Assembly: GCA_963810095.1 (NCBI GenBank)
Contig: CAWEMM010000012.1
Location: 672,001-736,000, forward strand
Length of the DNA: 64,000 bases
Direction of reading: 5' to 3'
DNA from: an uncultured Chloroflexia bacterium
GTDB taxonomy: Bacteria > Chloroflexota > Anaerolineae > CG2-30-64-16
Shown: positions 1 through 64,000 of the stretch, piece after piece
Layout of the letters: each line of letters starts with the position of its first letter
Numbering within the stretch: position 1 is the first letter of the stretch
Notes under the pieces: generated by a model
Database searches by the model: none
Seen by the model: only the letters and a program-made list of their open reading frames with translations
Told to the model about the DNA's origin: nothing
Position numbers and translations under genes: made by a program

Positions 1-254
1 AGGGCCGGGTCATGTCGCTGCTGGTCAGCGGCGCGGGCGCCATGATGCCCATCAGCCTCCTGCTGGCCGGTCCGCTCGCCGATATCATCGGCGTGCAGAC
101 GTGGTACCTGGTCGGTGGGCTAGCTTGCATCCTGATCGCGGTGGGCTGCCTGTTCGTCAAGCCGCTGATGGCCATCGAGCAGAATGGGCAGGGGAAGGCC
201 CGCGCGCCCCAGGCGCACGCTGCCTTCGCCGGCGAACCGGCGTCGGGCGAATAA
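1..254 (+). CDS. MFS transporter, C-terminal part (truncated at window edge)
   Basis: GRVMSLL..MMPISLLLAGPLAD..GVQTWY: last helices of a macrolide-efflux-like MFS. Confidence 0.75.
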   Translation, partial: GRVMSLLVSGAGAMMPISLLLAGPLADIIGVQTWYLVGGLACILIAVGCLFVKPLMAIEQNGQGKARAPQAHAAFAGEPASGE

Positions 255-327
255 GCACTCGGACTCGGACGAAACAAGCTCCTGAGACTGCGTTTTCCGC
301 CCGAGAGCGAATCTCTAGTACAATAGC

Positions 328-354
328 GGCGGGCCGTAACGGCCCGCCTTTTTT
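328..354 (+). terminator. Intrinsic terminator
   Basis: GGCGGGCCG-TAA-CGGCCCGCC followed by T6. Confidence 0.75.
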
Positions 355-385
355 GTCTGAAAGACACGCCCGTTGGGAGAGATTC

Positions 386-1621
386 ATGTTTACTCGGTTG
401 CGTTCGCTCGGCTATCCGAGGCAGTTCTGGATCATGGTGTCGGGCATGCTGATCGTCAGCATCGGCGGCTCCATGTGGTGGCCCTTCGTCACCATCCTGC
501 TGCGCGAGCAGTTGGGCCTGCCACTGACGCAGGTCACGCTGCTGTTTACGCTCAACTCTGCCGCGGGCTTGATCGCCACCTCGTTTGTCGGCCCCGCCGT
601 CGACCGGTTCGGCCGCCGCACGGCCATGATCGCCGGCCTCGTCATGAGCGGGCTGGCCCTCGTGATGATGGGCCTGGTGCACGGGCTCGCCGGCTGGGCG
701 CTGGCGCTTACCCTGACGGGCTTGTTCAACCCGATGTACCGGGTGGGCTCCGATGCCATGGTCGCTGACCTGATTCCCGAGAAGGAACGGGCGAACGCCT
801 ATTCCGTCATGCGGATGAGCAACAACCTCGGCGTTGCCGTCGGTCCTGCAATGGGCGGCGTGGTCATAGCCATTTCCTACAGCCTCGCGTTTTTTGCGGC
901 GGGCGCAGCCAGCCTGGTCTACGCGCTCATCGTGCTCCTGCTCGTTCGCGAGACACTGCGCAGCGCCGCCCCGTCGCAGGCCGGTGCAGCCGGGCAAAGG
1001 GAGTCGCGCGGCTTCGGGCCCGTGTTCCGTGACCGCCGCTTCGTGGCCTTCTGCCTGCTAATGATCCTCGCCACGATCCCGTCGCCGATCCTGTGGATGC
1101 TCATGCCGGCCTACGCCAAGGCAAACTTCGGTGTGCTGGAACAGCAGGCCGGCTTTATCATGTCGACGAACGCCCTGATGGTCGTGCTGCTCCAGGTCCC
1201 GGTGACCCGCTGGAGCTCGCAGCGGCCGCATCTGCGCGTCCTGGCGCTCGGTGCGCTGATCTACGCGCTGGGGGTGGGCAGCGTGGCGCTGGGCGCCGGG
1301 TTCTGGGCCTTCTGGCTGAGCATGGTCGTGCTCACGTTCGGGGAGTTGCTCATCGCGCCCACGGGCACCGCCTATGCCGCAAATGCAGCCCCCTCGGCCA
1401 TGCGCGGCCGCTACATGGGGCTCTACGGCCTCACCTGGGGCGTGGCATTCGGCATCGGGCCGGTGCTGGGCGGCTGGCTCAACGACAATGTTTCGCCCAT
1501 CGCAACCTGGATCGGCGGCATGTTGATCGGTTTCATTGCCGTGCTCGGGTTCCTTGCCCTCCAGCGGCTGCGGGGTCAGCCGACAAGGCTCGCCGAGAGC
1601 CCCGCCCCGGTAGATGGGTAG
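386..1621 (+). CDS. MFS transporter (MdtH-like)
   Basis: About 12 hydrophobic segments, motif A 'GPAVDRFGRR', 'MRGRYMG'; ATG at 386 after GGAGA. Confidence 0.85.
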   Translation: MFTRLRSLGYPRQFWIMVSGMLIVSIGGSMWWPFVTILLREQLGLPLTQVTLLFTLNSAAGLIATSFVGPAVDRFGRRTAMIAGLVMSGLALVMMGLVHGLAGWALALTLTGLFNPMYRVGSDAMVADLIPEKERANAYSVMRMSNNLGVAVGPAMGGVVIAISYSLAFFAAGAASLVYALIVLLLVRETLRSAAPSQAGAAGQRESRGFGPVFRDRRFVAFCLLMILATIPSPILWMLMPAYAKANFGVLEQQAGFIMSTNALMVVLLQVPVTRWSSQRPHLRVLALGALIYALGVGSVALGAGFWAFWLSMVVLTFGELLIAPTGTAYAANAAPSAMRGRYMGLYGLTWGVAFGIGPVLGGWLNDNVSPIATWIGGMLIGFIAVLGFLALQRLRGQPTRLAESPAPVDG

Positions 1622-1673
1622 CCTCGGCCTCGGCGCTCTTCCAAATCCCTCCATAACGCGCTAAACTAGCTCC

Positions 1674-2249
1674 ATGGACCACTCTTTACCCGATATTCCG
1701 ACCGCCGAAGCCTGGCTTGCCGAGCAGGGCGTCGACGGGCAACTGCTGGGGCATGTCCGGCTCGTCGCGCTCATTGCCGAGCACCTGGCGCGGCGTTTGG
1801 CCCGCGCGGGCATGAAAGTCGACCCCATCCTCGCACAGCGCGGGGGCCTGCTCCACGACCTGGCGAAGCTCAGCGCCAAGCCGGTCGCGCGCTCGCATGA
1901 GTTGATGGCTGCGGAGATCCTGCTCGAGCACGGGCAGCCCGAGCTCGCCGAAATCGCCCGACGCCATGCCATGTGGGCGCCGCTCACGGAGGGCCAGCGC
2001 CCCGAAACCTGGGAGCAGAAGGTCGTGTATTACGCCGACCGTATCGCCCAGCACGACCGGCTCGTTGGCATAGATGCCCGAATGCTCGAGATCGCTCAGC
2101 GCCGGCCCGAGCTGCGTGCGCGTATCGACGAGTACCGCTTCGCGGCCCTGCAGCAGGAGGCGGAGATCGCAGCCCGCCTGGGCGTGAGCCTGCCGGAACT
2201 GTGGCGCGAGCTGGAATTGGTGCTGGGGCAGCAGCCTGGCCCGGGCTAG
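1674..2249 (+). CDS. HD-domain phosphohydrolase
   Basis: H..V, 'LLHDLAK', 'H', 'YYAD' HD motifs. Confidence 0.8.
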   Translation: MDHSLPDIPTAEAWLAEQGVDGQLLGHVRLVALIAEHLARRLARAGMKVDPILAQRGGLLHDLAKLSAKPVARSHELMAAEILLEHGQPELAEIARRHAMWAPLTEGQRPETWEQKVVYYADRIAQHDRLVGIDARMLEIAQRRPELRARIDEYRFAALQQEAEIAARLGVSLPELWRELELVLGQQPGPG

Positions 2250-2313
2250 GAACGACCGCCGCTTCGTCTTCGTCTTGAAGGCTGACCGTGTCTCTGACCC
2301 CGGAGGTGAGCGC

Positions 2314-5300
2314 ATGAAAGCCGCCCGCACGCTATTGATTTCGCTGGTGCTCGTTCTGACCGCCTGCACCCTGCCAACGGCAGCCGTGGCTCCTGCGGCC
2401 AGCGCGCCACTCGCGCCGGCCGGCGCCGTAACCTCCTTCGCGCCCGGTGCGCGCCTCGCCACCCGGACGCCGCCTCCCGGGGCAACCTCGGTCAGCGCCC
2501 GGCCCATGCAGTCTACGCGAACGATCGTGACGGGCGCGACCACCGCGCCGGCCGTCCCCAGTCGGGCGTTGGCCCCCTTCAGCATCGGCGTGCCCGCCGG
2601 CGACGCGTACGGACCGATGAGCATTGCGATCGACTCGGCCCGCAACCTGGCCTATGTCTATCACGCGGACTCGGCCGAGCGCCGGCCTGTGATCTCTGTG
2701 GTAGACCTGAAGGCCGGCCGGGTTACCCAGGTAATACGACTCGAGCAGACCACGCCCGGCGCCTCGGGTCGCCTGTTTCTGACTCCCGACGGAAAGCGCC
2801 TCTTCCTGCAAGAAACTCAAAACAAATCCGTTCTCAGCGTCGACATTGCTTCGGGGAGGGTGCGCAAGGTGCTCGAGGGGGTGAATGACGCCGTACTGAG
2901 CGACGACGGCAAGGTCTTGTACGCTGTCCTGCACGATATCGTCGCCGCTTATCCCGCAGCCGATCTCGCACAGGGCGAGACCCGCCCCATCTGGCAAGCC
3001 GAAACCCCATTTACGCGGATCGAGTTGAACGGCAACCGGCTGTTGGCGACAAGTTACGGCGGTGCGGGCGCACTGGTCGCGCTGGACGCCGCCACCGGCA
3101 AGGAGATCGCGCGCAGCAGTCCACCGGCGAGCGCAGACGTGATTTCGCCGGGGCCCAATGGGGGCTGGGCTGTGGTCGCCGGCGGCGAGAAGTCCCGTCT
3201 CGTGCGTTACGACGCGGACCTGAACGTGCTGGGCGAAACGCCGGTCAGCTACACGGGGGCCGCGCCCTACGACACGGTGCGCAACCGCTACCTTATGGCC
3301 GGCAGCCGCTACACGGAGACCGAGCCGGCGGGCCACCCGGTCATCCTGAGCATTGACGCACAAGACGGCAAGTTGGTGGACGAGGTGCCCCTGAGCGGCG
3401 GGTATCCGCTCACGGCCTTCGCGCCCTGGGGCCGCGACGCGATCGTCGCTTTCGCGACCGGGGGCCCTGGCGCGCTCTACGTTCTCGACGCCGAGACGCT
3501 CCAGCCGAAGCAGCAGATTGTCACGGGCGTGCGAGCGACGGAGGCGGTCGTCGACGGCATCTCGAGGTTGTACGTGGCCGACGACACCGGCCGGATCCAC
3601 GTGCTGCAGTTGCCCGGCGGACAAGAGGTTGCGCTTTGGCAGGGCGCTGGGCCGCTGGCGCTCGACAAGCAGAATCAACGGCTGTACGCCAACCGCGAGG
3701 GTCGGGTGGTGGCCCTTTCTCTGCGCGACGGCTCCGTGGCGGCCCAATTCCCCCAGGGCGGCTCCCCCGCCCCCGATCCGAACGCTGATTTGGTCTACAT
3801 TGCCGACCGCGGAGTGACCATCTACAACCGCAGCGGCGCGAAGCTGGGCACGCTGCCATCCACTTTTCCCGCACCGACCGCGTTCTCGGGCAACCCCTAC
3901 GCGGTCGCCGCACAGGTTAACCCCGTGACGGGCCATGTGGCGGTGATCCTCCACAATGGCATCCCGGGTTCGAACGGCGGCACGTTCCTGCGCATTTATC
4001 CCCGCCAGAGCGACGCCGGTGTGACGCCGCCGGGTCCCCATAGCTTCGTGCTCGACCTCGAAACCGACCGGGCCGGCAACTGGTATGTTGCGTACAGCAC
4101 GGCTCGCACGCAGGAGGCCGTGCATCTGCTGTCGCCCGCAGGCCAGCCGCAGCGGAAGTTGGAGCATCGTACCGGCTTCGAGGTCCTGGACGAGGTTGCC
4201 AACACGCTGTATCTCTTCGCCGATGGCCGGATTACGACCCTTTCGCCGTCAACTCTGGGCGCGAACTTGGCGTATGCCGGTCCAGACGTGTTCGTCGACC
4301 CCGCCTACAGCCCGGGCCTCCGAACCGCCTACGTCCCCGAGTACACTGGGTCCCACATCACCGCGGTCGATCTCGACGCGCTCGCGCCGCTCGACCTGCG
4401 CCCTGTGCCCGCCCGGCCTTCCCCCGAGGCCTACAATGAGGGTGTGACGGCAGTAGGCGGTGGCCGCCAGCGCCTGCTGCTGAGCCGGTATGGCACGGCC
4501 TATCGAACATCGAATGGAACAGCCTGGGAACAACTGGTTCCCGGGCTGGATATGTATTACACCCACGTTACGGCCGTCGATCCCCAAACCATCTTCGTGG
4601 CGGGGCGAAGTGCCGCGGGCGGCGAGGGCGTTTGGCGCAGCACGGACGGCGGAAGCACCTGGGCCTTCCTGTCGGCCGGCTTGACGGACCTGTTGGCGTC
4701 CGGGCCGGTGCTTGCGAACAGCGCGAACGAGGCCTACTTCGTCAACGCGAGCCAGGGTCTGTTCCGGTGGGATCCGGCGGGGAGCAAGTGGGCCCTGGCA
4801 AGCGCGGGCCCGCCTGAGGGCCAGTGGGGCAGCCTGAGCCTCGCGCCCGACGGCGCGCTCTTCCGCTCGAACAATGGCAGCCTGGAGCGCAGCATGGATC
4901 GCGGCGCCAGCTGGCAAAAGCTGGGCGCCACGGAGAAGACCGGAGACGTGATCGGCTACTCGTCGCTGTACACCGTCACGCAGACGCTCTTCTCAGTCGT
5001 GCGCAAGGATTACCGCCCTGCGGCTATCAATCGCTCCACCGATGCTGGCAAGACCTGGCAGCCTTCGCTCGGGGGACCGCTGCTCGGTTTCGATGGCTAT
5101 CAGCCCGAAATTACGACTGGGTTCGGGCGCAGCTACCTGCTTCTCCAGCCCTATTCCGGGCCTGCCCGGCTGCTGCGCACCGTCGATTACGGCGCAACGT
5201 GGGAGGTCGCGCCGGTCGAGACCGCCCCCGACGCGCAACATCTTGCGGTCGACCCGCTGGACGGCCGTCTGTGGCTGGGCGTTAAGGGCGGGTTGCGAAG

Positions 5301-5823
5301 CATAGACCCCGGCAACATCAGATGGACTAGGGCTCCGCTTGCGGCAACGCCCACTGCTACGCCCGTGCCCACGGCCACCGTCGCCCCCTGCACCGCCACG
5401 CTGAACGCGAGCGACGCGGAGACCAGCGGCCGGGCGCCGGGCATCGGCTGTCCGAAGGGGGCGCCTGCCGTCGTCCAGATGGCCCGCCAGCGCTTCCAGC
5501 ACGGCCAGATGATCTGGCGAGGCGACCGGAAACAGGTCTACGTTCTGTCTGACGACGGCCGCTGGCAGGGGTACGAGGACAAGTGGGTCGAAGGCGATCC
5601 GACCGACGATCCGACCCTCCAGGCGCCGGCCAGTTTGCAGCAGCCCGGCCGGGGTTTCGGGAAGGTGTGGCGCGAGCAGCTCGGCGGTCCGAAGTCGGCG
5701 CTAGGCTGGGCGCTGGAAAAGGAGCAGGGCGTGCAGGGCCAGGCCCAGGACTGGGACCATGCCACGGTGCTGCGCTTCGGCGGGGAGCTAATTGCGCTGT
5801 CTGACAATGGGCGGTGGCAGTAG
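2314..5823 (+). CDS. Large lipoprotein with YVTN/PQQ-like and BNR/Asp-box beta-propellers and a C-terminal GFGKVW domain
   Basis: GGAGG RBS; lipobox LTAC; T/P-rich linkers; repeated S-x-D-x-G-x-T-W Asp boxes; C-terminal 'QRFQHGQMIW..GFGKVW..LGWA'. Confidence 0.75.
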   Translation: MKAARTLLISLVLVLTACTLPTAAVAPAASAPLAPAGAVTSFAPGARLATRTPPPGATSVSARPMQSTRTIVTGATTAPAVPSRALAPFSIGVPAGDAYGPMSIAIDSARNLAYVYHADSAERRPVISVVDLKAGRVTQVIRLEQTTPGASGRLFLTPDGKRLFLQETQNKSVLSVDIASGRVRKVLEGVNDAVLSDDGKVLYAVLHDIVAAYPAADLAQGETRPIWQAETPFTRIELNGNRLLATSYGGAGALVALDAATGKEIARSSPPASADVISPGPNGGWAVVAGGEKSRLVRYDADLNVLGETPVSYTGAAPYDTVRNRYLMAGSRYTETEPAGHPVILSIDAQDGKLVDEVPLSGGYPLTAFAPWGRDAIVAFATGGPGALYVLDAETLQPKQQIVTGVRATEAVVDGISRLYVADDTGRIHVLQLPGGQEVALWQGAGPLALDKQNQRLYANREGRVVALSLRDGSVAAQFPQGGSPAPDPNADLVYIADRGVTIYNRSGAKLGTLPSTFPAPTAFSGNPYAVAAQVNPVTGHVAVILHNGIPGSNGGTFLRIYPRQSDAGVTPPGPHSFVLDLETDRAGNWYVAYSTARTQEAVHLLSPAGQPQRKLEHRTGFEVLDEVANTLYLFADGRITTLSPSTLGANLAYAGPDVFVDPAYSPGLRTAYVPEYTGSHITAVDLDALAPLDLRPVPARPSPEAYNEGVTAVGGGRQRLLLSRYGTAYRTSNGTAWEQLVPGLDMYYTHVTAVDPQTIFVAGRSAAGGEGVWRSTDGGSTWAFLSAGLTDLLASGPVLANSANEAYFVNASQGLFRWDPAGSKWALASAGPPEGQWGSLSLAPDGALFRSNNGSLERSMDRGASWQKLGATEKTGDVIGYSSLYTVTQTLFSVVRKDYRPAAINRSTDAGKTWQPSLGGPLLGFDGYQPEITTGFGRSYLLLQPYSGPARLLRTVDYGATWEVAPVETAPDAQHLAVDPLDGRLWLGVKGGLRSIDPGNIRWTRAPLAATPTATPVPTATVAPCTATLNASDAETSGRAPGIGCPKGAPAVVQMARQRFQHGQMIWRGDRKQVYVLSDDGRWQGYEDKWVEGDPTDDPTLQAPASLQQPGRGFGKVWREQLGGPKSALGWALEKEQGVQGQAQDWDHATVLRFGGELIALSDNGRWQ

Positions 5824-5899
5824 ACGGCTTGGTACGCCTGCCGTTTCGGAGGGCGGTTTCTGTTTGTTTCCGTCGGGGCGATCCCTGCTTCGTTCCGTC

Positions 5900-6345
5900 G
5901 GAGGCGAGCCCGCCCCCGATGCCCCCGGCTTCTGCTTTCTTCTGTCGGGGGCAAGCCCGCCCCCGACGCCCCCCGCTTCGGGGGCCTTGCCCCCGAAACC
6001 CCCAAAGGCTACGCCCCTCGGCGTCTGACGCTCCAAATCTACCTAGTCTCTGGGCGTAGGTGGGCCACCACAACCATATCTCCACAGACCCACGTTCGTG
6101 GAATGTCGTTGCTGACACGCCCGGAGTGCTGGCCACACACCCGTTCTCCGCACGCATCCAGGGTGAAGCGTACCTTAATCTTTGGGGGGTCGGGGGGCGA
6201 TGCCCCCCGGCCAGGGTTGCAGGGGCCGACTGGCCCCTGCCAGAAGAAACAGTGTTTGCACTGGGGCCGGCCCCTGCCAGAAGAAACAGTGTTTGCACTG
6301 GGGCCGGCCGGCCCTTGCCAGAAGAAACAGGGTTTGCATTGCTGC
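5900..6345 (-). repeat. Dispersed palindromic non-coding element, copy 1
   Basis: Inverted homolog of 54283-54900; 61-nt core at 6062-6122; about 3 tandem units containing GCCAGAAGAAACAG at 6233-6345. Confidence 0.8.
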
Positions 6346-6408
6346 AACCGCACCGCCCTCCTTGCGTAGAGAAGGATGAAGACAACAAGCAGACACAAGG
6401 AGGATAAG

Positions 6409-7150
6409 ATGGCGCAGTTGGTAAGGTTTGCAGGTAGTATGATCGTGCTGGGCATGCTCGTCGCGAGCCTGGGTGCATGCACGTTTGCGCCGGGCGACGT
6501 AATCACAGGCTCTGGCCGCACGACGACGAAGAACTACGACTTCAGCGGTTTCACCAAGGTCAGCATCGGCAGCGCGTTCCAGGCCGACATCACGCAGGGC
6601 GAGAGTTACGCCACCTCGGTCACCGTCGACGACAACATCGTCGAATACCTGGACGTACGGGTGGAGGGCGACACGCTCCACATCGGGCTTAAGCCCCGCC
6701 TGAGCCTGGGTTTCCGCAACACGACGCTCAAGACGCAGATCACGATGCCCGACCTTGCAGGGCTGGACCTCAGCGGCGCAACCCGCACGAACGTCAAGGG
6801 CTTCAAGAACGACCAGCCGGCTAGTGTCGAGGTCTCCGGCGCCAGCCAGCTGCGCGGCGATCTGACCACCGGCCAGATGAAGATGCGGGCGTCGGGCGCG
6901 AGCACGGTCGATATCTCGGGCGCTACAGGTACGCTCGACGTCGAGGGCTCGGGCGCCAGCACCGTCCGCCTGGACAACTTCACCTCGACCGACACGAACG
7001 TGCGGGCCTCGGGTGCCAGCAACGTGACGGTCAACGCCAGCGGCAAGATCACGGGCGAGGCCAGCGGTGCTTCCAGCGTTTCGTACGTGGGCAACCCGAC
7101 CTCGGTGCTGGTCGACACCTCGGGGCGCCAGCAACGTGCGCCACAAGTAA
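6409..7150 (+). CDS. DUF2807/head-GIN beta-helix lipoprotein
   Basis: AGGAGG RBS; lipobox LGAC; repeated 'SGAS' turns; 1-bp frameshift near 7124 hides the end SGASNVRHK*. Confidence 0.85.
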
Positions 7151-7205
7151 TTGGCGTGCGCCACAAGTAATTGGCGTGCGCTATAAGTGATCGGCACCTG
7201 ACCCC

Positions 7206-7245
7206 AGACCTTCGGAGTCTTGCAAGACTCCGAAGGTCTTTTTTT
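7206..7245 (+). terminator. Perfect 34-bp palindrome plus T-tract (terminator / REP-like)
   Basis: AGACCTTCGGAGTCTTGCAAGACTCCGAAGGTCT then a T run; related to 24497-24561. Confidence 0.75.
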
Positions 7246-7312
7246 GTTCCGTACTGATTGCACATGCCGAGCTGTTTCGCTCGGCATGTGCATTTCGAGC
7301 TATACCTTGAGA

Positions 7313-7330
7313 ATGTGATTTTACGCACAT
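7313..7330. promoter_or_regulatory. Putative Rex-like operator upstream of ndh
   Basis: ATGTGATTTTACGCACAT resembles TTGTGAA-N4-TTCACAA; CRP/FNR-type reading also possible. Confidence 0.45.
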
Positions 7331-7449
7331 ATTCGTAATGAGTGTCACAGATATTTGTGTGCCCGTGTGAGAAACTATGGAGGATCGCAGGACGTTCTGG
7401 AATAGTAGTGGCTGGGTCTGCCAGGCGGGCTTGTGGTGAGGAGGCGTGA

Positions 7450-8817
7450 GTGGGCGAATTGCATCGAGTTGTAGTCATCGGGGGCGGTTTCGGGGGTATG
7501 TACGCGGCCAAGGCGCTGGGCCGCGCCGCGAACGGCGGTGCGCCAGGCATCGACGTTACCTTGATCGATCGCCGCAATTTCCACTTGTTTCAGCCGCTGC
7601 TCTACCAGGTGGCGACGGCCGGCCTGTCGCCGGGCGAAATCGCGTCGCCGCTGCGTGGCGTGCTGCGTAAGTCCAAGAACGTCACCGTCCTGATGGGCGA
7701 GGTCACCGGCTTCGACCTGGCGGCCCAGGAAGTGCTCCTCACCGATCGCCGGCTGCCGTACGATTCGCTGATCGTCGCGGCCGGCAGCCACGACTCCTAC
7801 TTCGGCAACGACCAGTGGAAGCCGATCGCGCCGGGCCTCAAGACGATCGAGGACGCGCTCGACATCCGCCGTCGTGTCTTCCTGGCTTATGAAGAGGCGG
7901 AGCGTGAGCAGGACCCCGAGAAGCGTAAGGCATGGCTGAACTTCGTGGTTGTAGGCGGCGGGCCGACCGGCGTCGAGTTGGCCGGCGCACTGGGCGAGAT
8001 CGCCCGGCAGACCCTGAAAGGCAATTTCCGCCGCATCAACCCGGCGGAGGCGAACGTGCTGCTGGTCGAGGGTGCGGACCGGGTGCTGCCGCCCTTTCCG
8101 CCCGACCTGTCGAAGAAGGCGCAGCGCGCGCTGGAGCGGCTGGGCGTGACCGTGAGAACCGGCCTGCGCGTCACCGAGATTGATGGCGAGTGTGTGACGG
8201 TCAAGTCGGCTGCGGGAACAGAGAAGATCCAGTCGCGGACGGTCTTGTGGGCGGCCGGCGTCCAGGCGTCGCCGCTGGCCCGGCAGCTGGGCGAGGCCAG
8301 CGGGGCCGAGGTCGACCGGGGCGGCCGCGTCAAGGTCACGCCGAACCTGACGCTGCCCGGCCATCCCGAGGTATTCGTGATCGGCGACATGGCCCAGGCG
8401 CTGGCCGAGAACGGCAAGCCGCTGCCCGGGCTGGCCCCGGTCGCCATGCAGCAGGGGCGCTACGCGGCTGCGCTGATCCAGGCGCGACTAGCAGGCAAAG
8501 GGCTGCCGCGCTTCCACTACAAGGACAAGGGCACGATGGCTACGATCGGGCCGGCCGCGGCGGTCGCCGATGTTGGTCCCCTCCACTTCAACGGCTTCCT
8601 GGCCTGGCTGACGTGGCTCTTCATCCACCTCCTCTACATCGCAGAGTTCGACAACCGGCTGCTGATCCTGATCCAGTGGGCGTACAACTACTTCACCCGC
8701 AATCGCGGCGCCCGCCTGATCACCGGCAGCGTCAACGCGCCACCCTTGACGGTGAAGGAAATGGCGAAGGAAGGCGTCGAGGTCAAGACCGACGCCAAAG
8801 TCCGGGAGCCTGGTTAA
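7450..8817 (+). CDS. ndh: Type II NADH dehydrogenase
   Basis: GGGFGG, FQPLLYQVATAGL, GGGPTGVELAG, WAAGV, VFVIGD, YKDKGTMATIG. Confidence 0.92.
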   Translation: MGELHRVVVIGGGFGGMYAAKALGRAANGGAPGIDVTLIDRRNFHLFQPLLYQVATAGLSPGEIASPLRGVLRKSKNVTVLMGEVTGFDLAAQEVLLTDRRLPYDSLIVAAGSHDSYFGNDQWKPIAPGLKTIEDALDIRRRVFLAYEEAEREQDPEKRKAWLNFVVVGGGPTGVELAGALGEIARQTLKGNFRRINPAEANVLLVEGADRVLPPFPPDLSKKAQRALERLGVTVRTGLRVTEIDGECVTVKSAAGTEKIQSRTVLWAAGVQASPLARQLGEASGAEVDRGGRVKVTPNLTLPGHPEVFVIGDMAQALAENGKPLPGLAPVAMQQGRYAAALIQARLAGKGLPRFHYKDKGTMATIGPAAAVADVGPLHFNGFLAWLTWLFIHLLYIAEFDNRLLILIQWAYNYFTRNRGARLITGSVNAPPLTVKEMAKEGVEVKTDAKVREPG

Positions 8818-8955
8818 GGCCGGAGGGCGGCGAGGGCGCAGAGGAATTACGAGACACGGGGCAGGGCGCCGCCGTCTCTTGCCTCGCCGCCCTCGCCGCC
8901 CTCGGTGGCGCAACCCGTCCCGGTCCTACGACACCCCTCGCGTTCATCTTCACAG

Positions 8956-9002
8956 ATTCTAATCCAATTCTAATCGTCTCTCTATCCTCAGCCGCATATA
9001 AT
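8956..9002 (+). promoter_or_regulatory. Direct repeat ATTCTAATC x2 (11-bp period) upstream of a TATAAT -10 box
   Basis: Copies at 8956-8964 and 8967-8975; TATAAT at 8997-9002. Confidence 0.4.
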
Positions 9003-9128
9003 GACGCCGAACGCGCCTGGAGAAGACCCGGCGCTTATTCATGTGGTGGAGGGTGCGGGCCTCTGTCCGCAGCCTCCACCCAAAAGCAAGACCCAGTCTT
9101 TCGACTTCTCCTTCTTCGAGGTTTCTGC

Positions 9129-10052
9129 ATGATCGAAGTGTCTGAACTTAAGAAATCTTACGGTTCAGTTGAGGCGCTTCGCGGCGTCAGCTTTTCGATC
9201 GCCTCAGGAGAGATCGTCGGCCTGCTCGGGCCCAACGGCGCAGGCAAGACGACGATTATCAAGATCCTGACCGGCTATCTGCAGCCCGATGCTGGCGCCG
9301 TGACCGTAGACGGGCTCGACGTGCTCGCGCATACCCGCGAGGTCCAGGCCCGCATCGGTTACCTGCCCGAGAACGCGCCGCTTTACCCCGAGTTGTCGGT
9401 GCAAGGCGTATCTCAAGATGATGGCCCAACTGCGGCAAATCCCGGCGGCCGAACAGTTGCGCTTGTATCTCCGATGCCGGTGCACGCCACCGGCCTGGCC
9501 GAGCATCTGACCCGGCCCATCGGCACGCTGTCCAAGGGCTTCCGGCAGCGGGTGGGGCTGGCCCAGGCCATCCTGCACCGCCCGAAGCTCCTGATCCTCG
9601 ACGAGCCGACCGTCGGCCTGGACCCGACCCAAATCGTCGAGATCCGCCGGCTCATCCACCGGCTCTCCGAGCAGTCGACCATCCTGTTCTCGACCCACAT
9701 CCTTTCCGAGGTCGAAGCCCTGTGCGACCGGGCCCTGATCCTGATCAACGGGCTTGTCAAGACCGACGCCAGGTTGTCGGACCTCGAAGAGACCGCCGAC
9801 GCGGTGCTGGTGCTGGCGAACAAGGTCGACGGTGCGGAGCGGTGCCTGCGCTCGCTGCCCGGCGTGCGCGGCATCGAGCCGCTGCGCGGGCGCAACGGGT
9901 ACGCGGCGTACCGGATTCTTGGGATGGACGACGTGGACCTGTGTCCCGCCGTGTACGACCTGGCCCGCAGCGAGGACTGGCCCGTGCGCGAGCTGCGGCG
10001 TGACGTGCGGACGCTCGAAACGGTGTTCAACCAATTGGCGACGGGGGCCTGA
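9129..10052 (+). CDS. ABC transporter ATP-binding protein (GldA-like)
   Basis: GPNGAGKT, LSKGFRQRVG, ILDEPT, FSTH; compensating frameshifts at about 9405-9470. Confidence 0.88.
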   Translation: MIEVSELKKSYGSVEALRGVSFSIASGEIVGLLGPNGAGKTTIIKILTGYLQPDAGAVTVDGLDVLAHTREVQARIGYLPENAPLYPELSVQGVSQDDGPTAANPGGRTVALVSPMPVHATGLAEHLTRPIGTLSKGFRQRVGLAQAILHRPKLLILDEPTVGLDPTQIVEIRRLIHRLSEQSTILFSTHILSEVEALCDRALILINGLVKTDARLSDLEETADAVLVLANKVDGAERCLRSLPGVRGIEPLRGRNGYAAYRILGMDDVDLCPAVYDLARSEDWPVRELRRDVRTLETVFNQLATGA

Positions 10053-10056
10053 TCCG

Positions 10057-12989
10057 ATGAAACCGACGCTCGCCATTGCCCGCAAGGAGCTTGCGGCCTA
10101 TTTCGGCTCGCCGATGGCCCTGATCTTCGTCGGCGTGTTCCTGGCCGTCACGCTGTTCGTCTTCTTCTGGATCGATGCGTTCTTCGCCCGCGGCATCGCC
10201 GACGTGCGCCCCATGTTTCGCTGGATGCCCGTGCTGATGATCTTCCTCGTCGCAGCCCTGACCATGCGCCAGTGGAGCGAGGAGCAGCGCTCGGGCACGC
10301 TCGAGGTGCTGCTGACCCTGCCCGTGAGCAAGGTCCAGCTGGTCCTCGGCAAGTTCCTGGCGGTCATGGCCCTCGTTGCGCTCGCGCTCGCGCTGACCCT
10401 GTTCCTCCCGATCACGGTCGTCGTTCTCGGCCCGCTCGACTGGGGCCCGGTGGTCGGCGGCTATCTCGCCGCGCTGCTGATGGCGGGGCCTACACGGCCA
10501 TCGGGCTGTTCGTTTCGTCGCGCACCGACAACCAGCTCGTCGCCCTCATCGTGACGGTCATCATCAGCGGCTTCTTCTACCTGATCGGCTCCTCGGGCGT
10601 GACCGACTTTGTGCCCCGCAGCCTGGGCGACATCTTCCGGGCGTTGGGCGCGGGCAGCCGCTTCGAAAGCATCGAGCGGGGCGTGATCGACGTGCGCGAC
10701 CTGCTCTACTACGTTTCGATCGCACGTCATCTTCCTGGTGCTGAACGTCCTCTCGGTCGACCGCAAGCGCTGGGGCAAAGGTGCGGGCAGCGCGGGCTAC
10801 CGGCGCAGCGTCGTCCTGACCTCCGGCCTCGTGATCGCCAACCTGCTGCTGCTGAACGTGTGGCTCTTCCCGCTCAACGGACTGCGTCTCGACCTGACCA
10901 GCCAGCAGGACTACAGCCTCTCTTCGACCACGAAGGAACTGCTCGGCAACCTCAGCGAGCCGCTGCTGATTCGCGGCTTACGTCAGCGACAAGACGCATC
11001 CGTTGCTCGCGACGCTGAAGCCGCAGCTGGCCGACCTGTTGCGCGAGTACGAGATCGCCGGCCAGGGCAAGGTGACCGCCGAGGTCGTCGACCCGACGAC
11101 GAACCCGGATGCGGAGCGCGAGGCAACCAGACGTACGGCATCCAGCCCTCGCCGTTCCAGGTGGCCGGCCGCTACGAGGCGTCGGTCATCAACGCGTACT
11201 TCGACGTGCTGGTCCGCTACGGGGACCAGAGCGAGGTGCTGAACTTCCGCGACCTGATCGAGGTCCAGGCGGACCGCAGCGGGGAGCCGGACGTCCGGTT
11301 CCGCAACCTGGAGTACGACCTGACCCGGGCCGCTCAAGCGGGCAACCTCTGGCTTCCAGAGCGTCGACAACCTGCTCGCCTCGCTGCCCAGCGCCGGCGA
11401 AGCTGACGCTGTTTGCCACGGCCGCAACGCTGCCCGAGGAGTCTGCAAGAGCGCCCCGGCCACCTTCCACAAGGTGGGCCAGGAACTGGCGGCCAAGTCG
11501 AACGGCAAGCTCACCTTCGAGATGATCGACCCGGACGCGCCGGGCGCGAAGGTGACGCGCAGCAGCTGCTCGACACTTACAAGCTGCGGCCGATTGCCGC
11601 GTCGCTGTTCTCGCCCGAGACGCTACTACCTCGACATGTGCTCGAGTCGAAGGACGGCCAAGGGCTCCGGCAGCGCGGCACCGCGCAGCTCGTCACACCC
11701 GCCGGCGACCTGAGCGAGGCCAACATCCGCACCGCCGTCGAGTCGGCGCTCAAGCGCTCGTCGACCGGCTTCCTCAAGGTGGTGGGGCTGTGGACGCCGC
11801 CCGAGACGCCAACGCCGAATGTGTTCGGCCAGCAGCAGCCCGCGCTCCGCACCTGGCAGCAGCTGCGCCAGCAGCTCGGCCGCGACTACACCGTGCGCGA
11901 CGTGGACTTGACCACCGGGCAGGTGCCGGCCGAGATCGACACGCTGGTGGTCGTGTCGCCGCAAGGGCTCGACGACAAGGCCAAGTTCGCGATCGACCAG
12001 TACCTGATGCGCGGCGGGTCGGTGATCGTCGCCGCAGGGAATTATGACAGTCGGCCCTGGACCAGATGAACGGCGGCATTGCCCTGAACCCCCAGCAAGG
12101 CGGGATCGACGATCTGCTCGAGCATTACGGGGTCAAGGTCGAGAAGAGCCTGGTGCATGGACCCGCAGAACGAGCCCTTCCCTTCGCCGGAGCAGCGCAC
12201 TGTGGGCGGCATGACCGTGCAGCGAGATCCAGCTCGTCAACTACCCCTTCTTCGTGGACGTGCGGGCGGGCGGCATGGACAAGACAAGCCCGATCGTGAG
12301 CAAGCTGCAGGCGATCACGCTCAATGGGCCTTCGCCGGTCGTCCTCGACCAGGCTAAGAACAAGGGCCGGCAGACCACGGTGCTGCTGAAGTCCTCGCCC
12401 GAAGTCATGGCTGCGGAACAGCACCGACATCAAGCCGGACCGCAGAAGTACGGCGAACTCGGGTTCCCGGTCGAAGGGCAGCCGGCCTCTCGAGCCGTTG
12501 GCGGTGGCCGTGCGAGGCACGTTCGAGAGTTTCTTCAAGGGCAAGCCGTCGCCGCTGCTCCAGCCCTCGCAGGCGGCCCAGCCCAACGCGCAAGCGGGTC
12601 AGCCCACGCCGACCCCTGCGCCGCAAACAGCGGGCGTGATCGAGAGCTCGCCGGAAACCGCCCGGCTGGTGGTCGTCGGCAGCGAGCGACTTCCTGACCG
12701 ACGTGTTGTTCCAGGTTTCGTCGAGCGTCGCGCCCGACCGGTATCTGAACAGCCTCCAGTTCGTGCAGAACGCGGTGGACTGGTCGGTCGAGGACCTCGA
12801 CCTGCTCAACATCCGGGCCCGGGGCACCTCGGCACGGGTGCTGAACCCGCTCGAGGCATCTCAGGAACGAATGGTGGAGATCGGCAACTATGCCCTGGCG
12901 CTCGCTCGCGCTGGTGGCCATCGCCGTGCTGTGGAACGTGCGGCGCCGCAACGAGAAGCCGCATGGTGCTGGTGGGAGATAAGCGATGA
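10057..12989 (+). CDS. ABC-2 permease fused to a GldG-type auxiliary domain (multiple frameshifts)
   Basis: IARKELAAYFGSP, WSEEQRSGTLEVLLTLP, RLDLT..YSLS, EYDLT, AIDQYLMRGG, NAVDW..D.DLL.IR pieces in successive frames. Confidence 0.75.
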
Positions 12990-13982
12990 ACAAGCTGCAA
13001 CGCGCCCTCGATCGTCGCGCTGGTCGCACAGATTGCGCTGATCGCATTCGTCTTCTGGCCCCGCCCCGTGGCGGGCAGCACCGGTGCGCCCCTGCTCGGC
13101 GGGCTCAAGGCGAGCGACATCACGGGCATGACCATCACGGACGACCAGGGCGTGTCGACCCGGCTGGTGAGGCAGGGCGACGGCTGGATCGCCCCGGACG
13201 CGGCGAACTACCCGGCGGACGCGGCCAAAATCAGCCCGGCGCTCGAAAAGCTGGTGGCGATGAAGGCGGGCCAGCCCGTCGCGACGACGGCCGCGAGCCA
13301 CGCGCAGTTGCAGGTGGCCGACAACAAGTTCCTCCGCAAGGTCGACCTCGCGAAGGCGGACGGCTCGACTGTGACGCTGTACCTCGGCTCGGCAGCGGGG
13401 GGCGGCCAGTCGGTGCATACCCGGCTGGGCGGCAAAAACGAGGTTTACCTGACGCAGGGTCCGGCCACCTGGGAGACGAATGCGGACCTCCTGTCCTGGA
13501 TCAACCCGGTCTACCTGAGCGTCAACGCGGCCGACGTGACCACGTTGAGGCTGAAGAACAAGAACGGCGAGTTCACGCTGACGAAGGACGCTCAGGGCCA
13601 GTGGCAGCTGGCCGGGCTGGCCGGCGGCGAGACGCTCGACGCGAACAAGGCCGCCGGTCTCGTCAATGCGGCCACTTCGATCCGCATGACTGCGCCGCTC
13701 GGCAAGACGGAGGACCCGGCGTGGGGTCTGCAGCAGCCGAGCGCGGTCATTACGCTGCAGGTGAAGACCGGCGACCAGGTCAAGCCGGTCACGTTGACCA
13801 TCGGGAGCCTGGATGAGAATGCCAAATCTTACGTGGTCAAGTCCTCGGAGTCCGACTACTTCGTCCGGGTGGGCGACTTCAGCGTGCAGGACCTGGTGTC
13901 GGCCGACAAGGCGGCCTTCCTGACGGCCACGCCGGCGCCTGCCGTCTTGCCGGCCCCGTCGGGCGCGACGCCCACGCCTTAG
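12986..13982 (+). CDS. DUF4340-domain protein (frameshift near N-terminus)
   Basis: N-terminal anchor; 'YPADAAKI..L..L', 'TLYLG', 'SYVV' repeats; usual partner of GldFG-like ABC operons. Confidence 0.75.
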
Positions 13983-13994
13983 CCCATTTCTTCA

Positions 13995-14080
13995 ACACAA
14001 AGACACGAAGACACAAAGTTTGCAGGCCTTCTCGAGGTATCCACCTTCGTGCGCCGTTGTGTCTTCGTGTCTTTGTGGCA
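13995..14080. repeat. CACAAAG/CACGAAG inverted-repeat element
   Basis: CACAAAGACACGAAGACACAAAG...CTTCGTGTCTTTGTG; relatives at 15960-15987, 21092-21163, 28225-28240. Confidence 0.65.
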
Positions 14081-14220
14081 AATGAGTCCTCGCATTAAAA
14101 GCATTCACCCGCACTCCCTCGCGCTTTCATGCGTTGTTCATATTGCAGGGTTACCCTACGCTTGACCTACAAGGCGCTGTCCTCGGTTAGGGTGCCCACT
14201 TCACGTTCGGAGTTCTCCCG

Positions 14221-15947
14221 ATGAAAGCACGAAACGCTCACAGGCGGAGTTTCGCCGTCCTGCTTCTCGTCGTGGTCTTGATCGCCACGCTCGCTGTCGT
14301 CCTGGGTAGCCCCGCCGGCTCGCCCGCCAGCGCGGCGCGCGCCGCTGGGACCCGCTGCGCCCCTGGTGTCATCCAACGGTTGGACACAGGTCTTCTCCGT
14401 GCCGCCCTACCCCAACGGCGCGGAGTTTCACTTCTACGGCATGACGTTCTCGAGCCGCACCACCGGCTTTGCCTACGGCGGCGACACGTGGGACCCTCAG
14501 ACTAATCCGGGCCGGGTGTATCGCACGAAGGACGGCGGCGCGACGTGGGAATTGGTGCTGCAGAACAACGGCTGGAAGATCGGCATGGCGTGTACCGACG
14601 AGCTGCACTGCTGGGTCGGCGGGCGCTACGGGCAGATCTACTACACCAACGATGCCGGCGATCACTGGCTGAGCGCAAGCGAGTACACGTGGCAAGGAAT
14701 TGACGATTATCCGACGCCTCCCGTCCAGACCCCGGTTCCGTTTGCCAAGTGGATCCGCTCGGCGGGTGTGGCTCCGAACGGCAACCCGGTCGTTTTTGGC
14801 GCAACCGACAACACCATTCTGCACTCGAAGGACGGCGTCAACTTCTACAACTACTGGCCCATGTTGGGCTGGTGGTCGGCCACCTGGTCGGTAGCCTGCC
14901 CCACGAGCACCATCTGCTATGGCGGCCAGATCAACCGCTTCATCGTGAAGTCGACGGACGGCGGCGATACCTGGACCATGCCGGCCTACGCCAGCGACGC
15001 GACGCACCAACTGCCTGGCGGACAAATATCCGAATCCCGATCCGGACCTCCAGGGCGGTATTCAGCGCCGGTACTACGGGTTGGCGTTCCTCGACGAGAA
15101 TTACGGGTGGGCCGTGGGCAGCTGCGGGATGATTTTCCGTACCCGTAACGGTGCGGCCAGCCGCTGGGAGCGGCAGATGCCCACCCTGTCAGAGGAAGTT
15201 CAGCTGCGCCGTGTCGAGGCGTTCAGCACCAAGAGCGCGATCACGGTGGGCGGTCAGAATCCGAACCCGGCCGAGCCAAGTGAGGCGCAAAATGCGCTCA
15301 TCTTTCGCACGACGGACGGCGTGAACTGGAGCCCTGTAACTGCGCCCGACACGAGCGAGTTGCACGGCTTGGCCGCGTTCGCGGATGCAACGTTCGTGGC
15401 CGACTGGTCGGGCAAGGTGTGGCGCTGGGACGGCGAGCTCGTGCCCGTTCCACAAGCCACCAATACCCCGACAGCCACGCCGACGGAGACCCAGACGCCG
15501 ACTCCGACTGCCAGCGCGACACCCACCGAGACGCCCGCCGTCACGCCAACCGCCACCTCAACCGAGATTCCGACCACGGGCAGCATCGAGGCGTTCGCGT
15601 TCTATGATGCGAATCTGAACAACAAGCCCGACCAGGGCGAGGCCCCACTGCCTGGCGTCGGCTTCACGCTTTCGACCGATGAGGTCACCGTCGCGACCGG
15701 TGTAACTGGGGTAGACGGCCGCTATGTGTTCGTCAACCTGCAGCCCGGCTCATACGAGGTCGCTGAGACCACGCCACCGCAGGGCTACACGCCCGTGCGG
15801 GTCACCCTCCTCGTCGCGGTCGCGGCAGGTTCGGGACCGGTCTTGCCTTTCGCACATACCATGAGCACGGTGACGCCCTACCCGAGCGCCACGCCGACGG
15901 GCGCCGCGCTCCCCATGCGGACGTGGCTCCCGATGCTGGTGCGCTGA
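14221..15947 (+). CDS. Secreted YCF48/BNR beta-propeller with T/P linker and SdrD-B-like domain (frameshifts at about 14365 and 15005)
   Basis: Signal peptide; RTKDGGATW and KSTDGGDTW boxes; FYDANLNNKPDQGEAPLPGV..TGVDGRYVF.NL.PGSY; ends RTWLPMLVR. Confidence 0.75.
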
Positions 15948-16194
15948 CAGGGACGAATGAACCACAAAGGCACCAAGACACCAAGAATCTATCCGAAAAC
16001 TCGCCGGCGCAGCAGCCCGGCCAGCGCACTTTCGGATGGATCCTGAGGGCCCCCGCGTGGCTCTGCGCCCGGCTGGTTAGCGTCCCCGCGGGCAGAACCT
16101 GATTATCGTCATTTTCCCGTAGGGCAACTCGTGCTAAACTCACTTTGTTTGGCGTCGAAGCGGCGCCTGAGCACCCCTGCCATATTCGGAGGAA

Positions 16195-16398
16195 ATGATG
16201 TACGTTGTGACTGTTGATGTCGCCAAGTGCGAAGCCTGCGGCGACTGCATTGATGCATGCCCGTCGGAGCTCATGGCCCTGGTCGAGGAAGAAGGCAAGA
16301 AGTATGCCATGTTCAAGGGCGACCCCGACGACTGCATCGCCTGCTATTCGTGCGAGTCGACCTGTAACGAAGGCGCAGTGACTGTCACCGAGGTCTGA
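16195..16398 (+). CDS. 2[4Fe-4S] ferredoxin
   Basis: CEACGDCIDACP and CIACYSCESTC; GGAGG RBS. Confidence 0.92.
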   Translation: MMYVVTVDVAKCEACGDCIDACPSELMALVEEEGKKYAMFKGDPDDCIACYSCESTCNEGAVTVTEV

Positions 16399-16427
16399 TC
16401 GGGCTGACCGGTCGCTTTTCGTGTAAT

Positions 16428-16457
16428 GCAAAATGCGGGCTTGCGCCCGCATTTTGC
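16428..16457. terminator. Hairpin between convergent genes (probable bidirectional terminator)
   Basis: GCAAAATGCGGGC-TTGC-GCCCGCATTTTGC. Confidence 0.65.
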
Positions 16458-16481
16458 GTTACAAGCAGCCGTTGCCCCGGC

Positions 16482-17963
16482 CTACGCGGCCAGCGCGGGC
16501 GCAGCCGCACCCGACGACTCGGGCGCCCGCACCCCGCGCAAGGCCAGCACCGACACCAGGAACATCACGCCGAAGATCCCAAACAGCAGGACGTAACCGG
16601 CGCCGGGCACGCCCGGCAGCCGCAGCGTCACGTAATCGGCAATGGGGCCGCCGATGTACGCGCCGACCGCGCCCGCACCCGCACCCGCCAGGTTCGAAAT
16701 CCCCAGGTACTTCCCTGCCTCCGCACCGGGCACGATCCGGGTGCCCAGCGCCCAGTTGGCCGTGAAGAAGAACCCCGTCGCAATGCCGATCAACGTGCCG
16801 CCGATGTAGATCACCGTCATGTTGGGCGCGAGCAGGGCAATGAGCACCCCGAGCGCAGCGACGACCCCGCTGATCTGGAGCAGCCGCTTGTGCCCGAAGC
16901 GGTCGCCCAGGAACCCGCTCGGGATGGCCGCGATGAGGATGAAGACGCCGATTACCGTCATCAGCAGGGCCGCCGGCCCCGCCGCCTTCTCCCGCTCGAG
17001 CCCCAGCCGGCCCTGCAGGAAATAGATCGCAAAGGTCGACAGGTTGGTTGTGCCGACCAGGAACGCCAGGCGGCTGACGACCCACCAGGTGAACGACGGG
17101 TTGGCCTGCGCGGCCCGGTTGCCGATGCTGATGCGCACGCTGACCCAAACGCCGATGGCGACCGCGACCAGCATGGCCGCGATCCCGATCAGTCCCATCA
17201 GCGGCATGAGTGTTAGCGCCGAGTCGAGCGAGCCGAACGGGCCTGCCAGTTGCTTCACGGCCCAACCCAGGCCGAGGATGATGGCGGTGAAGACGGCCGT
17301 CATCGCCAGCAGCCGCAGGATCGAGCTCCAGTCAAACGGAGGCGCGTCTTCGCGGCTCAGCGGCCGCTCTTGCACCAGCATGGTCAGGAGCATGGAGACG
17401 AGCAGGATCACCGCTGCCAGCCCCAGCGCGGCCCACAGGTTGCCCCCGGCAATCAGGCGTGCGATGGTAAATGAGACCAGGATCAGGGGGATCGGGATTT
17501 CAAGCACCGCTTTGATGGCCGAGGCCCGCCCGCGCTTCTCGTCGGGCACAATGTCGGGGATGAGGCCCTGCTGTGCGCCGTGCGCGGTGTTGGCGGCGAC
17601 CGACTGCAGGATAGCGATGACGAAGAGGAACCAGAAGCCCGCCATCCCGAGCATCCCCGCCGAGACGCCGGTCAGGCCGATGAAGACGAGCATCCCCAGC
17701 GTCCCCACGAAGATGAAAGGCCGTCGCCGGCCGATCGGGGAGGTGTTCCGGTCGGAGAGCATGCCCATGACCGCCTGCCACAGCAGCGCGACCATGAGGC
17801 TCCACAGCCGCAGCTCGCCCAGGCGGGTGCCCTTGGTCGCTTCACCCACGAAGTTCTGCACCAGCAGGGGGAACACGAGACCGTTGGTCTGCGAAAGGGT
17901 CGTGAGCGCGAGGAAGAAGATGTTGATGGTGATGTAGTCGTACCAGCGCAAACGCCGCGTCAT
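16482..17963 (-). CDS. MFS transporter
   Basis: GMLSDR..GRRRPF, GFLGDRFG; ATG at 17963 after GGAGG. Confidence 0.85.
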   Translation of the reverse strand: MTRRLRWYDYITINIFFLALTTLSQTNGLVFPLLVQNFVGEATKGTRLGELRLWSLMVALLWQAVMGMLSDRNTSPIGRRRPFIFVGTLGMLVFIGLTGVSAGMLGMAGFWFLFVIAILQSVAANTAHGAQQGLIPDIVPDEKRGRASAIKAVLEIPIPLILVSFTIARLIAGGNLWAALGLAAVILLVSMLLTMLVQERPLSREDAPPFDWSSILRLLAMTAVFTAIILGLGWAVKQLAGPFGSLDSALTLMPLMGLIGIAAMLVAVAIGVWVSVRISIGNRAAQANPSFTWWVVSRLAFLVGTTNLSTFAIYFLQGRLGLEREKAAGPAALLMTVIGVFILIAAIPSGFLGDRFGHKRLLQISGVVAALGVLIALLAPNMTVIYIGGTLIGIATGFFFTANWALGTRIVPGAEAGKYLGISNLAGAGAGAVGAYIGGPIADYVTLRLPGVPGAGYVLLFGIFGVMFLVSVLALRGVRAPESSGAAAPALAA

Positions 17964-18010
17964 GGGGCCTCCTTGGCTCGAGGAGTCGGGGGGAGGGCGG
18001 ACGGGGAACG

Positions 18011-18241
18011 CTATCCCCCTCCCATCGGTGGGTAGAATTCTATCACATCCCGGTCTGTCACCGGGGGGTGATCCCACTGCGCCAGCCGGCGGTTGACCGC
18101 AATCACGGCCACTTCGGCGGGGGGCACGCCCAGTCGGGCCGCGAGGTCGCCCAGGGAGACGGGTTGCGGCTGAGCCAACTCCAGCCAGTCCCGCTTCTCC
18201 CTGTCATACCAGCTCAGGTGTCCACCCAGATGTACGCGCAT
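18011..18241 (-). CDS. MoaD/ThiS family sulfur carrier
   Basis: Ubiquitin-like size, 'AVN', C-terminal PPMGGG; adjacent to AOR. Confidence 0.85.
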   Translation of the reverse strand: MRVHLGGHLSWYDREKRDWLELAQPQPVSLGDLAARLGVPPAEVAVIAVNRRLAQWDHPPVTDRDVIEFYPPMGGG

Positions 18242-18252
18242 GGATGAGAATG

Positions 18253-18336
18253 GGACGCAGATTGAACTGATCGAACTGATTTTGCCGATTTTTTAGTCGA
18301 ATCATGGGGATCAGTTGAATCAGTCTAATCAGCGTC
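18253..18336. repeat. GATTGAACTGAT/ATCAG inverted-repeat element
   Basis: GGACGCAGATTGAACTGATC...ATCAGTCTAATCAGCGTCC; relatives at 26117-26206 and 30137-30250. Confidence 0.65.
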
Positions 18337-20267
18337 CTATTCAGTGCCTCCCGTGGCAAGCTTCTCTGCAGCCCAGCCGATGCCGAGCGCTTCCAGCCGT
18401 TCGCGTGTGGGAATGCCGGTCTCCGTGTCCCAGCCCTTGATTTCATACAGGTCGGTCAGCGCGCGCTCGAAGTCTTCGCGGGGGTATGCGACGCCGGCCA
18501 GCGCGCCCCCTTCCAGCGGCTGGAACAGCCGCTCGGGCAGCGTGTCGTCCTGCCGGGTGCGCCCCTCCCGGGCATTGAACACCCGGGCGAGGTTATTGGC
18601 GCGCTCGCCGATCCGCATCAGCTCGTCCAGCGTGACATCCCAGCCCGGTGGCCGCATGCACCGTCTCCACCACGTCGGGAATCGCGATGAACGAGCGCGG
18701 CGCGGGCCCGAAGTAGCACAGCCCGCTCGTCTTGCCCCAGTTGTTCCAGTGCTCCATCAGCGTGTAGTACTCGACCTTGCGCCGGCTGAGGTCGCGCGGG
18801 GCCAGCGGCTCGGTCACGCCCAGCGGCTCGACGCCCTTGAACTGGAGGGAGTCCGGGTTGGCCAGCACGGGGTCGTGGAATGCCGTCAGGTGCTCGGCGC
18901 CGGTCTCGGAGGTGGCATATGACAAGCCCACGCCCACCTTGCCGCGCGGCTCGTGCATGGCCAGCTCCTGCCCCTTCACCTGCATGGCAAAGAGCGGTGC
19001 GTCGCCCCCGATCGCTTCCGCGGCCCGCTTGCTCCCTTCGGCCAGCAGGTTGCCGATGCCCTCCCGGCGCCCGATCAGCTCCACGCAGCGGACCATGGCC
19101 GGGGCGTTTCCGAAGCGGAGGTCGAGGCCGCCCGTGTCCTCCAGCCCAATCAGCCCGTGCTCGAAGCATTCCATGGCGAATGCGACGGTGGCGCTGCACG
19201 AAATCGCGTCCATCGTGAAGCGGTTGCACAGCTCGTTGGCCTTCGCCACGGCCTGCAGGTCGTCGATGCCGCAGTTGGAGCCGAAGCCGGCGACCGCCTC
19301 GTACTCGGGCCCGCCGTAGTTGTCGCTCACCTGGTACGCGGTCGCCGGCTGCGCCGCCGACCTTCACTTCGCGCTTGCAGCGCACCGCGCACGCGTAGCA
19401 GCTGCGCCGGGCGCTCAGGATCTCCTTCTCGTAGGCTTCCCAGCGCAGGTTGTCGACGCCCTCGAACCCGCCGCTGCGGAAGTTGCGGGTGGGCAGGATG
19501 CCCCCGGCGTTCAGCCCCCCGGTGAGCCCCGGCGTGCCCTTCACCTGCAGGTCCCAGCTCAGCGGGTTCTCTTTGACCTCTTTGGCAAGCTTCTTGCCGA
19601 AGTTCGCGATCCACGGCCCATCTTCCGCCATGTCGACGTAGCGCGTGCTGCCGCGCACGGCGACGGCCTTCAGGTTCTTCGACCCCATGACCGCGCCCAT
19701 GCCCGTGCGCCCGTTGAAATGGCGCAGGTCGTTCGTGATCGCTGCGAACCGCACGCCCTTTTCGCCGGCCTCGCCGATCTGCAGCACGCGGACCAGCTTA
19801 TCGCCCAGCTCGCCGCGGATGGTCGCCTGGGCTTCCTCCGGCTCGCGGCCCCACAGGTGCTCGGCCGGGCGCAGCTCGACCTGGTCGTCCTTGATCCACA
19901 GGTACACCGGTCGCTCGGCCCGCCCCGTGATGACCACGGCCTCCCAGCCGGCCATCTTGAGCTCGGGGCCCCAGAACCCCCCGGCCTCCGACTCGCCGTA
20001 GCCGTCCGTCAGCGGCGACTTCCCGATGGCCGTGAAGCGGGTGGCGGTGGAAAAAGGCGCGGCGGTCAGCAGTCCGTTTGCCAGGATCAGGATGTTCTCG
20101 GGGCCCAGCGGGTCGACATGTGCGGGCAGTTCTGATAGGAGCAGGTAGGCGCCGAGCGCTTTGCCGCCCGGGTACATGCGATAAGTCTTTTCGTCGAGGG
20201 TCTGCGTAGCGATTGAGCCGCTCGCCAGGTCGACGCGTAGGATTTTTCCGGTGTAGCCAAATGGCAT
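18337..20267 (-). CDS. aor: Aldehyde:ferredoxin oxidoreductase (W/Mo-bis-pterin), frameshifts at about 19340 and 18650
   Basis: GYTGKILRVDL, KSPLT..GESEAGG, GRTGMGAVMGSKNLKA, CYACAVRC, GPEYE, HEPRGK, DDTLPER. Confidence 0.88.
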
Positions 20268-20281
20268 GATTGAGCCTCGGT

Positions 20282-21080
20282 TTATGAATGGTGCGGGTCG
20301 CCGGCGACGGGCTGCCCGAACTGGCGCGCGAGGAACCGGCGGGTGGCTTCGAAAAGCTCCCCGCGTTCGCAGTCGAGCGCCACGCAGTGCGTGGACCGGT
20401 CGAGCCAGAGCAGTTCCTTATCGGTCGAGCCGACCCGGTCGTAAATCTCCTGCGGCGCGGCCGGGTCGACCGTGCGGTCCAGCCGGCCGTGGACGATGAG
20501 GATCGGCTGGCGGATCTCGGGCAGCAGCGGGCGCACGGCAGCCTGCAGGCGCAGCAGTTCCCGGATGCCCCGTGCCGGCCGCACGTCGTATCCTTGCCAA
20601 AGCGCATCGGACTCGGCGGGCGCGCCGGGCTTCGGATGCACCATCACGTCGAAGGGCGCGAGCGCATACGCGGCCCGTTCCTGGAATGAGCTGATGGCGA
20701 GCTTGAGCGCGGGCGCGTACGAGAGCACCGCCGCAATCTCCGGGTGGGTCGCCGCCAGGTGCAGCGTCAATGCCGCGCCCGTCGACTCGCCGCCAACCGC
20801 AACCCGGCCGCAGCGGGTCTTCAGTGCCACGTACGACGGCTGTGACGGCCCGCAGCCAATCGCGCCAGCCGTAGTGCCCGAGGTCTTCCGGCTCCGTGCC
20901 GTGCCCGGGCAGCAGGGGCGCAGAGACGGTGTAGCCCGCCGCGTGCAGGTTTTCCGCCAGCGGCCGCATCTCCGCAGTCGTCGCGGTCAGCCCGTGCACG
21001 AGCAGCACGCCGTCCGGCCCCCCGTCCAGGCAGAAGGCGTCGCCGGGCAGGTGGTCGTTGACAAGAAGTCTCTTCGACAT
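20282..21080 (-). CDS. Carboxylesterase / alpha-beta hydrolase (frameshift near 20835)
   Basis: LLVHGLT, LPGHGT, GESTG nucleophile, D and H triad motifs. Confidence 0.82.
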
Positions 21081-21174
21081 GCAGGATCCTTACCACTAAG
21101 ACACAAAGAACCGAAGACGCACGAAGTGATTGTGCAACTTCGTGTCTTGGTGTCTTTGTGGTTAGTCGGACGAC

Positions 21175-22092
21175 TTATGGCAGCCACTTCTTTGCCAGCC
21201 GGCATACCATCGTGTAGGCCGGGTCGTAGACGTTGCCCAGGTCGTAGTCCACGCACTGGCCCAGGAGGATGCTCGCCTCCTGCATGGTGAGGCCGTAGTC
21301 GGCGGTCAGCCAGCGGAGCATTTCGGTCGTGGCGTGCTGCAGGGCCTGGTCGAGCGGCCGGGCGTTGCCAACCGTGAAGATGTGCTCCGCATTCTCGCCC
21401 CTGGGCCACCGAACCGGCGCGTGCGCCTCCTGGCCCTTGATCACCCGGAGGCGGAACTCGACCTCGAACGAAATCTCGATCCCCGTTCCCACCACCTCGC
21501 CGTCGCCCTGCACCGCGTGCCCGTCGCCGATGAAGAAAAGCGCGCCCGGCACCGCAACGGGGAAGTATGCGGTCACGCCCGCACAGAAGCCCCGGTAGTC
21601 CATGTTGCCGCCGTGCGGTCCGGCCGTGGACGTGGAGATGGCCTGGCCGCCGGCGGGCGCGACGCCGAAGCAGCCCACCATCGGCGCAAGCGGCAGGGCC
21701 AGCCGGCCGAGCTTGGGGAACGGCTCCTGCGGCGTGGCACAGCCGGCCGCTGCGTCGACGTCCCAGATCAGCGTTTCGGCCTCGGGCAGCGAGGCGACAA
21801 AGCTCGGATCGACCACGCCGGGCGCGACGACGTCACGGGTGAAGCCGGTCGGCCGGTTGGGCGCCAGGCGGATGAGATCGACGGCCAGGGTATCGCCGGG
21901 CTCGGCCGGCTCGACATAAAAGGGACCCGTCTGCGCGTTCGGGCGGCCGCCAGCAAGCTGGCCGTGGTGGTCCCAGCCGTGCGCGTCGATGGTCGTGGTC
22001 ACGACCGTATCGCCGTCGGCGACCGTGAGAACGGGCGGATGCGAGCCGAGCGTGTTGTAATAGCGGGTTGGTGCGAAGTGATGAGTCGTCAT
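21175..22092 (-). CDS. Acetamidase/formamidase family protein
   Basis: TGPFYVE.AEPGDTLAV, HGGNMD, GDGHAVQGDGEV.GTGIE. Confidence 0.88.
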   Translation of the reverse strand: MTTHHFAPTRYYNTLGSHPPVLTVADGDTVVTTTIDAHGWDHHGQLAGGRPNAQTGPFYVEPAEPGDTLAVDLIRLAPNRPTGFTRDVVAPGVVDPSFVASLPEAETLIWDVDAAAGCATPQEPFPKLGRLALPLAPMVGCFGVAPAGGQAISTSTAGPHGGNMDYRGFCAGVTAYFPVAVPGALFFIGDGHAVQGDGEVVGTGIEISFEVEFRLRVIKGQEAHAPVRWPRGENAEHIFTVGNARPLDQALQHATTEMLRWLTADYGLTMQEASILLGQCVDYDLGNVYDPAYTMVCRLAKKWLP

Positions 22093-22096
22093 AACA

Positions 22097-23364
22097 CTAG
22101 CGTAACACCGGGATTGTGGCGTTGGCAAATGGCATGACGCCAATGCGCGCGCCGGATGGCAGGCGGGCCAGCGCCTCGTCCACGGCCTGCTGGAGCGAAG
22201 GGGCGGGGTTCAGCAGCAGGCGCTCGGCCAGGCTGCGGTCCATGTCTGACACGAACGTAAGGCGGACGCGGGCCGCGTCGCGTGCGATCTGCCACGCCTT
22301 GTGCGGGCCGATCCGGTAACCCTCCGCCGCATAGCGGTCGAGCACCTGCTCGTGCGTCGTGAAGCCGCCGTCGAGCATCCAGCGCTCGTAGGCTGCGCTG
22401 CCCGTGCCTTCCCCGCAGGCCGCGGCCAGGATCACTGCGCCGCTCAGAGCGGGAACCAGCCGGGTCACCAGGGTGGCGTGCGCGAGGGCCTTTTGCGCCT
22501 GGTACAGGTTGATGTCCTTCGGATGGCCGCCGGGCGACACGATGACCAGGTCGAACGGGCGGCTGACTTCCACCGCGTAGATGGCGCGCAGCAGGGGGAT
22601 GCCCGCCTGCATCACGTCGACCGGGCGCCCGGCCAGGACGTGCGCGATCTGCTTGTGGTCATTCAGGATCGCGTTGAGCGCGTAGTCCACCCCGATCAGC
22701 CGCCCGATCTCTTCGACATCCTGCCGGCAGGGGTTGTCCGCGTAGGAGTTGATCTCGGCGCCGGCCGCGGTCATCATGGCATGGTTCGTGTTGATGGTGG
22801 CCTTCGCCGTCAGGCCCACCGCCGCGCTCTTGACCCCGCCCGAGAAGCCCATGAACTGGTGCGGCTCGATGTTCCCCACGACCACCCGCAGGTCCGCCTC
22901 CCACCAGCGCCGGTTGACGCTGACGGGCGTGCCGCGGGCCGTCTCGCCGAGGTAGATCAGCTCGCCGTCCGCATTGCAGTCGTGGCTGTACACGGGGTAG
23001 CGGGCGAGGATCTCGGCCGGCAGGATGGCCGGGAATTCCTCGGGCGGCATGGGGGCGTGGGTGCCGGTCGCCACCAGCAGCGTGATGTTCTCGGGGAGGA
23101 ACCCGAGCCCTTCGAGCCGGGCGAGCAAGGGCGGCAGAAGGTAGCGGTGGGGGACGGGCCGGGTCTTGTCGTTAACCGCGACGACAGCCCTCCGCCCTCG
23201 GTTCGTGGGCAGGGGCGCGGCGTCCAGGGCCGCCTCGACTGCCGCCAACGGATCGGGCGAGGGCGCGGCCTCGCGGGGCGCGAGCAACTCCACCCGGCGT
23301 CCAGCGCGGCGGGCAGGTCGAACTCGACAAATCCTTTCCCGTAGGGAAGCTGGTAGCGGGTCAA
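22097..23364 (-). CDS. larA: LarA-family nickel-pincer 2-hydroxy-acid racemase (frameshift near 23295)
   Basis: LPYGKG, NDKTRPVP, ATGTH, HD, EPHQFMGFSGGVKS, GGHPKDINLYQAQKAL, GPHKA. Confidence 0.85.
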
Positions 23365-23371
23365 CGGCGCC

Positions 23372-24485
23372 TCATGCAAACAGCCGGATCAGCAGCAGGC
23401 TAAACAGCGCCAGGCAGCCGCCCACGGCAAAGCCGAGCGCGAGCGGCTTGAGCCCGGTGCGCCGGATGCTCGCGGCGTTGGTGCTCAGCCCGATGGCCGA
23501 GAGGGCGAGCAGGATGCAGAGCTTCGTCACCTCGTCCAGCAGCTTCAGCACGTTGGCGGCGGCTACCAGGCTGCCCGGGTCGTTCACGTTGACCGGTGTG
23601 AAGCCGAGCGCGTTGCCGAGCGACCGGACCAGGCTCATGCCGACGAAGCCGAGCACGAACCAAGGCACGATCTTGCCGATCGACAGCTTGACCGACGCAT
23701 CCCGCTTCTGCTGCGCCCGGGCGTACACCAGCCCGATGCCGAGGATCAGCGGGGCCATGAGCGTGTTGCGCACGAGCTTGACCACCGTCGCAACGTCGCG
23801 TGCCGCGTCGCTGAACGCCGCGCCCGCGGCCACCACCTGCGACGTGTCGAGGATCGCAGTGCCGGCCCACAGCCCGAAGATCCGGTCGCTCATGCCCACC
23901 AGGTAGCCGAACGTGGGGTAGAGCAGCACGGCCAGCGTGCCGAAGAAGGTGATGGTGGCGACCGCATAACTCACATCCTCGTCCTCGGCCTCGATGACCG
24001 GGGCCGTCGCAATGATGGCGGAGTTGCCGCAGATGGCGGTGCCGACGCCGATCAGCGCGGCCAAGCCGGGGGCGGATACGGAGGGCGCGCCCCAGCAGGT
24101 AGGCGAGCGACAGGGCAAAAGCCACGCACGCGAGCACCAGCAGCAGCGCAGACCCGCCGATGTTGATCACGTCCTGGAAGCTGAGCCGCACGCCCAGCAG
24201 GATAATGCCAAAGCGCAGGATGCGGGTCAGAGCGAACTTGATGCCCGGCTCGAAGCGGGCGGAAAACCCGATCGCGTTGCGGACGAAGAACCCGAGCAGC
24301 ACCGCGATGAAGACTTCGCTCACCGCCCGAGCGATCTCGGGCGAGGGGATCAGCCCGTGCAGGTAGCGCGCGATGAGCGCCACGGCCAGCACCAGGAACA
24401 GGCCCGGCAGGGCAGGGCGCAGCTCCGCGCCGATCTTGCGGAGCTCGGCAACAAGTGGATTGACGTGCGTTGTAGGGGCGATCAT
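23372..24485 (-). CDS. YeiH/UPF0324 putative sulfate/sulfite exporter (TauZ/SuyZ-like; frameshift near 24075)
   Basis: LRFGIILLG, GTAICGNSAI.A.AP, FGLWAGTAILDTSQVVAAG, VVKLVRN, VPWFVLGF. Confidence 0.85.
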
Positions 24486-24496
24486 GGCAGCTTCCC

Positions 24497-24561
24497 GACC
24501 TTCGGGGTTTCGACCGCGAGCAACCTGACCGGGTCAGGCGCTCGGTGAAACCCCGAAGGTC
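24497..24561. repeat. Long hairpin, GACCTTCGG...CCGAAGGTC family
   Basis: Imperfect palindrome related to 7206-7239. Confidence 0.55.
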
Positions 24562-24576
24562 TCGGATTGGAGCGGG

Positions 24577-25725
24577 TTACGCGCTCTCGTAGAGCTTCGT
24601 CAGGACGAACTCGTCGTGGCGCAGGGCCTCGGCGGCGGTGAAGCGGCCGTTGATGGTGTGTTCCAGCACCTCCATCGCCTTGTCGGCGCCCTCGTCCAGG
24701 TTGATCTCGATGCGGAGGAGCCCGGTCAGGTCCACGTCGATGTGCTCGGACATCGTCGCGACGGTCAGCGGGTTCGCACACAGCTTGATGACGGGGATGA
24801 TCGGGTTGCCGATGATGTTGCCCTGCCCCGTGGGGAAGTAATGGACGACCGACCCGGCTGCCGCGCACAGGGTGACCATTTCGGCCGCGGCCGACGACGA
24901 ATCCATGAAGTGCAGGCCCGGGCCCTGGGGCTCCACGGCCTTGTCGAGCACGCCCACGACGGTGCAGCGCCCCATCTTCTGGATGTTGCCCATGGCCTTC
25001 TCTTCGATGGTGGTCAGGCCGCCGCGGATGTTGCCTTCGGTCGGCTGCGAGCCCAGCAGGTCGACGCCCTTGCTCTTCACGAGCGCCTGGTAGTCGTTGA
25101 AGAACTGCATGAACCCGTCGGCCACTTCCTGCGTCGCGCACTGGTTGGCGATGATGTCCTCGCCGCCCGTGACCTCGGTCGTCTCGCCGAAGATGAGGGT
25201 TGCCCCAGCGTCCGCCAGCCGCTCGAACACCCGGCCGACCGTGGGGTTCGCCGCCAGGCCCGACGTGGTGTCCGACTCGCCGCACTTGGTGCTCATGCAC
25301 AGCTGGTCGACGGTGAACGGCTCGCGCTGCAGCTCGGTGGCGTACTGCACGAACTCCATGGCCTTGCGCGCCGCCATCTCGATGGTCTTCAGGTCGCCGT
25401 AGCGCTCGATGCTGAACCCGGCGACCGGCTTGCCCGTCTCGGCGATCGCATCGACCACCCGCTGCGTCCACTTCGGCTCGATGCCGATGACGATGGCCGC
25501 GGCCACGTTCGGGTTGCGCCCGGTGCCCGCCAGCGTGCGGAAGGTCAGCTCGAGGTCCTCGCCGAACTGCAGCCGGCCGTATGGGTGCGGCAGGGCCATC
25601 GTGCCCTTGATCAGGCTGGCAACGCCGTTGGCGGCGGCATTGGAGATGTCGTCGATCGGCAGGATGATGACGTGGTTGCGGACGCCGAAGCGGCCGTCCG
25701 GGCGCTTGTAGCCCAGCAGCTTCAT
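24577..25725 (-). CDS. suyB: Sulfolactate sulfo-lyase beta subunit (UxaA family)
   Basis: GVRNHVIILPIDDISNAA, PHPYGRLQFGEDL, KCGESDTTSG, MDSSSAAAE, FPTGQGN: SuyB-type rather than altronate dehydratase. Confidence 0.85.
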   Translation of the reverse strand: MKLLGYKRPDGRFGVRNHVIILPIDDISNAAANGVASLIKGTMALPHPYGRLQFGEDLELTFRTLAGTGRNPNVAAAIVIGIEPKWTQRVVDAIAETGKPVAGFSIERYGDLKTIEMAARKAMEFVQYATELQREPFTVDQLCMSTKCGESDTTSGLAANPTVGRVFERLADAGATLIFGETTEVTGGEDIIANQCATQEVADGFMQFFNDYQALVKSKGVDLLGSQPTEGNIRGGLTTIEEKAMGNIQKMGRCTVVGVLDKAVEPQGPGLHFMDSSSAAAEMVTLCAAAGSVVHYFPTGQGNIIGNPIIPVIKLCANPLTVATMSEHIDVDLTGLLRIEINLDEGADKAMEVLEHTINGRFTAAEALRHDEFVLTKLYESA

Positions 25726-26086
25726 TTCCTCCGGCTTCTTGCCGCCCAGGGCCAGCCGCTCGGTGTGCTTCTGGACGATTTCCGGCGCGGGCGCCTCTTC
25801 CAGGCTCCACGCGCATCGTCTTCAGGTTTTGCGTGTGGACGTGGCCGCCGCAGGGGATGGCCGCAGTCGTCTGGCCGATCGTGCGCCCGTACTTGAGCAG
25901 CTTGTGCCCCGCCGGCATGTCGCGCATCGCAACCTTGTGGCCCAAGGGCACGTCGTTCACGACCTTGAGGCTGCCGTGCTCCTGCCCCTCCAGCGTGACG
26001 ACGCCCACTTCCTCGCCCGCGTGCAGGTCGCGCACCGCCACGCCGACATCGTCGATGAGTTCGTGAATCAGGATTCCGTGTGCCAT
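25726..26086 (-). CDS. suyA: SAF-domain SuyA-like module, probably fused to SuyB
   Basis: HE..DDVGVA, VPLGHKVA, KYG..IG, HVHTQNLKTMR(W); one extra base near 25810. Confidence 0.8.
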
Positions 26087-26214
26087 GATGAGTGCCTTTC
26101 GTAAACGGGATTGGAATGGGACTCAGTTAACTGATCAAACTGATCGACCTGATCTTTCTTGAATATCATGAAGATCAGTCCGATCCGTTCGATCTGTGTC
26201 CCATTCTGCGTTCT

Positions 26215-27431
26215 CTACAAGTCGATCCCGTTTTCGCGGAGCAGCTCGTCGATGAGCACGGGCTGCCCGGTCTTGACCGATTTTTCGGCCGCCGCGCCGA
26301 CGACGATGGACCAGAAGCCCTCGGCGGCTGTGGCCGCTGTCCTTGGCGCACCGTCGATGTTGTCCACAAAGCTGACGTGCTCGAAGTAGGTCGCGCCGTG
26401 GTGGCCGCTCGCCTGGATGAAGCCGGGTAGCACGGCGTGCCGATGCGGGTGGGCTTGCGGTCGCCGCACTTGATCTCGATGGTCGTGTCGGGCTGGCCCG
26501 CCGGCAGGAAGTCCTCGTTCTCCGACACCTTCAGCCGGCCGTCGTCGCCGCAGAGCACCATCTCCTCGTAGAACATGGGCGAGAACATGCAGAGGTTGAA
26601 GGTGGCCCGCACGCCGTTGGCGTAGTTGACGATGACGAACGGCGTTGTCGATGATGTCCGACTTTTCGCCCTCGTACTCGAAGTCGAGGAAGTTGACCGC
26701 CGCGCTGCCGCTCGCATACACGCTGACCGGCCGGGCGCCGGCGAACAGGTTCATCAGGTCGAAGTAATGGCAGCACTTCTCGACCAGCGTGCCGCCCGAG
26801 TACTTCGAGAACTTGTTCCACTGCTTCACCTTGTCGAGGAAGGGGAAGCGGTGCTCGAGGATGCTGATCGTCTTGATGTCGCCGATGGTCTTGCGCTCCA
26901 GCGCCTCGTGGATGGCCTCCACGTAGATGGGCTTGAAGCGGTACTGCAGCCCGATCTGGAAGACGGCGGGGTGCCGCTGCGCCATCTGCATGATGGCATA
27001 GGCGTCGCAGACCGTCGTCGCCATCGGCTTCTCGAGCAGGATGTGCTTGCCCGACGCGGCGGCCACCCGCACCACGTCGAGATGCGTGAAGTTCGGCGTG
27101 CAGATGATCAGGCCGTCGACCGCCGGGTCGTTGCACGCCGCTTCGAGCGAGTCGTACACGACCAGCTTTTCCCGCCCGGGCGGAACTGGGCGTGCATCCC
27201 CTGGGCGCCGGCAATGCTCAGCGGGTTCGGGTCGTACACGCCGTGGATGACCGCGCGGCCCTCCATGCCCGTCACCCGGATGTGCTCCTGCCCGTTGACG
27301 CCCGTTCCGATCACGTTGAAGCGGTAGCGCTCCTCTGCCGGTGCGAAGAGGTAGCGGTCTTCGGCCGGGATGTACGCGAAGACGGGGCTCCGCGCAAAGA
27401 CCTGGTTGCGGAATTCTTTACCGATTGGCAT
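26215..27431 (-). CDS. Gfo/Idh/MocA-fold protein, probable NAD-dependent sulfoquinovosidase (GH188/SqgA-like); frameshifted
   Basis: EKPMAT, GLQYRF, EHRFPFLDKV.QWN, GGTLVEKCCHYFDL, HHGATYFEH; SQ gene context. Confidence 0.75.
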
Positions 27432-27446
27432 AGCGTTATCCTCGAC

Positions 27447-28111
27447 TTATTCGTACGGCGTCTTGTCCCAGAAGCTGCAGAACCGCTTCAGCCCCTCGTC
27501 CGTCCACGGGTGCTGGACCATGCCCTTGTACACCGCGAGGCCCGCAGGTCACGATGTCCGCCCCGGCCACGGCCGAGTCCACGATCTGCCGGCCGTTGCG
27601 CACCGCACTGACGATGATCTCGGTCGGGAACTCGTAGTTGTCGCGCATCATCACGATTTCCTGGATGAAGCGCACGGTTTCTTCGCCGGTCTCTTCCTTC
27701 CAGCCGATGAAGGGCGAGACGAACGTCGCGCCGAGCCGCATGGCCTGCAGCGCCTGGCTGCCCGAGAAGACGAGGGTCAGGTTGACGCGGATGTTCTTCG
27801 GCCCGCAGGCCGCGCAGCGCCCGGAACCCGGGCTCGGTGGCGGGCAGCTTGATGACGAAGTTGGGGCTGAGCGCGGCCAGCTTCTTGCCCTCGGCCACCA
27901 TCTCGCGCCAGTCGTCGTAGTGCGGGTTGACCTCGACCGACACCGGCAGGTCTGTCCCCTTGAAGATCTCCGCGATCTCCTTGATCACGACCATGAACGG
28001 CTTGCCCGAAGCCTGCACGTGCCGGGGGTTCGTCGTCACGCCGTCGATCCCCACCATCTCCAGCGCGTACGTGATCTCGTCCGTGATCGCGCTGTCCAGG
28101 AAGAACTTCAT
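27447..28111 (-). CDS. 6-deoxy-6-sulfofructose transaldolase (SqvA/SftT-like); frameshifted
   Basis: MKFFLDSA, GVTTNPRH, SGKPF, VEVNPH, SPFIGWKE, RNGRQI: match recalled SqvA rather than classical TalC. Confidence 0.82.
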
Positions 28112-28248
28112 CCTTGCCTCCGAATGTGTGTCGTCGCCCGCGGGACCAATGTCGAGGCTACCACAAGGTGCCCGATGACATGGCTTCACAAAGCTCTGCA
28201 ACTATCGCCTGGCTTCCGTTTGTCTGTGTCTTTGTGTTAAAGTCATGT

Positions 28249-29197
28249 CTACCTGCCGCCGAAGCCCGTCGTTGCGACGCCCTGCACGAAGTAGCGCTGG
28301 GCGAAGACGAACACGATCAGGATCGGGATGAGCACCGCCGTCGACGCCGCGAACAGCAGCTCCCAGTTCCCCGTCATCTGCACGTCGTTGAGCGCGCGCA
28401 AGCCGAGCGCCAGCGTCCAGTTTTGCCGGCCGTTGATGTAGATCAGCGGCTGCAGGAAGTCGTTGTAGCTCTGCAGGAACGCGAACACCGCCACCGTCGC
28501 GATGACCGGCTTGGACAGCGGCAGGATGATGTTGAAGAGGATGCGGACGCGGCTTGCGCCGTCGACCAGCGCGGCTTCCTCCAGCTCCATGGGGATGGTC
28601 TTGAAGAACTGCCGCATCAGGAACACGTAGAGCGGCGCCAGCGCCAGCCAGAACGGCACGGTCAGCGGCAGGTAGTTGCGCGGCAGGTCGAACAGCGTGC
28701 CCGGCAGGTCGAGCACGTTGCCCGGCTTCGTCCAGCCAAGCGTCCTGAACTCGATGAACATCGGGATCATCGTGATGATCTCGGGCAGCATCATCGTGCC
28801 GAGCAGCATGCCGAAGAAGAAGTCGCGGCCGGGCCAGCGCAGCCGGGCGAACGAGTAGGCCACCAGCGACGACGACAGCACCACGCCCAGCACGGTCAGG
28901 AGGGAGATCTTGAAGGTGTTGACCGCAAACGTGGCGAAGGGCAGCAGCTGCCATCGCGTCGGCGTAGTTGCGCCACTGGGGCACGGCCGGGATCCACACG
29001 ATCGGGTTGGCGAAGATCTCGGGCTGGCTCTTCAGCGACGAAGAGACCATCCACAGCGTGGGGCCCAGGAACGTGAGCAGGATCAGCGTCATCAGGACCT
29101 GCAGGCCGATGATGCCCAGCCGGTCCATCGTCTTGCGCCGCGATTTGGCGGCCGCGTATTTTTCGGTCTCGACCGTTGGCGTGGCAGGGATGTCCAT
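28249..29197 (-). CDS. Carbohydrate ABC permease (MalG-type; frameshifted)
   Basis: AYSFARLRWPGR, ELEEAALVDGAS (EAA loop), QRYFVQG. Confidence 0.88.
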
Positions 29198-29206
29198 GGG
29201 GCGCTC

Positions 29207-30118
29207 CTACGACTCGTAATACACCCAGCGGCTCGACACGTAGAACTGCGACGATGGTCAGGCCGATGACGATGATGAAGAGCTCCCACGCCAGCGCGGA
29301 AGCGTAGCCCATGTTGAAGAACTGGAAACCGTTCCGGTAGATGTTGAGCACGACGAACAGCGTCGAGTTTTCCGGCCCGCCGTCGGTCATGATCAGCGCG
29401 GGGACGAACGTCTGGAACGAGTTGATGATCGCGATGATCATGTTGTAAAAGATCAGTGGCGTCATCAGCGGGACGGTGATCTTGAGGATCGAGGTGAACT
29501 TGCTCGCGCCGTCGATCTGCGCGGCTTCCTGCAGCTGGACCGGGATGTTGCCGAGGCCGGCGATAAAGATCACCATCTGGCGGCCGATCATCCAGAACGA
29601 CATGAAAGATGAAGGCGGGCTTGGCCAGCTCGGGCTTGAGCAGCCACGGCTGTGCCGGGATGCCCACCCAGCCGAGGATGGTGTTCAGGATGCCGAAATC
29701 GGGGTGCAGCACCCGCTGCCACACGACGGCCGTCGCGACGACAGGGATGATGATGGGCAGGTAAAAGCCCGCCCGGTACATCGCCCGGAACTTGAGCGGC
29801 TGGGTCAGCGCCAGTGCCAGCGAGAAGGAGATGACAAGCTGGAACGGCACGGCAAAGAGGGTGTAAATCGCGCTGTTCACCAGCGCCTTGCGCGCCAGCT
29901 CGTCGGTGAACACCCGCGTGATATTCGCCAGCCCGGCGAACAGCCGGCGGCGAGAGCAGGTCCCATTTCTGAAACATCAGGTAAATGGAGTAGAGCATGG
30001 GAAATGCGACGAAGGCGAAAAAGCCGATCAAGAACGGCGCAGCAAACAGGTAGCCTTGCAGCCATTCGCGGCGCTGAAATGACGACACGCGGCGCCTGGG
30101 TTGCGTTACAGCGGCCAT
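29207..30118 (-). CDS. Carbohydrate ABC permease (MalF-type; frameshifted)
   Basis: GYLFAAPF, LQEAAQIDGAS, TDGGPENST, MGYASALAW, WVYYE. Confidence 0.88.
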
Positions 30119-30257
30119 GCCGTACCTCCCGAAGCAGAATTGGACTCAGATTGAACTGATCTGACTGATTTGCCTGATCCTTCACCCTGGGCTGGCAGGG
30201 TAATCACGAACAAGATCAGGTGATCAGTCCGATCAGTCCAATCTGCGTTCTATTGCA

Positions 30258-31674
30258 CTATGCGCCGAGCGCGGCGTTCAGCTTCTCGTCGACCTGCGGG
30301 AAGACCTCGGCCGGCTTGGCGCTGCCGTTGTTGATCTTGTCCCATGCGGTCGGCTTCACGACCTCGGACCACATCTTCGAGCGCGGCACGTTGGCGCTGA
30401 CCACGTCGATCTGGCCTTCCTTGAACGCATCGAGGAACGCCTGGCCGTTCTCGATCTGGTACAGCTCCTTGGTGCGCGGCACCCACCAGCTTTGCGCCAG
30501 GTCGAGGTTCGACGGGATGCGGCCGGTGATGGTGGAGTACTGCTTGTTGCCTGCTTCGCTCACCAGGAACGCGGCGAACGCCCAGGCGGCCTCGGCCAGG
30601 TCGGTCTTCGGTGACCGCGACGCCTTCGCCCCAGCCGCGATGCGGCCGGCCCGAAACGTTGGGGGTCTTGGGCATGAGCACCACGTCGAAGGGCACTTCC
30701 TTCTTCTGCTCGCGCAGCTTCGGGCTGTTGAGCTGGGGCAGGAACCACGGCCCTTCGTACTTCATGGCGCACTTGCCGGTGTTGATCGTGTTCGCGCCGG
30801 ACGTGTCGGCCGGGCTCGGCGCGACCTTCCAGGTGTGGGGCATGTCGTAGGAGGTCGTGGTGATGCGGTCCACGATCTCGGGCTGGTTGAACATGGCCTT
30901 CTTCGGGTCGATGATCGTGTCGAACTCGCGCTTGCCCGTGCCGACGATCCAGCCGATGTCGCGGTACCAGTTGCCGTTGACCTGGTAGCCGAACAGGCCC
31001 TTGCCCGCGTCGGTCAGCTTCTTGGCCGTCTCGACGAACTCGTCGAACGTCCAGTCGGTCTTCGGGTAGGCCACGCCGGCGTCGTCGAAGATCTTCTTGG
31101 CGTAGAACATGATCATCGTCGCGGCCTGCAGCGGGATGAGGAAGGTCTTGCCGTTGCGCTTCGTGCTCTGCTCGACGCTGGTGTAGCCCGAGGGGTAGAC
31201 GTTGGTCACCTTGTCGCGGGTGATCCAGTCGTCGACCGGCTGGAGCAGGCCCTTGTCCGCATAGGCTTGCCACTCCCAGCCCTGGAAGGAGGCCAGGTTG
31301 GGCGGCGTGCCGCCGGCGAACATGGTCTGCAGCTTGGTGTAGTAGTTGGCGTTAGGGTCGGCAACCGGCGTGATGTTCACCACGTTCCCGGTCAGCTTGG
31401 TGTACTCGGGCCCCAGCACTTCCCAGGCCGGGACCGTCGGTCGTGTCGCCCCAGGCGAGGAACTCGATCGGGGCGAGCGCTGCCCTTCGCCGCAGGTGCG
31501 GCAGTCGGGGCGGCTGCGGCCGGCGCGGTGGTCGCCGCGGGCGCAGCCGTGGGGGCGCTGCGGCCGGTGCGTGGCCTGCTGGCCGCCGCATGCGGAGAGC
31601 AATGCGGCCGCCGCCAGGCCCCCGCCGCCCAGCTTCAGGAACTCGCGGCGGGACAACTTGGTCTGCTTGGACAT
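30258..31674 (-). CDS. Sugar ABC substrate-binding lipoprotein with Tat signal (frameshifted)
   Basis: LSRREFLK Tat motif, LSAC lipobox, YYTKLQTMFAGGTPP, DWTFDEF. Confidence 0.85.
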
Positions 31675-31788
31675 GTGCCTTTCCCTCCCTGGGTGGTGTT
31701 GAGATCGCGTCGTGGGGCCCGTGCGCAGCACGCCGCCTCATGACAGGAGTTGACTTACGACAGGCGTTGACCTACGACAGCTGTTGAC

Positions 31789-33142
31789 TTACGACAGGCG
31801 CAGCACGGGCAGGTCGAGCAGCCGCGCCAGCGCCAGCAGGGCGTCCAGGTGGTCGCCGTAGGTCAGGGAGATGTGGTGGTCCAGCCCTTCGGTCATGATG
31901 GTGTCGAAGCACCTCTTGGGCCGGGCGGTCGAACCGGATGCACGCCGGACGTGCCCGTGTAGCTCATCGGCGCGTGCTGCATTTCGCCCGCCGCCACGAC
32001 CAGCCGGTACTCGCCCGTGGCCTGGCTCAGGCGGGCGAGGGTGACGCGGCCCGGCTTCAGCGGGAACTCCATCAGGAGCGGCTTCTTGCGGTTCGAGTGG
32101 ACCGTCGTGCGGGGCCGCAAGTCGGGATCGGCCATCGAGAGCGGCGCGAGCCCGCAGTGCCACAGCACCGCCTCGTCCCGCTCCAGGTCCCAGCCGACCA
32201 TGTCGGTCCCAAAGGCGGGCTCGCCGCTCAAACCCTGGAGAATCAGCCCCGTGACCGTGCCGTTCACGTCGGCCTCGCACGAGCACGGCGTCATCTCGTC
32301 GGTCAGCAGCGACATCGCGCCGCACGCGGCGCCGCCCAGCTCGGTGAAGAACTCGGGCCAGCAGCGCACCGCCAGGCCCCGAAAAGGCGTTTTCGTCGGC
32401 CAGCCGCCCCAGCGTGACGTACGCGCCGAGCGTGTTGCGCAGCGGCTCCTGCTCCAGCTCGTCCAGGCCGTCCACCCGCTCGCTGCAGGTTCGCCAGCAC
32501 CGGGTCTACCGCGCTGACCGCCGCGCTCCGGGCGCCGTCGAACACTTCGGCCAGCCCGCGCTGCACCACCTGCACGCCCAGCCGGGCCGCCAGCGCATCG
32601 CCGTCATACGTGCACGGCTCGAAGCCGTCCGGGTTGAGCCCGAACCGCCCGATCCGGGCGCTCTTGAGGCGTGCGCCGCACCCGGCCCGCTTGTGCCAGC
32701 GTGAGCAGCTTCTGCATCGCCTGCGCGGTCTTCCGGCTCGGCGTAGACGTACTCATAGCTGAACCCGGCCCGGCGCAGCGCGTGCGCCGCCAGGTTGATG
32801 CCGCAGAACGAGTTCAGCCGCAGCCGGCCCCCGGTGCGCTCTTCGGGCAGCGCCCACAGCAGCAGTGGCGCGCCGGGCACGGTGCGGGCCAGGTCGACGA
32901 CCATGGTGCTGTCGGCGAACGAGGCCTGGAACGCGAGCAGCAGGTCGACCGGCTCGGACAGCAGCTCGGCCGGCCGCCGCCCGCACGCCGTCCAGGTCCA
33001 TCACGAGGTCGGCCGGACCGTGCACCACGCAGCCGGCCTCGTCGAGCCGGGCGCGCATGCGGGCCATCATTTCGGCCGCCAGGGGGACGTCGAAGGTGGG
33101 ACGGGCAATCGGAATGAAGCCGATGTGCAGCGTTGGTTTCAC
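31789..33142 (-). CDS. L-fucose-isomerase-family protein, probable SQ isomerase (SqvD/SftI-like); frameshifted
   Basis: [48 protein letters not shown]; GTG overlaps the ROK stop. Confidence 0.78.
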
Positions 33143-34490
33143 GGTTGGGTTCCTTGTCGGTAGAAGAATGCGTCGAGGGCGAGCGCGGCCGCACCGATGA
33201 CGCCCACCTTGCGGCCAAACGCCGTGGTGGAGAGGGTCACCCGCTCGCCCAGGCCGGCGAACGAGCGCCGGCGCATGGTCTCTTCGATGCGGGGCAGCAT
33301 CAGGTCGGCCCCGGCGGCGAACAGGCCGCCCAGGATGATCATGTCGGGGTTCACCAGGTTGACGAGGTTCGCCAGCGTCGTGCCCAGGTGGAAGGCCCGC
33401 TCGTCGAGCAGGGCGAGCGCGTCGCGGTCGCCCGCCGCGCCGCATCGAACACCGCATCGATGGCGCCACCGGGGCTGAGTGCGGCGTCGGCGGCAGCGCC
33501 TGGGCCAGGATCGAGCCGGGCGAGCGGCGCTGCGAGCACGGTGGCCTGCCGCACGATCTCCCCTTCGGACACCAACGTTTCGAGGCAGCCGGTGTTACCG
33601 CAGCGGCACGGCGCCCCGCCGGCAGGGATGACGGTCGTGTGCCCGATTTCGCCCGCGCCGTACTGCGTTCCCCGGTAGAACTCGCCGCCGATGACGAAGC
33701 CCGCGCCCACGCCGACCCGGCTGTAGACGAACGCCAGCATGTTCACGTCGCGGCCCGCGCCGAACATGGACTCGGCCAGGGCCATCGCGCGCACGTTGTT
33801 GTCGACCATGACCGGGCGGCCGGTGATCTCGGTCAGGATGTCGCCGACCGGGCACGTTGCGCCAGCCGAGGCTCGGGCGCGAGCACGTTGACGCCGGTGT
33901 GCGGGTCGGTGAGGCCGGACGCACCGACGCCGATGCCGACCAGGCCGGTCGCGGCAGCCGCCCGACTCGTCGAGCGCGGCGTCGGCGATGTCTGCGGCCA
34001 TGCGCAGCAGTTGCTCGGGCGACGACGCGCCGTCCTCGGGCTGGTGCAGCGATGCGGTAGGCCTGCAGCTCGCCAAACAGGTCGGTCACGCCCACGTGGA
34101 CCGTGTCGACGCCGATGTGGATGCCCACGGCGCAGCGTGCGTCGGGGATCAGGCGGACCAGGGTGGGGGGCGGCCGGCGCCCTTGCGCTCGACGTTCGAG
34201 CGCTCGACGGCCGTGCCTTCGACGTTCGAGCGCTCGAAGGGGAGCGCTCGCCTTCAGCAGGCTCCTTGCCCGCTTCCTCGACGATGCCCTGTTCCAGCAG
34301 TTGCGTGACGAGGTTGGTGATGGTCGTGGACGACAAGGCCGGTGAGGCGGGCCATGTCGACCCGGGAGATGGGGCCGCAGCGCAGCAGCGTCGAAAGGAT
34401 CGCGTGCAGGTTATGTTCTTTGACGTCAGAAATCGACCGGCCCCGGGGGAGGACGGTGCTATTAAGGGCGAGGGGATGGTGGAGCTTCAT
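33139..34490 (-). CDS. ROK family transcriptional repressor (frameshifted)
   Basis: N-terminal HTH (GPISRVDMARLTGL), DNNVRAMALAE, GAGEIGH, CRCGNTGCLE. Confidence 0.88.
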
Positions 34491-34517
34491 TGGTCGCGCC
34501 TGATCACCCGGGAGGAA

Positions 34518-34579
34518 TTAATTAATCAAGAGTAGAAATAATATAACGTGAGTATAGGTCGTCGGCGGGCGTTTGTCAA
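34518..34579 (-). promoter_or_regulatory. Sigma70 promoter with AT-rich ROK-type operator
   Basis: TTGACA (34574-79)-17 bp-TATACT (34551-56) on minus strand; TTAATT-N12-AAATAA just downstream. Confidence 0.7.
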
Positions 34580-34617
34580 GCCCTGAAAAATACGCCAGAG
34601 TGGCTAGCGAGTATCTA

Positions 34618-34789
34618 AGAGTGGGGGCAAGGTCAGCGGAGCATCCTGAGCGGAGCGGAGTGAAACGTAGCGCAGTCGAAGGATGCGGAGCGGCTTAGCG
34701 CTGGGAGGGCCGCATCCTTCGACTGCGGCACGCCAGCTGCGCTGGCGCCTCCGCTCAGGACGCTTTCGCCCCGGAAGTGGAACGCACCC
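34618..34789. mobile_element. MITE/REP-like element (same family as 59172-59353)
   Basis: Shared CATCCTGAGCGGAG/GTCGAAGGATGC palindromes; right end AACGCACCC. Confidence 0.75.
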
Positions 34790-34901
34790 AAAATGGAAAG
34801 AAAAGCGGGCTCACGGTCGGGAGGGAAAGGAGCGTGCGGCGCACGAGGGGGTGCGCCGCACGTTGACCGGGGGAGGCTCGACTGCGGGTGGCAGCGTCGC
34901 G

Positions 34902-36300
34902 CTACATCCCTGCGGTGGCGGCGCTGTCGGCGCGCTGCCCATGGAATGTGCGACCCACCAGGTCGAAGCCCTTTTGCGCCTGGGTGCCCAGGAAAGCGCC
35001 TGCCCTGCCGGCAAGCGGCCCGACGAACGCCGCCGCCTTACCGGCGCCATCTCCCACTGCTCCAGCAGCAGTGCTGGCGGCAGACCCGACGCTGCGAGCG
35101 GCCGAGCCTACTGCCCCGGCCACGTCGGGCAGCTTACCGGCTACCCGCCCCTTCAGGTCTGACTTGGTGAAAGGCGTGGTGAGTTGGCCGCGCAGCTCGT
35201 ACTGGCCCGCGCCGGCCTCCGCGCCTGCGCCCACGCCGAGACGTGCGGCCGGCGCACGGACACTCGCGTCCACGCTTGCATGGCTCGGTCCGGCGGCCGG
35301 GTTGAGCGCGATGAAGGTCGACACCCGGACGCTGCCGTCGAACACCGTGTCCGGCTCGATGGCCGACGTGAGCTGGCCCTCGATCAGGACGCCGTCGCGG
35401 CTGAGCGTCAGCTCGCCCAGCACGCTCGCCAGCCTGTGCATCGACGCCGAGTTGAGCGGGCAGCAGGCCCGCGTCGACGACATAGCCCCCGCGCAGGGTC
35501 AGGCGGCTCTTGGCGATGTCCTTGTTGAACGTGCCCGAGAGGCCGTACTGCGTTCGCTCACGCAGCGGCAGCGTGTCGGGGACATAGGGCCCAAGCGGGG
35601 TGCTTTCGAGAATGCCGCCGAGCAGTGCAATCTGGTCGGTCAGCGACAGGGTCACCTGGCCGTCGAGGTAGGCGACCGGGTCCACGGTGTCGACCACCAG
35701 TGTCAGGCGCTGGCCCGGCGTGAACGCCAGCGATGCGGGCTCGGAACTGCCCGGCGCGCGGCCGGCCACTGCCATGAAGCTGTTCGCATTGAAGAACAGG
35801 TAGGGGCGGTCGGGCTGCAGCCGGCCGTCGGCAAGGGGGATGTTCTTGCCCAGGTCGAGCCCGACGCTGGCCCGGGCGGGCGTGACCACGTTGACGTCGT
35901 TCAGCAGGCCGAACGTGGGAAACGGCATGTCGGCCGAACCGTTAAGCCGGCTGATCTTGCCGTCGGGAGCGACTTCAACCTGCAGCCGGGCATTGGTCAG
36001 CGTGAGCTGGCCGATGGGCAGCGAGAGGGTGAGGTCCTTCTGGGCGTCGAGCGTGGCTTGGGTCGCGCCGTCCGCCGTCGTCGTGAAAGGGAGTTGAGTC
36101 AGCGCGAGGTTCGCGCCGAGTTGGAGCAGGCCGAGCGGACCGGCTGCAGCACCTGTAATCTGGCACAAGCCGCCCGCACACTGCAGCGCGGGGGGCGGGG
36201 GTTGGGGCTGGGCGACCTCCGCAGCCGCCGGGCTCACCACGCCGGCGACCAGCGCGACGACGGAGAGCAGAACAAGACCGATCTTCCTGTGTGACTTCAT
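34902..36300 (-). CDS. Secreted hypothetical protein (frameshift near 35435)
   Basis: GGAGG RBS, signal peptide MKSHRKIGLVLL.., beta-rich body; no family recognised. Confidence 0.55.
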
Positions 36301-36635
36301 GCGATTCCCTCCAGCATGAACGGGCCGGCGGGCGGGACCGGATGAATGAGAATGAAACCGGGTCCGCACGCGCGATAAGGACGCGCCCGAGCAGTCTCGC
36401 GGCGCTGATGAGTGTAGTCTATCCCGAATTTCGCTTAGCTACCTGAGAGAAATGCTGACACCGAGCCGATAGTCAGCGGACGAAGGCATTCTAGCGGCCG
36501 GCTGTGTTGGAACAGATTAAGAACGAGTATGGATCAAAGTAGGGCGGGCCGCACCTGGGGCCGCACTTTGCCCGCCCGGCGCACCCCTTGTAAAATGGCT
36601 CTCCGAACCTCCATGCCAGACAGGAAGACGCGACC

Positions 36636-37070
36636 ATGAAATCGACCGCAGAAGTCATCATCGACCGGCCCCGGGAAAAGGTGCTCGAACTGATTATGGC
36701 GCCCGGCAATTTCGCCATGTGGCAGCCGGGCGTCAAGACGTTCCAGCTGCTCAGCGGGCAGCAGGGTTATCCCGGCGCCAAGGCGAAGGTGGTCATCGAG
36801 ACGCACGGGATCAAGCTCGAGATGACCGAAACGATCGTCGAGCGCAAGCTGCCCGACGTGTACACGCTGCGCTATGATGGCAAGGGCGTGAAGAACGTGG
36901 TGGAGAACCGGTTCTACGAGGCCGGGCCGGGGCAGACCCGCTGGGTGATGACCAACACGCTCGACGTGAGCCTGATGATGGCGATGGCCGCGCCGGTCAT
37001 CCACGATATCGTGACGAAGCAGAACGCCGAGTCGATGCGACGCTTTAAGGCGTGGGCGGAGGAGGGGTAG
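36636..37070 (+). CDS. SRPBCC/START-like family protein
   Basis: EVIIDRPREKV...WQPG...MTETIVER...MRRFKAWAE. Confidence 0.75.
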   Translation: MKSTAEVIIDRPREKVLELIMAPGNFAMWQPGVKTFQLLSGQQGYPGAKAKVVIETHGIKLEMTETIVERKLPDVYTLRYDGKGVKNVVENRFYEAGPGQTRWVMTNTLDVSLMMAMAAPVIHDIVTKQNAESMRRFKAWAEEG

Positions 37071-37248
37071 GCGGAGGGGTAGGGAGGACTGGGGGGGCGC
37101 CGGAGAAGAGCGAGCCTCGAAGATTGTATCACACCGGCTGCTGCCTTGCGCCAGCCAACTCAATCGCGCGCCCTGTCCCCTGCCGCGTGGTATACTTGGG
37201 GCGTCACCCGGGCCTTTCTTCGGGATCGATCTCCACAAGGAGCTCCAA

Positions 37249-38250
37249 TTGCCTGACGCACTTCACGCGCGACATCTGACACGTAAGGAACTGCTCAGGA
37301 GCGCCGGAGCGCTGGCCGTTGGGTCCTGGCTGGCGGCATGCGCGGGGGAGACCCCGGCCCCATCGCCAACCGGCGCGCCGGAGCCCGCTCCCGTCGCACA
37401 GGTTTCCACAACCCCAACGGGCGGAGCAACCATGCAGCCATGCGACAAGACCCTCAACATCGCGCATCGCGGCGCGCTGGCTCGCGCCCGAGAACACGCT
37501 TGCCGCGGCCCGCAAGGCTCTGGCGATCGGCGCGGACATGTGGGAGCTGGATGTGGCGATGTCGGGCGACGGGGAACTGTTCGTGGTACACGACGATACG
37601 TTGGAGCGGACCTCGAACGCAGCTCAGGTCTTCCCCCAGCGCCGCCCGTGGTCGAACCACACCTTCACCCTGGCCGAGATCCGCAGCCTGGATTTTGGTT
37701 CCTGGTTCGTCGAGCAAGACCCGTTTAAGCAGATCCAGTCCGGGCAAGTGAGCGCTGCGGAACAAGCGGCCTACCGGGGTGAGCGCGCGCCACGCTGCGC
37801 GAGGCGCTGGTCTTTACGCGCGAGAACAACTGGCGGGTCAACGTGGAGCTGAAGGACCTGAGCGGCCTGCCGGGCGATGCCACGGTCGTTGAACGGACCG
37901 TGGAGCTGATTCGGGAATTGGGTATGGTCGAGCGGGTGCTGATTTCATCCTTCAATCACAGCTACCTGCCGCGCGTGAAGGTCGCCGACCCGCGCATTGC
38001 CACAGGCGCGCTCGTCACCGATGCCGACCCCGACCCCCTGGCCCTGGTGCGCCGGCTGGGCAGCCAGGCGTACAATCCCCGCGTCACCGCGATCCGGCCC
38101 GACGCGATCCCCGCGCTGCGCGACGGCGGGTGCGATGTGTACATCTGGACGGTGAACGATGAGGCGATCATGCGCGGCCTGGTTGCCGCCCGGGCGAGCG
38201 GCATCTTCACCGATTTTCCACAGGTGCTGAAGCCCATCGTCGCGTGCTGA
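37249..38250 (+). CDS. Glycerophosphodiester phosphodiesterase with Tat-like lipoprotein leader (frameshifted)
   Basis: IAHRG, PENTLAA, ELDV, HDDTLERT, NVELK, ISSF, WTVND, TDFP. Confidence 0.85.
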
Positions 38251-38887
38251 ACGCGTCCGCTGGCCGCAGCATGGCATAGACCGTGACGTCGCTGCCCGGC
38301 ATCCGGCCTTCCTCTGCCACGCCGAAGCCGTATTTCTGGTAGAAACCGACGTTGCGGGCGTAGTGCGTCTCCAGGTAAACCGGCATGCCTTCTCGGTCGG
38401 CACGTCCGAGCATGGGCCTGAGGAGAGCAGAGCCGATCCCCTGGCCCTGGCACTCAGGCTCCACCCCGATCGCGAACAAGTACCAGTGGCGGCCCGGCAC
38501 GCAGCGCCTGTGCAGCGCGTCGGCGTACAGGTCATTGGCGATGTTCCCGATCAGCTCCCGGGGCCGCAGTCGAAAGAGCAATGCTCCCATGCCAGCAGCC
38601 AGCTCGCGGGGCAAGCTCTTGTGTGTTGCGCCCGGCGGCAGCCAGCACGCCACCCCGGCGAATCCGGGCGCAGCCCACGCCTCGCCGTGGCGGATGGAGT
38701 AGCGGCACGCGGCGGACCAGGTGTGATACTGGGCTTCGTCCCGGCGTCGCTCGTTGGGGAATAGGAATGTGATGGCGGGGTAGTCGTGGAAGGCGCGCGC
38801 CAGCAGCCGGCCCGCCTCACCGGCCTGCTTCCACGTCAACCGCACAAGGGGGGTGTTCTCGCCGGCAGTGCTCGCTGTCGTAAACAT
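38207..38887 (-). CDS. GNAT N-acetyltransferase
   Basis: HWYLFAIGVEP..QGQGIG, VYLET, NVGFYQKYGF. Confidence 0.85.
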   Translation of the reverse strand: MFTTASTAGENTPLVRLTWKQAGEAGRLLARAFHDYPAITFLFPNERRRDEAQYHTWSAACRYSIRHGEAWAAPGFAGVACWLPPGATHKSLPRELAAGMGALLFRLRPRELIGNIANDLYADALHRRCVPGRHWYLFAIGVEPECQGQGIGSALLRPMLGRADREGMPVYLETHYARNVGFYQKYGFGVAEEGRMPGSDVTVYAMLRPADAFSTRRWASAPVENR

Positions 38888-39083
38888 GTGGCAGCCTCCC
38901 TCAGCGTGCTGCGCGGAGTGACTCCGGGACGAATCTGAGTTTCGGGGCTTAACACTCCATCCAGCCGGCTCCGATCTCAGGCCGCTTGTTCTTCCAACTC
39001 GATCAAATCATATGGCGTGCTCTGCACCCCGATCCTGTTCTCCGCAAGCAGTCGCACGAGTTGGCGAGTTGAAGACGTCGCCC

Positions 39084-40622
<1,539 letters not shown>

Positions 40623-40623
<1 letters not shown>

Positions 40624-41222
40624 TAGTCCTTATTAAACGCGTTGGGCAATGCATCCGGATGCAGTTGGTCGGCGCTCCAGCGCGCTGGGTTACCCTGGAT
40701 GTACTCCTCAATGCGGCGCAGCTCGCTCTCGTTGCGAATCACGTGCTCCCAGTAGTTGCGCTGCCAGAACCTCGCGCCCGGCATTTCGCGCAGCAGATTG
40801 ACGGCCTTGGTCGTTTGGTATTTGTAGTATGCCACGATTTGACCCAACGTGGGCTGTAGGGGCGGGGTCTCCCCGCCCGGAGGGCCTGCGAGCGCGCATG
40901 GGAGCCTGGGCGGGGAGACCCCGCCCCTACAGGTGTTGGCGCAGGATGGGTTGTCGAGGATCACGATGTTCGCGTGGGTGTGATTGGGCATGACGACGAA
41001 TGTCGTGACGGCGACGTTCGGGAAACGGGCTGGGATCTGTGCCCAGTATTGAGACGCAATTTCGCCGCAGGCGTTGGGGATCATGACCCCGCAGTCGATG
41101 TTACCCAATGTGCATTCACGTTGGTGTGTACAGACGGTAACGAAATAGACGCCCGGCTGCGCATAATCGAACTGCGGTATGCGGATTGACCGGCGGTGCT
41201 GGGTGTCAGGGTCGTATGTCAT
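40623..41222 (-). mobile_element. REP-associated tyrosine (Y1/IS200-like) transposase
   Basis: RRSIR...YFVTVCT, VVMPNHTH (HUH), WQRNYWEHVIRNE, YI..NP. Confidence 0.88.
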
Positions 41223-41271
41223 CGGCAGTGGGGGCGCGGCGGCGTGAGCCGGTGGGTTGGGTAGGCATAGA

Positions 41272-41610
41272 TCAGTCTTCCGGCGCGTACTGAGCGCGGT
41301 CTTCGTGCAGCGCCGTCGCCTGATTCTCTTCCTGAAGCGGCACGAGGCGAACTTCGAGACGCGCCCCCAGGGCCTCCGCAACCTTGCGCAAGAAGGAGAG
41401 CGTCGGCGTCGAAGCGCCGCTCTCGAGGCGCGCGATGCCCGGCTGCTTCGTGCCCACCAGCTCGGCAAGCTGTTCTTGCGTTAGCCCCCGAAGGATGCGC
41501 AGACGAGCAACCTGGTACGCCGGCTCCAGCTCGGCCAGTGCGGTCACGAATTGCGGGTCGCGCATCTGCTCGGCTTCCCATTCTTGCAGCGGCAGCAGCC
41601 TTCTCGACAT
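41272..41610 (-). CDS. Xre-HTH antitoxin (HigA-like)
   Basis: RILRGLTQEQLAELVGTKQPGIARLESG. Confidence 0.85.
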   Translation of the reverse strand: MSRRLLPLQEWEAEQMRDPQFVTALAELEPAYQVARLRILRGLTQEQLAELVGTKQPGIARLESGASTPTLSFLRKVAEALGARLEVRLVPLQEENQATALHEDRAQYAPED

Positions 41611-41958
41611 CAGTCCTCCGTCAACTCCGCCATGCGTTTCTCGGCAGTGGCGATCTCCTCCGCCGGCGCCTTCCGTCCTTGCTTACGGTAGCCGTGCAAC
41701 AACACGAAGGTCCGATCGACATGCGCGAAGTAGAAGATGCCGTTCGGACCCGGTCGCAGCTCCCAGAGCTTGGGATGCCCGCTGACCGGCCGTGCATGGG
41801 GCATGCCGAGCAGAGTGCCAAACTCGCACAGGAGGCGGAACGCATTCTCGGCCTCCACCGCGTTCATGCGGCGGCAGCTTGCTCAGAAACTCGACCAACG
41901 GGCTCCTGGCCCGCCGGTCGGTGTAGAACGCGATCCGCCATCGACGGTCGTCGGTCAA
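41610..41958 (-). CDS. RelE/ParE (HigB/Gp49-like) toxin (frameshift near 41870)
   Basis: WRIAFY, GMPHARP, LWELR, FVLLHGYRKQ..K.P. Confidence 0.8.
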
Positions 41959-41970
41959 GGTGATGCACCT

Positions 41971-41999
41971 AATATAACGTCTTTGTTATACTAAGTCAA
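41971..41999 (-). promoter_or_regulatory. Toxin-antitoxin promoter with palindromic operator
   Basis: TTGACT-17 bp-TATATT on minus strand; TATAAC-N6-GTTATA overlaps the -10/spacer. Confidence 0.65.
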
Positions 42000-42103
42000 G
42001 ACGCGCCACCAGGCGTTGACCACCGATTTGGAGTTCGTCGCGCAGGACGTCGGATTGCTTCCAGACCCTTTGTCCATGGCCGTAGGCTGGATGCGTCCTG
42101 CCC

Positions 42104-42778
42104 TTACCCGCGTTGCGCTGGCTGGTTTCTGCCGCTTCGAAGCTTATTCCTTTGCTCTATTAGGATTTGGCGGTTTAGCAACTCTAGTAGCTTTGTGGCA
42201 CCAGCGATGTCGTTCTTCATTTCGTCGCAGTCTTGCCTTAGCGCGTCGACTTTGCCCTGCGCGGTACGCACTGCGGGCATAGGCTCGCGACGCAGGGCGA
42301 GCCATTTGTTGAGGTGATACGCGAGCCCAGCCGCACAAGCAATGGCGAGGGCTAACCACAGCACGGCATCTGTGGAGCCACCCTGTGCTACAGCAAGCAG
42401 AAACATAACCACCAAGCCAGCGCCAAACCCCAGAACAAACTTCGAAAGCCGGTCCTCTTCCAACTTCTGCTCAGCAAGCGCCTTTGCGGCTTCGGCCTCG
42501 GCGAGCGGGATTTCGCTCTCACGTCTGACGAGTTCGCCTTGCGTTCGCACGATAAAGTCTCTCCATTCTTCTTCCTCCTCCTTAACTTCTCTGCTCGTCC
42601 TGACCGAGAGGAGGCGCTCTATCGCAGCTTGCAGTGAGAGCAGGACCCGTCGCCCGTCAGCGTCCTCTTCGAACTTCTGCCAAATGTGGCAGTACGAACA
42701 CTCATAGTAGACTCGTTCGGCTTTGGGCTCAATCGGCGCGCCGCACTTGACGCACTGGTAAACAATCGTTGCGCTCAT
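42104..42778 (-). CDS. Hypothetical Zn-ribbon / coiled-coil / 2-TM protein
   Basis: CVKC..CSYC, coiled coils flanking two hydrophobic helices; lower GC. Confidence 0.6.
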   Translation of the reverse strand: MSATIVYQCVKCGAPIEPKAERVYYECSYCHIWQKFEEDADGRRVLLSLQAAIERLLSVRTSREVKEEEEEWRDFIVRTQGELVRRESEIPLAEAEAAKALAEQKLEEDRLSKFVLGFGAGLVVMFLLAVAQGGSTDAVLWLALAIACAAGLAYHLNKWLALRREPMPAVRTAQGKVDALRQDCDEMKNDIAGATKLLELLNRQILIEQRNKLRSGRNQPAQRG

Positions 42779-42909
42779 TGTCCCTCTGATGCTGATGCGA
42801 TAAGCCGGCGCAAGAAACGGGCTTTGACGCACTTCCCGGCTCCAATGGTCAGCCCGCCAGTTTTGCCAAAGTCGCCTTCAACGAATGTCGATCTCAACGT
42901 GAAGGATAG

Positions 42910-44296
42910 CTACAAAAGCTTCCCTTCAAACGCCCGCTTCAGCACCGCCTGCCGCAGCCGCTCAGCGCGAGCCAGGTTGGCTTCGACACTCTCGTCTAGC
43001 GACCGAATCACGGACAATGCCCGTTCGACCTCCGCCACAATGCGATGCTGTTCCTGCAGGGGGGGTAAGGGAACGGCTAGGGGCCGTAGATCGCCGCATG
43101 TTCACATGAGGGGCCGCAGTGCCAGCTGATAAATGGACGATACTGAGTCCGAAAGATGGCCGAGTTCAAGACCTTCTCCAGATATGCTCCCAGCAGGGCC
43201 CTGCTCGGCCTGAAGATCATCATCCGTTGACCGAGGCAGAAGGGCAGGTCTTCGGGGACGCGACAGCGATTCCGAGCAAGCTCGCCTCGCGGCTGAAGAT
43301 CATGTCTCCCGCCTCTGGCGTCATCCGACGATTCCGTTCAATGAAGATGTGCTCATCGACATAGCGTCCCCGTTCGACAATAATTCGCCCTGGCTCTATG
43401 CAGTTCGCGTCAACGCAGAGCGTGCCCCTCTCCTGGAACACCGGCGTGCTGTGAAGGCAATCGACAATGCGGTCAGACACCAGCTCAACACTTGCCCAGC
43501 ACCACCCCGCCGGCAACTCCGGCAACCCCTCTACGTCCGGCCCTTCCGGCTCCACGTACTTCTTCCCCGGGTGCTCCGCCTCCCACTTCGCGCGGCGCTC
43601 GGCGAGGATGCGGCGCAGGAGGACGTCCGCCGGCTCGTCGTTCGGGTCCTGAGGGACGAGGCGACCTTCGCAGGCGGCTTTGAGGACGGCGGCGCGATAA
43701 CGGCGGAGGTTGGCTTGGACGCGGCGCAGGGCACTAACTCGCCGGCTCCAGACCGGCTGAAATGCTGTTCGATCTCGGCGACGATCGCGCTGTTGATCCT
43801 CGTAGGGCGGAAGTGGAATGAGCAAGGTCTTCAATGCTCGCGTTGTCGAAGATTATCGATGTTGATGCCCGACGACGCTTCGCTGAACGAGATGCGCTAA
43901 CGGCGTGGAGCCGATAGCAGATAGCACCGAAGTGGGGATCAATCGCCGATCGACCTTCAGCCGACATGAAGCGTCCCGAGAGAGCCCGATCCAGCACTGC
44001 TTGCAGCGAGCCGTCTTGCCCACTAGATGTCATTGCTGCCGCTGGACAATGCAGAGAACCACGTCGCACGGCCTCAGCATTGATGCGGCTTGCGAACCGA
44101 TTTGGCACGTAGACCAGGTGTTCCGTCCACGACGAGCCGATCATGCCTGCACGTTCGTGGCCCGGAGTGATCGGGGAATAGCCTTCTTGTCGGCGTTCCT
44201 CCGTGCCGACAACTCCGTCATAGCGTACGCCTCAGACGCCTCCAGCCGACCAGTCGCCAGTTGGCTGCCTGCAATCGCATTCGCCGAAGGCTTCAT
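42910..44296 (-). CDS. hsdS: Type I R-M specificity subunit (heavily frameshifted; boundaries approximate)
   Basis: IPLPPYEDQ, AVLKAACEGRLVPQDPNDEPA, ELPAGW.W, EQHRIVAEVE, RQAVLKRAFEGKL. Confidence 0.8.
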
Positions 44297-44310
44297 ACGT
44301 ACCAGACGCC

Positions 44311-47113
44311 TCATTCAGCTCTTCCAGCAACTCGCGGCAGCTTCGCGCCCAAACTGCTTCTTCGCGCCCAGCCGCCCGCCCTTGTCGAAGAACTCGCCGT
44401 AATCGAAATCGTCCAGCGTCATCGCCAGGTTCAGGCCGATGTGGTCCACGATGCGATCGAGCCACCAGCGCTGCTGCTCCGTGAAACGCTGCCCCGCCGC
44501 CTCCTGCTCCCCCAGCCACGCTTCGTACCGCTGCCGCACGAGGCGGGGGTAAGGCACGAGCTCGTCGTCCAACTGCACAGCATGGCGCACGAGCGAGACG
44601 AGGTCGGTGAGCACCCGCTCCGATGCCGCGCCCTTGACCCGGTCCGCCTCGAGCTGGAGATACGCCAGCCACAGGCTCTCGGTGGTCCAGTTCGGGTGCG
44701 CAGCCGTGATCGCATCCGCCAACTGCTTGACCTGTTCGTACGTCAGCCGCTGCCGGCTGCGTGGCTCGTTGTAGATGATCTGCAGCGCCGTGATCTCGTC
44801 GCGGTGCTCCTCGATGAACTCCTTGAACGAGCGGACCGTGGCACGGGCCCGCTCGGTCGCTGCCTCGCTGAAGCCCGCCTCCAACACCCGGTCGACGCTG
44901 ACCCGGTCGATGGTTTGCTCCGACGCGGCGGTGGATGGCGATGAGCGCCGCGCGCAGGCCCGGCTTCATGAGCGGCGCGACGGCGGCCTCCGCCAGGGAC
45001 TCGGCAGTCGCCGCAACCTCTTCGGGGCTCGGCTCGGTGCCAGGCGGGAGAGCCCGGCGAGCCGCTTCGACTGCCCGGTCCGGGTCCAGCGCATCGAGCA
45101 GCCCGTTCGCGAGGTCCTGCAGCGATGCGCCGCCGGACTGGGTCGCGATGTCCTGGCGGTCGGCCTCAGTCAGTATGCGCTCGAGCCGCGCGAGCCGGGC
45201 CGTCAAGCGAGGAAAGGGTGTCGGCGTCGGTCGCGCCCCAGGCGACCTGTTCGAGCAGCTTCTCGAACGATACCGTGCGTTTGCGCTCCAGGGTCTGCGT
45301 GTCGACCTTCTCCTGCTCGACCACGCCGACCGCATCGACGATGACGAAGCGGGTCTTCTCCCGGGCGTCGGGCGTGACGGCCTGGAGGTCCTCCGGGTTG
45401 ATGATGCGGGTGCCCCGGCCCAGCATCTGCTCGAAGAGCACGCGCGACCTGACCGGCCGCATGAAGAGCAGGGCTTCGAGCGGCTTGATGTCGGTGCCGG
45501 TCGCAATCATGTCGACCGTGACCGCAATGCGGGGGAAGTAGGAGTTGCGGAACGAGTTGATCAGGTCCTCGGGCGAGACGCCGGAGACGCGATAGGTGAT
45601 CTTCTGGCAGAAGTCGTTGCCCTTGCCAAACTCCTCGCGCACGATCCGGACGATGTCCTCGGCGTGGCTGTCGTCCTTCGCGAAGACGAGCGTCTTGGGC
45701 ACCTCCGTGCGGCCGGGGAACAGGTCGGTGAAGAGCCGGTCGCGGAACGTGCGGACGACGGTGCGGATCTGGTCCATCGGCAACCACGTCGCGGTCGAGC
45801 TGGCTGCCCGCGTACGCGAAGTCCTCGTCCAGCCGCTCCCAGCGCACTGCCCGCGTCAGCCGGTCGCGGCGGTCCACGAAGTAGCCCGCATCGACCTTGC
45901 TCCCGCCCTCGGTGATCTGCGTGCGGATGCGGTAGACCTCGCCGTCGACGTTCACCCCGTCAGCCACGGCCCGGGTGCGGGGGTATTCCATCACCAGGTT
46001 GCCGTTGAAGAAACCGAGGGTCTGCTTCGAAGGCGTGGCGGTCAGGCCGACGAGGTGCGCGTCGAAGTACTCGAGCACCTGTCGCCACAGGTTGTAGATC
46101 GACCGGTGACACTCGTCGGTGAAGATCACGTCGAAGTACTCGACCGGCACGCGAGGGTTATAGGAGACGGTGACGGGCGGGCCGCTCAGGGCGGCCTCCA
46201 TGTCAAACCACGAGCGCTCCTCCGCTTCCGGGTCGAGCTCTTCGCCCGTCAGGATCGAGTAGAGCCGCTGGATGGTGGTGATGCACACCCGGCTCACCGG
46301 GTCGAGGACGCTCGAAGTCAGGCGCTGGACGTTGTACAGCTCGGTGAACTTGCGGCCGTCGTCCGGCGTGACGTACTGCTGGAACTCCTTCAGCGTCTGG
46401 CGGCCCAGGTTGCTGCGGTCGACGAGGAAGAGCACCCGTCGCGCGCCCGCGTGCTTGATCAGGCGATAGACGGCGCTGACCGCAGTGTAGGTCTTGCCCG
46501 AGCCGGTGGCCATCTGGACGAGCGAGCGGGGCCGGTCCGCCGCGAGCGAGCCCTCGAGGTTGTGGATCGCCTCGATCTGCGCGCCCCATAGGCCCGTCGT
46601 CAGTAGGGGCGGAGACCCGTCGGCCGACGGACCCCCGCCCAACTCGCGCAGGCGGGTGCGCAGCGTAGGAGGCGGAGCAAGCAAGCCAGGGCGCCCGGCG
46701 CCCACCCATTCGGCAAGCGTTTCGGGGCGGTGAAAGGCGAAGACGCGGCGGCTGCGCGGCTCCGGGTCCAGGCAGTTGGTGAAGAAGGTCTCGACCCCCG
46801 AGCTTTCATAGAGGAAGGGCAACGGCCGGGTCCATGCCTTGAGCGACGTGGGCAGGCCCGCCCCGTAGCTTGCCGACTGCGACTCGATGCCGCTGAGCGG
46901 CGTGCCGGCGGCCTTGGCCTCGATCGCGCCCGCGGCCTTCCTGTCGACGAAGAGAAGGTAGTCGGCGAAGCCGGTGGTGAGCGGAAACTCCCGGATGGCT
47001 ACCCCGCGAGCAGCGGTCAGGTCGGATTCGGCGCGGTCCTGAACGGCCCAGCCGGCCGCGGCGAGCGCGCGGTCGATGAGCGTTGCCCGGGTGCCGGCTT
47101 CGGAGAGAGTCAT
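44311..47113 (-). CDS. hsdR: Type I R-M restriction subunit (EcoEI-like; frameshifted)
   Basis: ADY.L..IEAK, MATGSGKT, FLVDR, DECHR, GLTATP, QMLGRGTR. Confidence 0.92.
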
Positions 47114-47370
47114 GCTGCTGCCGCGCCTCGTTGGGTGGTGAGGGAAGAAAAAGCCGCCTCGGTTTGCCCCGGGGCGGCTGGATGAGCAAAGGCTCCACGC
47201 TGTCAGGAGGCCTGCGTTGCCGCCCTGAAGGACGGTGCGCCTTTGGGGGCCTGCTGCCGTCCGACGCCAGATATGTTACCACACCGGCTTAGTGCCCGCA
47301 AAGTCCTCCAGGCCTCGCAACATCGATTGATGCAAATACGATCGTTTGTGCTATCATCCATCTGGCACCG

Positions 47371-48024
47371 GTGGCCGACGGCCATCCCATCAAGTCATGT
47401 TGGAGATCTGCATTGCGGGATAATCAATACGCCACCATCGCCGCCACGTTCGATGAACTCATCCGACGGCTGCAGGAATATGGGGACGCGTTCCCACCGC
47501 CCGGGTGCAAGGGCATCCGGTTTGCATTTCCAGATCAGATGTACGTCTTTGACTCCGGGCCGTCCGGGGGTTGGACCGCAACCGCCCACTGCTACTCCCG
47601 CTGGGAGACCAACGAGCCGCTCTTCCTGGTCGTCGGGCATGAAGCCAAGGCGAGCTGCCGCGTCCGCACGCGCTGCGTCGAACCGCGCATCAAGGGCTGG
47701 TTTGAGGTCATGCTGGACTGGCTCGCGCCTAAATGGGATACAGACGAGGTTCAGCCACTGCCCGCCGTGCCCTTGATCGGCGCGACCGCCCCCGTCCTTC
47801 CGGTCGAGCCTGAGCCCGGCGCGCCGCCCAAACGCCGTCGCGGCCCCAAGCCGGGTAAAACGCCCGAAGAGATGGAGGCCATCTGCGTCGAATGGCTGGA
47901 GAAGGCGCAATTTGTCGACGAGATGTGGCTCTTCTGCGACAAGCACCGTATCTCAGAAGATGCACTCAAAAAGGCGCTGCGCGCACGAGAAGAGCGTATA
48001 AAGAAGGGACTGCCTCCGATCTAA
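47371..48024 (+). CDS. Hypothetical protein with possible C-terminal HTH
   Basis: 217-aa ORF; basic KRRRGPKPG followed by a helical tail. Confidence 0.5.
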   Translation: MADGHPIKSCWRSALRDNQYATIAATFDELIRRLQEYGDAFPPPGCKGIRFAFPDQMYVFDSGPSGGWTATAHCYSRWETNEPLFLVVGHEAKASCRVRTRCVEPRIKGWFEVMLDWLAPKWDTDEVQPLPAVPLIGATAPVLPVEPEPGAPPKRRRGPKPGKTPEEMEAICVEWLEKAQFVDEMWLFCDKHRISEDALKKALRAREERIKKGLPPI

Positions 48025-48113
48025 AACGAAATAGCAGCGAAACTCGAAGGAAATAGCAGTGGAATTATCCGCCTCCGGTGGCCTACAGTGAGGGCCAAGG
48101 GAGGCGGTTTTTT

Positions 48114-49682
48114 ATGTCCGACACACCGGCATCGCCCGGCTTCACCCGTATCGACAACCGGGTCATCACGGAGCACGCGCCGCGCATCGGCGCGCACGCG
48201 CTGGCGGTCTACGCCGTCCTGGCGCTGCACGCGCACAACATTACCCGGCAGTGCTATCCGTCGACCCGGACCATCAGCCGGCTGTCGAAGCTCAGCCGGC
48301 CAACGGTGCTGAAGGCAATCGAGAAACTAGAGGAGGAAGGATTGATCAGGATCGAGCGAAAGCGGACGAAAGGCGGCAAGCCCCTAGTGAATGTCTACAC
48401 GCTGCTGCCGGTAGGTCACACCGGTATACCGACAAAGGTCAAGCAGGTTGACCAAGTAGGTCAAGGAGCTTTACCAGAACAAGACTTAATTAACAAGACT
48501 AAGGAGAACTATGCCGCGGGCACCCAGCCGGCACCGGGGATAGATCCCGATCCGGATCACCCTGCCGTCGCAGCTTACCAGGCACGCTTCCGGCTGAAGC
48601 CGAACCGGGCGCAGGCCGAGGCGATCGCGGCGACGGTGTCCGACCTGGCCGCCTGGGACGAGGTGCTGCGGCTCTGGGAGCTGCGGGACTACCGGACCTC
48701 GAACGTCGAAGGTCTGCTCGACCGGTACCTGAAGGAGATGTCGGGGAGGAACGGCAGGAATGGGAACCATGCAGGCAGTTGGGGGAATCCGCGCAGTAGG
48801 CGACCTGGTTGCCAGGGCGATGGCGACGGCGAGCGGCGAGCATACCGGTCAGAAACTCCTGAGGAGGCCGCCCGACGAGACGCCGAGTGGGAGGCCCTGG
48901 TTAGAGACTCCCTGCCGGCAGGGACTCCCTCGGCAGGGACTCCCTCGGCAGAGAATCCCGAACAAGGAGTGCAGGCGGTGATTCATAACCTGATTCCGAT
49001 CGACAGGCGGCCCGAAGTGGTGTGCCCTCTCTGCAAGGACAAGGCGTTCGTGCAGATGGACGTGCCCTACGGACACCCGATGTTCGGCAAGCTGATCCCG
49101 TGCCCTCAGTGCAGCCAGGCCAACCAGCAGCAGCTCCTGGTTTCAGCCTGCGGGCTCACGGTCGAGAAGCTGGGCTGGACGTTCGCCAACACGATGCGCC
49201 GGCCCGAGCTCGCAGAGGTGTACGACACGGCGCTGGCCCTGGCCGGGAAGCCCCGCCGCTTCCTGACCCTCCAAGGGGAGCCTGGCGTCGGCAAGACCCG
49301 GTTCCTGGCTTGCATCATCAATGAAGCCGTTGCGAAAGGGTTCACGGCCGTCTATATGACCATGCCCGACCTTTTGGATTACCTGCGCACCGGCTACGCA
49401 CCGAACGCGGCCACAACCTATGATGCGCGCTGGCAGCCGCTGATAGACGCCCGCGTGCTGTGCATCGACGAGATCGACCGGTACAGCCCGACGCCATGGG
49501 CCGAGCAGAAAGTCTTCCAGTTGATCAACGCCCGGTACGAGAACGGGCAGGACCACCTGACGTGCTTTGCGTTGAACGCAGCAATTGACACGCTGCCCGA
49601 TTACCTGCAGAGCCGCCTCCGGGACCGCCAGTGTTACCTGTTCCACCTGGCCGGCCAGGACGTGCGGCAGCGGAAGCGTTGA
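48114..49682 (+). CDS. Phage-type replication initiator (wHTH) in frame with a DnaC/IstB-like ATPase
   Basis: FTRIDN...CYPS.RTI..LS.PTV.KAI..LEE.GLI; CPLC..CPQC; GEPGVGKT; LCIDEI; SRL. Confidence 0.8.
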   Translation: MSDTPASPGFTRIDNRVITEHAPRIGAHALAVYAVLALHAHNITRQCYPSTRTISRLSKLSRPTVLKAIEKLEEEGLIRIERKRTKGGKPLVNVYTLLPVGHTGIPTKVKQVDQVGQGALPEQDLINKTKENYAAGTQPAPGIDPDPDHPAVAAYQARFRLKPNRAQAEAIAATVSDLAAWDEVLRLWELRDYRTSNVEGLLDRYLKEMSGRNGRNGNHAGSWGNPRSRRPGCQGDGDGERRAYRSETPEEAARRDAEWEALVRDSLPAGTPSAGTPSAENPEQGVQAVIHNLIPIDRRPEVVCPLCKDKAFVQMDVPYGHPMFGKLIPCPQCSQANQQQLLVSACGLTVEKLGWTFANTMRRPELAEVYDTALALAGKPRRFLTLQGEPGVGKTRFLACIINEAVAKGFTAVYMTMPDLLDYLRTGYAPNAATTYDARWQPLIDARVLCIDEIDRYSPTPWAEQKVFQLINARYENGQDHLTCFALNAAIDTLPDYLQSRLRDRQCYLFHLAGQDVRQRKR

Positions 49683-49695
49683 GGGGAGGAATAAC

Positions 49696-50112
49696 ATGGC
49701 TGCTTCGAGCAATACCACGTGGTCGAAGGGGTTCAGCGAGAACCCGTACGGGCTGGCGAGAGGCGACGTTGGGCTGGCCGAGATGGTCCGCCAGGTGGCC
49801 GGCGAGTGGCTCGTCTATCCAGCCGGCAACGATGGTGACTTGCACATGAGCCGGCAAGAAGCCCTGGTGCGCACGCTTTGGACCCGGGCCGTGATCGATG
49901 GCGACATGACGGCCATCAAGCTTCTGGTGGAGCTGCTGGAGGGCAAGGGCGCCGGGACCGGCGAGGCCGGCGGCGCCGTGCTCACCGCCGACGACCTGGC
50001 CCGGGCCGAGGCGGCGCTCCTCGCCTGGGCCGACGAGCACCTTCTGCCCGAGACCGGGACGGCGGCCGGCGACGACCAGCCGGCGCAGGAGGGGCGCGAC
50101 GATGGACGATAA
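49696..50112 (+). CDS. Putative terminase small subunit (DUF5681-like)
   Basis: GGAGG RBS; WSKGFSENPYG resembles the FxxGQSGNPxG motif; 'AVIDGDMTAIKLL.E.LEGK'; precedes TerL. Confidence 0.6.
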   Translation: MAASSNTTWSKGFSENPYGLARGDVGLAEMVRQVAGEWLVYPAGNDGDLHMSRQEALVRTLWTRAVIDGDMTAIKLLVELLEGKGAGTGEAGGAVLTADDLARAEAALLAWADEHLLPETGTAAGDDQPAQEGRDDGR

Positions 50113-51633
50113 CCTCGATTCGGGTGCGCTCTGGCTGGCGTGCTCGAGGTCGCCGGCCTTTTTCCTCGACCGCTGCGGCTATCTCTATGACCCGACGGGG
50201 CGGCCGGGCGAGGCGGGTGGCTGGCGGCGCTTTCGCCTCTGGCCCAGCCAGGTGCGGGCGATGGAGACGCTGGCGGCCAACCCGCGATGCGTGATGCTCA
50301 AGGCCCGCCAGCTCGGCATGAGTTGGCTGACCGTCGGATTCGCCCTGTGGCTCATGCTGTTCCGCCCGGCCGCCACGGTGCTGCTCTTCTCCAAGCGCGA
50401 CGACGAGGCGGTGCACCTGCTCAGCTTCCGCCTGCGGGGCATGTACGACCGCCTGCCCCGCCCGCTGCAGGCCGCCGCCATCGTCCGGGACAACGCGCAC
50501 GAGTTCCGCCTGTCCAACGGGTCGGCGGCGTTGGCGTTCCCAACCACGGGCGGGCGGTCCTACACGGCCAGCCTGGCGATCGTGGACGAGGCCGACTTTG
50601 TCGGCGGGGCCGCCGGCGACGACCTGGACAGCCTGCTCAACGCGGTCAAGCCGACCGTGGACGCGGGCGGGCGGCTGATCCTGCTCTCCACGGTCGACAA
50701 GTCCCGCCCGGAATCCGCCTTCAAGCGCATCTACCGGGCGGCGGCCAGCCGCCGGAACGGGGCCGCCGGGGGCGGGTGGGCGCCCATCTTCCTGCCCTGG
50801 GACGCCCGCCCCGGCCGGACGCTCCAATGGTACGCGGAGCAGGCGGACGACGTGCGGGCGCGCACCGGCGGGCTCGACGACCTGTACCAGGAGTACCCGG
50901 CGACCGAGGCCGAGGCGCTGGCCCCCCGGGCGGTCGACAAGATCTTCCGGGCCGAGTGGCTGGCCGCCTGCTACAAGCCGCTCGTGTGGCCGGGCCAGTT
51001 GCCCAAGAAGTACGCGAGCCGCGCCAGCCCTTGCCCGAGCTGCCGCAGGCCATCATCCACGTTCCGCCTGCACCGGGCAGGTATTACGTGATCGGGGCCG
51101 ACCCAGCCGAAGGCAACCCCGAGTCGGACGAGAGCGCGGCGGTCGTGCTGGATGCGATCACGGGCGAGCAGGCCGCAACATTGGGCGAGCGGGCCGATCC
51201 TGCCCGCTTCGCCGACCACTTGAACGTGCTCGGCCGCTTCTACAACGACGCGGCGGTCATGGTCGAGCGCAACAACCACGGCCATGCGGTGCTGTTGCGG
51301 CTGCGGGAGACGACGATGCTCAACGTGCTGCGGGGGCTCGACAAGGAGCCAGGCTGGATGACGACGGGCGCGAGCAAGCCAGTAGCCTTCGACCATGCCG
51401 CCGCAACCATCCGGGAAGGCGGCCTCGCCCTGCACGATGAGACGACGTATTTCCAGATGGCGTCGGTGGACGGCAACACGCTGAAGGCGCCGCCGGGGCA
51501 GCACGACGACCGAGCCATGGCGGTGGTGCTGGCACTCGCGGCGCTCAAGTGGTGCAGCGTCATCAGCTGCGGCGCGAGCGTGATGATTCCGCCAAGGGAC
51601 TGGCTGTGGGAGGCGGACCACGGTCCCTGGTGA
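50102..51633 (+). CDS. terL: Phage terminase large subunit (frameshift near 51030)
   Basis: LKARQLGMS (Walker A), IVDEAD (Walker B), LLST, IGADPAEG, VERNNHG, HDDRAMA. Confidence 0.88.
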
Positions 51634-51655
51634 GAGGAGGGGCGGGGCGTATCAG

Positions 51656-51682
51656 GTAGGGGCGGGCGGTGTGCCCGCCCCT
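51656..51682. repeat. GTAG-type REP hairpin
   Basis: GTAGGGGCGGGC-GGTGT-GCCCGCCCCT. Confidence 0.55.
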
Positions 51683-51756
51683 GTCATTTGCGCTGCGACC
51701 GCTTAACCTCCGTGGCACACGCTGAGAGGGTTGGAGCTGGTTCCGGCGCAGGGGCT

Positions 51757-52329
51757 TTATGCGGCGTCCGCCGCCTCGCCGCCTGCCATGAATGCCGGGT
51801 GAAAAGCCACCCTGCCCTCCGGCATGCGTGCGGCCGAAGACGCCGCGGAATCGAAAGCCAGGGCGAAGAAGGCCTCCGGTGGCACACCTTCAACCACCAG
51901 TCCCGCCGGGTTTTTGAACCCGAACCTCGGGTAGTAACTCGGGTGCCCCACCAGCACGCACCCACGGGCGCCCAGCGCCTTCAGGCGCGCGAGGCCCTCC
52001 CAAATGAGGGCCTCGCCGATTCCCTGCCGCTGGTGCGCGGGCAACACCGAAACAGGCCCAAGGCCATACCAGCCCGCCGTGCCGTCCGAAATGGTGACGG
52101 GAGAAAAGGCGATATGTCCGACCAGCCGGCCGTGCAGCTCAGCGACAAGCGACACGGTGAGCGCGTTGTCGGCGCGCAGCGCGGCGACGATGAACTGCTC
52201 TGTCTGGCTGCTGATCTCCAATGTCTCGAACGCCTCAACAGTCACTGCAGTGATGGCGCTGGCATCCGCCTCGGTTTCGTCCCGGATAACGAGGCCAGGA
52301 ATCAGGGGTGTCGCGTTTCGGTCTCCCAT
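51757..52329 (-). CDS. GNAT acetyltransferase (YhbS-like)
   Basis: VGHIAFSPV, LGPVSVLP.HQRQGIG, LVGHPSYYPRFGF. Confidence 0.88.
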   Translation of the reverse strand: MGDRNATPLIPGLVIRDETEADASAITAVTVEAFETLEISSQTEQFIVAALRADNALTVSLVAELHGRLVGHIAFSPVTISDGTAGWYGLGPVSVLPAHQRQGIGEALIWEGLARLKALGARGCVLVGHPSYYPRFGFKNPAGLVVEGVPPEAFFALAFDSAASSAARMPEGRVAFHPAFMAGGEAADAA

Positions 52330-52337
52330 GCTAATCC

Positions 52338-53346
52338 TTACCCGCTCGCCGCCACGGCGGCTGCAAAGCGAGCGTTTGCTTCCCGGAGGCTGCTCTCGGC
52401 CTCCACACCGCGCGCCAGGGACCACGCCACCAGGTCGAACAGCGCCTGGCCCAGCACTTCGGGCGTCAGGGGCTCGCCGGGCCCCAGGTTCTCCAGCGGC
52501 GCCCAGGGGTGGGCGGGGGGCGTGCTCGCCCGCAGGCGCGGCTCGTCCGACTTTACGAGGCGCGACATGCGATCCAGGTACGACTCGGCCTGGGCCAATG
52601 CGGGCAAACCCTTGGGCACGCCCGACAGCGGCGATTTCTTCTCCGGCGTCGAGTCCGCCCCGCTCTTGGCCCGCTCGGCCGCCTTGATCGCCTCCCAGTT
52701 CGCCAGCACCTCATCCGTCCCGCTCACGGCCACCTCGCCGAACACATGCGGGTGGCGCCGGATCAGCTTCTCCACGATATGGCGCACGACCTCGGGGAAG
52801 CGGTAGTCGCCTTCCTCCGTCGCGATCTGCGCCTGGAGCGAGATCTGCAGGAGCAGGTCGCCCTCTTCCTCCAGCACCTTGTGGGGGTCGCCCTGATCCA
52901 GCGCGTCGAGCAACTCGTAGGTCTCTTCGAGCAGGAAGGGGCGCAGCTTGTCCCACGTCAGTTCGCGATCCCACGGGCAGCCGTCCGGCGCGCGCAGCCG
53001 CGCAGAGATGTTCTGCAGCGCAGAGTAGGAGCCGGGATAAGGCAGGGGCGGCACATAGAGGGCCGTCGCGCCGAGACCGTCTGCCAGGTCCGAAAGCGGC
53101 ACCGCCTGCGCCGCGCTCGCGCACGACCTGTACCCCGTGGCCGCCCGGATACGCTTGCAGCAACACCTGGCGGATGCGCGCAGCGTCGGCTCCGGACAGA
53201 TTCAGCACCAGGACCGGGCTGGAGGGGTCGAACAAGGGGTAGTACTGCTCTGCCAGCGCCGCAGCGTCGATCAACTGCAGGGTATCTAGCGACGGCGACC
53301 CCAGGAGCTCGAGCGCCGCCGTCACTTCACTCATTACAATGGTCAT
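52338..53346 (-). CDS. mazG: MazG-family NTP pyrophosphohydrolase with YabN-like N-terminus (frameshift near 53110)
   Basis: LRAPDGCPWD, EETYELLDA, EE.GDLL, KLIRRHPHVFG, NWEAIK. Confidence 0.85.
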
Positions 53347-53436
53347 GCTTCACGCCTCCGGCCCCGATTATACTCGACGGCCCGGTCCCGACGAATGAAG
53401 CGGCGAGTTCAAACACGGGATGCCGGCGCCCGTAGC

Positions 53437-53883
53437 TTAAGCACGCGCGTACTGAGCCAGAACGGCGATTTCCTCCTGCCCGTCCGGGGTGATGTTGAAC
53501 ATCCGCAGTAGGAAGGCGCCGCCCTCCGTGCCGAGCTCCAGGCGCCAGCCCCAGTCGGGCCCCGGCGGAGCGGCATAAGAGCCGCGCAGGGCGACGAAAC
53601 CGGCCGGGTCGATCGAGGCCTCGCACACCATGATGACCTCGCTCATGTGCCACGAGTCGAGCCAGGTGGCGACCACCGGCGTGGCGCCAAGAGACGCCGG
53701 GAAAATGATGAGACCCTCCGCCGGCTCGTCCTCCACCTGCCAGGCATAGTCGATCGAGACGAAACGGTCGCGGGCAATCATGCGCACGGAGGCGGTTGAT
53801 ACACAGTCGTAGGTCTTGCCCTCGAGAAAAAGCCGGCTGGGTCCGGACCACTCGCCCAGCAGGGCTGAAAACGGTGAAGTCAT
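53437..53883 (-). CDS. DUF1579-like hypothetical protein
   Basis: LLGEWSG, WLDSWHM, PDWGWR. Confidence 0.6.
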   Translation of the reverse strand: MTSPFSALLGEWSGPSRLFLEGKTYDCVSTASVRMIARDRFVSIDYAWQVEDEPAEGLIIFPASLGATPVVATWLDSWHMSEVIMVCEASIDPAGFVALRGSYAAPPGPDWGWRLELGTEGGAFLLRMFNITPDGQEEIAVLAQYARA

Positions 53884-53925
53884 CGTTCCCTCTTTTCTTG
53901 TACCCCGTTCTTCTTCTGCATCGAG

Positions 53926-54210
53926 CTAGCCCACCTGGAGCCGCACGGTCACCGTCTCGCCGTTTTCCAGCCCCTCGGCCTTGCGGACGCTGTCCTTGAG
54001 CGGCACGATGTAGCTGCCGTCCTTGGGAAACAGGGCCGTCTCCCACTTGGTCTGGCCGATCTGCACGCGGGCCGGAATCATGCCCCAGCCATAGGTGAGG
54101 ACCTTAAGCATGGCCTTCAGCGCGTCGCTCGGCTCGGCCGGCACGGTGACGAAGTAGAACGGGGCCGGGCCCCGCCAGTACCAAATCTCGCCGCTAAACT
54201 CGATATCCAT
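53926..54210 (-). CDS. DUF1905-domain protein
   Basis: WRGPAPFYFV, YGWG.IP, TALFPKDG.Y.VPLK. Confidence 0.8.
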   Translation of the reverse strand: MDIEFSGEIWYWRGPAPFYFVTVPAEPSDALKAMLKVLTYGWGMIPARVQIGQTKWETALFPKDGSYIVPLKDSVRKAEGLENGETVTVRLQVG

Positions 54211-54282
54211 AATTGGAACCCCTGCCCTCATGGTAAAATGCGTCGGGGCATTGTACCACGGGAGGCTGCGCACCCTTGACCC

Positions 54283-54900
54283 TTCGCAGGGGGCGAGCCC
54301 GCCCCTGCATCTTATTGCCTTTGCTTATATTCGCAGGGGGCGAGCCCGCCCTGCACCCTGGCCGGGGGGCTTCGCAGACATGGCTTTTTGGCAGGGGCCC
54401 TCCGGCCCCCGCCGCCCCCGACGAGGGGCTTCGCCCCCTCGACCCCTAAAGGTTAAGGGGGCGCGGGGCTTTCGCCATAGAACGCAGTGTCTGGACAGCC
54501 CTCTGGGCGTGTCAGCAACGACATTCCACGAACGTGGGTCTGTGGAGATATGCTTGTGGTGGCCCCATGGGTTTGGAGCCTGGACCGTTATCCGTCGAGA
54601 CAAACGATTGGGGCGTAGCCTTTGGGGGTTTCGGGGGCAAGGCCCCCGAAGCGGGGGCGTTGGGGGCGAGCCCGCCCCCAACAGAAGAAAGCAGAAGCGG
54701 GGGCGTCGGGGGCGAGCACGCCCCCGACAGAAAGAAGAAAGATGAAGAGGGGCGTCGGGGGCGAGCCCGCCCCCGACAGAAAGAAAGAAGAAGAGGGGCG
54801 AGGGGGCGGGCCCGCCCCCCACAGAAGAAAGATGAAGAGGGGCGTCGGGGGCGAGCCCGCCCCCGACAGAAGAAAGATGAAGAGGGGGCGCCGGCCCGCA
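54283..54900 (+). repeat. Dispersed palindromic non-coding element, copy 2
   Basis: 61-nt core at 54505-54565; about 5 tandem GGGGGCGAGCCCGCCCCC-ACAGAAGAAAG units at 54650-54890. Confidence 0.8.
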
Positions 54901-55003
54901 CGCTGCGGGTGGCCCGCCCTGCTCCTTTGCGCTATAATCGGGCCAGTCCGTTGCAGGATCGAGCGGCTTCTCGGCCGCTCGCTTTCTTTGTGGGAGGTGA
55001 GCC

Positions 55004-55777
55004 ATGTATCCGCTTCCAGTCGCATTGCAGCTTTATTCGATCCGTGACATCCTCAGCCAGGGGTACGAGGCCGGCGTGCGTCGCGTCGCCCAGATGGGCT
55101 ATGCCGGCGTCGAAACGGCAGGCTTTCCGGGCACCACCCCCCAGGCTGCGGCCAAACTTTTCGGCGAGCTTGGCCTGACCGTTTGCTCGGCCCACAGTGC
55201 GCTGCCCCTCGGCGACAAGAAGAACGAGGTGCTTGACACGATGGCGGCCATCGGCTGCAAGCGGATCGTCCTGGCCTGGCTCAATGAGGACCAGTTCACC
55301 AGCCTCGAGGGCATCTACCGTGCGGCAGACATGCTGAACGCGGGCGCGACAGTCGCACACGAGCACGGCCTGACCGTCGGCTACCACAACCACTGGCAGG
55401 AGTTCAACCTGGTCGAAGGCCGGCCCGCATACGAGCACATGCTGGAACGGCTCGACCCCGAGGTGTTTTGGGAACTGGACACCTACTGGGCCATGGTTGC
55501 CGAGCACCGGCCCGAAGATGTGATCGCCAAGCTGGGCCACCGGGCGTCCCTGCTGCACCTCAAGGACGGGCCCGGCACCCGGCAGGACCCCATGAGCGCG
55601 GTGGGCGACGGCGTGCAGGACTGGCCCCCGATCCTGGCCGCCGGCGAGCAGTATGCCGAGTGGCTCATCGTCGAAATTGATCGTGCGGCCGGCGACATGA
55701 TGACCGCCGTCGAGCGGAGCTACCGCTACATCTTGGCGAAAGGGTGGGGGCATGGCGCAGTCAGCGGCAGGGCTTAG
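55004..55777 (+). CDS. Sugar phosphate isomerase/epimerase (xylose-isomerase-like TIM barrel)
   Basis: LQLYSIR, YHNH..EF, ELDTYW, HLKDG. Confidence 0.85.
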   Translation: MYPLPVALQLYSIRDILSQGYEAGVRRVAQMGYAGVETAGFPGTTPQAAAKLFGELGLTVCSAHSALPLGDKKNEVLDTMAAIGCKRIVLAWLNEDQFTSLEGIYRAADMLNAGATVAHEHGLTVGYHNHWQEFNLVEGRPAYEHMLERLDPEVFWELDTYWAMVAEHRPEDVIAKLGHRASLLHLKDGPGTRQDPMSAVGDGVQDWPPILAAGEQYAEWLIVEIDRAAGDMMTAVERSYRYILAKGWGHGAVSGRA

Positions 55778-56850
55778 GGTCGGCATCATCGGCTGCGGCA
55801 ACATCAGCGGCATCTACATGAAGAACTGCCGGACGCTGCCCGGCCTCCAGTTGGTCGCCTGCGCCGACATGGTGCAAGAGCGGGCCGAGGCGAAGGCCCG
55901 GGAGCACGGCATCCACGCGCTGCCGGTCGACGCGCTGATCCAGAGCCCGGAGATCGACCTGGTCATCAACCTCACCATCCCCGGCGCGCACGGCGTGGTC
56001 GACGGCGCCGCGCTCGAAGCGGGCAAGCACGTCTACGCCGAGAAGCCGCTGGCCATCACCCGGGCCGACGGCGCGGCGATCCTGGCGCTGGCCGGCGCCA
56101 AGGGGCTGCGGGTGGGCAGCGCGCCCGACACGTTCCTCGGGTGCGGGGCTGCAGACCTGCGGCCGCCTCATCGACGAGGGCGTAATCGGCGAGCCGGTGG
56201 CTGCAGTCGCGTTCATGGCGGGCCACGGGCCCGAGAGCTGGCACCCCGACCCGGCCTTCTTCTACAGAAAGGGCGCGGGACCCATGTTCGATATGGGCCC
56301 GTATTACCTGACCGCACTCATCAGCATGCTCGGGCCGGTCGCCCGGGTTTCGGGCACTGCCCGCAAGTCCTTCCCCGAGCGGATCGCGACGAGCGAAGCC
56401 CGGCGGGGCGAACGGTTGCCGGTTGAGGTGTCGACGCACTACGCGGCCACATTGGACTTCGCGTCCGGCCCGGTGGCCACGCTGATGATGAGCTTCGACG
56501 TGTGGGCGCACAATCTTCCGCGCATCGAGGTTTACGGCTCGGAGGGCAGCTTGAGCGTGCCCGACCCGAACACCTTTGGCGGCGTCGTGCGCGTGAAGCT
56601 GGCGAAGGACGAAGCGTGGCGCGAGGTTCCGCTGACGCACCCGCACAGTGAGAACAGTCGCGGGCTGGGCGTCTCGGACATGGCGCTGGCGATTGTCGAG
56701 GGCCGGCCGCACCGGGCCAGCGGCGAGCTGGCGCTGCATGTCCTGGACCTGATGGAGTCCGTGCAGGAAGCGTCCGAGTCGGGGCAGTACGTGCAGGTAA
56801 GGACGACCTGTCCCCGGCCCGCCGCCATGCCCGACACGGTGGCAGGATAG
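55752..56850 (+). CDS. Gfo/Idh/MocA oxidoreductase (frameshift near 56140)
   Basis: IIGCGNIS, EKPLA, APDTFLG, GPMFDMGPYY. Confidence 0.85.
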
Positions 56851-56989
56851 GGCTTGGAGAGCTCTCGCGTGTGGAACACGGGGGATTTGGAACACGAAGG
56901 CGCGAAGGTGACTGAAGGCGCGCGCAGCGCGAAGGCCCGGCGCCGCACGACGCGGAGGCTGCCCCGCCCGAGGGTGCGAAGCGGGCCGG

Positions 56990-57686
56990 GCACATCGGCA
57001 CGCTGAACGAGAAGCCGTTGCACGCGGCGCTGAAGACCTGGTACGGCCGTGAGGGCGACCGGTTCGAGGTGCGCGTGGACGGCTTCTTTATCGACATCGT
57101 GCGGCCCCGGCCCGCCGGCGACGACCTGCTGGTCGAGATTCAGACGAAAAACCTCTTCGGACTGAAGCGCAAGCTGGCCCGGCTGACCGAGACGCACGAG
57201 GTGCGGCTGGTCTACCCGATCGGGCAGGAAAAGTGGATCGTGCGGGTGGGCGACGGCGGCGAGATCGTCGGACGGCGGCGCTCGCCGAAGCGGAGCGGCG
57301 TGGAGACGGTGTTCGCCGAATTGGTCAGCTTCCCGAGGCTCTTGCAGCACCCGAACTTCACCCTCGAGGTGCTGCTGATCCAGGAGGAAGAGGTGCGGGT
57401 GCGCGACGAAACGGTGAACTGGCGGCGGCGGGGCTGGGCTACCAGCGAGCGGCGGCTGCTCGGCGTGCTGAGCTCGCACGTGTTCCAGCAGCCCGCCGAC
57501 TTCCTCGCGCTCGTGCCCCCGGCCCTGCCCGACCCCTTCACGCCCGTCGAGCTCGCCCGGGCGCTCGACCGGCCGGCCTGGCTGGCCCGCCGGATGACGT
57601 ACTGCCTGAAGGAAATGGGCGTGCTGGCGCCGGCGGGGAAGCGGGGGAGAAGCAACCTGTTCGTGCGCAGCACGGCCCTGGTGTAG
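56990..57686 (+). CDS. Hypothetical PD-(D/E)xK nuclease-like protein (start uncertain)
   Basis: GTLNEKPLHAALK, IDIV..LVEIQT. Confidence 0.55.
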
Positions 57687-57734
57687 CCGGGCAAGCTCGA
57701 CCGGGGTAGCTCGCGTTCAAATCGGGAGGCTCAG

Positions 57735-58196
57735 ATGGGAAACGAGAAATTGCTGGACAAGATCGCAGCGGCGTGGGCCGGGCTCCAGGCGTCCTACGCG
57801 GGGCTGACCGCCGAGCAGATGCAGGAGCCGGGCGCGGCGGGCGAGTGGTCGGTGAAGGACACGCTGGCACACGTAACGACGTGGGAGCAGGAATCGCTGG
57901 ACCACCTGCCCGTCATCGTGCGCGGGGAGCGTGCCCCGAGCTACAGCAAGTCCTATGGGGGGATCGACGCGTTCAACGCGCAGGCGATGGCGCGCAAGCG
58001 CGAGCTCTCGCTGGACGAAGTTTTGCGGCAGCTCGAAGACACGCACCGGCGGCTGGTCGAGTATATCGCGCTGTCGCCGGTGGAACAGTTCAACTCGAAA
58101 TCGCGGGGCCGCCGCCGGCTCGGGTGGGACAGCTTCAAGCACTACCCCCACCACGAGCAGGCCATCCGCGAGTGGCGCGAACGGCAGGGATACTGA
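57735..58196 (+). CDS. DinB-like (ClbS/DfsB family) protein
   Basis: WSVKDTLAHVTTWE, HYPHH. Confidence 0.8.
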   Translation: MGNEKLLDKIAAAWAGLQASYAGLTAEQMQEPGAAGEWSVKDTLAHVTTWEQESLDHLPVIVRGERAPSYSKSYGGIDAFNAQAMARKRELSLDEVLRQLEDTHRRLVEYIALSPVEQFNSKSRGRRRLGWDSFKHYPHHEQAIREWRERQGY

Positions 58197-58207
58197 GGGG
58201 GCAAGCG

Positions 58208-58696
58208 ATGACCCGCTGGAACATGCCGCCCATCGCGAAAGTCTATGAAGCGTTGAGCGCACTGGCCGACGGCCGGGTGACGCAGACGAGCGAAAGCAGC
58301 GCCCAGGTGCTGTCGTCCGAGCGCGACAAGTCGTACACGGTGAAATGGACGGCGGAAGGCGCGACCGGTGGGCGCAGCATCACGTCGAACGACAACGCGA
58401 CGAAGTGGCAGGGGTACACCGGCTACCCCATCATCGCCGTGCTGCTGCAGACGGGGCAGCTGCCTTACGATCCCGCCATCTCCGCTGCGCTCGCCGGCGT
58501 GCCGTGGCATGCGCTGAACCAGCAGTACAAGCGCGACTACGACGCGGCGGTCGAGCACGTCCTGGCCGAGGTGCGGCAGCGGGGCGGGGATGACCGGGCC
58601 ATTCGCGCCGAGGTCGAGCGCATCTACGCGGCATTGGGAGAACTGGCGCTGGAGCGACCGGAACCAAAACGAAGTGGGAGTCAGAAGGAGAAGTGA
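58208..58696 (+). CDS. Conserved hypothetical protein
   Basis: PPIAKVYEALSALADGR, SNDNATKWQGY.GYP; RBS and operon context. Confidence 0.65.
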   Translation: MTRWNMPPIAKVYEALSALADGRVTQTSESSAQVLSSERDKSYTVKWTAEGATGGRSITSNDNATKWQGYTGYPIIAVLLQTGQLPYDPAISAALAGVPWHALNQQYKRDYDAAVEHVLAEVRQRGGDDRAIRAEVERIYAALGELALERPEPKRSGSQKEK

Positions 58697-58697
58697 T

Positions 58698-59081
58698 ATG
58701 AGTACTTACAAACCCGAGGGTTACACGAGCGTTGCGCCTTACCTGATCGTGGAGAACGCAGACCGGACAATCCGGTTCCTCATCCGGGCGTTCGGCGCCA
58801 CCGAAATCCGGCGCATCCCCGACAGAACCGGCGGCATCAGACACGCCGAAGTCCGCATCGACGACTCGGTCGTCATGCTGGCCGACAAAGCGCCGGACTG
58901 GCCCGCAGTCGAGGCGCACGTGCATGTCTACGTCCCGGACGTGGATGCCACGTATCGCCGGGCGATCGAGGCGGGAGCGTTTCCTGTTCAGGAGCCGGTC
59001 AAGAAGGATGACCCGGACAAGCGCGGCGGGGTCAAGGATGCAGGCGGCACGACCTGGTGGATCGCGACAAAGGTCGAGTAG
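58698..59081 (+). CDS. VOC/PhnB glyoxalase family protein
   Basis: HAEVRIDDSVVML, YVPDVDATY, GGVKD.GG.TWWIAT. Confidence 0.85.
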   Translation: MSTYKPEGYTSVAPYLIVENADRTIRFLIRAFGATEIRRIPDRTGGIRHAEVRIDDSVVMLADKAPDWPAVEAHVHVYVPDVDATYRRAIEAGAFPVQEPVKKDDPDKRGGVKDAGGTTWWIATKVE

Positions 59082-59085
59082 ATCG

Positions 59086-59380
59086 ATGCTGACCATGCGC
59101 CCGGCGGATGAAGACGACCTGGCGGCGCTCTTTGCCCTGGACGAGGTCGCCCAGGGCTGATCTACGTCAAAGGGTGCGTTTTCGTTTGGGGGCCAAAGCA
59201 TCCTGAGCGGAGGCGCCAGCGCAGCTGGCGTGCCGCAGTCGAAGGATGCTGCCCTCGCAGCGCAACGCCGCTCCGCATCCTTCGACTGCGCTACGTTTCA
59301 CTCCGCTCCGCTCAGGATGCTCCGCTGAGCTTGCCCCACTCTGAAACGCGCCCTACGTCAAATACCTCGCAGGTCACTGA
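59086..59380 (+). pseudogene. Remnant of a GNAT-like gene, internally deleted and interrupted by a MITE
   Basis: MLTMRPADEDDLAAL.. N-terminus; removing the MITE restores LIYVKYLAGH*. Confidence 0.5.
59172..59353. mobile_element. 182-bp MITE with TIRs and a 9-bp target-site duplication
   Basis: GGGTGCGTTT...AAACGCGCCC flanked by TACGTCAAA at 59163-59171 and 59354-59362. Confidence 0.85.
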
Positions 59381-59457
59381 CGGCAACACCGTTTCGTGCT
59401 AAGCTTCACCTGTTCCTACCCATAAGGCACCGTGCCTCAGTCGTTCGAGGAGGAGCA

Positions 59458-59973
59458 ATGGGCGAGACAGGCGAGCTTTATCGCAGCGTGATGATGACCG
59501 TGCTGATGACGCCCGACATGGCGAACTTTTCGGGCCATGTCCATGGGGGCGCCATCCTCCGGCTGATGGACCAGGCGGCTTACGCCTGCGCGGCCCGCTA
59601 CTCGGGCAGCTACGTCGTCACGGTCTCGGTCGACCAGGTGACCTTCCGGCAGCCGGTATACGTGGGCGAACTGCTGACCTTCCAGGCGTCGATCAACTAC
59701 ACGGGGACCACGTCGATGGAGGTTGGCATCCGGGCCGAGGCGGAGAACATCCGCCTGCGCACGTCGCGCCACGTACTAACGTGCTACCTGACCATGGTTG
59801 CCGTAGACGAGGAAGGCAAGCCCGCCCGAGTGCCCACCGTCCCGGTCGACACTCCGACCGAGCACCGCCGGTGGGCCGCCGCACAGCTCCGCCGGACGTT
59901 CCGCAAGGAGATCGAAGAGCGCAGCCTGGAAATCCGCCAGCACCCGGAGGAACTGCTGGAGCGCGAAGGGTAG
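59458..59973 (+). CDS. Acyl-CoA thioesterase (hotdog fold)
   Basis: ANFSGHVHGG, VVTVSVD, GTTSMEVG. Confidence 0.9.
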   Translation: MGETGELYRSVMMTVLMTPDMANFSGHVHGGAILRLMDQAAYACAARYSGSYVVTVSVDQVTFRQPVYVGELLTFQASINYTGTTSMEVGIRAEAENIRLRTSRHVLTCYLTMVAVDEEGKPARVPTVPVDTPTEHRRWAAAQLRRTFRKEIEERSLEIRQHPEELLEREG

Positions 59974-59988
59974 GCCGGCCGTTTCGCC

Positions 59989-61093
59989 TTAGTTCAGATG
60001 CCCTTCCCGCTGATACCGGGCAAATAGCTGCCCCCACTCCGTCTCGGCGCGCCAGTGCTCGTACACGTGCTTCTCCTTGAGCGGCCAGTGCACGTAGTCG
60101 TGCTCCACCTCTGACACGAGCGTCGGGATCGCGACGACCGGCGTGTGGAACACCAGGTGCTGCAGGAACTTGAGCGGCCCGAACCACCCCAGCCAGGCCA
60201 GGAACAGGTGGAAGCTCTTGCCCACCTCGAAATGCCAGTTCACCCCCGACACGTCGTCGCCCACGACTTCGATCTCCCGCACGTCGCCGCAGCCCAGCCC
60301 CGCCTCGTGCGCCATCCGGATGTACGGGATGGTCAGCGGGTCGAAGCCCATCATCTTTGCCGACAGTGCGTCGATGGCAACCTGGTCGGCCGAGCCGAGG
60401 ATCACGTTCTTGATCTCCGGCTTGACGATGCGCGGCCCCGGCCCGTTGCCGGCCGTGGTCCCGTCCATAAACGCGAAGATGCCGGGGTGGATCTCCTGCT
60501 GGATGGCGAGCAGGTCGACCAGTGTCTCGTGGATCCACGTATGGGTGTAGTGCCTGTGATGGTTCAGCAGGCCCCCGAACGCGTTCTTCATCGCGCCGGT
60601 CGTCGTGGTGTAGATGTGGCACTTGACCGTGGGGAGGTGGACGATGTTGCGGCCGCAGAAGTAGTCGGGGATGCGGATGCCCTCGGGAAACACCCGGTCG
60701 AGCGCCAGCATCTTTGCCTTCGGCCGGAACGGCACCCACTTCATGTCCTCATCCCGAAAGTTGTACTTGACCGGGATGTCGTAGTGCCGGCAAATGGGCA
60801 TGTAGCCGTTGAGGTCCTCGCCCTTGAACGCGTTGGTGACCACGGTCTTGTTCTGCACGCACACCAGGTCGTCAAACCCGGCGCCCTGCAGCGCCAGGAT
60901 GGTCCCTTCCAGCTGCCAGGGCGTCGTGTTCGCGCCGGGCATGGGGTAGTGCCAGGAGATATTGTCCTTAAGAATGGTGGTCGCCTGCTTGTCGAGGCTG
61001 GCGGGACCGCCTGCCAGCTCGAACAGGCGCCGGTAGTCTTCGAGAATCAGTGCCGGGCCGCGTGTAGAGGACGGCCACCTTGGTGCTTGTCAT
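59989..61093 (-). CDS. DUF362-domain protein (frameshift near 61045)
   Basis: PGANTTPWQLEG, LPTVKCH..TTTTGAMKN.FGG, DQVAID. Confidence 0.8.
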
Positions 61094-61135
61094 CACTCGA
61101 CTCCCTCATGCGCCCGGGCGGCGGGCAGTGCGTTC

Positions 61136-62164
61136 CTACCAGGCCCGCTGGTACTGGAACGGGATTTCGACCGCCTGCCCCAACTGCCTGGCGGCCTGCA
61201 AGGGCCAGTAGGGATTTCGCAGCGATGCCCGGGCGATCAGCACCGCGTCGGCCTTGCCCTCCCGGATCACCGCATCGGCGTGGGCCGCATCCGTGATGAG
61301 CCCCACCGCTGCGGTGGGCACGCCGGCCTCGCGGCGGATGCGCTCGGCAAAGGGCACCTGGTAGCCCGGGCCCAGCTGGATCTGCTGGGCCGCCGAAAGC
61401 CCGCCCGACGACGTATCGACCAGGTCGACGCCCAGGGGCGCGAGCATCCTTGCCAGCTCCACGCTCTCGTCGATGTCCCAGCCGCCCTCGATCCAGTCCG
61501 TCGCGCTGATGCGGACCAGCAAGGGGAGCCCTTCGGGCATGGCCTCCCGGACGACCTCGACGACCCGCCGCAGCAAGCGGCTGCGGTTGTCCAGGCTGCC
61601 GCCGTACTCGTCGGTCCGCCGGTTAGACAGCGGGGAGAGGAACTCGTGCATCAGGTAGCCGTGGGCAGCGTGCAGCTCGATCCCCTGGAACCCCGCCGCC
61701 ATCGAGTAGCGAGCCGACCGCCCGAACCCACTCACGACCGCTTCGATCTCGGCCGGGCCCATGGCTTCGGGCACGGGCATCTTCTCGAAGGCGATGGCGC
61801 TCGGCGCGATGGCGCCGGGCACGCCTGCCTTGCGGCCCGCATGCGCGAGCTGGATCACCGGGACCGCGCCGTGCTCGGCCATGAACGCGACGATCGGGGC
61901 CAGTGCGACCGCCTGCTCCTCGTTCCACAGGCCCAGGTCGCGCGCGCTGATGCGGCCGCGCGCCTCGACGGCCGTGGCCTCGACGATGATCAGGCCCGCG
62001 CCGCCCACGGCCCGGCTGCCCAGGTGCACCATGTGCCAGGGTGTCGCGATCCCGTCCTCGGCGAAGACCGAGTACTGGCACATCGGCGAAATCCAGATGC
62101 GGTTGCGGGCGGTCACGTCGCGCAGCTGAATCGGCGAGAAGAGATGAACGTCGTTGTCAGGCAT
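61136..62164 (-). CDS. NADH:flavin oxidoreductase, Old Yellow Enzyme (YqjM/NamA-like)
   Basis: SPMCQYS, QLAHAGRK, HAAHGYL.HEFLSP.SN.RTDEYGGS, PGYQVPFA. Confidence 0.92.
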   Translation of the reverse strand: MPDNDVHLFSPIQLRDVTARNRIWISPMCQYSVFAEDGIATPWHMVHLGSRAVGGAGLIIVEATAVEARGRISARDLGLWNEEQAVALAPIVAFMAEHGAVPVIQLAHAGRKAGVPGAIAPSAIAFEKMPVPEAMGPAEIEAVVSGFGRSARYSMAAGFQGIELHAAHGYLMHEFLSPLSNRRTDEYGGSLDNRSRLLRRVVEVVREAMPEGLPLLVRISATDWIEGGWDIDESVELARMLAPLGVDLVDTSSGGLSAAQQIQLGPGYQVPFAERIRREAGVPTAAVGLITDAAHADAVIREGKADAVLIARASLRNPYWPLQAARQLGQAVEIPFQYQRAW

Positions 62165-62528
62165 TAGGTCTCACTTCCTCTTGGTCCCAGGCTTCCTGCA
62201 GCCAGGCCCGCACCTCGGCATCGACCTCGTGCGGCGCCCAAAGTTCGAGGTGGTGGGTGAAGCGTCGGGGTGCTGCCTCGTAGATCTGCTTCCAGCGCTG
62301 CCAGGGCCGCCGCTCACGGAATGAGAGCGTCAGGACGAGCGGCGCACCCTCTCGGCGCAGGTAGATTTCCGGAATCCAGACCCACGCAAACGGCTTGCCG
62401 TGCACCAGGGCGATCTGGCTCTTCGTCACGCGCAGGTCGACCGGGCCGAGCGCGCGGGCGGCGAGCAGTACCTCGTCAAAGATGCGCTTCGACCGGTCGC
62501 GACCGGCGAAAAACTCGGCAACGTCCAT
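62157..62528 (-). CDS. DUF5655-like hypothetical protein
   Basis: VTKSQIA, FAWVW, FTHHLE, EVDAEV.AWL.EAW. Confidence 0.7.
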   Translation of the reverse strand: MDVAEFFAGRDRSKRIFDEVLLAARALGPVDLRVTKSQIALVHGKPFAWVWIPEIYLRREGAPLVLTLSFRERRPWQRWKQIYEAAPRRFTHHLELWAPHEVDAEVRAWLQEAWDQEEVRPNA

Positions 62529-62581
62529 GCCTGTTTATAGTGCCGGCCGGCCGAAAAAGCAAGGTGGGCGGCTCTTTGGCC

Positions 62582-62693
62582 GGGCGGGTTTCAGAGTGGG
62601 GGCAAGGTCAGCGGAGCATCCTTCGACTGCGGCACGCCAGCTGCGCTGGCGCCTCCGCTCAGGATGCTTTCGCCCCCAAACTGAAACGCACCC
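62582..62693. mobile_element. Internally deleted copy of the MITE
   Basis: Both ends present (GGGCGGGTTTCAG / CTGAAACGCACCC); central part missing. Confidence 0.75.
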
Positions 62694-62746
62694 GCTTTTG
62701 GGGGGTATTCCTGCTGCACCGGCGAGAGCAACATCCCGGGCTGCAC

Positions 62747-63821
62747 CTACAAGTCCTCGCGCGTGACCCCGCCGATCTCCATCACGAGGTCTGGGCCGTA
62801 CGCCTTCGCCGGCGTCTGGAAGCCGGGCGGGGCATCGCCGGCCAGCACGCGGCCGCACGACCTCCAGTGCGGTCAGTGCGGTCAGCGTGTACGCATGCGG
62901 GGTCCTCATGCGCGAGACGGCCCGGCGCCCCTCCCCATCGCTCACTTCCGCCACCAGCAGCGCGTAGCCCTTCGCCCGGGCCTCCGCGCTGGGACCCTCT
63001 GGCACCAGATCCATCAGCCGCATCAGCACCCGCTGGCCGAGCGCGCTGTCCGTGACCGGCTTGAGCAGGTCGGCGCTCTTGAGCACGGCTGCGCCGGCCG
63101 GGCCCAGCCCCATGTAGGTCTCAATGTTCGGGATGCCGGTCGAGTAGTAGGCGGTGGCCACGTCGCCCCATGGAATCGTCGTGCACTCGACAGGGCCCTG
63201 TCCGAAGTCGAACGAACGCGACTTGAACCCGGCCGGCACCGGGGTGAGCACGCCCTCCTGGCGGATCATGCCGGGGCGCCCCGCGGTGTCCATGGTCGAC
63301 TTCATCGTGCCCCTCGAGAAGCCGCCCTGCTGGGTGAACGCCATCGCAAGGTGGGTGGCCGAGGGGAGTCGCCGGGCTGTGTGCAGCGCCAGGCAGTCGG
63401 AGGGCACCACGTCATAGCCCACACTGGGCAGCAGCATGACGCCGGCCTTCTTCGCCTCCTCGTCCCGCTTCGGCAGCGCCTCCAGCTCGATCATCTCCCC
63501 CGTGATGTCGAGGTAATGCGTGCCGGTGTGCAGGCAGGCCTCGACCATGGGCGGATAAGTGCGCGAGTACGGCCCCGCGCAGTGCAGCACGACCGGGACG
63601 TCGCGCAGGGCCTGGCGCAAGGCACCGCCCGCACCGGGCGCCCCGTCGTCCAGCCCGAAGGCCCGCCACGTCAGCCCCAGCTCGCCCGCCAGCCGTGACA
63701 CCTTCTCCCGGTTTCGCCCGGCCAGCACCGGCCGCATGCCCAAATCTACCGCAGTGCGTGCGGTGAGCTGCCCGGTATACCCGGTTGCGCCGTAGATGAG
63801 AAATGGCTGATCCGCGCTCAT
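62747..63821 (-). CDS. Saccharopine-dehydrogenase-like oxidoreductase (frameshift near 62850)
   Basis: IYGATGYTG, LAGRN, HCAGP, HYLDITGE, GYDVVPSD, GFQTP. Confidence 0.85.
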
Positions 63822-63840
63822 GGTGACTCCTGCTCCCGCA

Positions 63841-64000
63841 TCATGTGCTCCAACTGGGCGTGCTTCGTCGCGTGCAGCGCCAGCACGTCGGCCTGCATCT
63901 TCTTGAGCGTCCGCCCGCGCAAAGGATACCACACCAACACGATCGCCGCCACGATCATGGCGACGCCGGGGATCAGGCCGATCAGCGTGCGAATGCCGAA
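63841..64000 (-). CDS. GPH-family MFS sugar symporter, C-terminal end (truncated)
   Basis: GIRTLIGLIPGVAM...WYPLRG. Confidence 0.6.

Follow-up and report, generated by a model that had tools for sequence, protein, structure and literature searches.

A LarAH5-family racemase gene beside suyAB in a Chloroflexota sulfoquinovose cluster: a candidate sulfolactate racemase

The window, a 64,000-nucleotide stretch from an uncultured Chloroflexota bacterium (contig C12, 672001-736000), carries on its minus strand what is, judged by gene content, a sulfoquinovose (sulfo-TAL) pathway cluster. At its head lies a ROK-family regulator or kinase fragment (33354..34085; Pfam ROK, E 9e-25). Fragments of an SftI-like sulfoquinovose isomerase gene (31896..32904) match the NCBIfam model NF048012 on two frames (E 1e-42 and 1e-07, both under the cut-off of 700) and show 42% identity by tblastn to the homologue at a related locus, L104. 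An ABC importer (28252..31731; SBP_bac_1, BPD_transp_1) is encoded by three frame-broken genes, one for a solute-binding protein (30250-31731) and two for permeases. It is followed by a sulfofructose transaldolase gene of the SftT/SqvA type (27450..28111; TAL_FSA), broken twice, and by a frame-broken Gfo/Idh/MocA-type gene (26215..27431; Pfam) for a candidate NAD-dependent sulfoquinovosidase (GH188, SqgA-like). An intact relative of the cluster, L012, supports these assignments. The window transaldolase is 92% identical to its L012 orthologue across the N-terminal part, and that orthologue scores 272.6 bits against BmSF-TAL (8BC3) versus 170 bits for ordinary transaldolases. The L012 GH188-type orthologue matches PDB 8QC2 and 8QC3, which are FlSqgA and ArSqgA, with E values of 2e-62 and 1e-61; the next family follows at 8.5e-19.

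The middle of the cluster holds suyAB (24577..26086), predicted from GD_AH_second and GD_AH_C matches and from SuyB orthology to encode (2R)-sulfolactate sulfo-lyase. Pfam shows an SAF-type small part and a GD_AH large part. In L012 suyA and suyB form one fused gene (a 502 aa ORF), and the window copy changes frame at about 25810, which splits it in two. The window SuyB is 66.8% identical to that of C. pinatubonensis and 58.5% identical to that of P. versutus, with the next tier of matches below 40%. The reference proteins in this 58-67% range come from hpsN-hpsO-...-suyAB and suyAB-suyZ clusters. The window SuyAB thus appears to be an orthologue of the canonical-cluster enzymes, and a preference for the (R) form is predicted by analogy with proteobacterial SuyAB, whose (R) specificity is given in the available text of the published work. 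Next comes a yeiH/suyZ-type gene for a putative sulfite/sulfate exporter (23372..24485; PF03601 on both pieces, TIGR00698), broken near 24065 and lying in two frames relative to L012. The same family comes after suyAB in P. versutus and S. mexicanum. The first-pass annotation had named suyAB and a YeiH exporter upstream of larA. The genes are as it described them, except that suyA and suyB are really one fused gene and that the exporter gene is frame-broken.

Beyond larA itself (22097..23364) lie an FmdA/AmdA-family (acetamidase/formamidase-like) gene only 4 nt further on (21175..22092; PF03069), a frame-broken alpha/beta hydrolase gene (20303..21080; spread over two frames in the window, with its L012 orthologue matching Hydrolase_4) and a gene for an aldehyde:ferredoxin oxidoreductase, AOR, broken twice and spread over three frames (18358..20267; AFOR_N, AFOR_C). 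Related loci carry either an AOR gene (63-81% identity) or an aldehyde dehydrogenase gene in its place. The cluster ends with an MFS transporter gene (16482..18077; MFS_1), which lies in a single frame and is 79% identical to its L012 orthologue. The likeness to the sulfo-TAL (SFT) systems of Bacillus aryabhattai and B. megaterium (Frommeyer 2020) lies in the SftI-like isomerase and the SF-transaldolase orthologues. A 2026 review places the sulfo-TAL pathway in Chloroflexi as well (PMC12890257). Sulfolactate or DHPS is excreted by the sulfo-TAL pathways described. The window operon differs in adding a sulfolactate lyase, an exporter and a racemase candidate, as would serve full desulfonation in one organism. 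It also has AOR in place of SlaB and a GH188-type in place of a GH31 sulfoquinovosidase.

The larA homologue is assigned to the LarAH5 family by Pfam and NCBIfam NF052595 and is a candidate sulfolactate racemase gene. Its main ORF spans 22097..23293 on the minus strand (398 aa), and the product matches Lar_N (PF09861, E 6e-49) and LarA_C (PF21113, E 1e-11). The candidate start is a TTG at 23364, with GAGG 6-9 nt upstream, 7 bp past the TGA (23374-23372) of the YeiH-type gene. The gene is thus tightly spaced on a single strand, 7 nt from its upstream neighbor and 4 nt from the downstream one. The span 22097-23364 is 1268 nt, which is no multiple of 3, and the first ~19 codons from the TTG (MTRYQLPYGKGFVEFDLP...) lie in a different frame from the remainder. 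When three relatives are aligned to it, the window shows a gap of one base at about 23306-23311, with conserved sequence on both sides of the break. Of the earlier statement that larA directly follows suyAB and YeiH after a gap of about 8 bp, the order and the gap (7 bp) hold, and the N-terminal codons turn out to be in another frame.

If the break near 23307 were real, larA would be a pseudogene here, and racemisation would be done by something else or not be needed. The break is present in the deposited sequence, and read cover over its bin (23152-23322) is 1.15, in one of four runs only. Six DNA runs share sequence with the window, the best containing 0.15 of its words; no RNA run is listed. 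Against decay stands the state of the cluster as a whole. Ten of the 12 cluster genes switch frame once or twice relative to the intact L012 orthologues, and 62-97% amino-acid identity to these is maintained on either side of each break, a pattern that speaks for indel errors and not for decay. At 25813, exactly the suyA/suyB break, and again at 24548, near-identical DNA in short-read contigs is one base shorter. Since so many cluster genes are broken alike and conservation extends to either side of the larA break, that break is probably an assembly error, and a pseudogene is very unlikely.

The best NCBIfam match of the 398-aa piece is NF052595, an equivalog named "nickel-dependent malate racemase, LarAH5 family", which it matches with 469 bits (cut-off 462) in spite of the missing N-terminus. 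The L012 orthologue reaches 496.9 bits. The same model is the best match in all 13 clade members tested, and 12 of these exceed the cut-off; the thirteenth, a partly mis-framed read, has 461.3 bits. Against the LarAH6 model the window protein scores 369.7 bits, under the cut-off of 500. In a plasmid collection no close relative was found, the best match being 36.8% identical. The gene family proposed at first is confirmed by Pfam; the frame break and the curated "malate racemase" name had been overlooked.

Ten residues (R45, H79, H145, K155, H171, Y264, Q265, K268, H331 and K332) are invariant across 33 LarA sequences (alignment A1) and align with Mar2 (PDB 6D6Z, E 4e-69). They include a catalytic histidine pair, H79 (ATGTH) and H145 (EPHQF), aligned to the Mar2 histidines; the catalytic histidines of L. 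plantarum LarA are H108 and H174 (PMC11770544), the pair being mapped to LarA1 numbering through motifs and Mar2 rather than by direct alignment to 5HUQ. The NPN-binding residues R45 (DKTRP), K155 (SGGVK) and H171 (NHA) are conserved relative to Mar2 and have R75, K184 and H200 as counterparts in LarA1. The cofactor genes are encoded elsewhere in the genome, as had been anticipated: larE, larB and larC adjoin one another on contig C2 (G000:C2:113532-116260), all over their NCBIfam cut-offs (LarE 317 bits, cut-off 150; LarB 277, cut-off 175; LarC1/C2 191 and 165).

The family name raises the possibility that the product is a malate racemase of the Mar1 type, interconverting D- and L-malate, with its place in the operon either incidental or serving carbon metabolism downstream of pyruvate. 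NF052595 is the best match and is over its cut-off. Mar1 of Desulfitobacterium hafniense, the sole characterised LarAH5 enzyme, racemises malate in vitro (PMC7583248, available text). In addition, the published signature of malate racemases is H/Q plus K where LarA1 has W358/T359 (PMC11770544), and H331-K332 of the window protein, in a "GPHKA" stretch that lines up with "GAHKA" in Mar2, conforms to it. The kinetics point the other way. According to the available text of the same study (Desguin et al. 2020, PMC7583248), the KM of Mar1 for L-malate is 55 mM, with a kcat/KM of 0.39 per s per mM, compared with a sub-millimolar KM for Mar2; the authors doubted that malate is the native substrate of Mar1, and sulfolactate is not among the substrates named there for it. 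D. hafniense DCB-2 is able to use sulfolactate as electron acceptor, according to the available text of the 2026 review (PMC12890257). Pfam showed no malic enzyme, malate dehydrogenase or dicarboxylate carrier in the window operon. Elsewhere the genome encodes a LarAH6-like copy as well as a true LarA, so that the window larA would not be needed for malate or lactate. On balance a malate racemase seems unlikely here. Within A1 every one of the named positions is invariant, and no residue was found that tells clade members linked to suyAB from those that are not, so the sequence itself gives no pointer to sulfonate over carboxylate.

A survey of the best 80 loci of the LarA clade, with neighbors counted within 6 kb, showed an orthologous SuyB of at least 68% identity (T1) at 27 loci and a UxaA-type lyase sharing about 36% identity with SuyB (T2) at 26; 19 had neither and eight ran into a contig end. 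At the T2 loci the lyase takes the operon slot of suyAB. The T1 loci carry the taxon labels Chloroflexota, Acidobacteriota, Verrucomicrobiota and Spirochaetota. Among 301 Acidobacteriota genomes sampled the clade occurs in two, both times beside a SuyB of 77-78% identity. The linkage to suyAB noted at first is therefore recurrent, through the orthologous SuyAB at 27 of these 80 loci and the paralogous UxaA-type lyase at 26, but it is not universal, the 19 unlinked loci having been overlooked. On a quick tree the T1, T2 and unlinked members are interspersed without clean clades, T1 requiring 14 changes compared with a shuffled mean of 23.6.

The unlinked members bear on the malate racemase. Some clade members lie away from any suyAB, and the four unlinked loci annotated with Pfam have unrelated neighbors. 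In two of five such genomes a SuyB-like gene is absent at E 1e-40, and in the other three there are 37-39% matches elsewhere. A malate synthase gene adjoins LarA on the opposite strand in L037 and L058.

The T2 loci in turn allow for an enzyme that is not specific to sulfolactate, namely an NPN-dependent racemase or epimerase of some other anionic 2-hydroxy acid, such as tartrate or glycerate, that goes with UxaA-type lyases generally. The low identity of the T2 lyase to SuyB agrees with this, as does the epimerisation of tartrate by malate racemases, reported in the available literature text. The T2 loci, however, have the sulfoquinovose layout of T1, with an aldehyde dehydrogenase, an SF-transaldolase-like gene, GH4, the lyase and LarA. 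A transaldolase gene lies within the flank in nine of the 26 T2 loci among these best 80, and others have SftI-like genes. In the window the partner is the orthologous SuyAB, followed by a SuyZ-type exporter. Another 2-hydroxy acid as the substrate is thus quite unlikely.

A stereochemical gap would give the linkage its sense. Sulfoquinovose breakdown yields (S)-sulfolactate, SuyAB is (R)-specific, and inversion proceeds through SlcC and ComC; these premises of the first-pass annotation are all in print, as far as the available texts of the sources go. SlcC and ComC together form the "sulfolactate racemase" of Chromohalobacter salexigens (Denger and Cook 2010, available text). The pair is recognizable in S. 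mexicanum, where an unannotated record has the order suyA-suyB-yeiH-2Hacid_dh-Ldh_2. Because a published paper, in its available text, gives this species SlcC and ComC homologues, the 2Hacid_dh-Ldh_2 pair can be taken as the SlcC/ComC type. SlcC as an NAD_binding_2 protein (beta-hydroxyacid dehydrogenase) was considered and rejected, the partner of Ldh_2 in S. mexicanum being a 2-Hacid_dh protein.

No such pair was found in the window, in agreement with the original observation. A six-frame search of the whole genome for Ldh_2 (PF02615) gave only C12:571074-572054 and C7:522347-523327, outside the window. Queries with suyAB-linked 2-Hacid_dh proteins (tblastn, own genome) matched only on C6, C1 and C9, with none in the window. 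Pfam scans of 16 window ORFs and of 128 stop-to-stop frames of at least 170 aa showed neither Ldh_2 nor 2-Hacid_dh. The genome likewise has no orthologous SlcC/ComC pair, the best Ldh_2 and 2-Hacid_dh matches being 32-38% identical and lying apart at four loci, two per family (Ldh_2 on C12 and C7, 2-Hacid_dh on C6 and C1).

Across suyAB loci the two solutions tend to exclude each other. Ldh_2 or 2-Hacid_dh genes occur at one of 35 loci with LarA versus 30 of 83 without (Fisher p 6e-5, the loci being related and not independent), so that the expected co-occurrence of LarA with suyAB in the absence of slcC/comC was found. Neither this complementarity nor the linkage to a sulfolactate-lyase gene at 53 of the best 80 loci is expected of a malate racemase. 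LarA is not obligatory for the lyase either. Orthologous SuyB occurs in 17 genomes of a Chloroflexota sample, of which 15 have no member of the LarA clade, and three of nine LarA-less Chloroflexota suyAB loci also have no SlcC/ComC-type gene nearby, which indicates that SuyAB is evidently able to work without either.

Taken together, the favorable linkage, slcC/comC complementarity and larBCE results support the original idea of a one-enzyme racemase as the gap-closer. The larA product is best read as an NPN-dependent 2-hydroxy-acid racemase of the LarAH5 family with 3-sulfolactate as its candidate physiological substrate, a reading to which we assign a probability of roughly 65%. The substrate, the direction of flux and the AOR step are deduced from the genes. 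In the proposed route, sulfoquinovose glycosides would be imported by the ABC system and cleaved by the GH188-type enzyme. Sulfoquinovose would then be isomerised by the SftI-like enzyme and split by the sulfofructose transaldolase to give (S)-sulfolactaldehyde, with AOR as the candidate enzyme oxidising it to (S)-sulfolactate. LarA would invert C2 by proton-coupled hydride transfer through enzyme-bound sulfopyruvate, a single cofactor-dependent protein in place of the SlcC plus ComC dehydrogenase pair. The fused SuyAB would convert the resulting (R)-sulfolactate to pyruvate and sulfite, and YeiH/SuyZ would export sulfite or sulfate. K332 of the His-Lys motif would grip the sulfonate, its malate-racemase counterpart being thought to hold the distal carboxylate.

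Three known systems place the candidate. The likeness to Mar1, drawn through the family model NF052595 and motifs, includes the same equivalog family, two domains, the catalytic His pair, the NPN-binding Lys/His/Arg and the His-Lys motif. Both enzymes would presumably use the same C2 hydride-transfer racemisation on an acid that has a four-atom chain and an anionic group at its far end. The proposed substrate of the window LarA differs in being the sulfonate analogue 3-sulfolactate, and its gene in lying in a sulfoquinovose/sulfolactate operon. Mar2 (LarAH6) of Thermoanaerobacterium thermosaccharolyticum (PDB 6D6Z) is, among solved structures, the nearest in sequence (E 3.6e-69 with residues 4-396 aligned). 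It has the His-Lys motif in common with the window LarA, but the loop past the second catalytic His reads Y-K in Mar2 and Q-F in the window protein. With SlcC/ComC the window LarA would share the proposed net conversion of (S)- to (R)-sulfolactate via sulfopyruvate, and it shares the position beside suyAB(-suyZ). SlcC and ComC, however, are unrelated 2-Hacid_dh and Ldh_2 proteins that use free NAD(P)(H) and release free sulfopyruvate, whereas LarA would act as a single enzyme, its nickel-pincer cofactor staying tethered and no net redox change taking place. As no SlcC/ComC-type genes lie beside the window suyAB, LarA would be at most a functional analogue of that system and not a member of it.

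Sulfolactate racemisation is a reaction so far unreported for the LarA/nickel-pincer family, and a search of literature outside subscription-only papers found no published link between sulfolactate and a nickel-pincer or LarA racemase. Each year about 10 billion tons of sulfoquinovose are produced, and degradation of this sugar gives (S)-configured C3 sulfonates, according to the available text of published work. SlcC/ComC is the only known bridge from (S) to (R), and many suyAB loci are without it. If the proposed function is correct, a single NPN racemase closes this gap in widespread sediment and sludge Chloroflexota and in some other phyla, and nickel-pincer chemistry extends to sulfonates. 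It would also give LarAH5 a native substrate, a problem flagged by its discoverers, and would improve sulfur-cycle annotation, such genes now being called lactate or malate racemase. Methods for a direct test of the prediction exist already, in the form of NPN reconstitution and of sulfite assays coupled to SuyAB.

A broader proposal is that the entire LarAH5 group, including Mar1, consists natively of sulfolactate racemases. It is tentative, and its chances are put somewhat below even. If the broader proposal held, these would be the first nickel-pincer enzymes on an organosulfonate and a one-protein substitute for SlcC/ComC. Anaerolineae-type bacteria would be able to take sulfoquinovose all the way to sulfite anaerobically within one organism, using a tungsten-type aldehyde:ferredoxin oxidoreductase for sulfolactaldehyde. 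The T2 lyase would then be a second, hitherto unrecognised UxaA-type sulfolactate lyase in many relatives.

Two smaller features of the cluster recur at other loci. The FmdA/AmdA-family gene is next after LarA in L012, L027, L035 and L040 as well, at 64-74% identity. ROK genes also flank the suyAB loci L104, L107, L109 and L111.

Every gene between about 34085 and 16482 lies on the minus strand. The cluster starts with a ROK regulator fragment and pieces of a gene for an SftI-like sulfoquinovose isomerase, which match NF048012 at E 1e-42 but stay below its cut-off, followed by an ABC importer and a transaldolase. The transaldolase orthologue in L012, an intact syntenic relative of the cluster, scores 272.6 bits against the B. 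megaterium sulfofructose transaldolase structure and 170 bits against ordinary transaldolases. Next is a Gfo/Idh/MocA protein. Its orthologue hits two NAD-dependent sulfoquinovosidases, FlSqgA and ArSqgA (8QC2, 8QC3), at E 1e-62, the next family reaching 1e-18. After this gene come suyAB (24577-26086), the gene of a YeiH-type exporter, larA itself, an FmdA-like gene (21175-22092) 4 nt past larA, an alpha/beta hydrolase, an aldehyde:ferredoxin oxidoreductase (AOR, 18358-20267) and an MFS transporter that ends at about 16482.

The SuyB protein shares 66.8% identity with its counterpart in the C. pinatubonensis hpsN-hpsO-...-suyAB cluster and 58.5% with the one in the P. versutus suyAB-"sulfate exporter" cluster; the remaining plasmid-borne UxaA proteins are all less than 40% identical. 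Its close homologues are labelled (2R)-sulfolactate sulfo-lyase subunit beta by JGI automatic annotation. The characterised sulfo-lyase is described as two subunits, whereas in L012 suyA and suyB form a single 502-aa ORF (7188-8696). They are fused in many database homologues (497-512 aa), and split forms of 387-388 aa also occur at 80% identity or more. Gene content and the SuyB identities predict a sulfo-TAL sulfoquinovose pathway with an added sulfolactate desulfonation. In the available text of a 2026 review (PMC12890257), sulfo-TAL is recorded in Chloroflexi and stops at DHPS or sulfolactate, whereas the cluster would go on to desulfonation; racemase, SlcC and nickel are all absent from that text.

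Related loci vary around this core. The FmdA/AmdA-family (acetamidase/formamidase-like) gene after larA is kept at 64-74% identity (L012:11181-12095, L027, L035, L040) and has no evident pathway role. A GH4 glycosidase takes the place of the GH188 SqgA-like gene at L017, L020, L024, L029, L032, L033, L038, L044, L045, L056, L059 and others, and may be an additional type of NAD-dependent sulfoquinovosidase. The tungsten-type AOR (window 18358-20267, L012, L014, L015, L016, L055, L064, L085) replaces the aldehyde dehydrogenase of other loci and is a candidate ferredoxin-linked sulfolactaldehyde oxidase; to our knowledge none has been described so far. L012 also carries, in a 1.3-kb stretch between the transaldolase and GH188-like genes, a 309-aa ORF with no Pfam match (4606-5535) that is absent from the window.

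The first-pass annotation placed larA at 22097..23364, about 8 bp past the exporter gene. The coordinates are correct and the adjacency stands, with a gap of 7 bp, but the 1268 nt span conceals a frame break. The main ORF (22097..23293, minus strand) has 398 codons and matches two Pfam domains, Lar_N at E 6e-49 and LarA_C at E 1e-11; LarA homologues have 417-440 aa and an N-terminus "LPYGK". The N-terminus in the window, MTRYQLPYGKGFVEFDLP..., starts at TTG 23364, 7 bp past the TGA of the YeiH-type gene and with GAGG 6-9 nt upstream. This N-terminus lies in a frame different from that of the main ORF. In a DNA alignment with three relatives, the window larA has a 1-base gap at about 23306-23311.

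Such breaks are found throughout the cluster. When the L012 proteins were placed on the window by tblastn, 10 of 12 cluster genes (SBP, both permeases, transaldolase, GH188-like, suyAB, suyZ, larA, hydrolase and AOR) showed one or two frame switches across 16482-31731, with 62-97% amino-acid identity on either side of every switch. The density is about 1 indel per kb, as is typical of long-read assemblies that have not been polished. Near-identical fragments are present in contigs of four public freshwater-sediment runs, and these short-read contigs are one base shorter at 25813, the exact suyA/suyB break, and at 24548; their cover at the larA break is nearly zero. From the cluster-wide switches and the short-read differences, the larA break is therefore a probable assembly error.

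The gene is a LarAH5-family NPN (nickel-pincer nucleotide) racemase. Among NCBIfam models it scores highest against NF052595, "nickel-dependent malate racemase, LarAH5 family", reaching 469 bits vs a cut-off of 462 although the N-terminus is missing, and it falls below the cut-offs of the LarAH6 (369.7 vs 500) and lactate racemase (245.6 vs 460) models. NF052595 was the best match for all 13 tested members of its clade of close relatives, 12 of them over the cut-off. Among solved structures, the malate racemase Mar2 (6D6Z, E 3.6e-69) is closest. Across 33 aligned close homologues there is no variation at H79 and H145, which match the catalytic histidines, at R45, K155 and H171, which match NPN-binding residues, at the YQxxK carboxylate site or at the His-Lys pair H331-K332. 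H/Q plus K at the positions equivalent to this pair is the malate-racemase signature, its Lys being proposed to hold the distal carboxylate, in the portion available of a 2024 JBC survey (PMC11770544). The larBCE genes, whose presence elsewhere in the genome the first-pass annotation named as a check, are indeed there: LarE, LarB and LarC lie adjacent at C2:113532-116260 (contig C2), all over NCBIfam cut-offs. Four further LarA-superfamily genes are present in this genome of 6.13 Mb (16 contigs, 88.5% complete). Each is at most 37% identical to the window LarA; one is a true lactate racemase (486.7 bits vs 460) and another is LarAH6-like.

Conserved linkage of LarA to suyAB, a check named in the first-pass annotation, was seen in a scan with the clade alignment, one genome per species. 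Among the best 80 of 361 relatives (54-72% identity), 27 have a SuyB orthologue of 68-96% identity within 6 kb, almost always immediately upstream. Another 26 have within 6 kb a UxaA-type gene of two subunits that shares about 36% identity with SuyB (L017, L029, L033, L034, L037, L045, L047, L050, L056-L058, L061, L065, L067, L069, L071, L073, L074, L076, L081, L084, L086-L088, L090, L091), 19 have neither and 8 are interrupted by a contig end. The SuyB-linked loci are mostly labelled Chloroflexota, with 1 Verrucomicrobia, 2 Acidobacteriota and 2 Spirochaetota; MAG binning may err, though the per-contig linkage holds. The clade occurs in 2 of 301 sampled Acidobacteriota genomes, and in each a SuyB (77-78% identity) lies roughly 0.5 kb away. 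In a quick tree, 81 clade rows are split from two own-genome paralogues by a long, well-supported branch, and the contexts are clustered yet interspersed (14 changes for SuyB linkage vs a shuffled mean of 23.6; 0 of 500 shuffles as low).

Both lyase types share one layout: aldehyde dehydrogenase/AOR, SF-transaldolase-like, GH4 or GH188-like, lyase, LarA. We therefore infer that the UxaA-type protein is a second lyase type of the same pathway. At the 26 loci it fills the slot of SuyAB directly before LarA among sulfoquinovose-type neighbours; no specific NCBIfam model matched it, and it may represent a sulfolactate lyase family that has so far gone unrecognised.

The first-pass annotation also named as a check whether LarA accompanies suyAB where slcC and comC, the two-dehydrogenase inversion pair, are absent. 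Orthologous SuyB was found in 17 of 401 sampled Chloroflexota genomes, and the clade is co-present only in the window's genome and G175, adjacent in both. Of the 15 LarA-less loci, nine were examined. Six of these have an Ldh_2 and/or D-2-hydroxyacid dehydrogenase gene next to suyAB, in most cases together with a GntR regulator. The S. mexicanum plasmid has the order suyA-suyB-yeiH-2Hacid_dh-Ldh_2, and the sulfofucose paper, in its available part, states that this organism has SlcC, ComC, SuyA and SuyB homologues; thus the suyAB-linked pair is of the SlcC/ComC type. In a second sample, 80 SuyB-anchored metagenome loci (64-90% identity), the neighbour was LarA in 6, SlcC/ComC-type genes in 24, both in none and neither in 50, many on short contigs. 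With all samples pooled, the two solutions are complementary: SlcC/ComC-type genes occur at 1 of 35 suyAB loci with LarA vs 30 of 83 without it (Fisher p 6e-5, overstated because the loci are related). The lone exception, L085, has its dehydrogenase gene 8 kb off. When the suyAB-linked dehydrogenases were compared with the window's own genome, the best matches reached 32-38% identity and lay at four separate places (Ldh_2 on contigs C12 and C7, 2-Hacid_dh on C6 and C1).

The usual suyAB partners in Chloroflexota and metagenomes are 2-Hacid_dh, Ldh_2 and GntR (L104, L106, L108, L109, L111, L113 and 24 metagenome loci among L114-L193). Genes for an aldehyde dehydrogenase, a ROK protein and an SftI-like isomerase are often present too, so that such loci resemble full sulfoquinovose-to-sulfite clusters with the SlcC/ComC solution.

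Sulfolactate is malate with a sulfonate in place of the distal carboxylate. Most likely, at a probability of about 0.65, the window LarA racemises sulfolactate as part of an operon that covers the whole route from sulfoquinovose to sulfite. A broader or dual (malate and sulfolactate) specificity would be compatible with several observations: clade loci unlinked to a lyase, of which two of five genomes examined have no SuyB-like gene at E 1e-40; the named selectivity residues, which showed no difference between lyase-linked and unlinked members in the alignment; and the many suyAB loci with neither LarA nor SlcC/ComC. Sulfolactate racemisation would be a newly proposed activity in the known LarA superfamily and not a new kind of system. 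In malate racemisation, D. hafniense LarAH5 (Mar1) has a KM of 55 mM and a kcat/KM of 0.39 per s per mM, and Mar2 (LarAH6) 0.38 mM and 185 per s per mM; in the accessible part of their paper, Desguin et al. suggested that the native Mar1 substrate is perhaps not malate, naming tartrate or 2-hydroxysuccinamate, and found no explanation of its activity in the genomic context (PMC7583248). D. hafniense DCB-2 can use sulfolactate as an electron acceptor, according to the portion available of the 2026 review (PMC12890257). The string "sulfo" is nowhere in the text of a 2024 follow-up on the LarA family, and no paper proposing a sulfolactate racemase role for LarA was found in the openly accessible full-text literature.

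Beyond the cluster, the window carries a type I restriction-modification system (39262-47275), with HsdM at 39262-40629 and parts of HsdR at 44318-47275. An IS21-like IstB/HTH gene lies at 48057-49679. A DUF362 protein (59992-61089), whose family served the 2024 survey (PMC11770544) as the LarA outgroup, adjoins an Old-Yellow-Enzyme-type flavin oxidoreductase (61139-62170).
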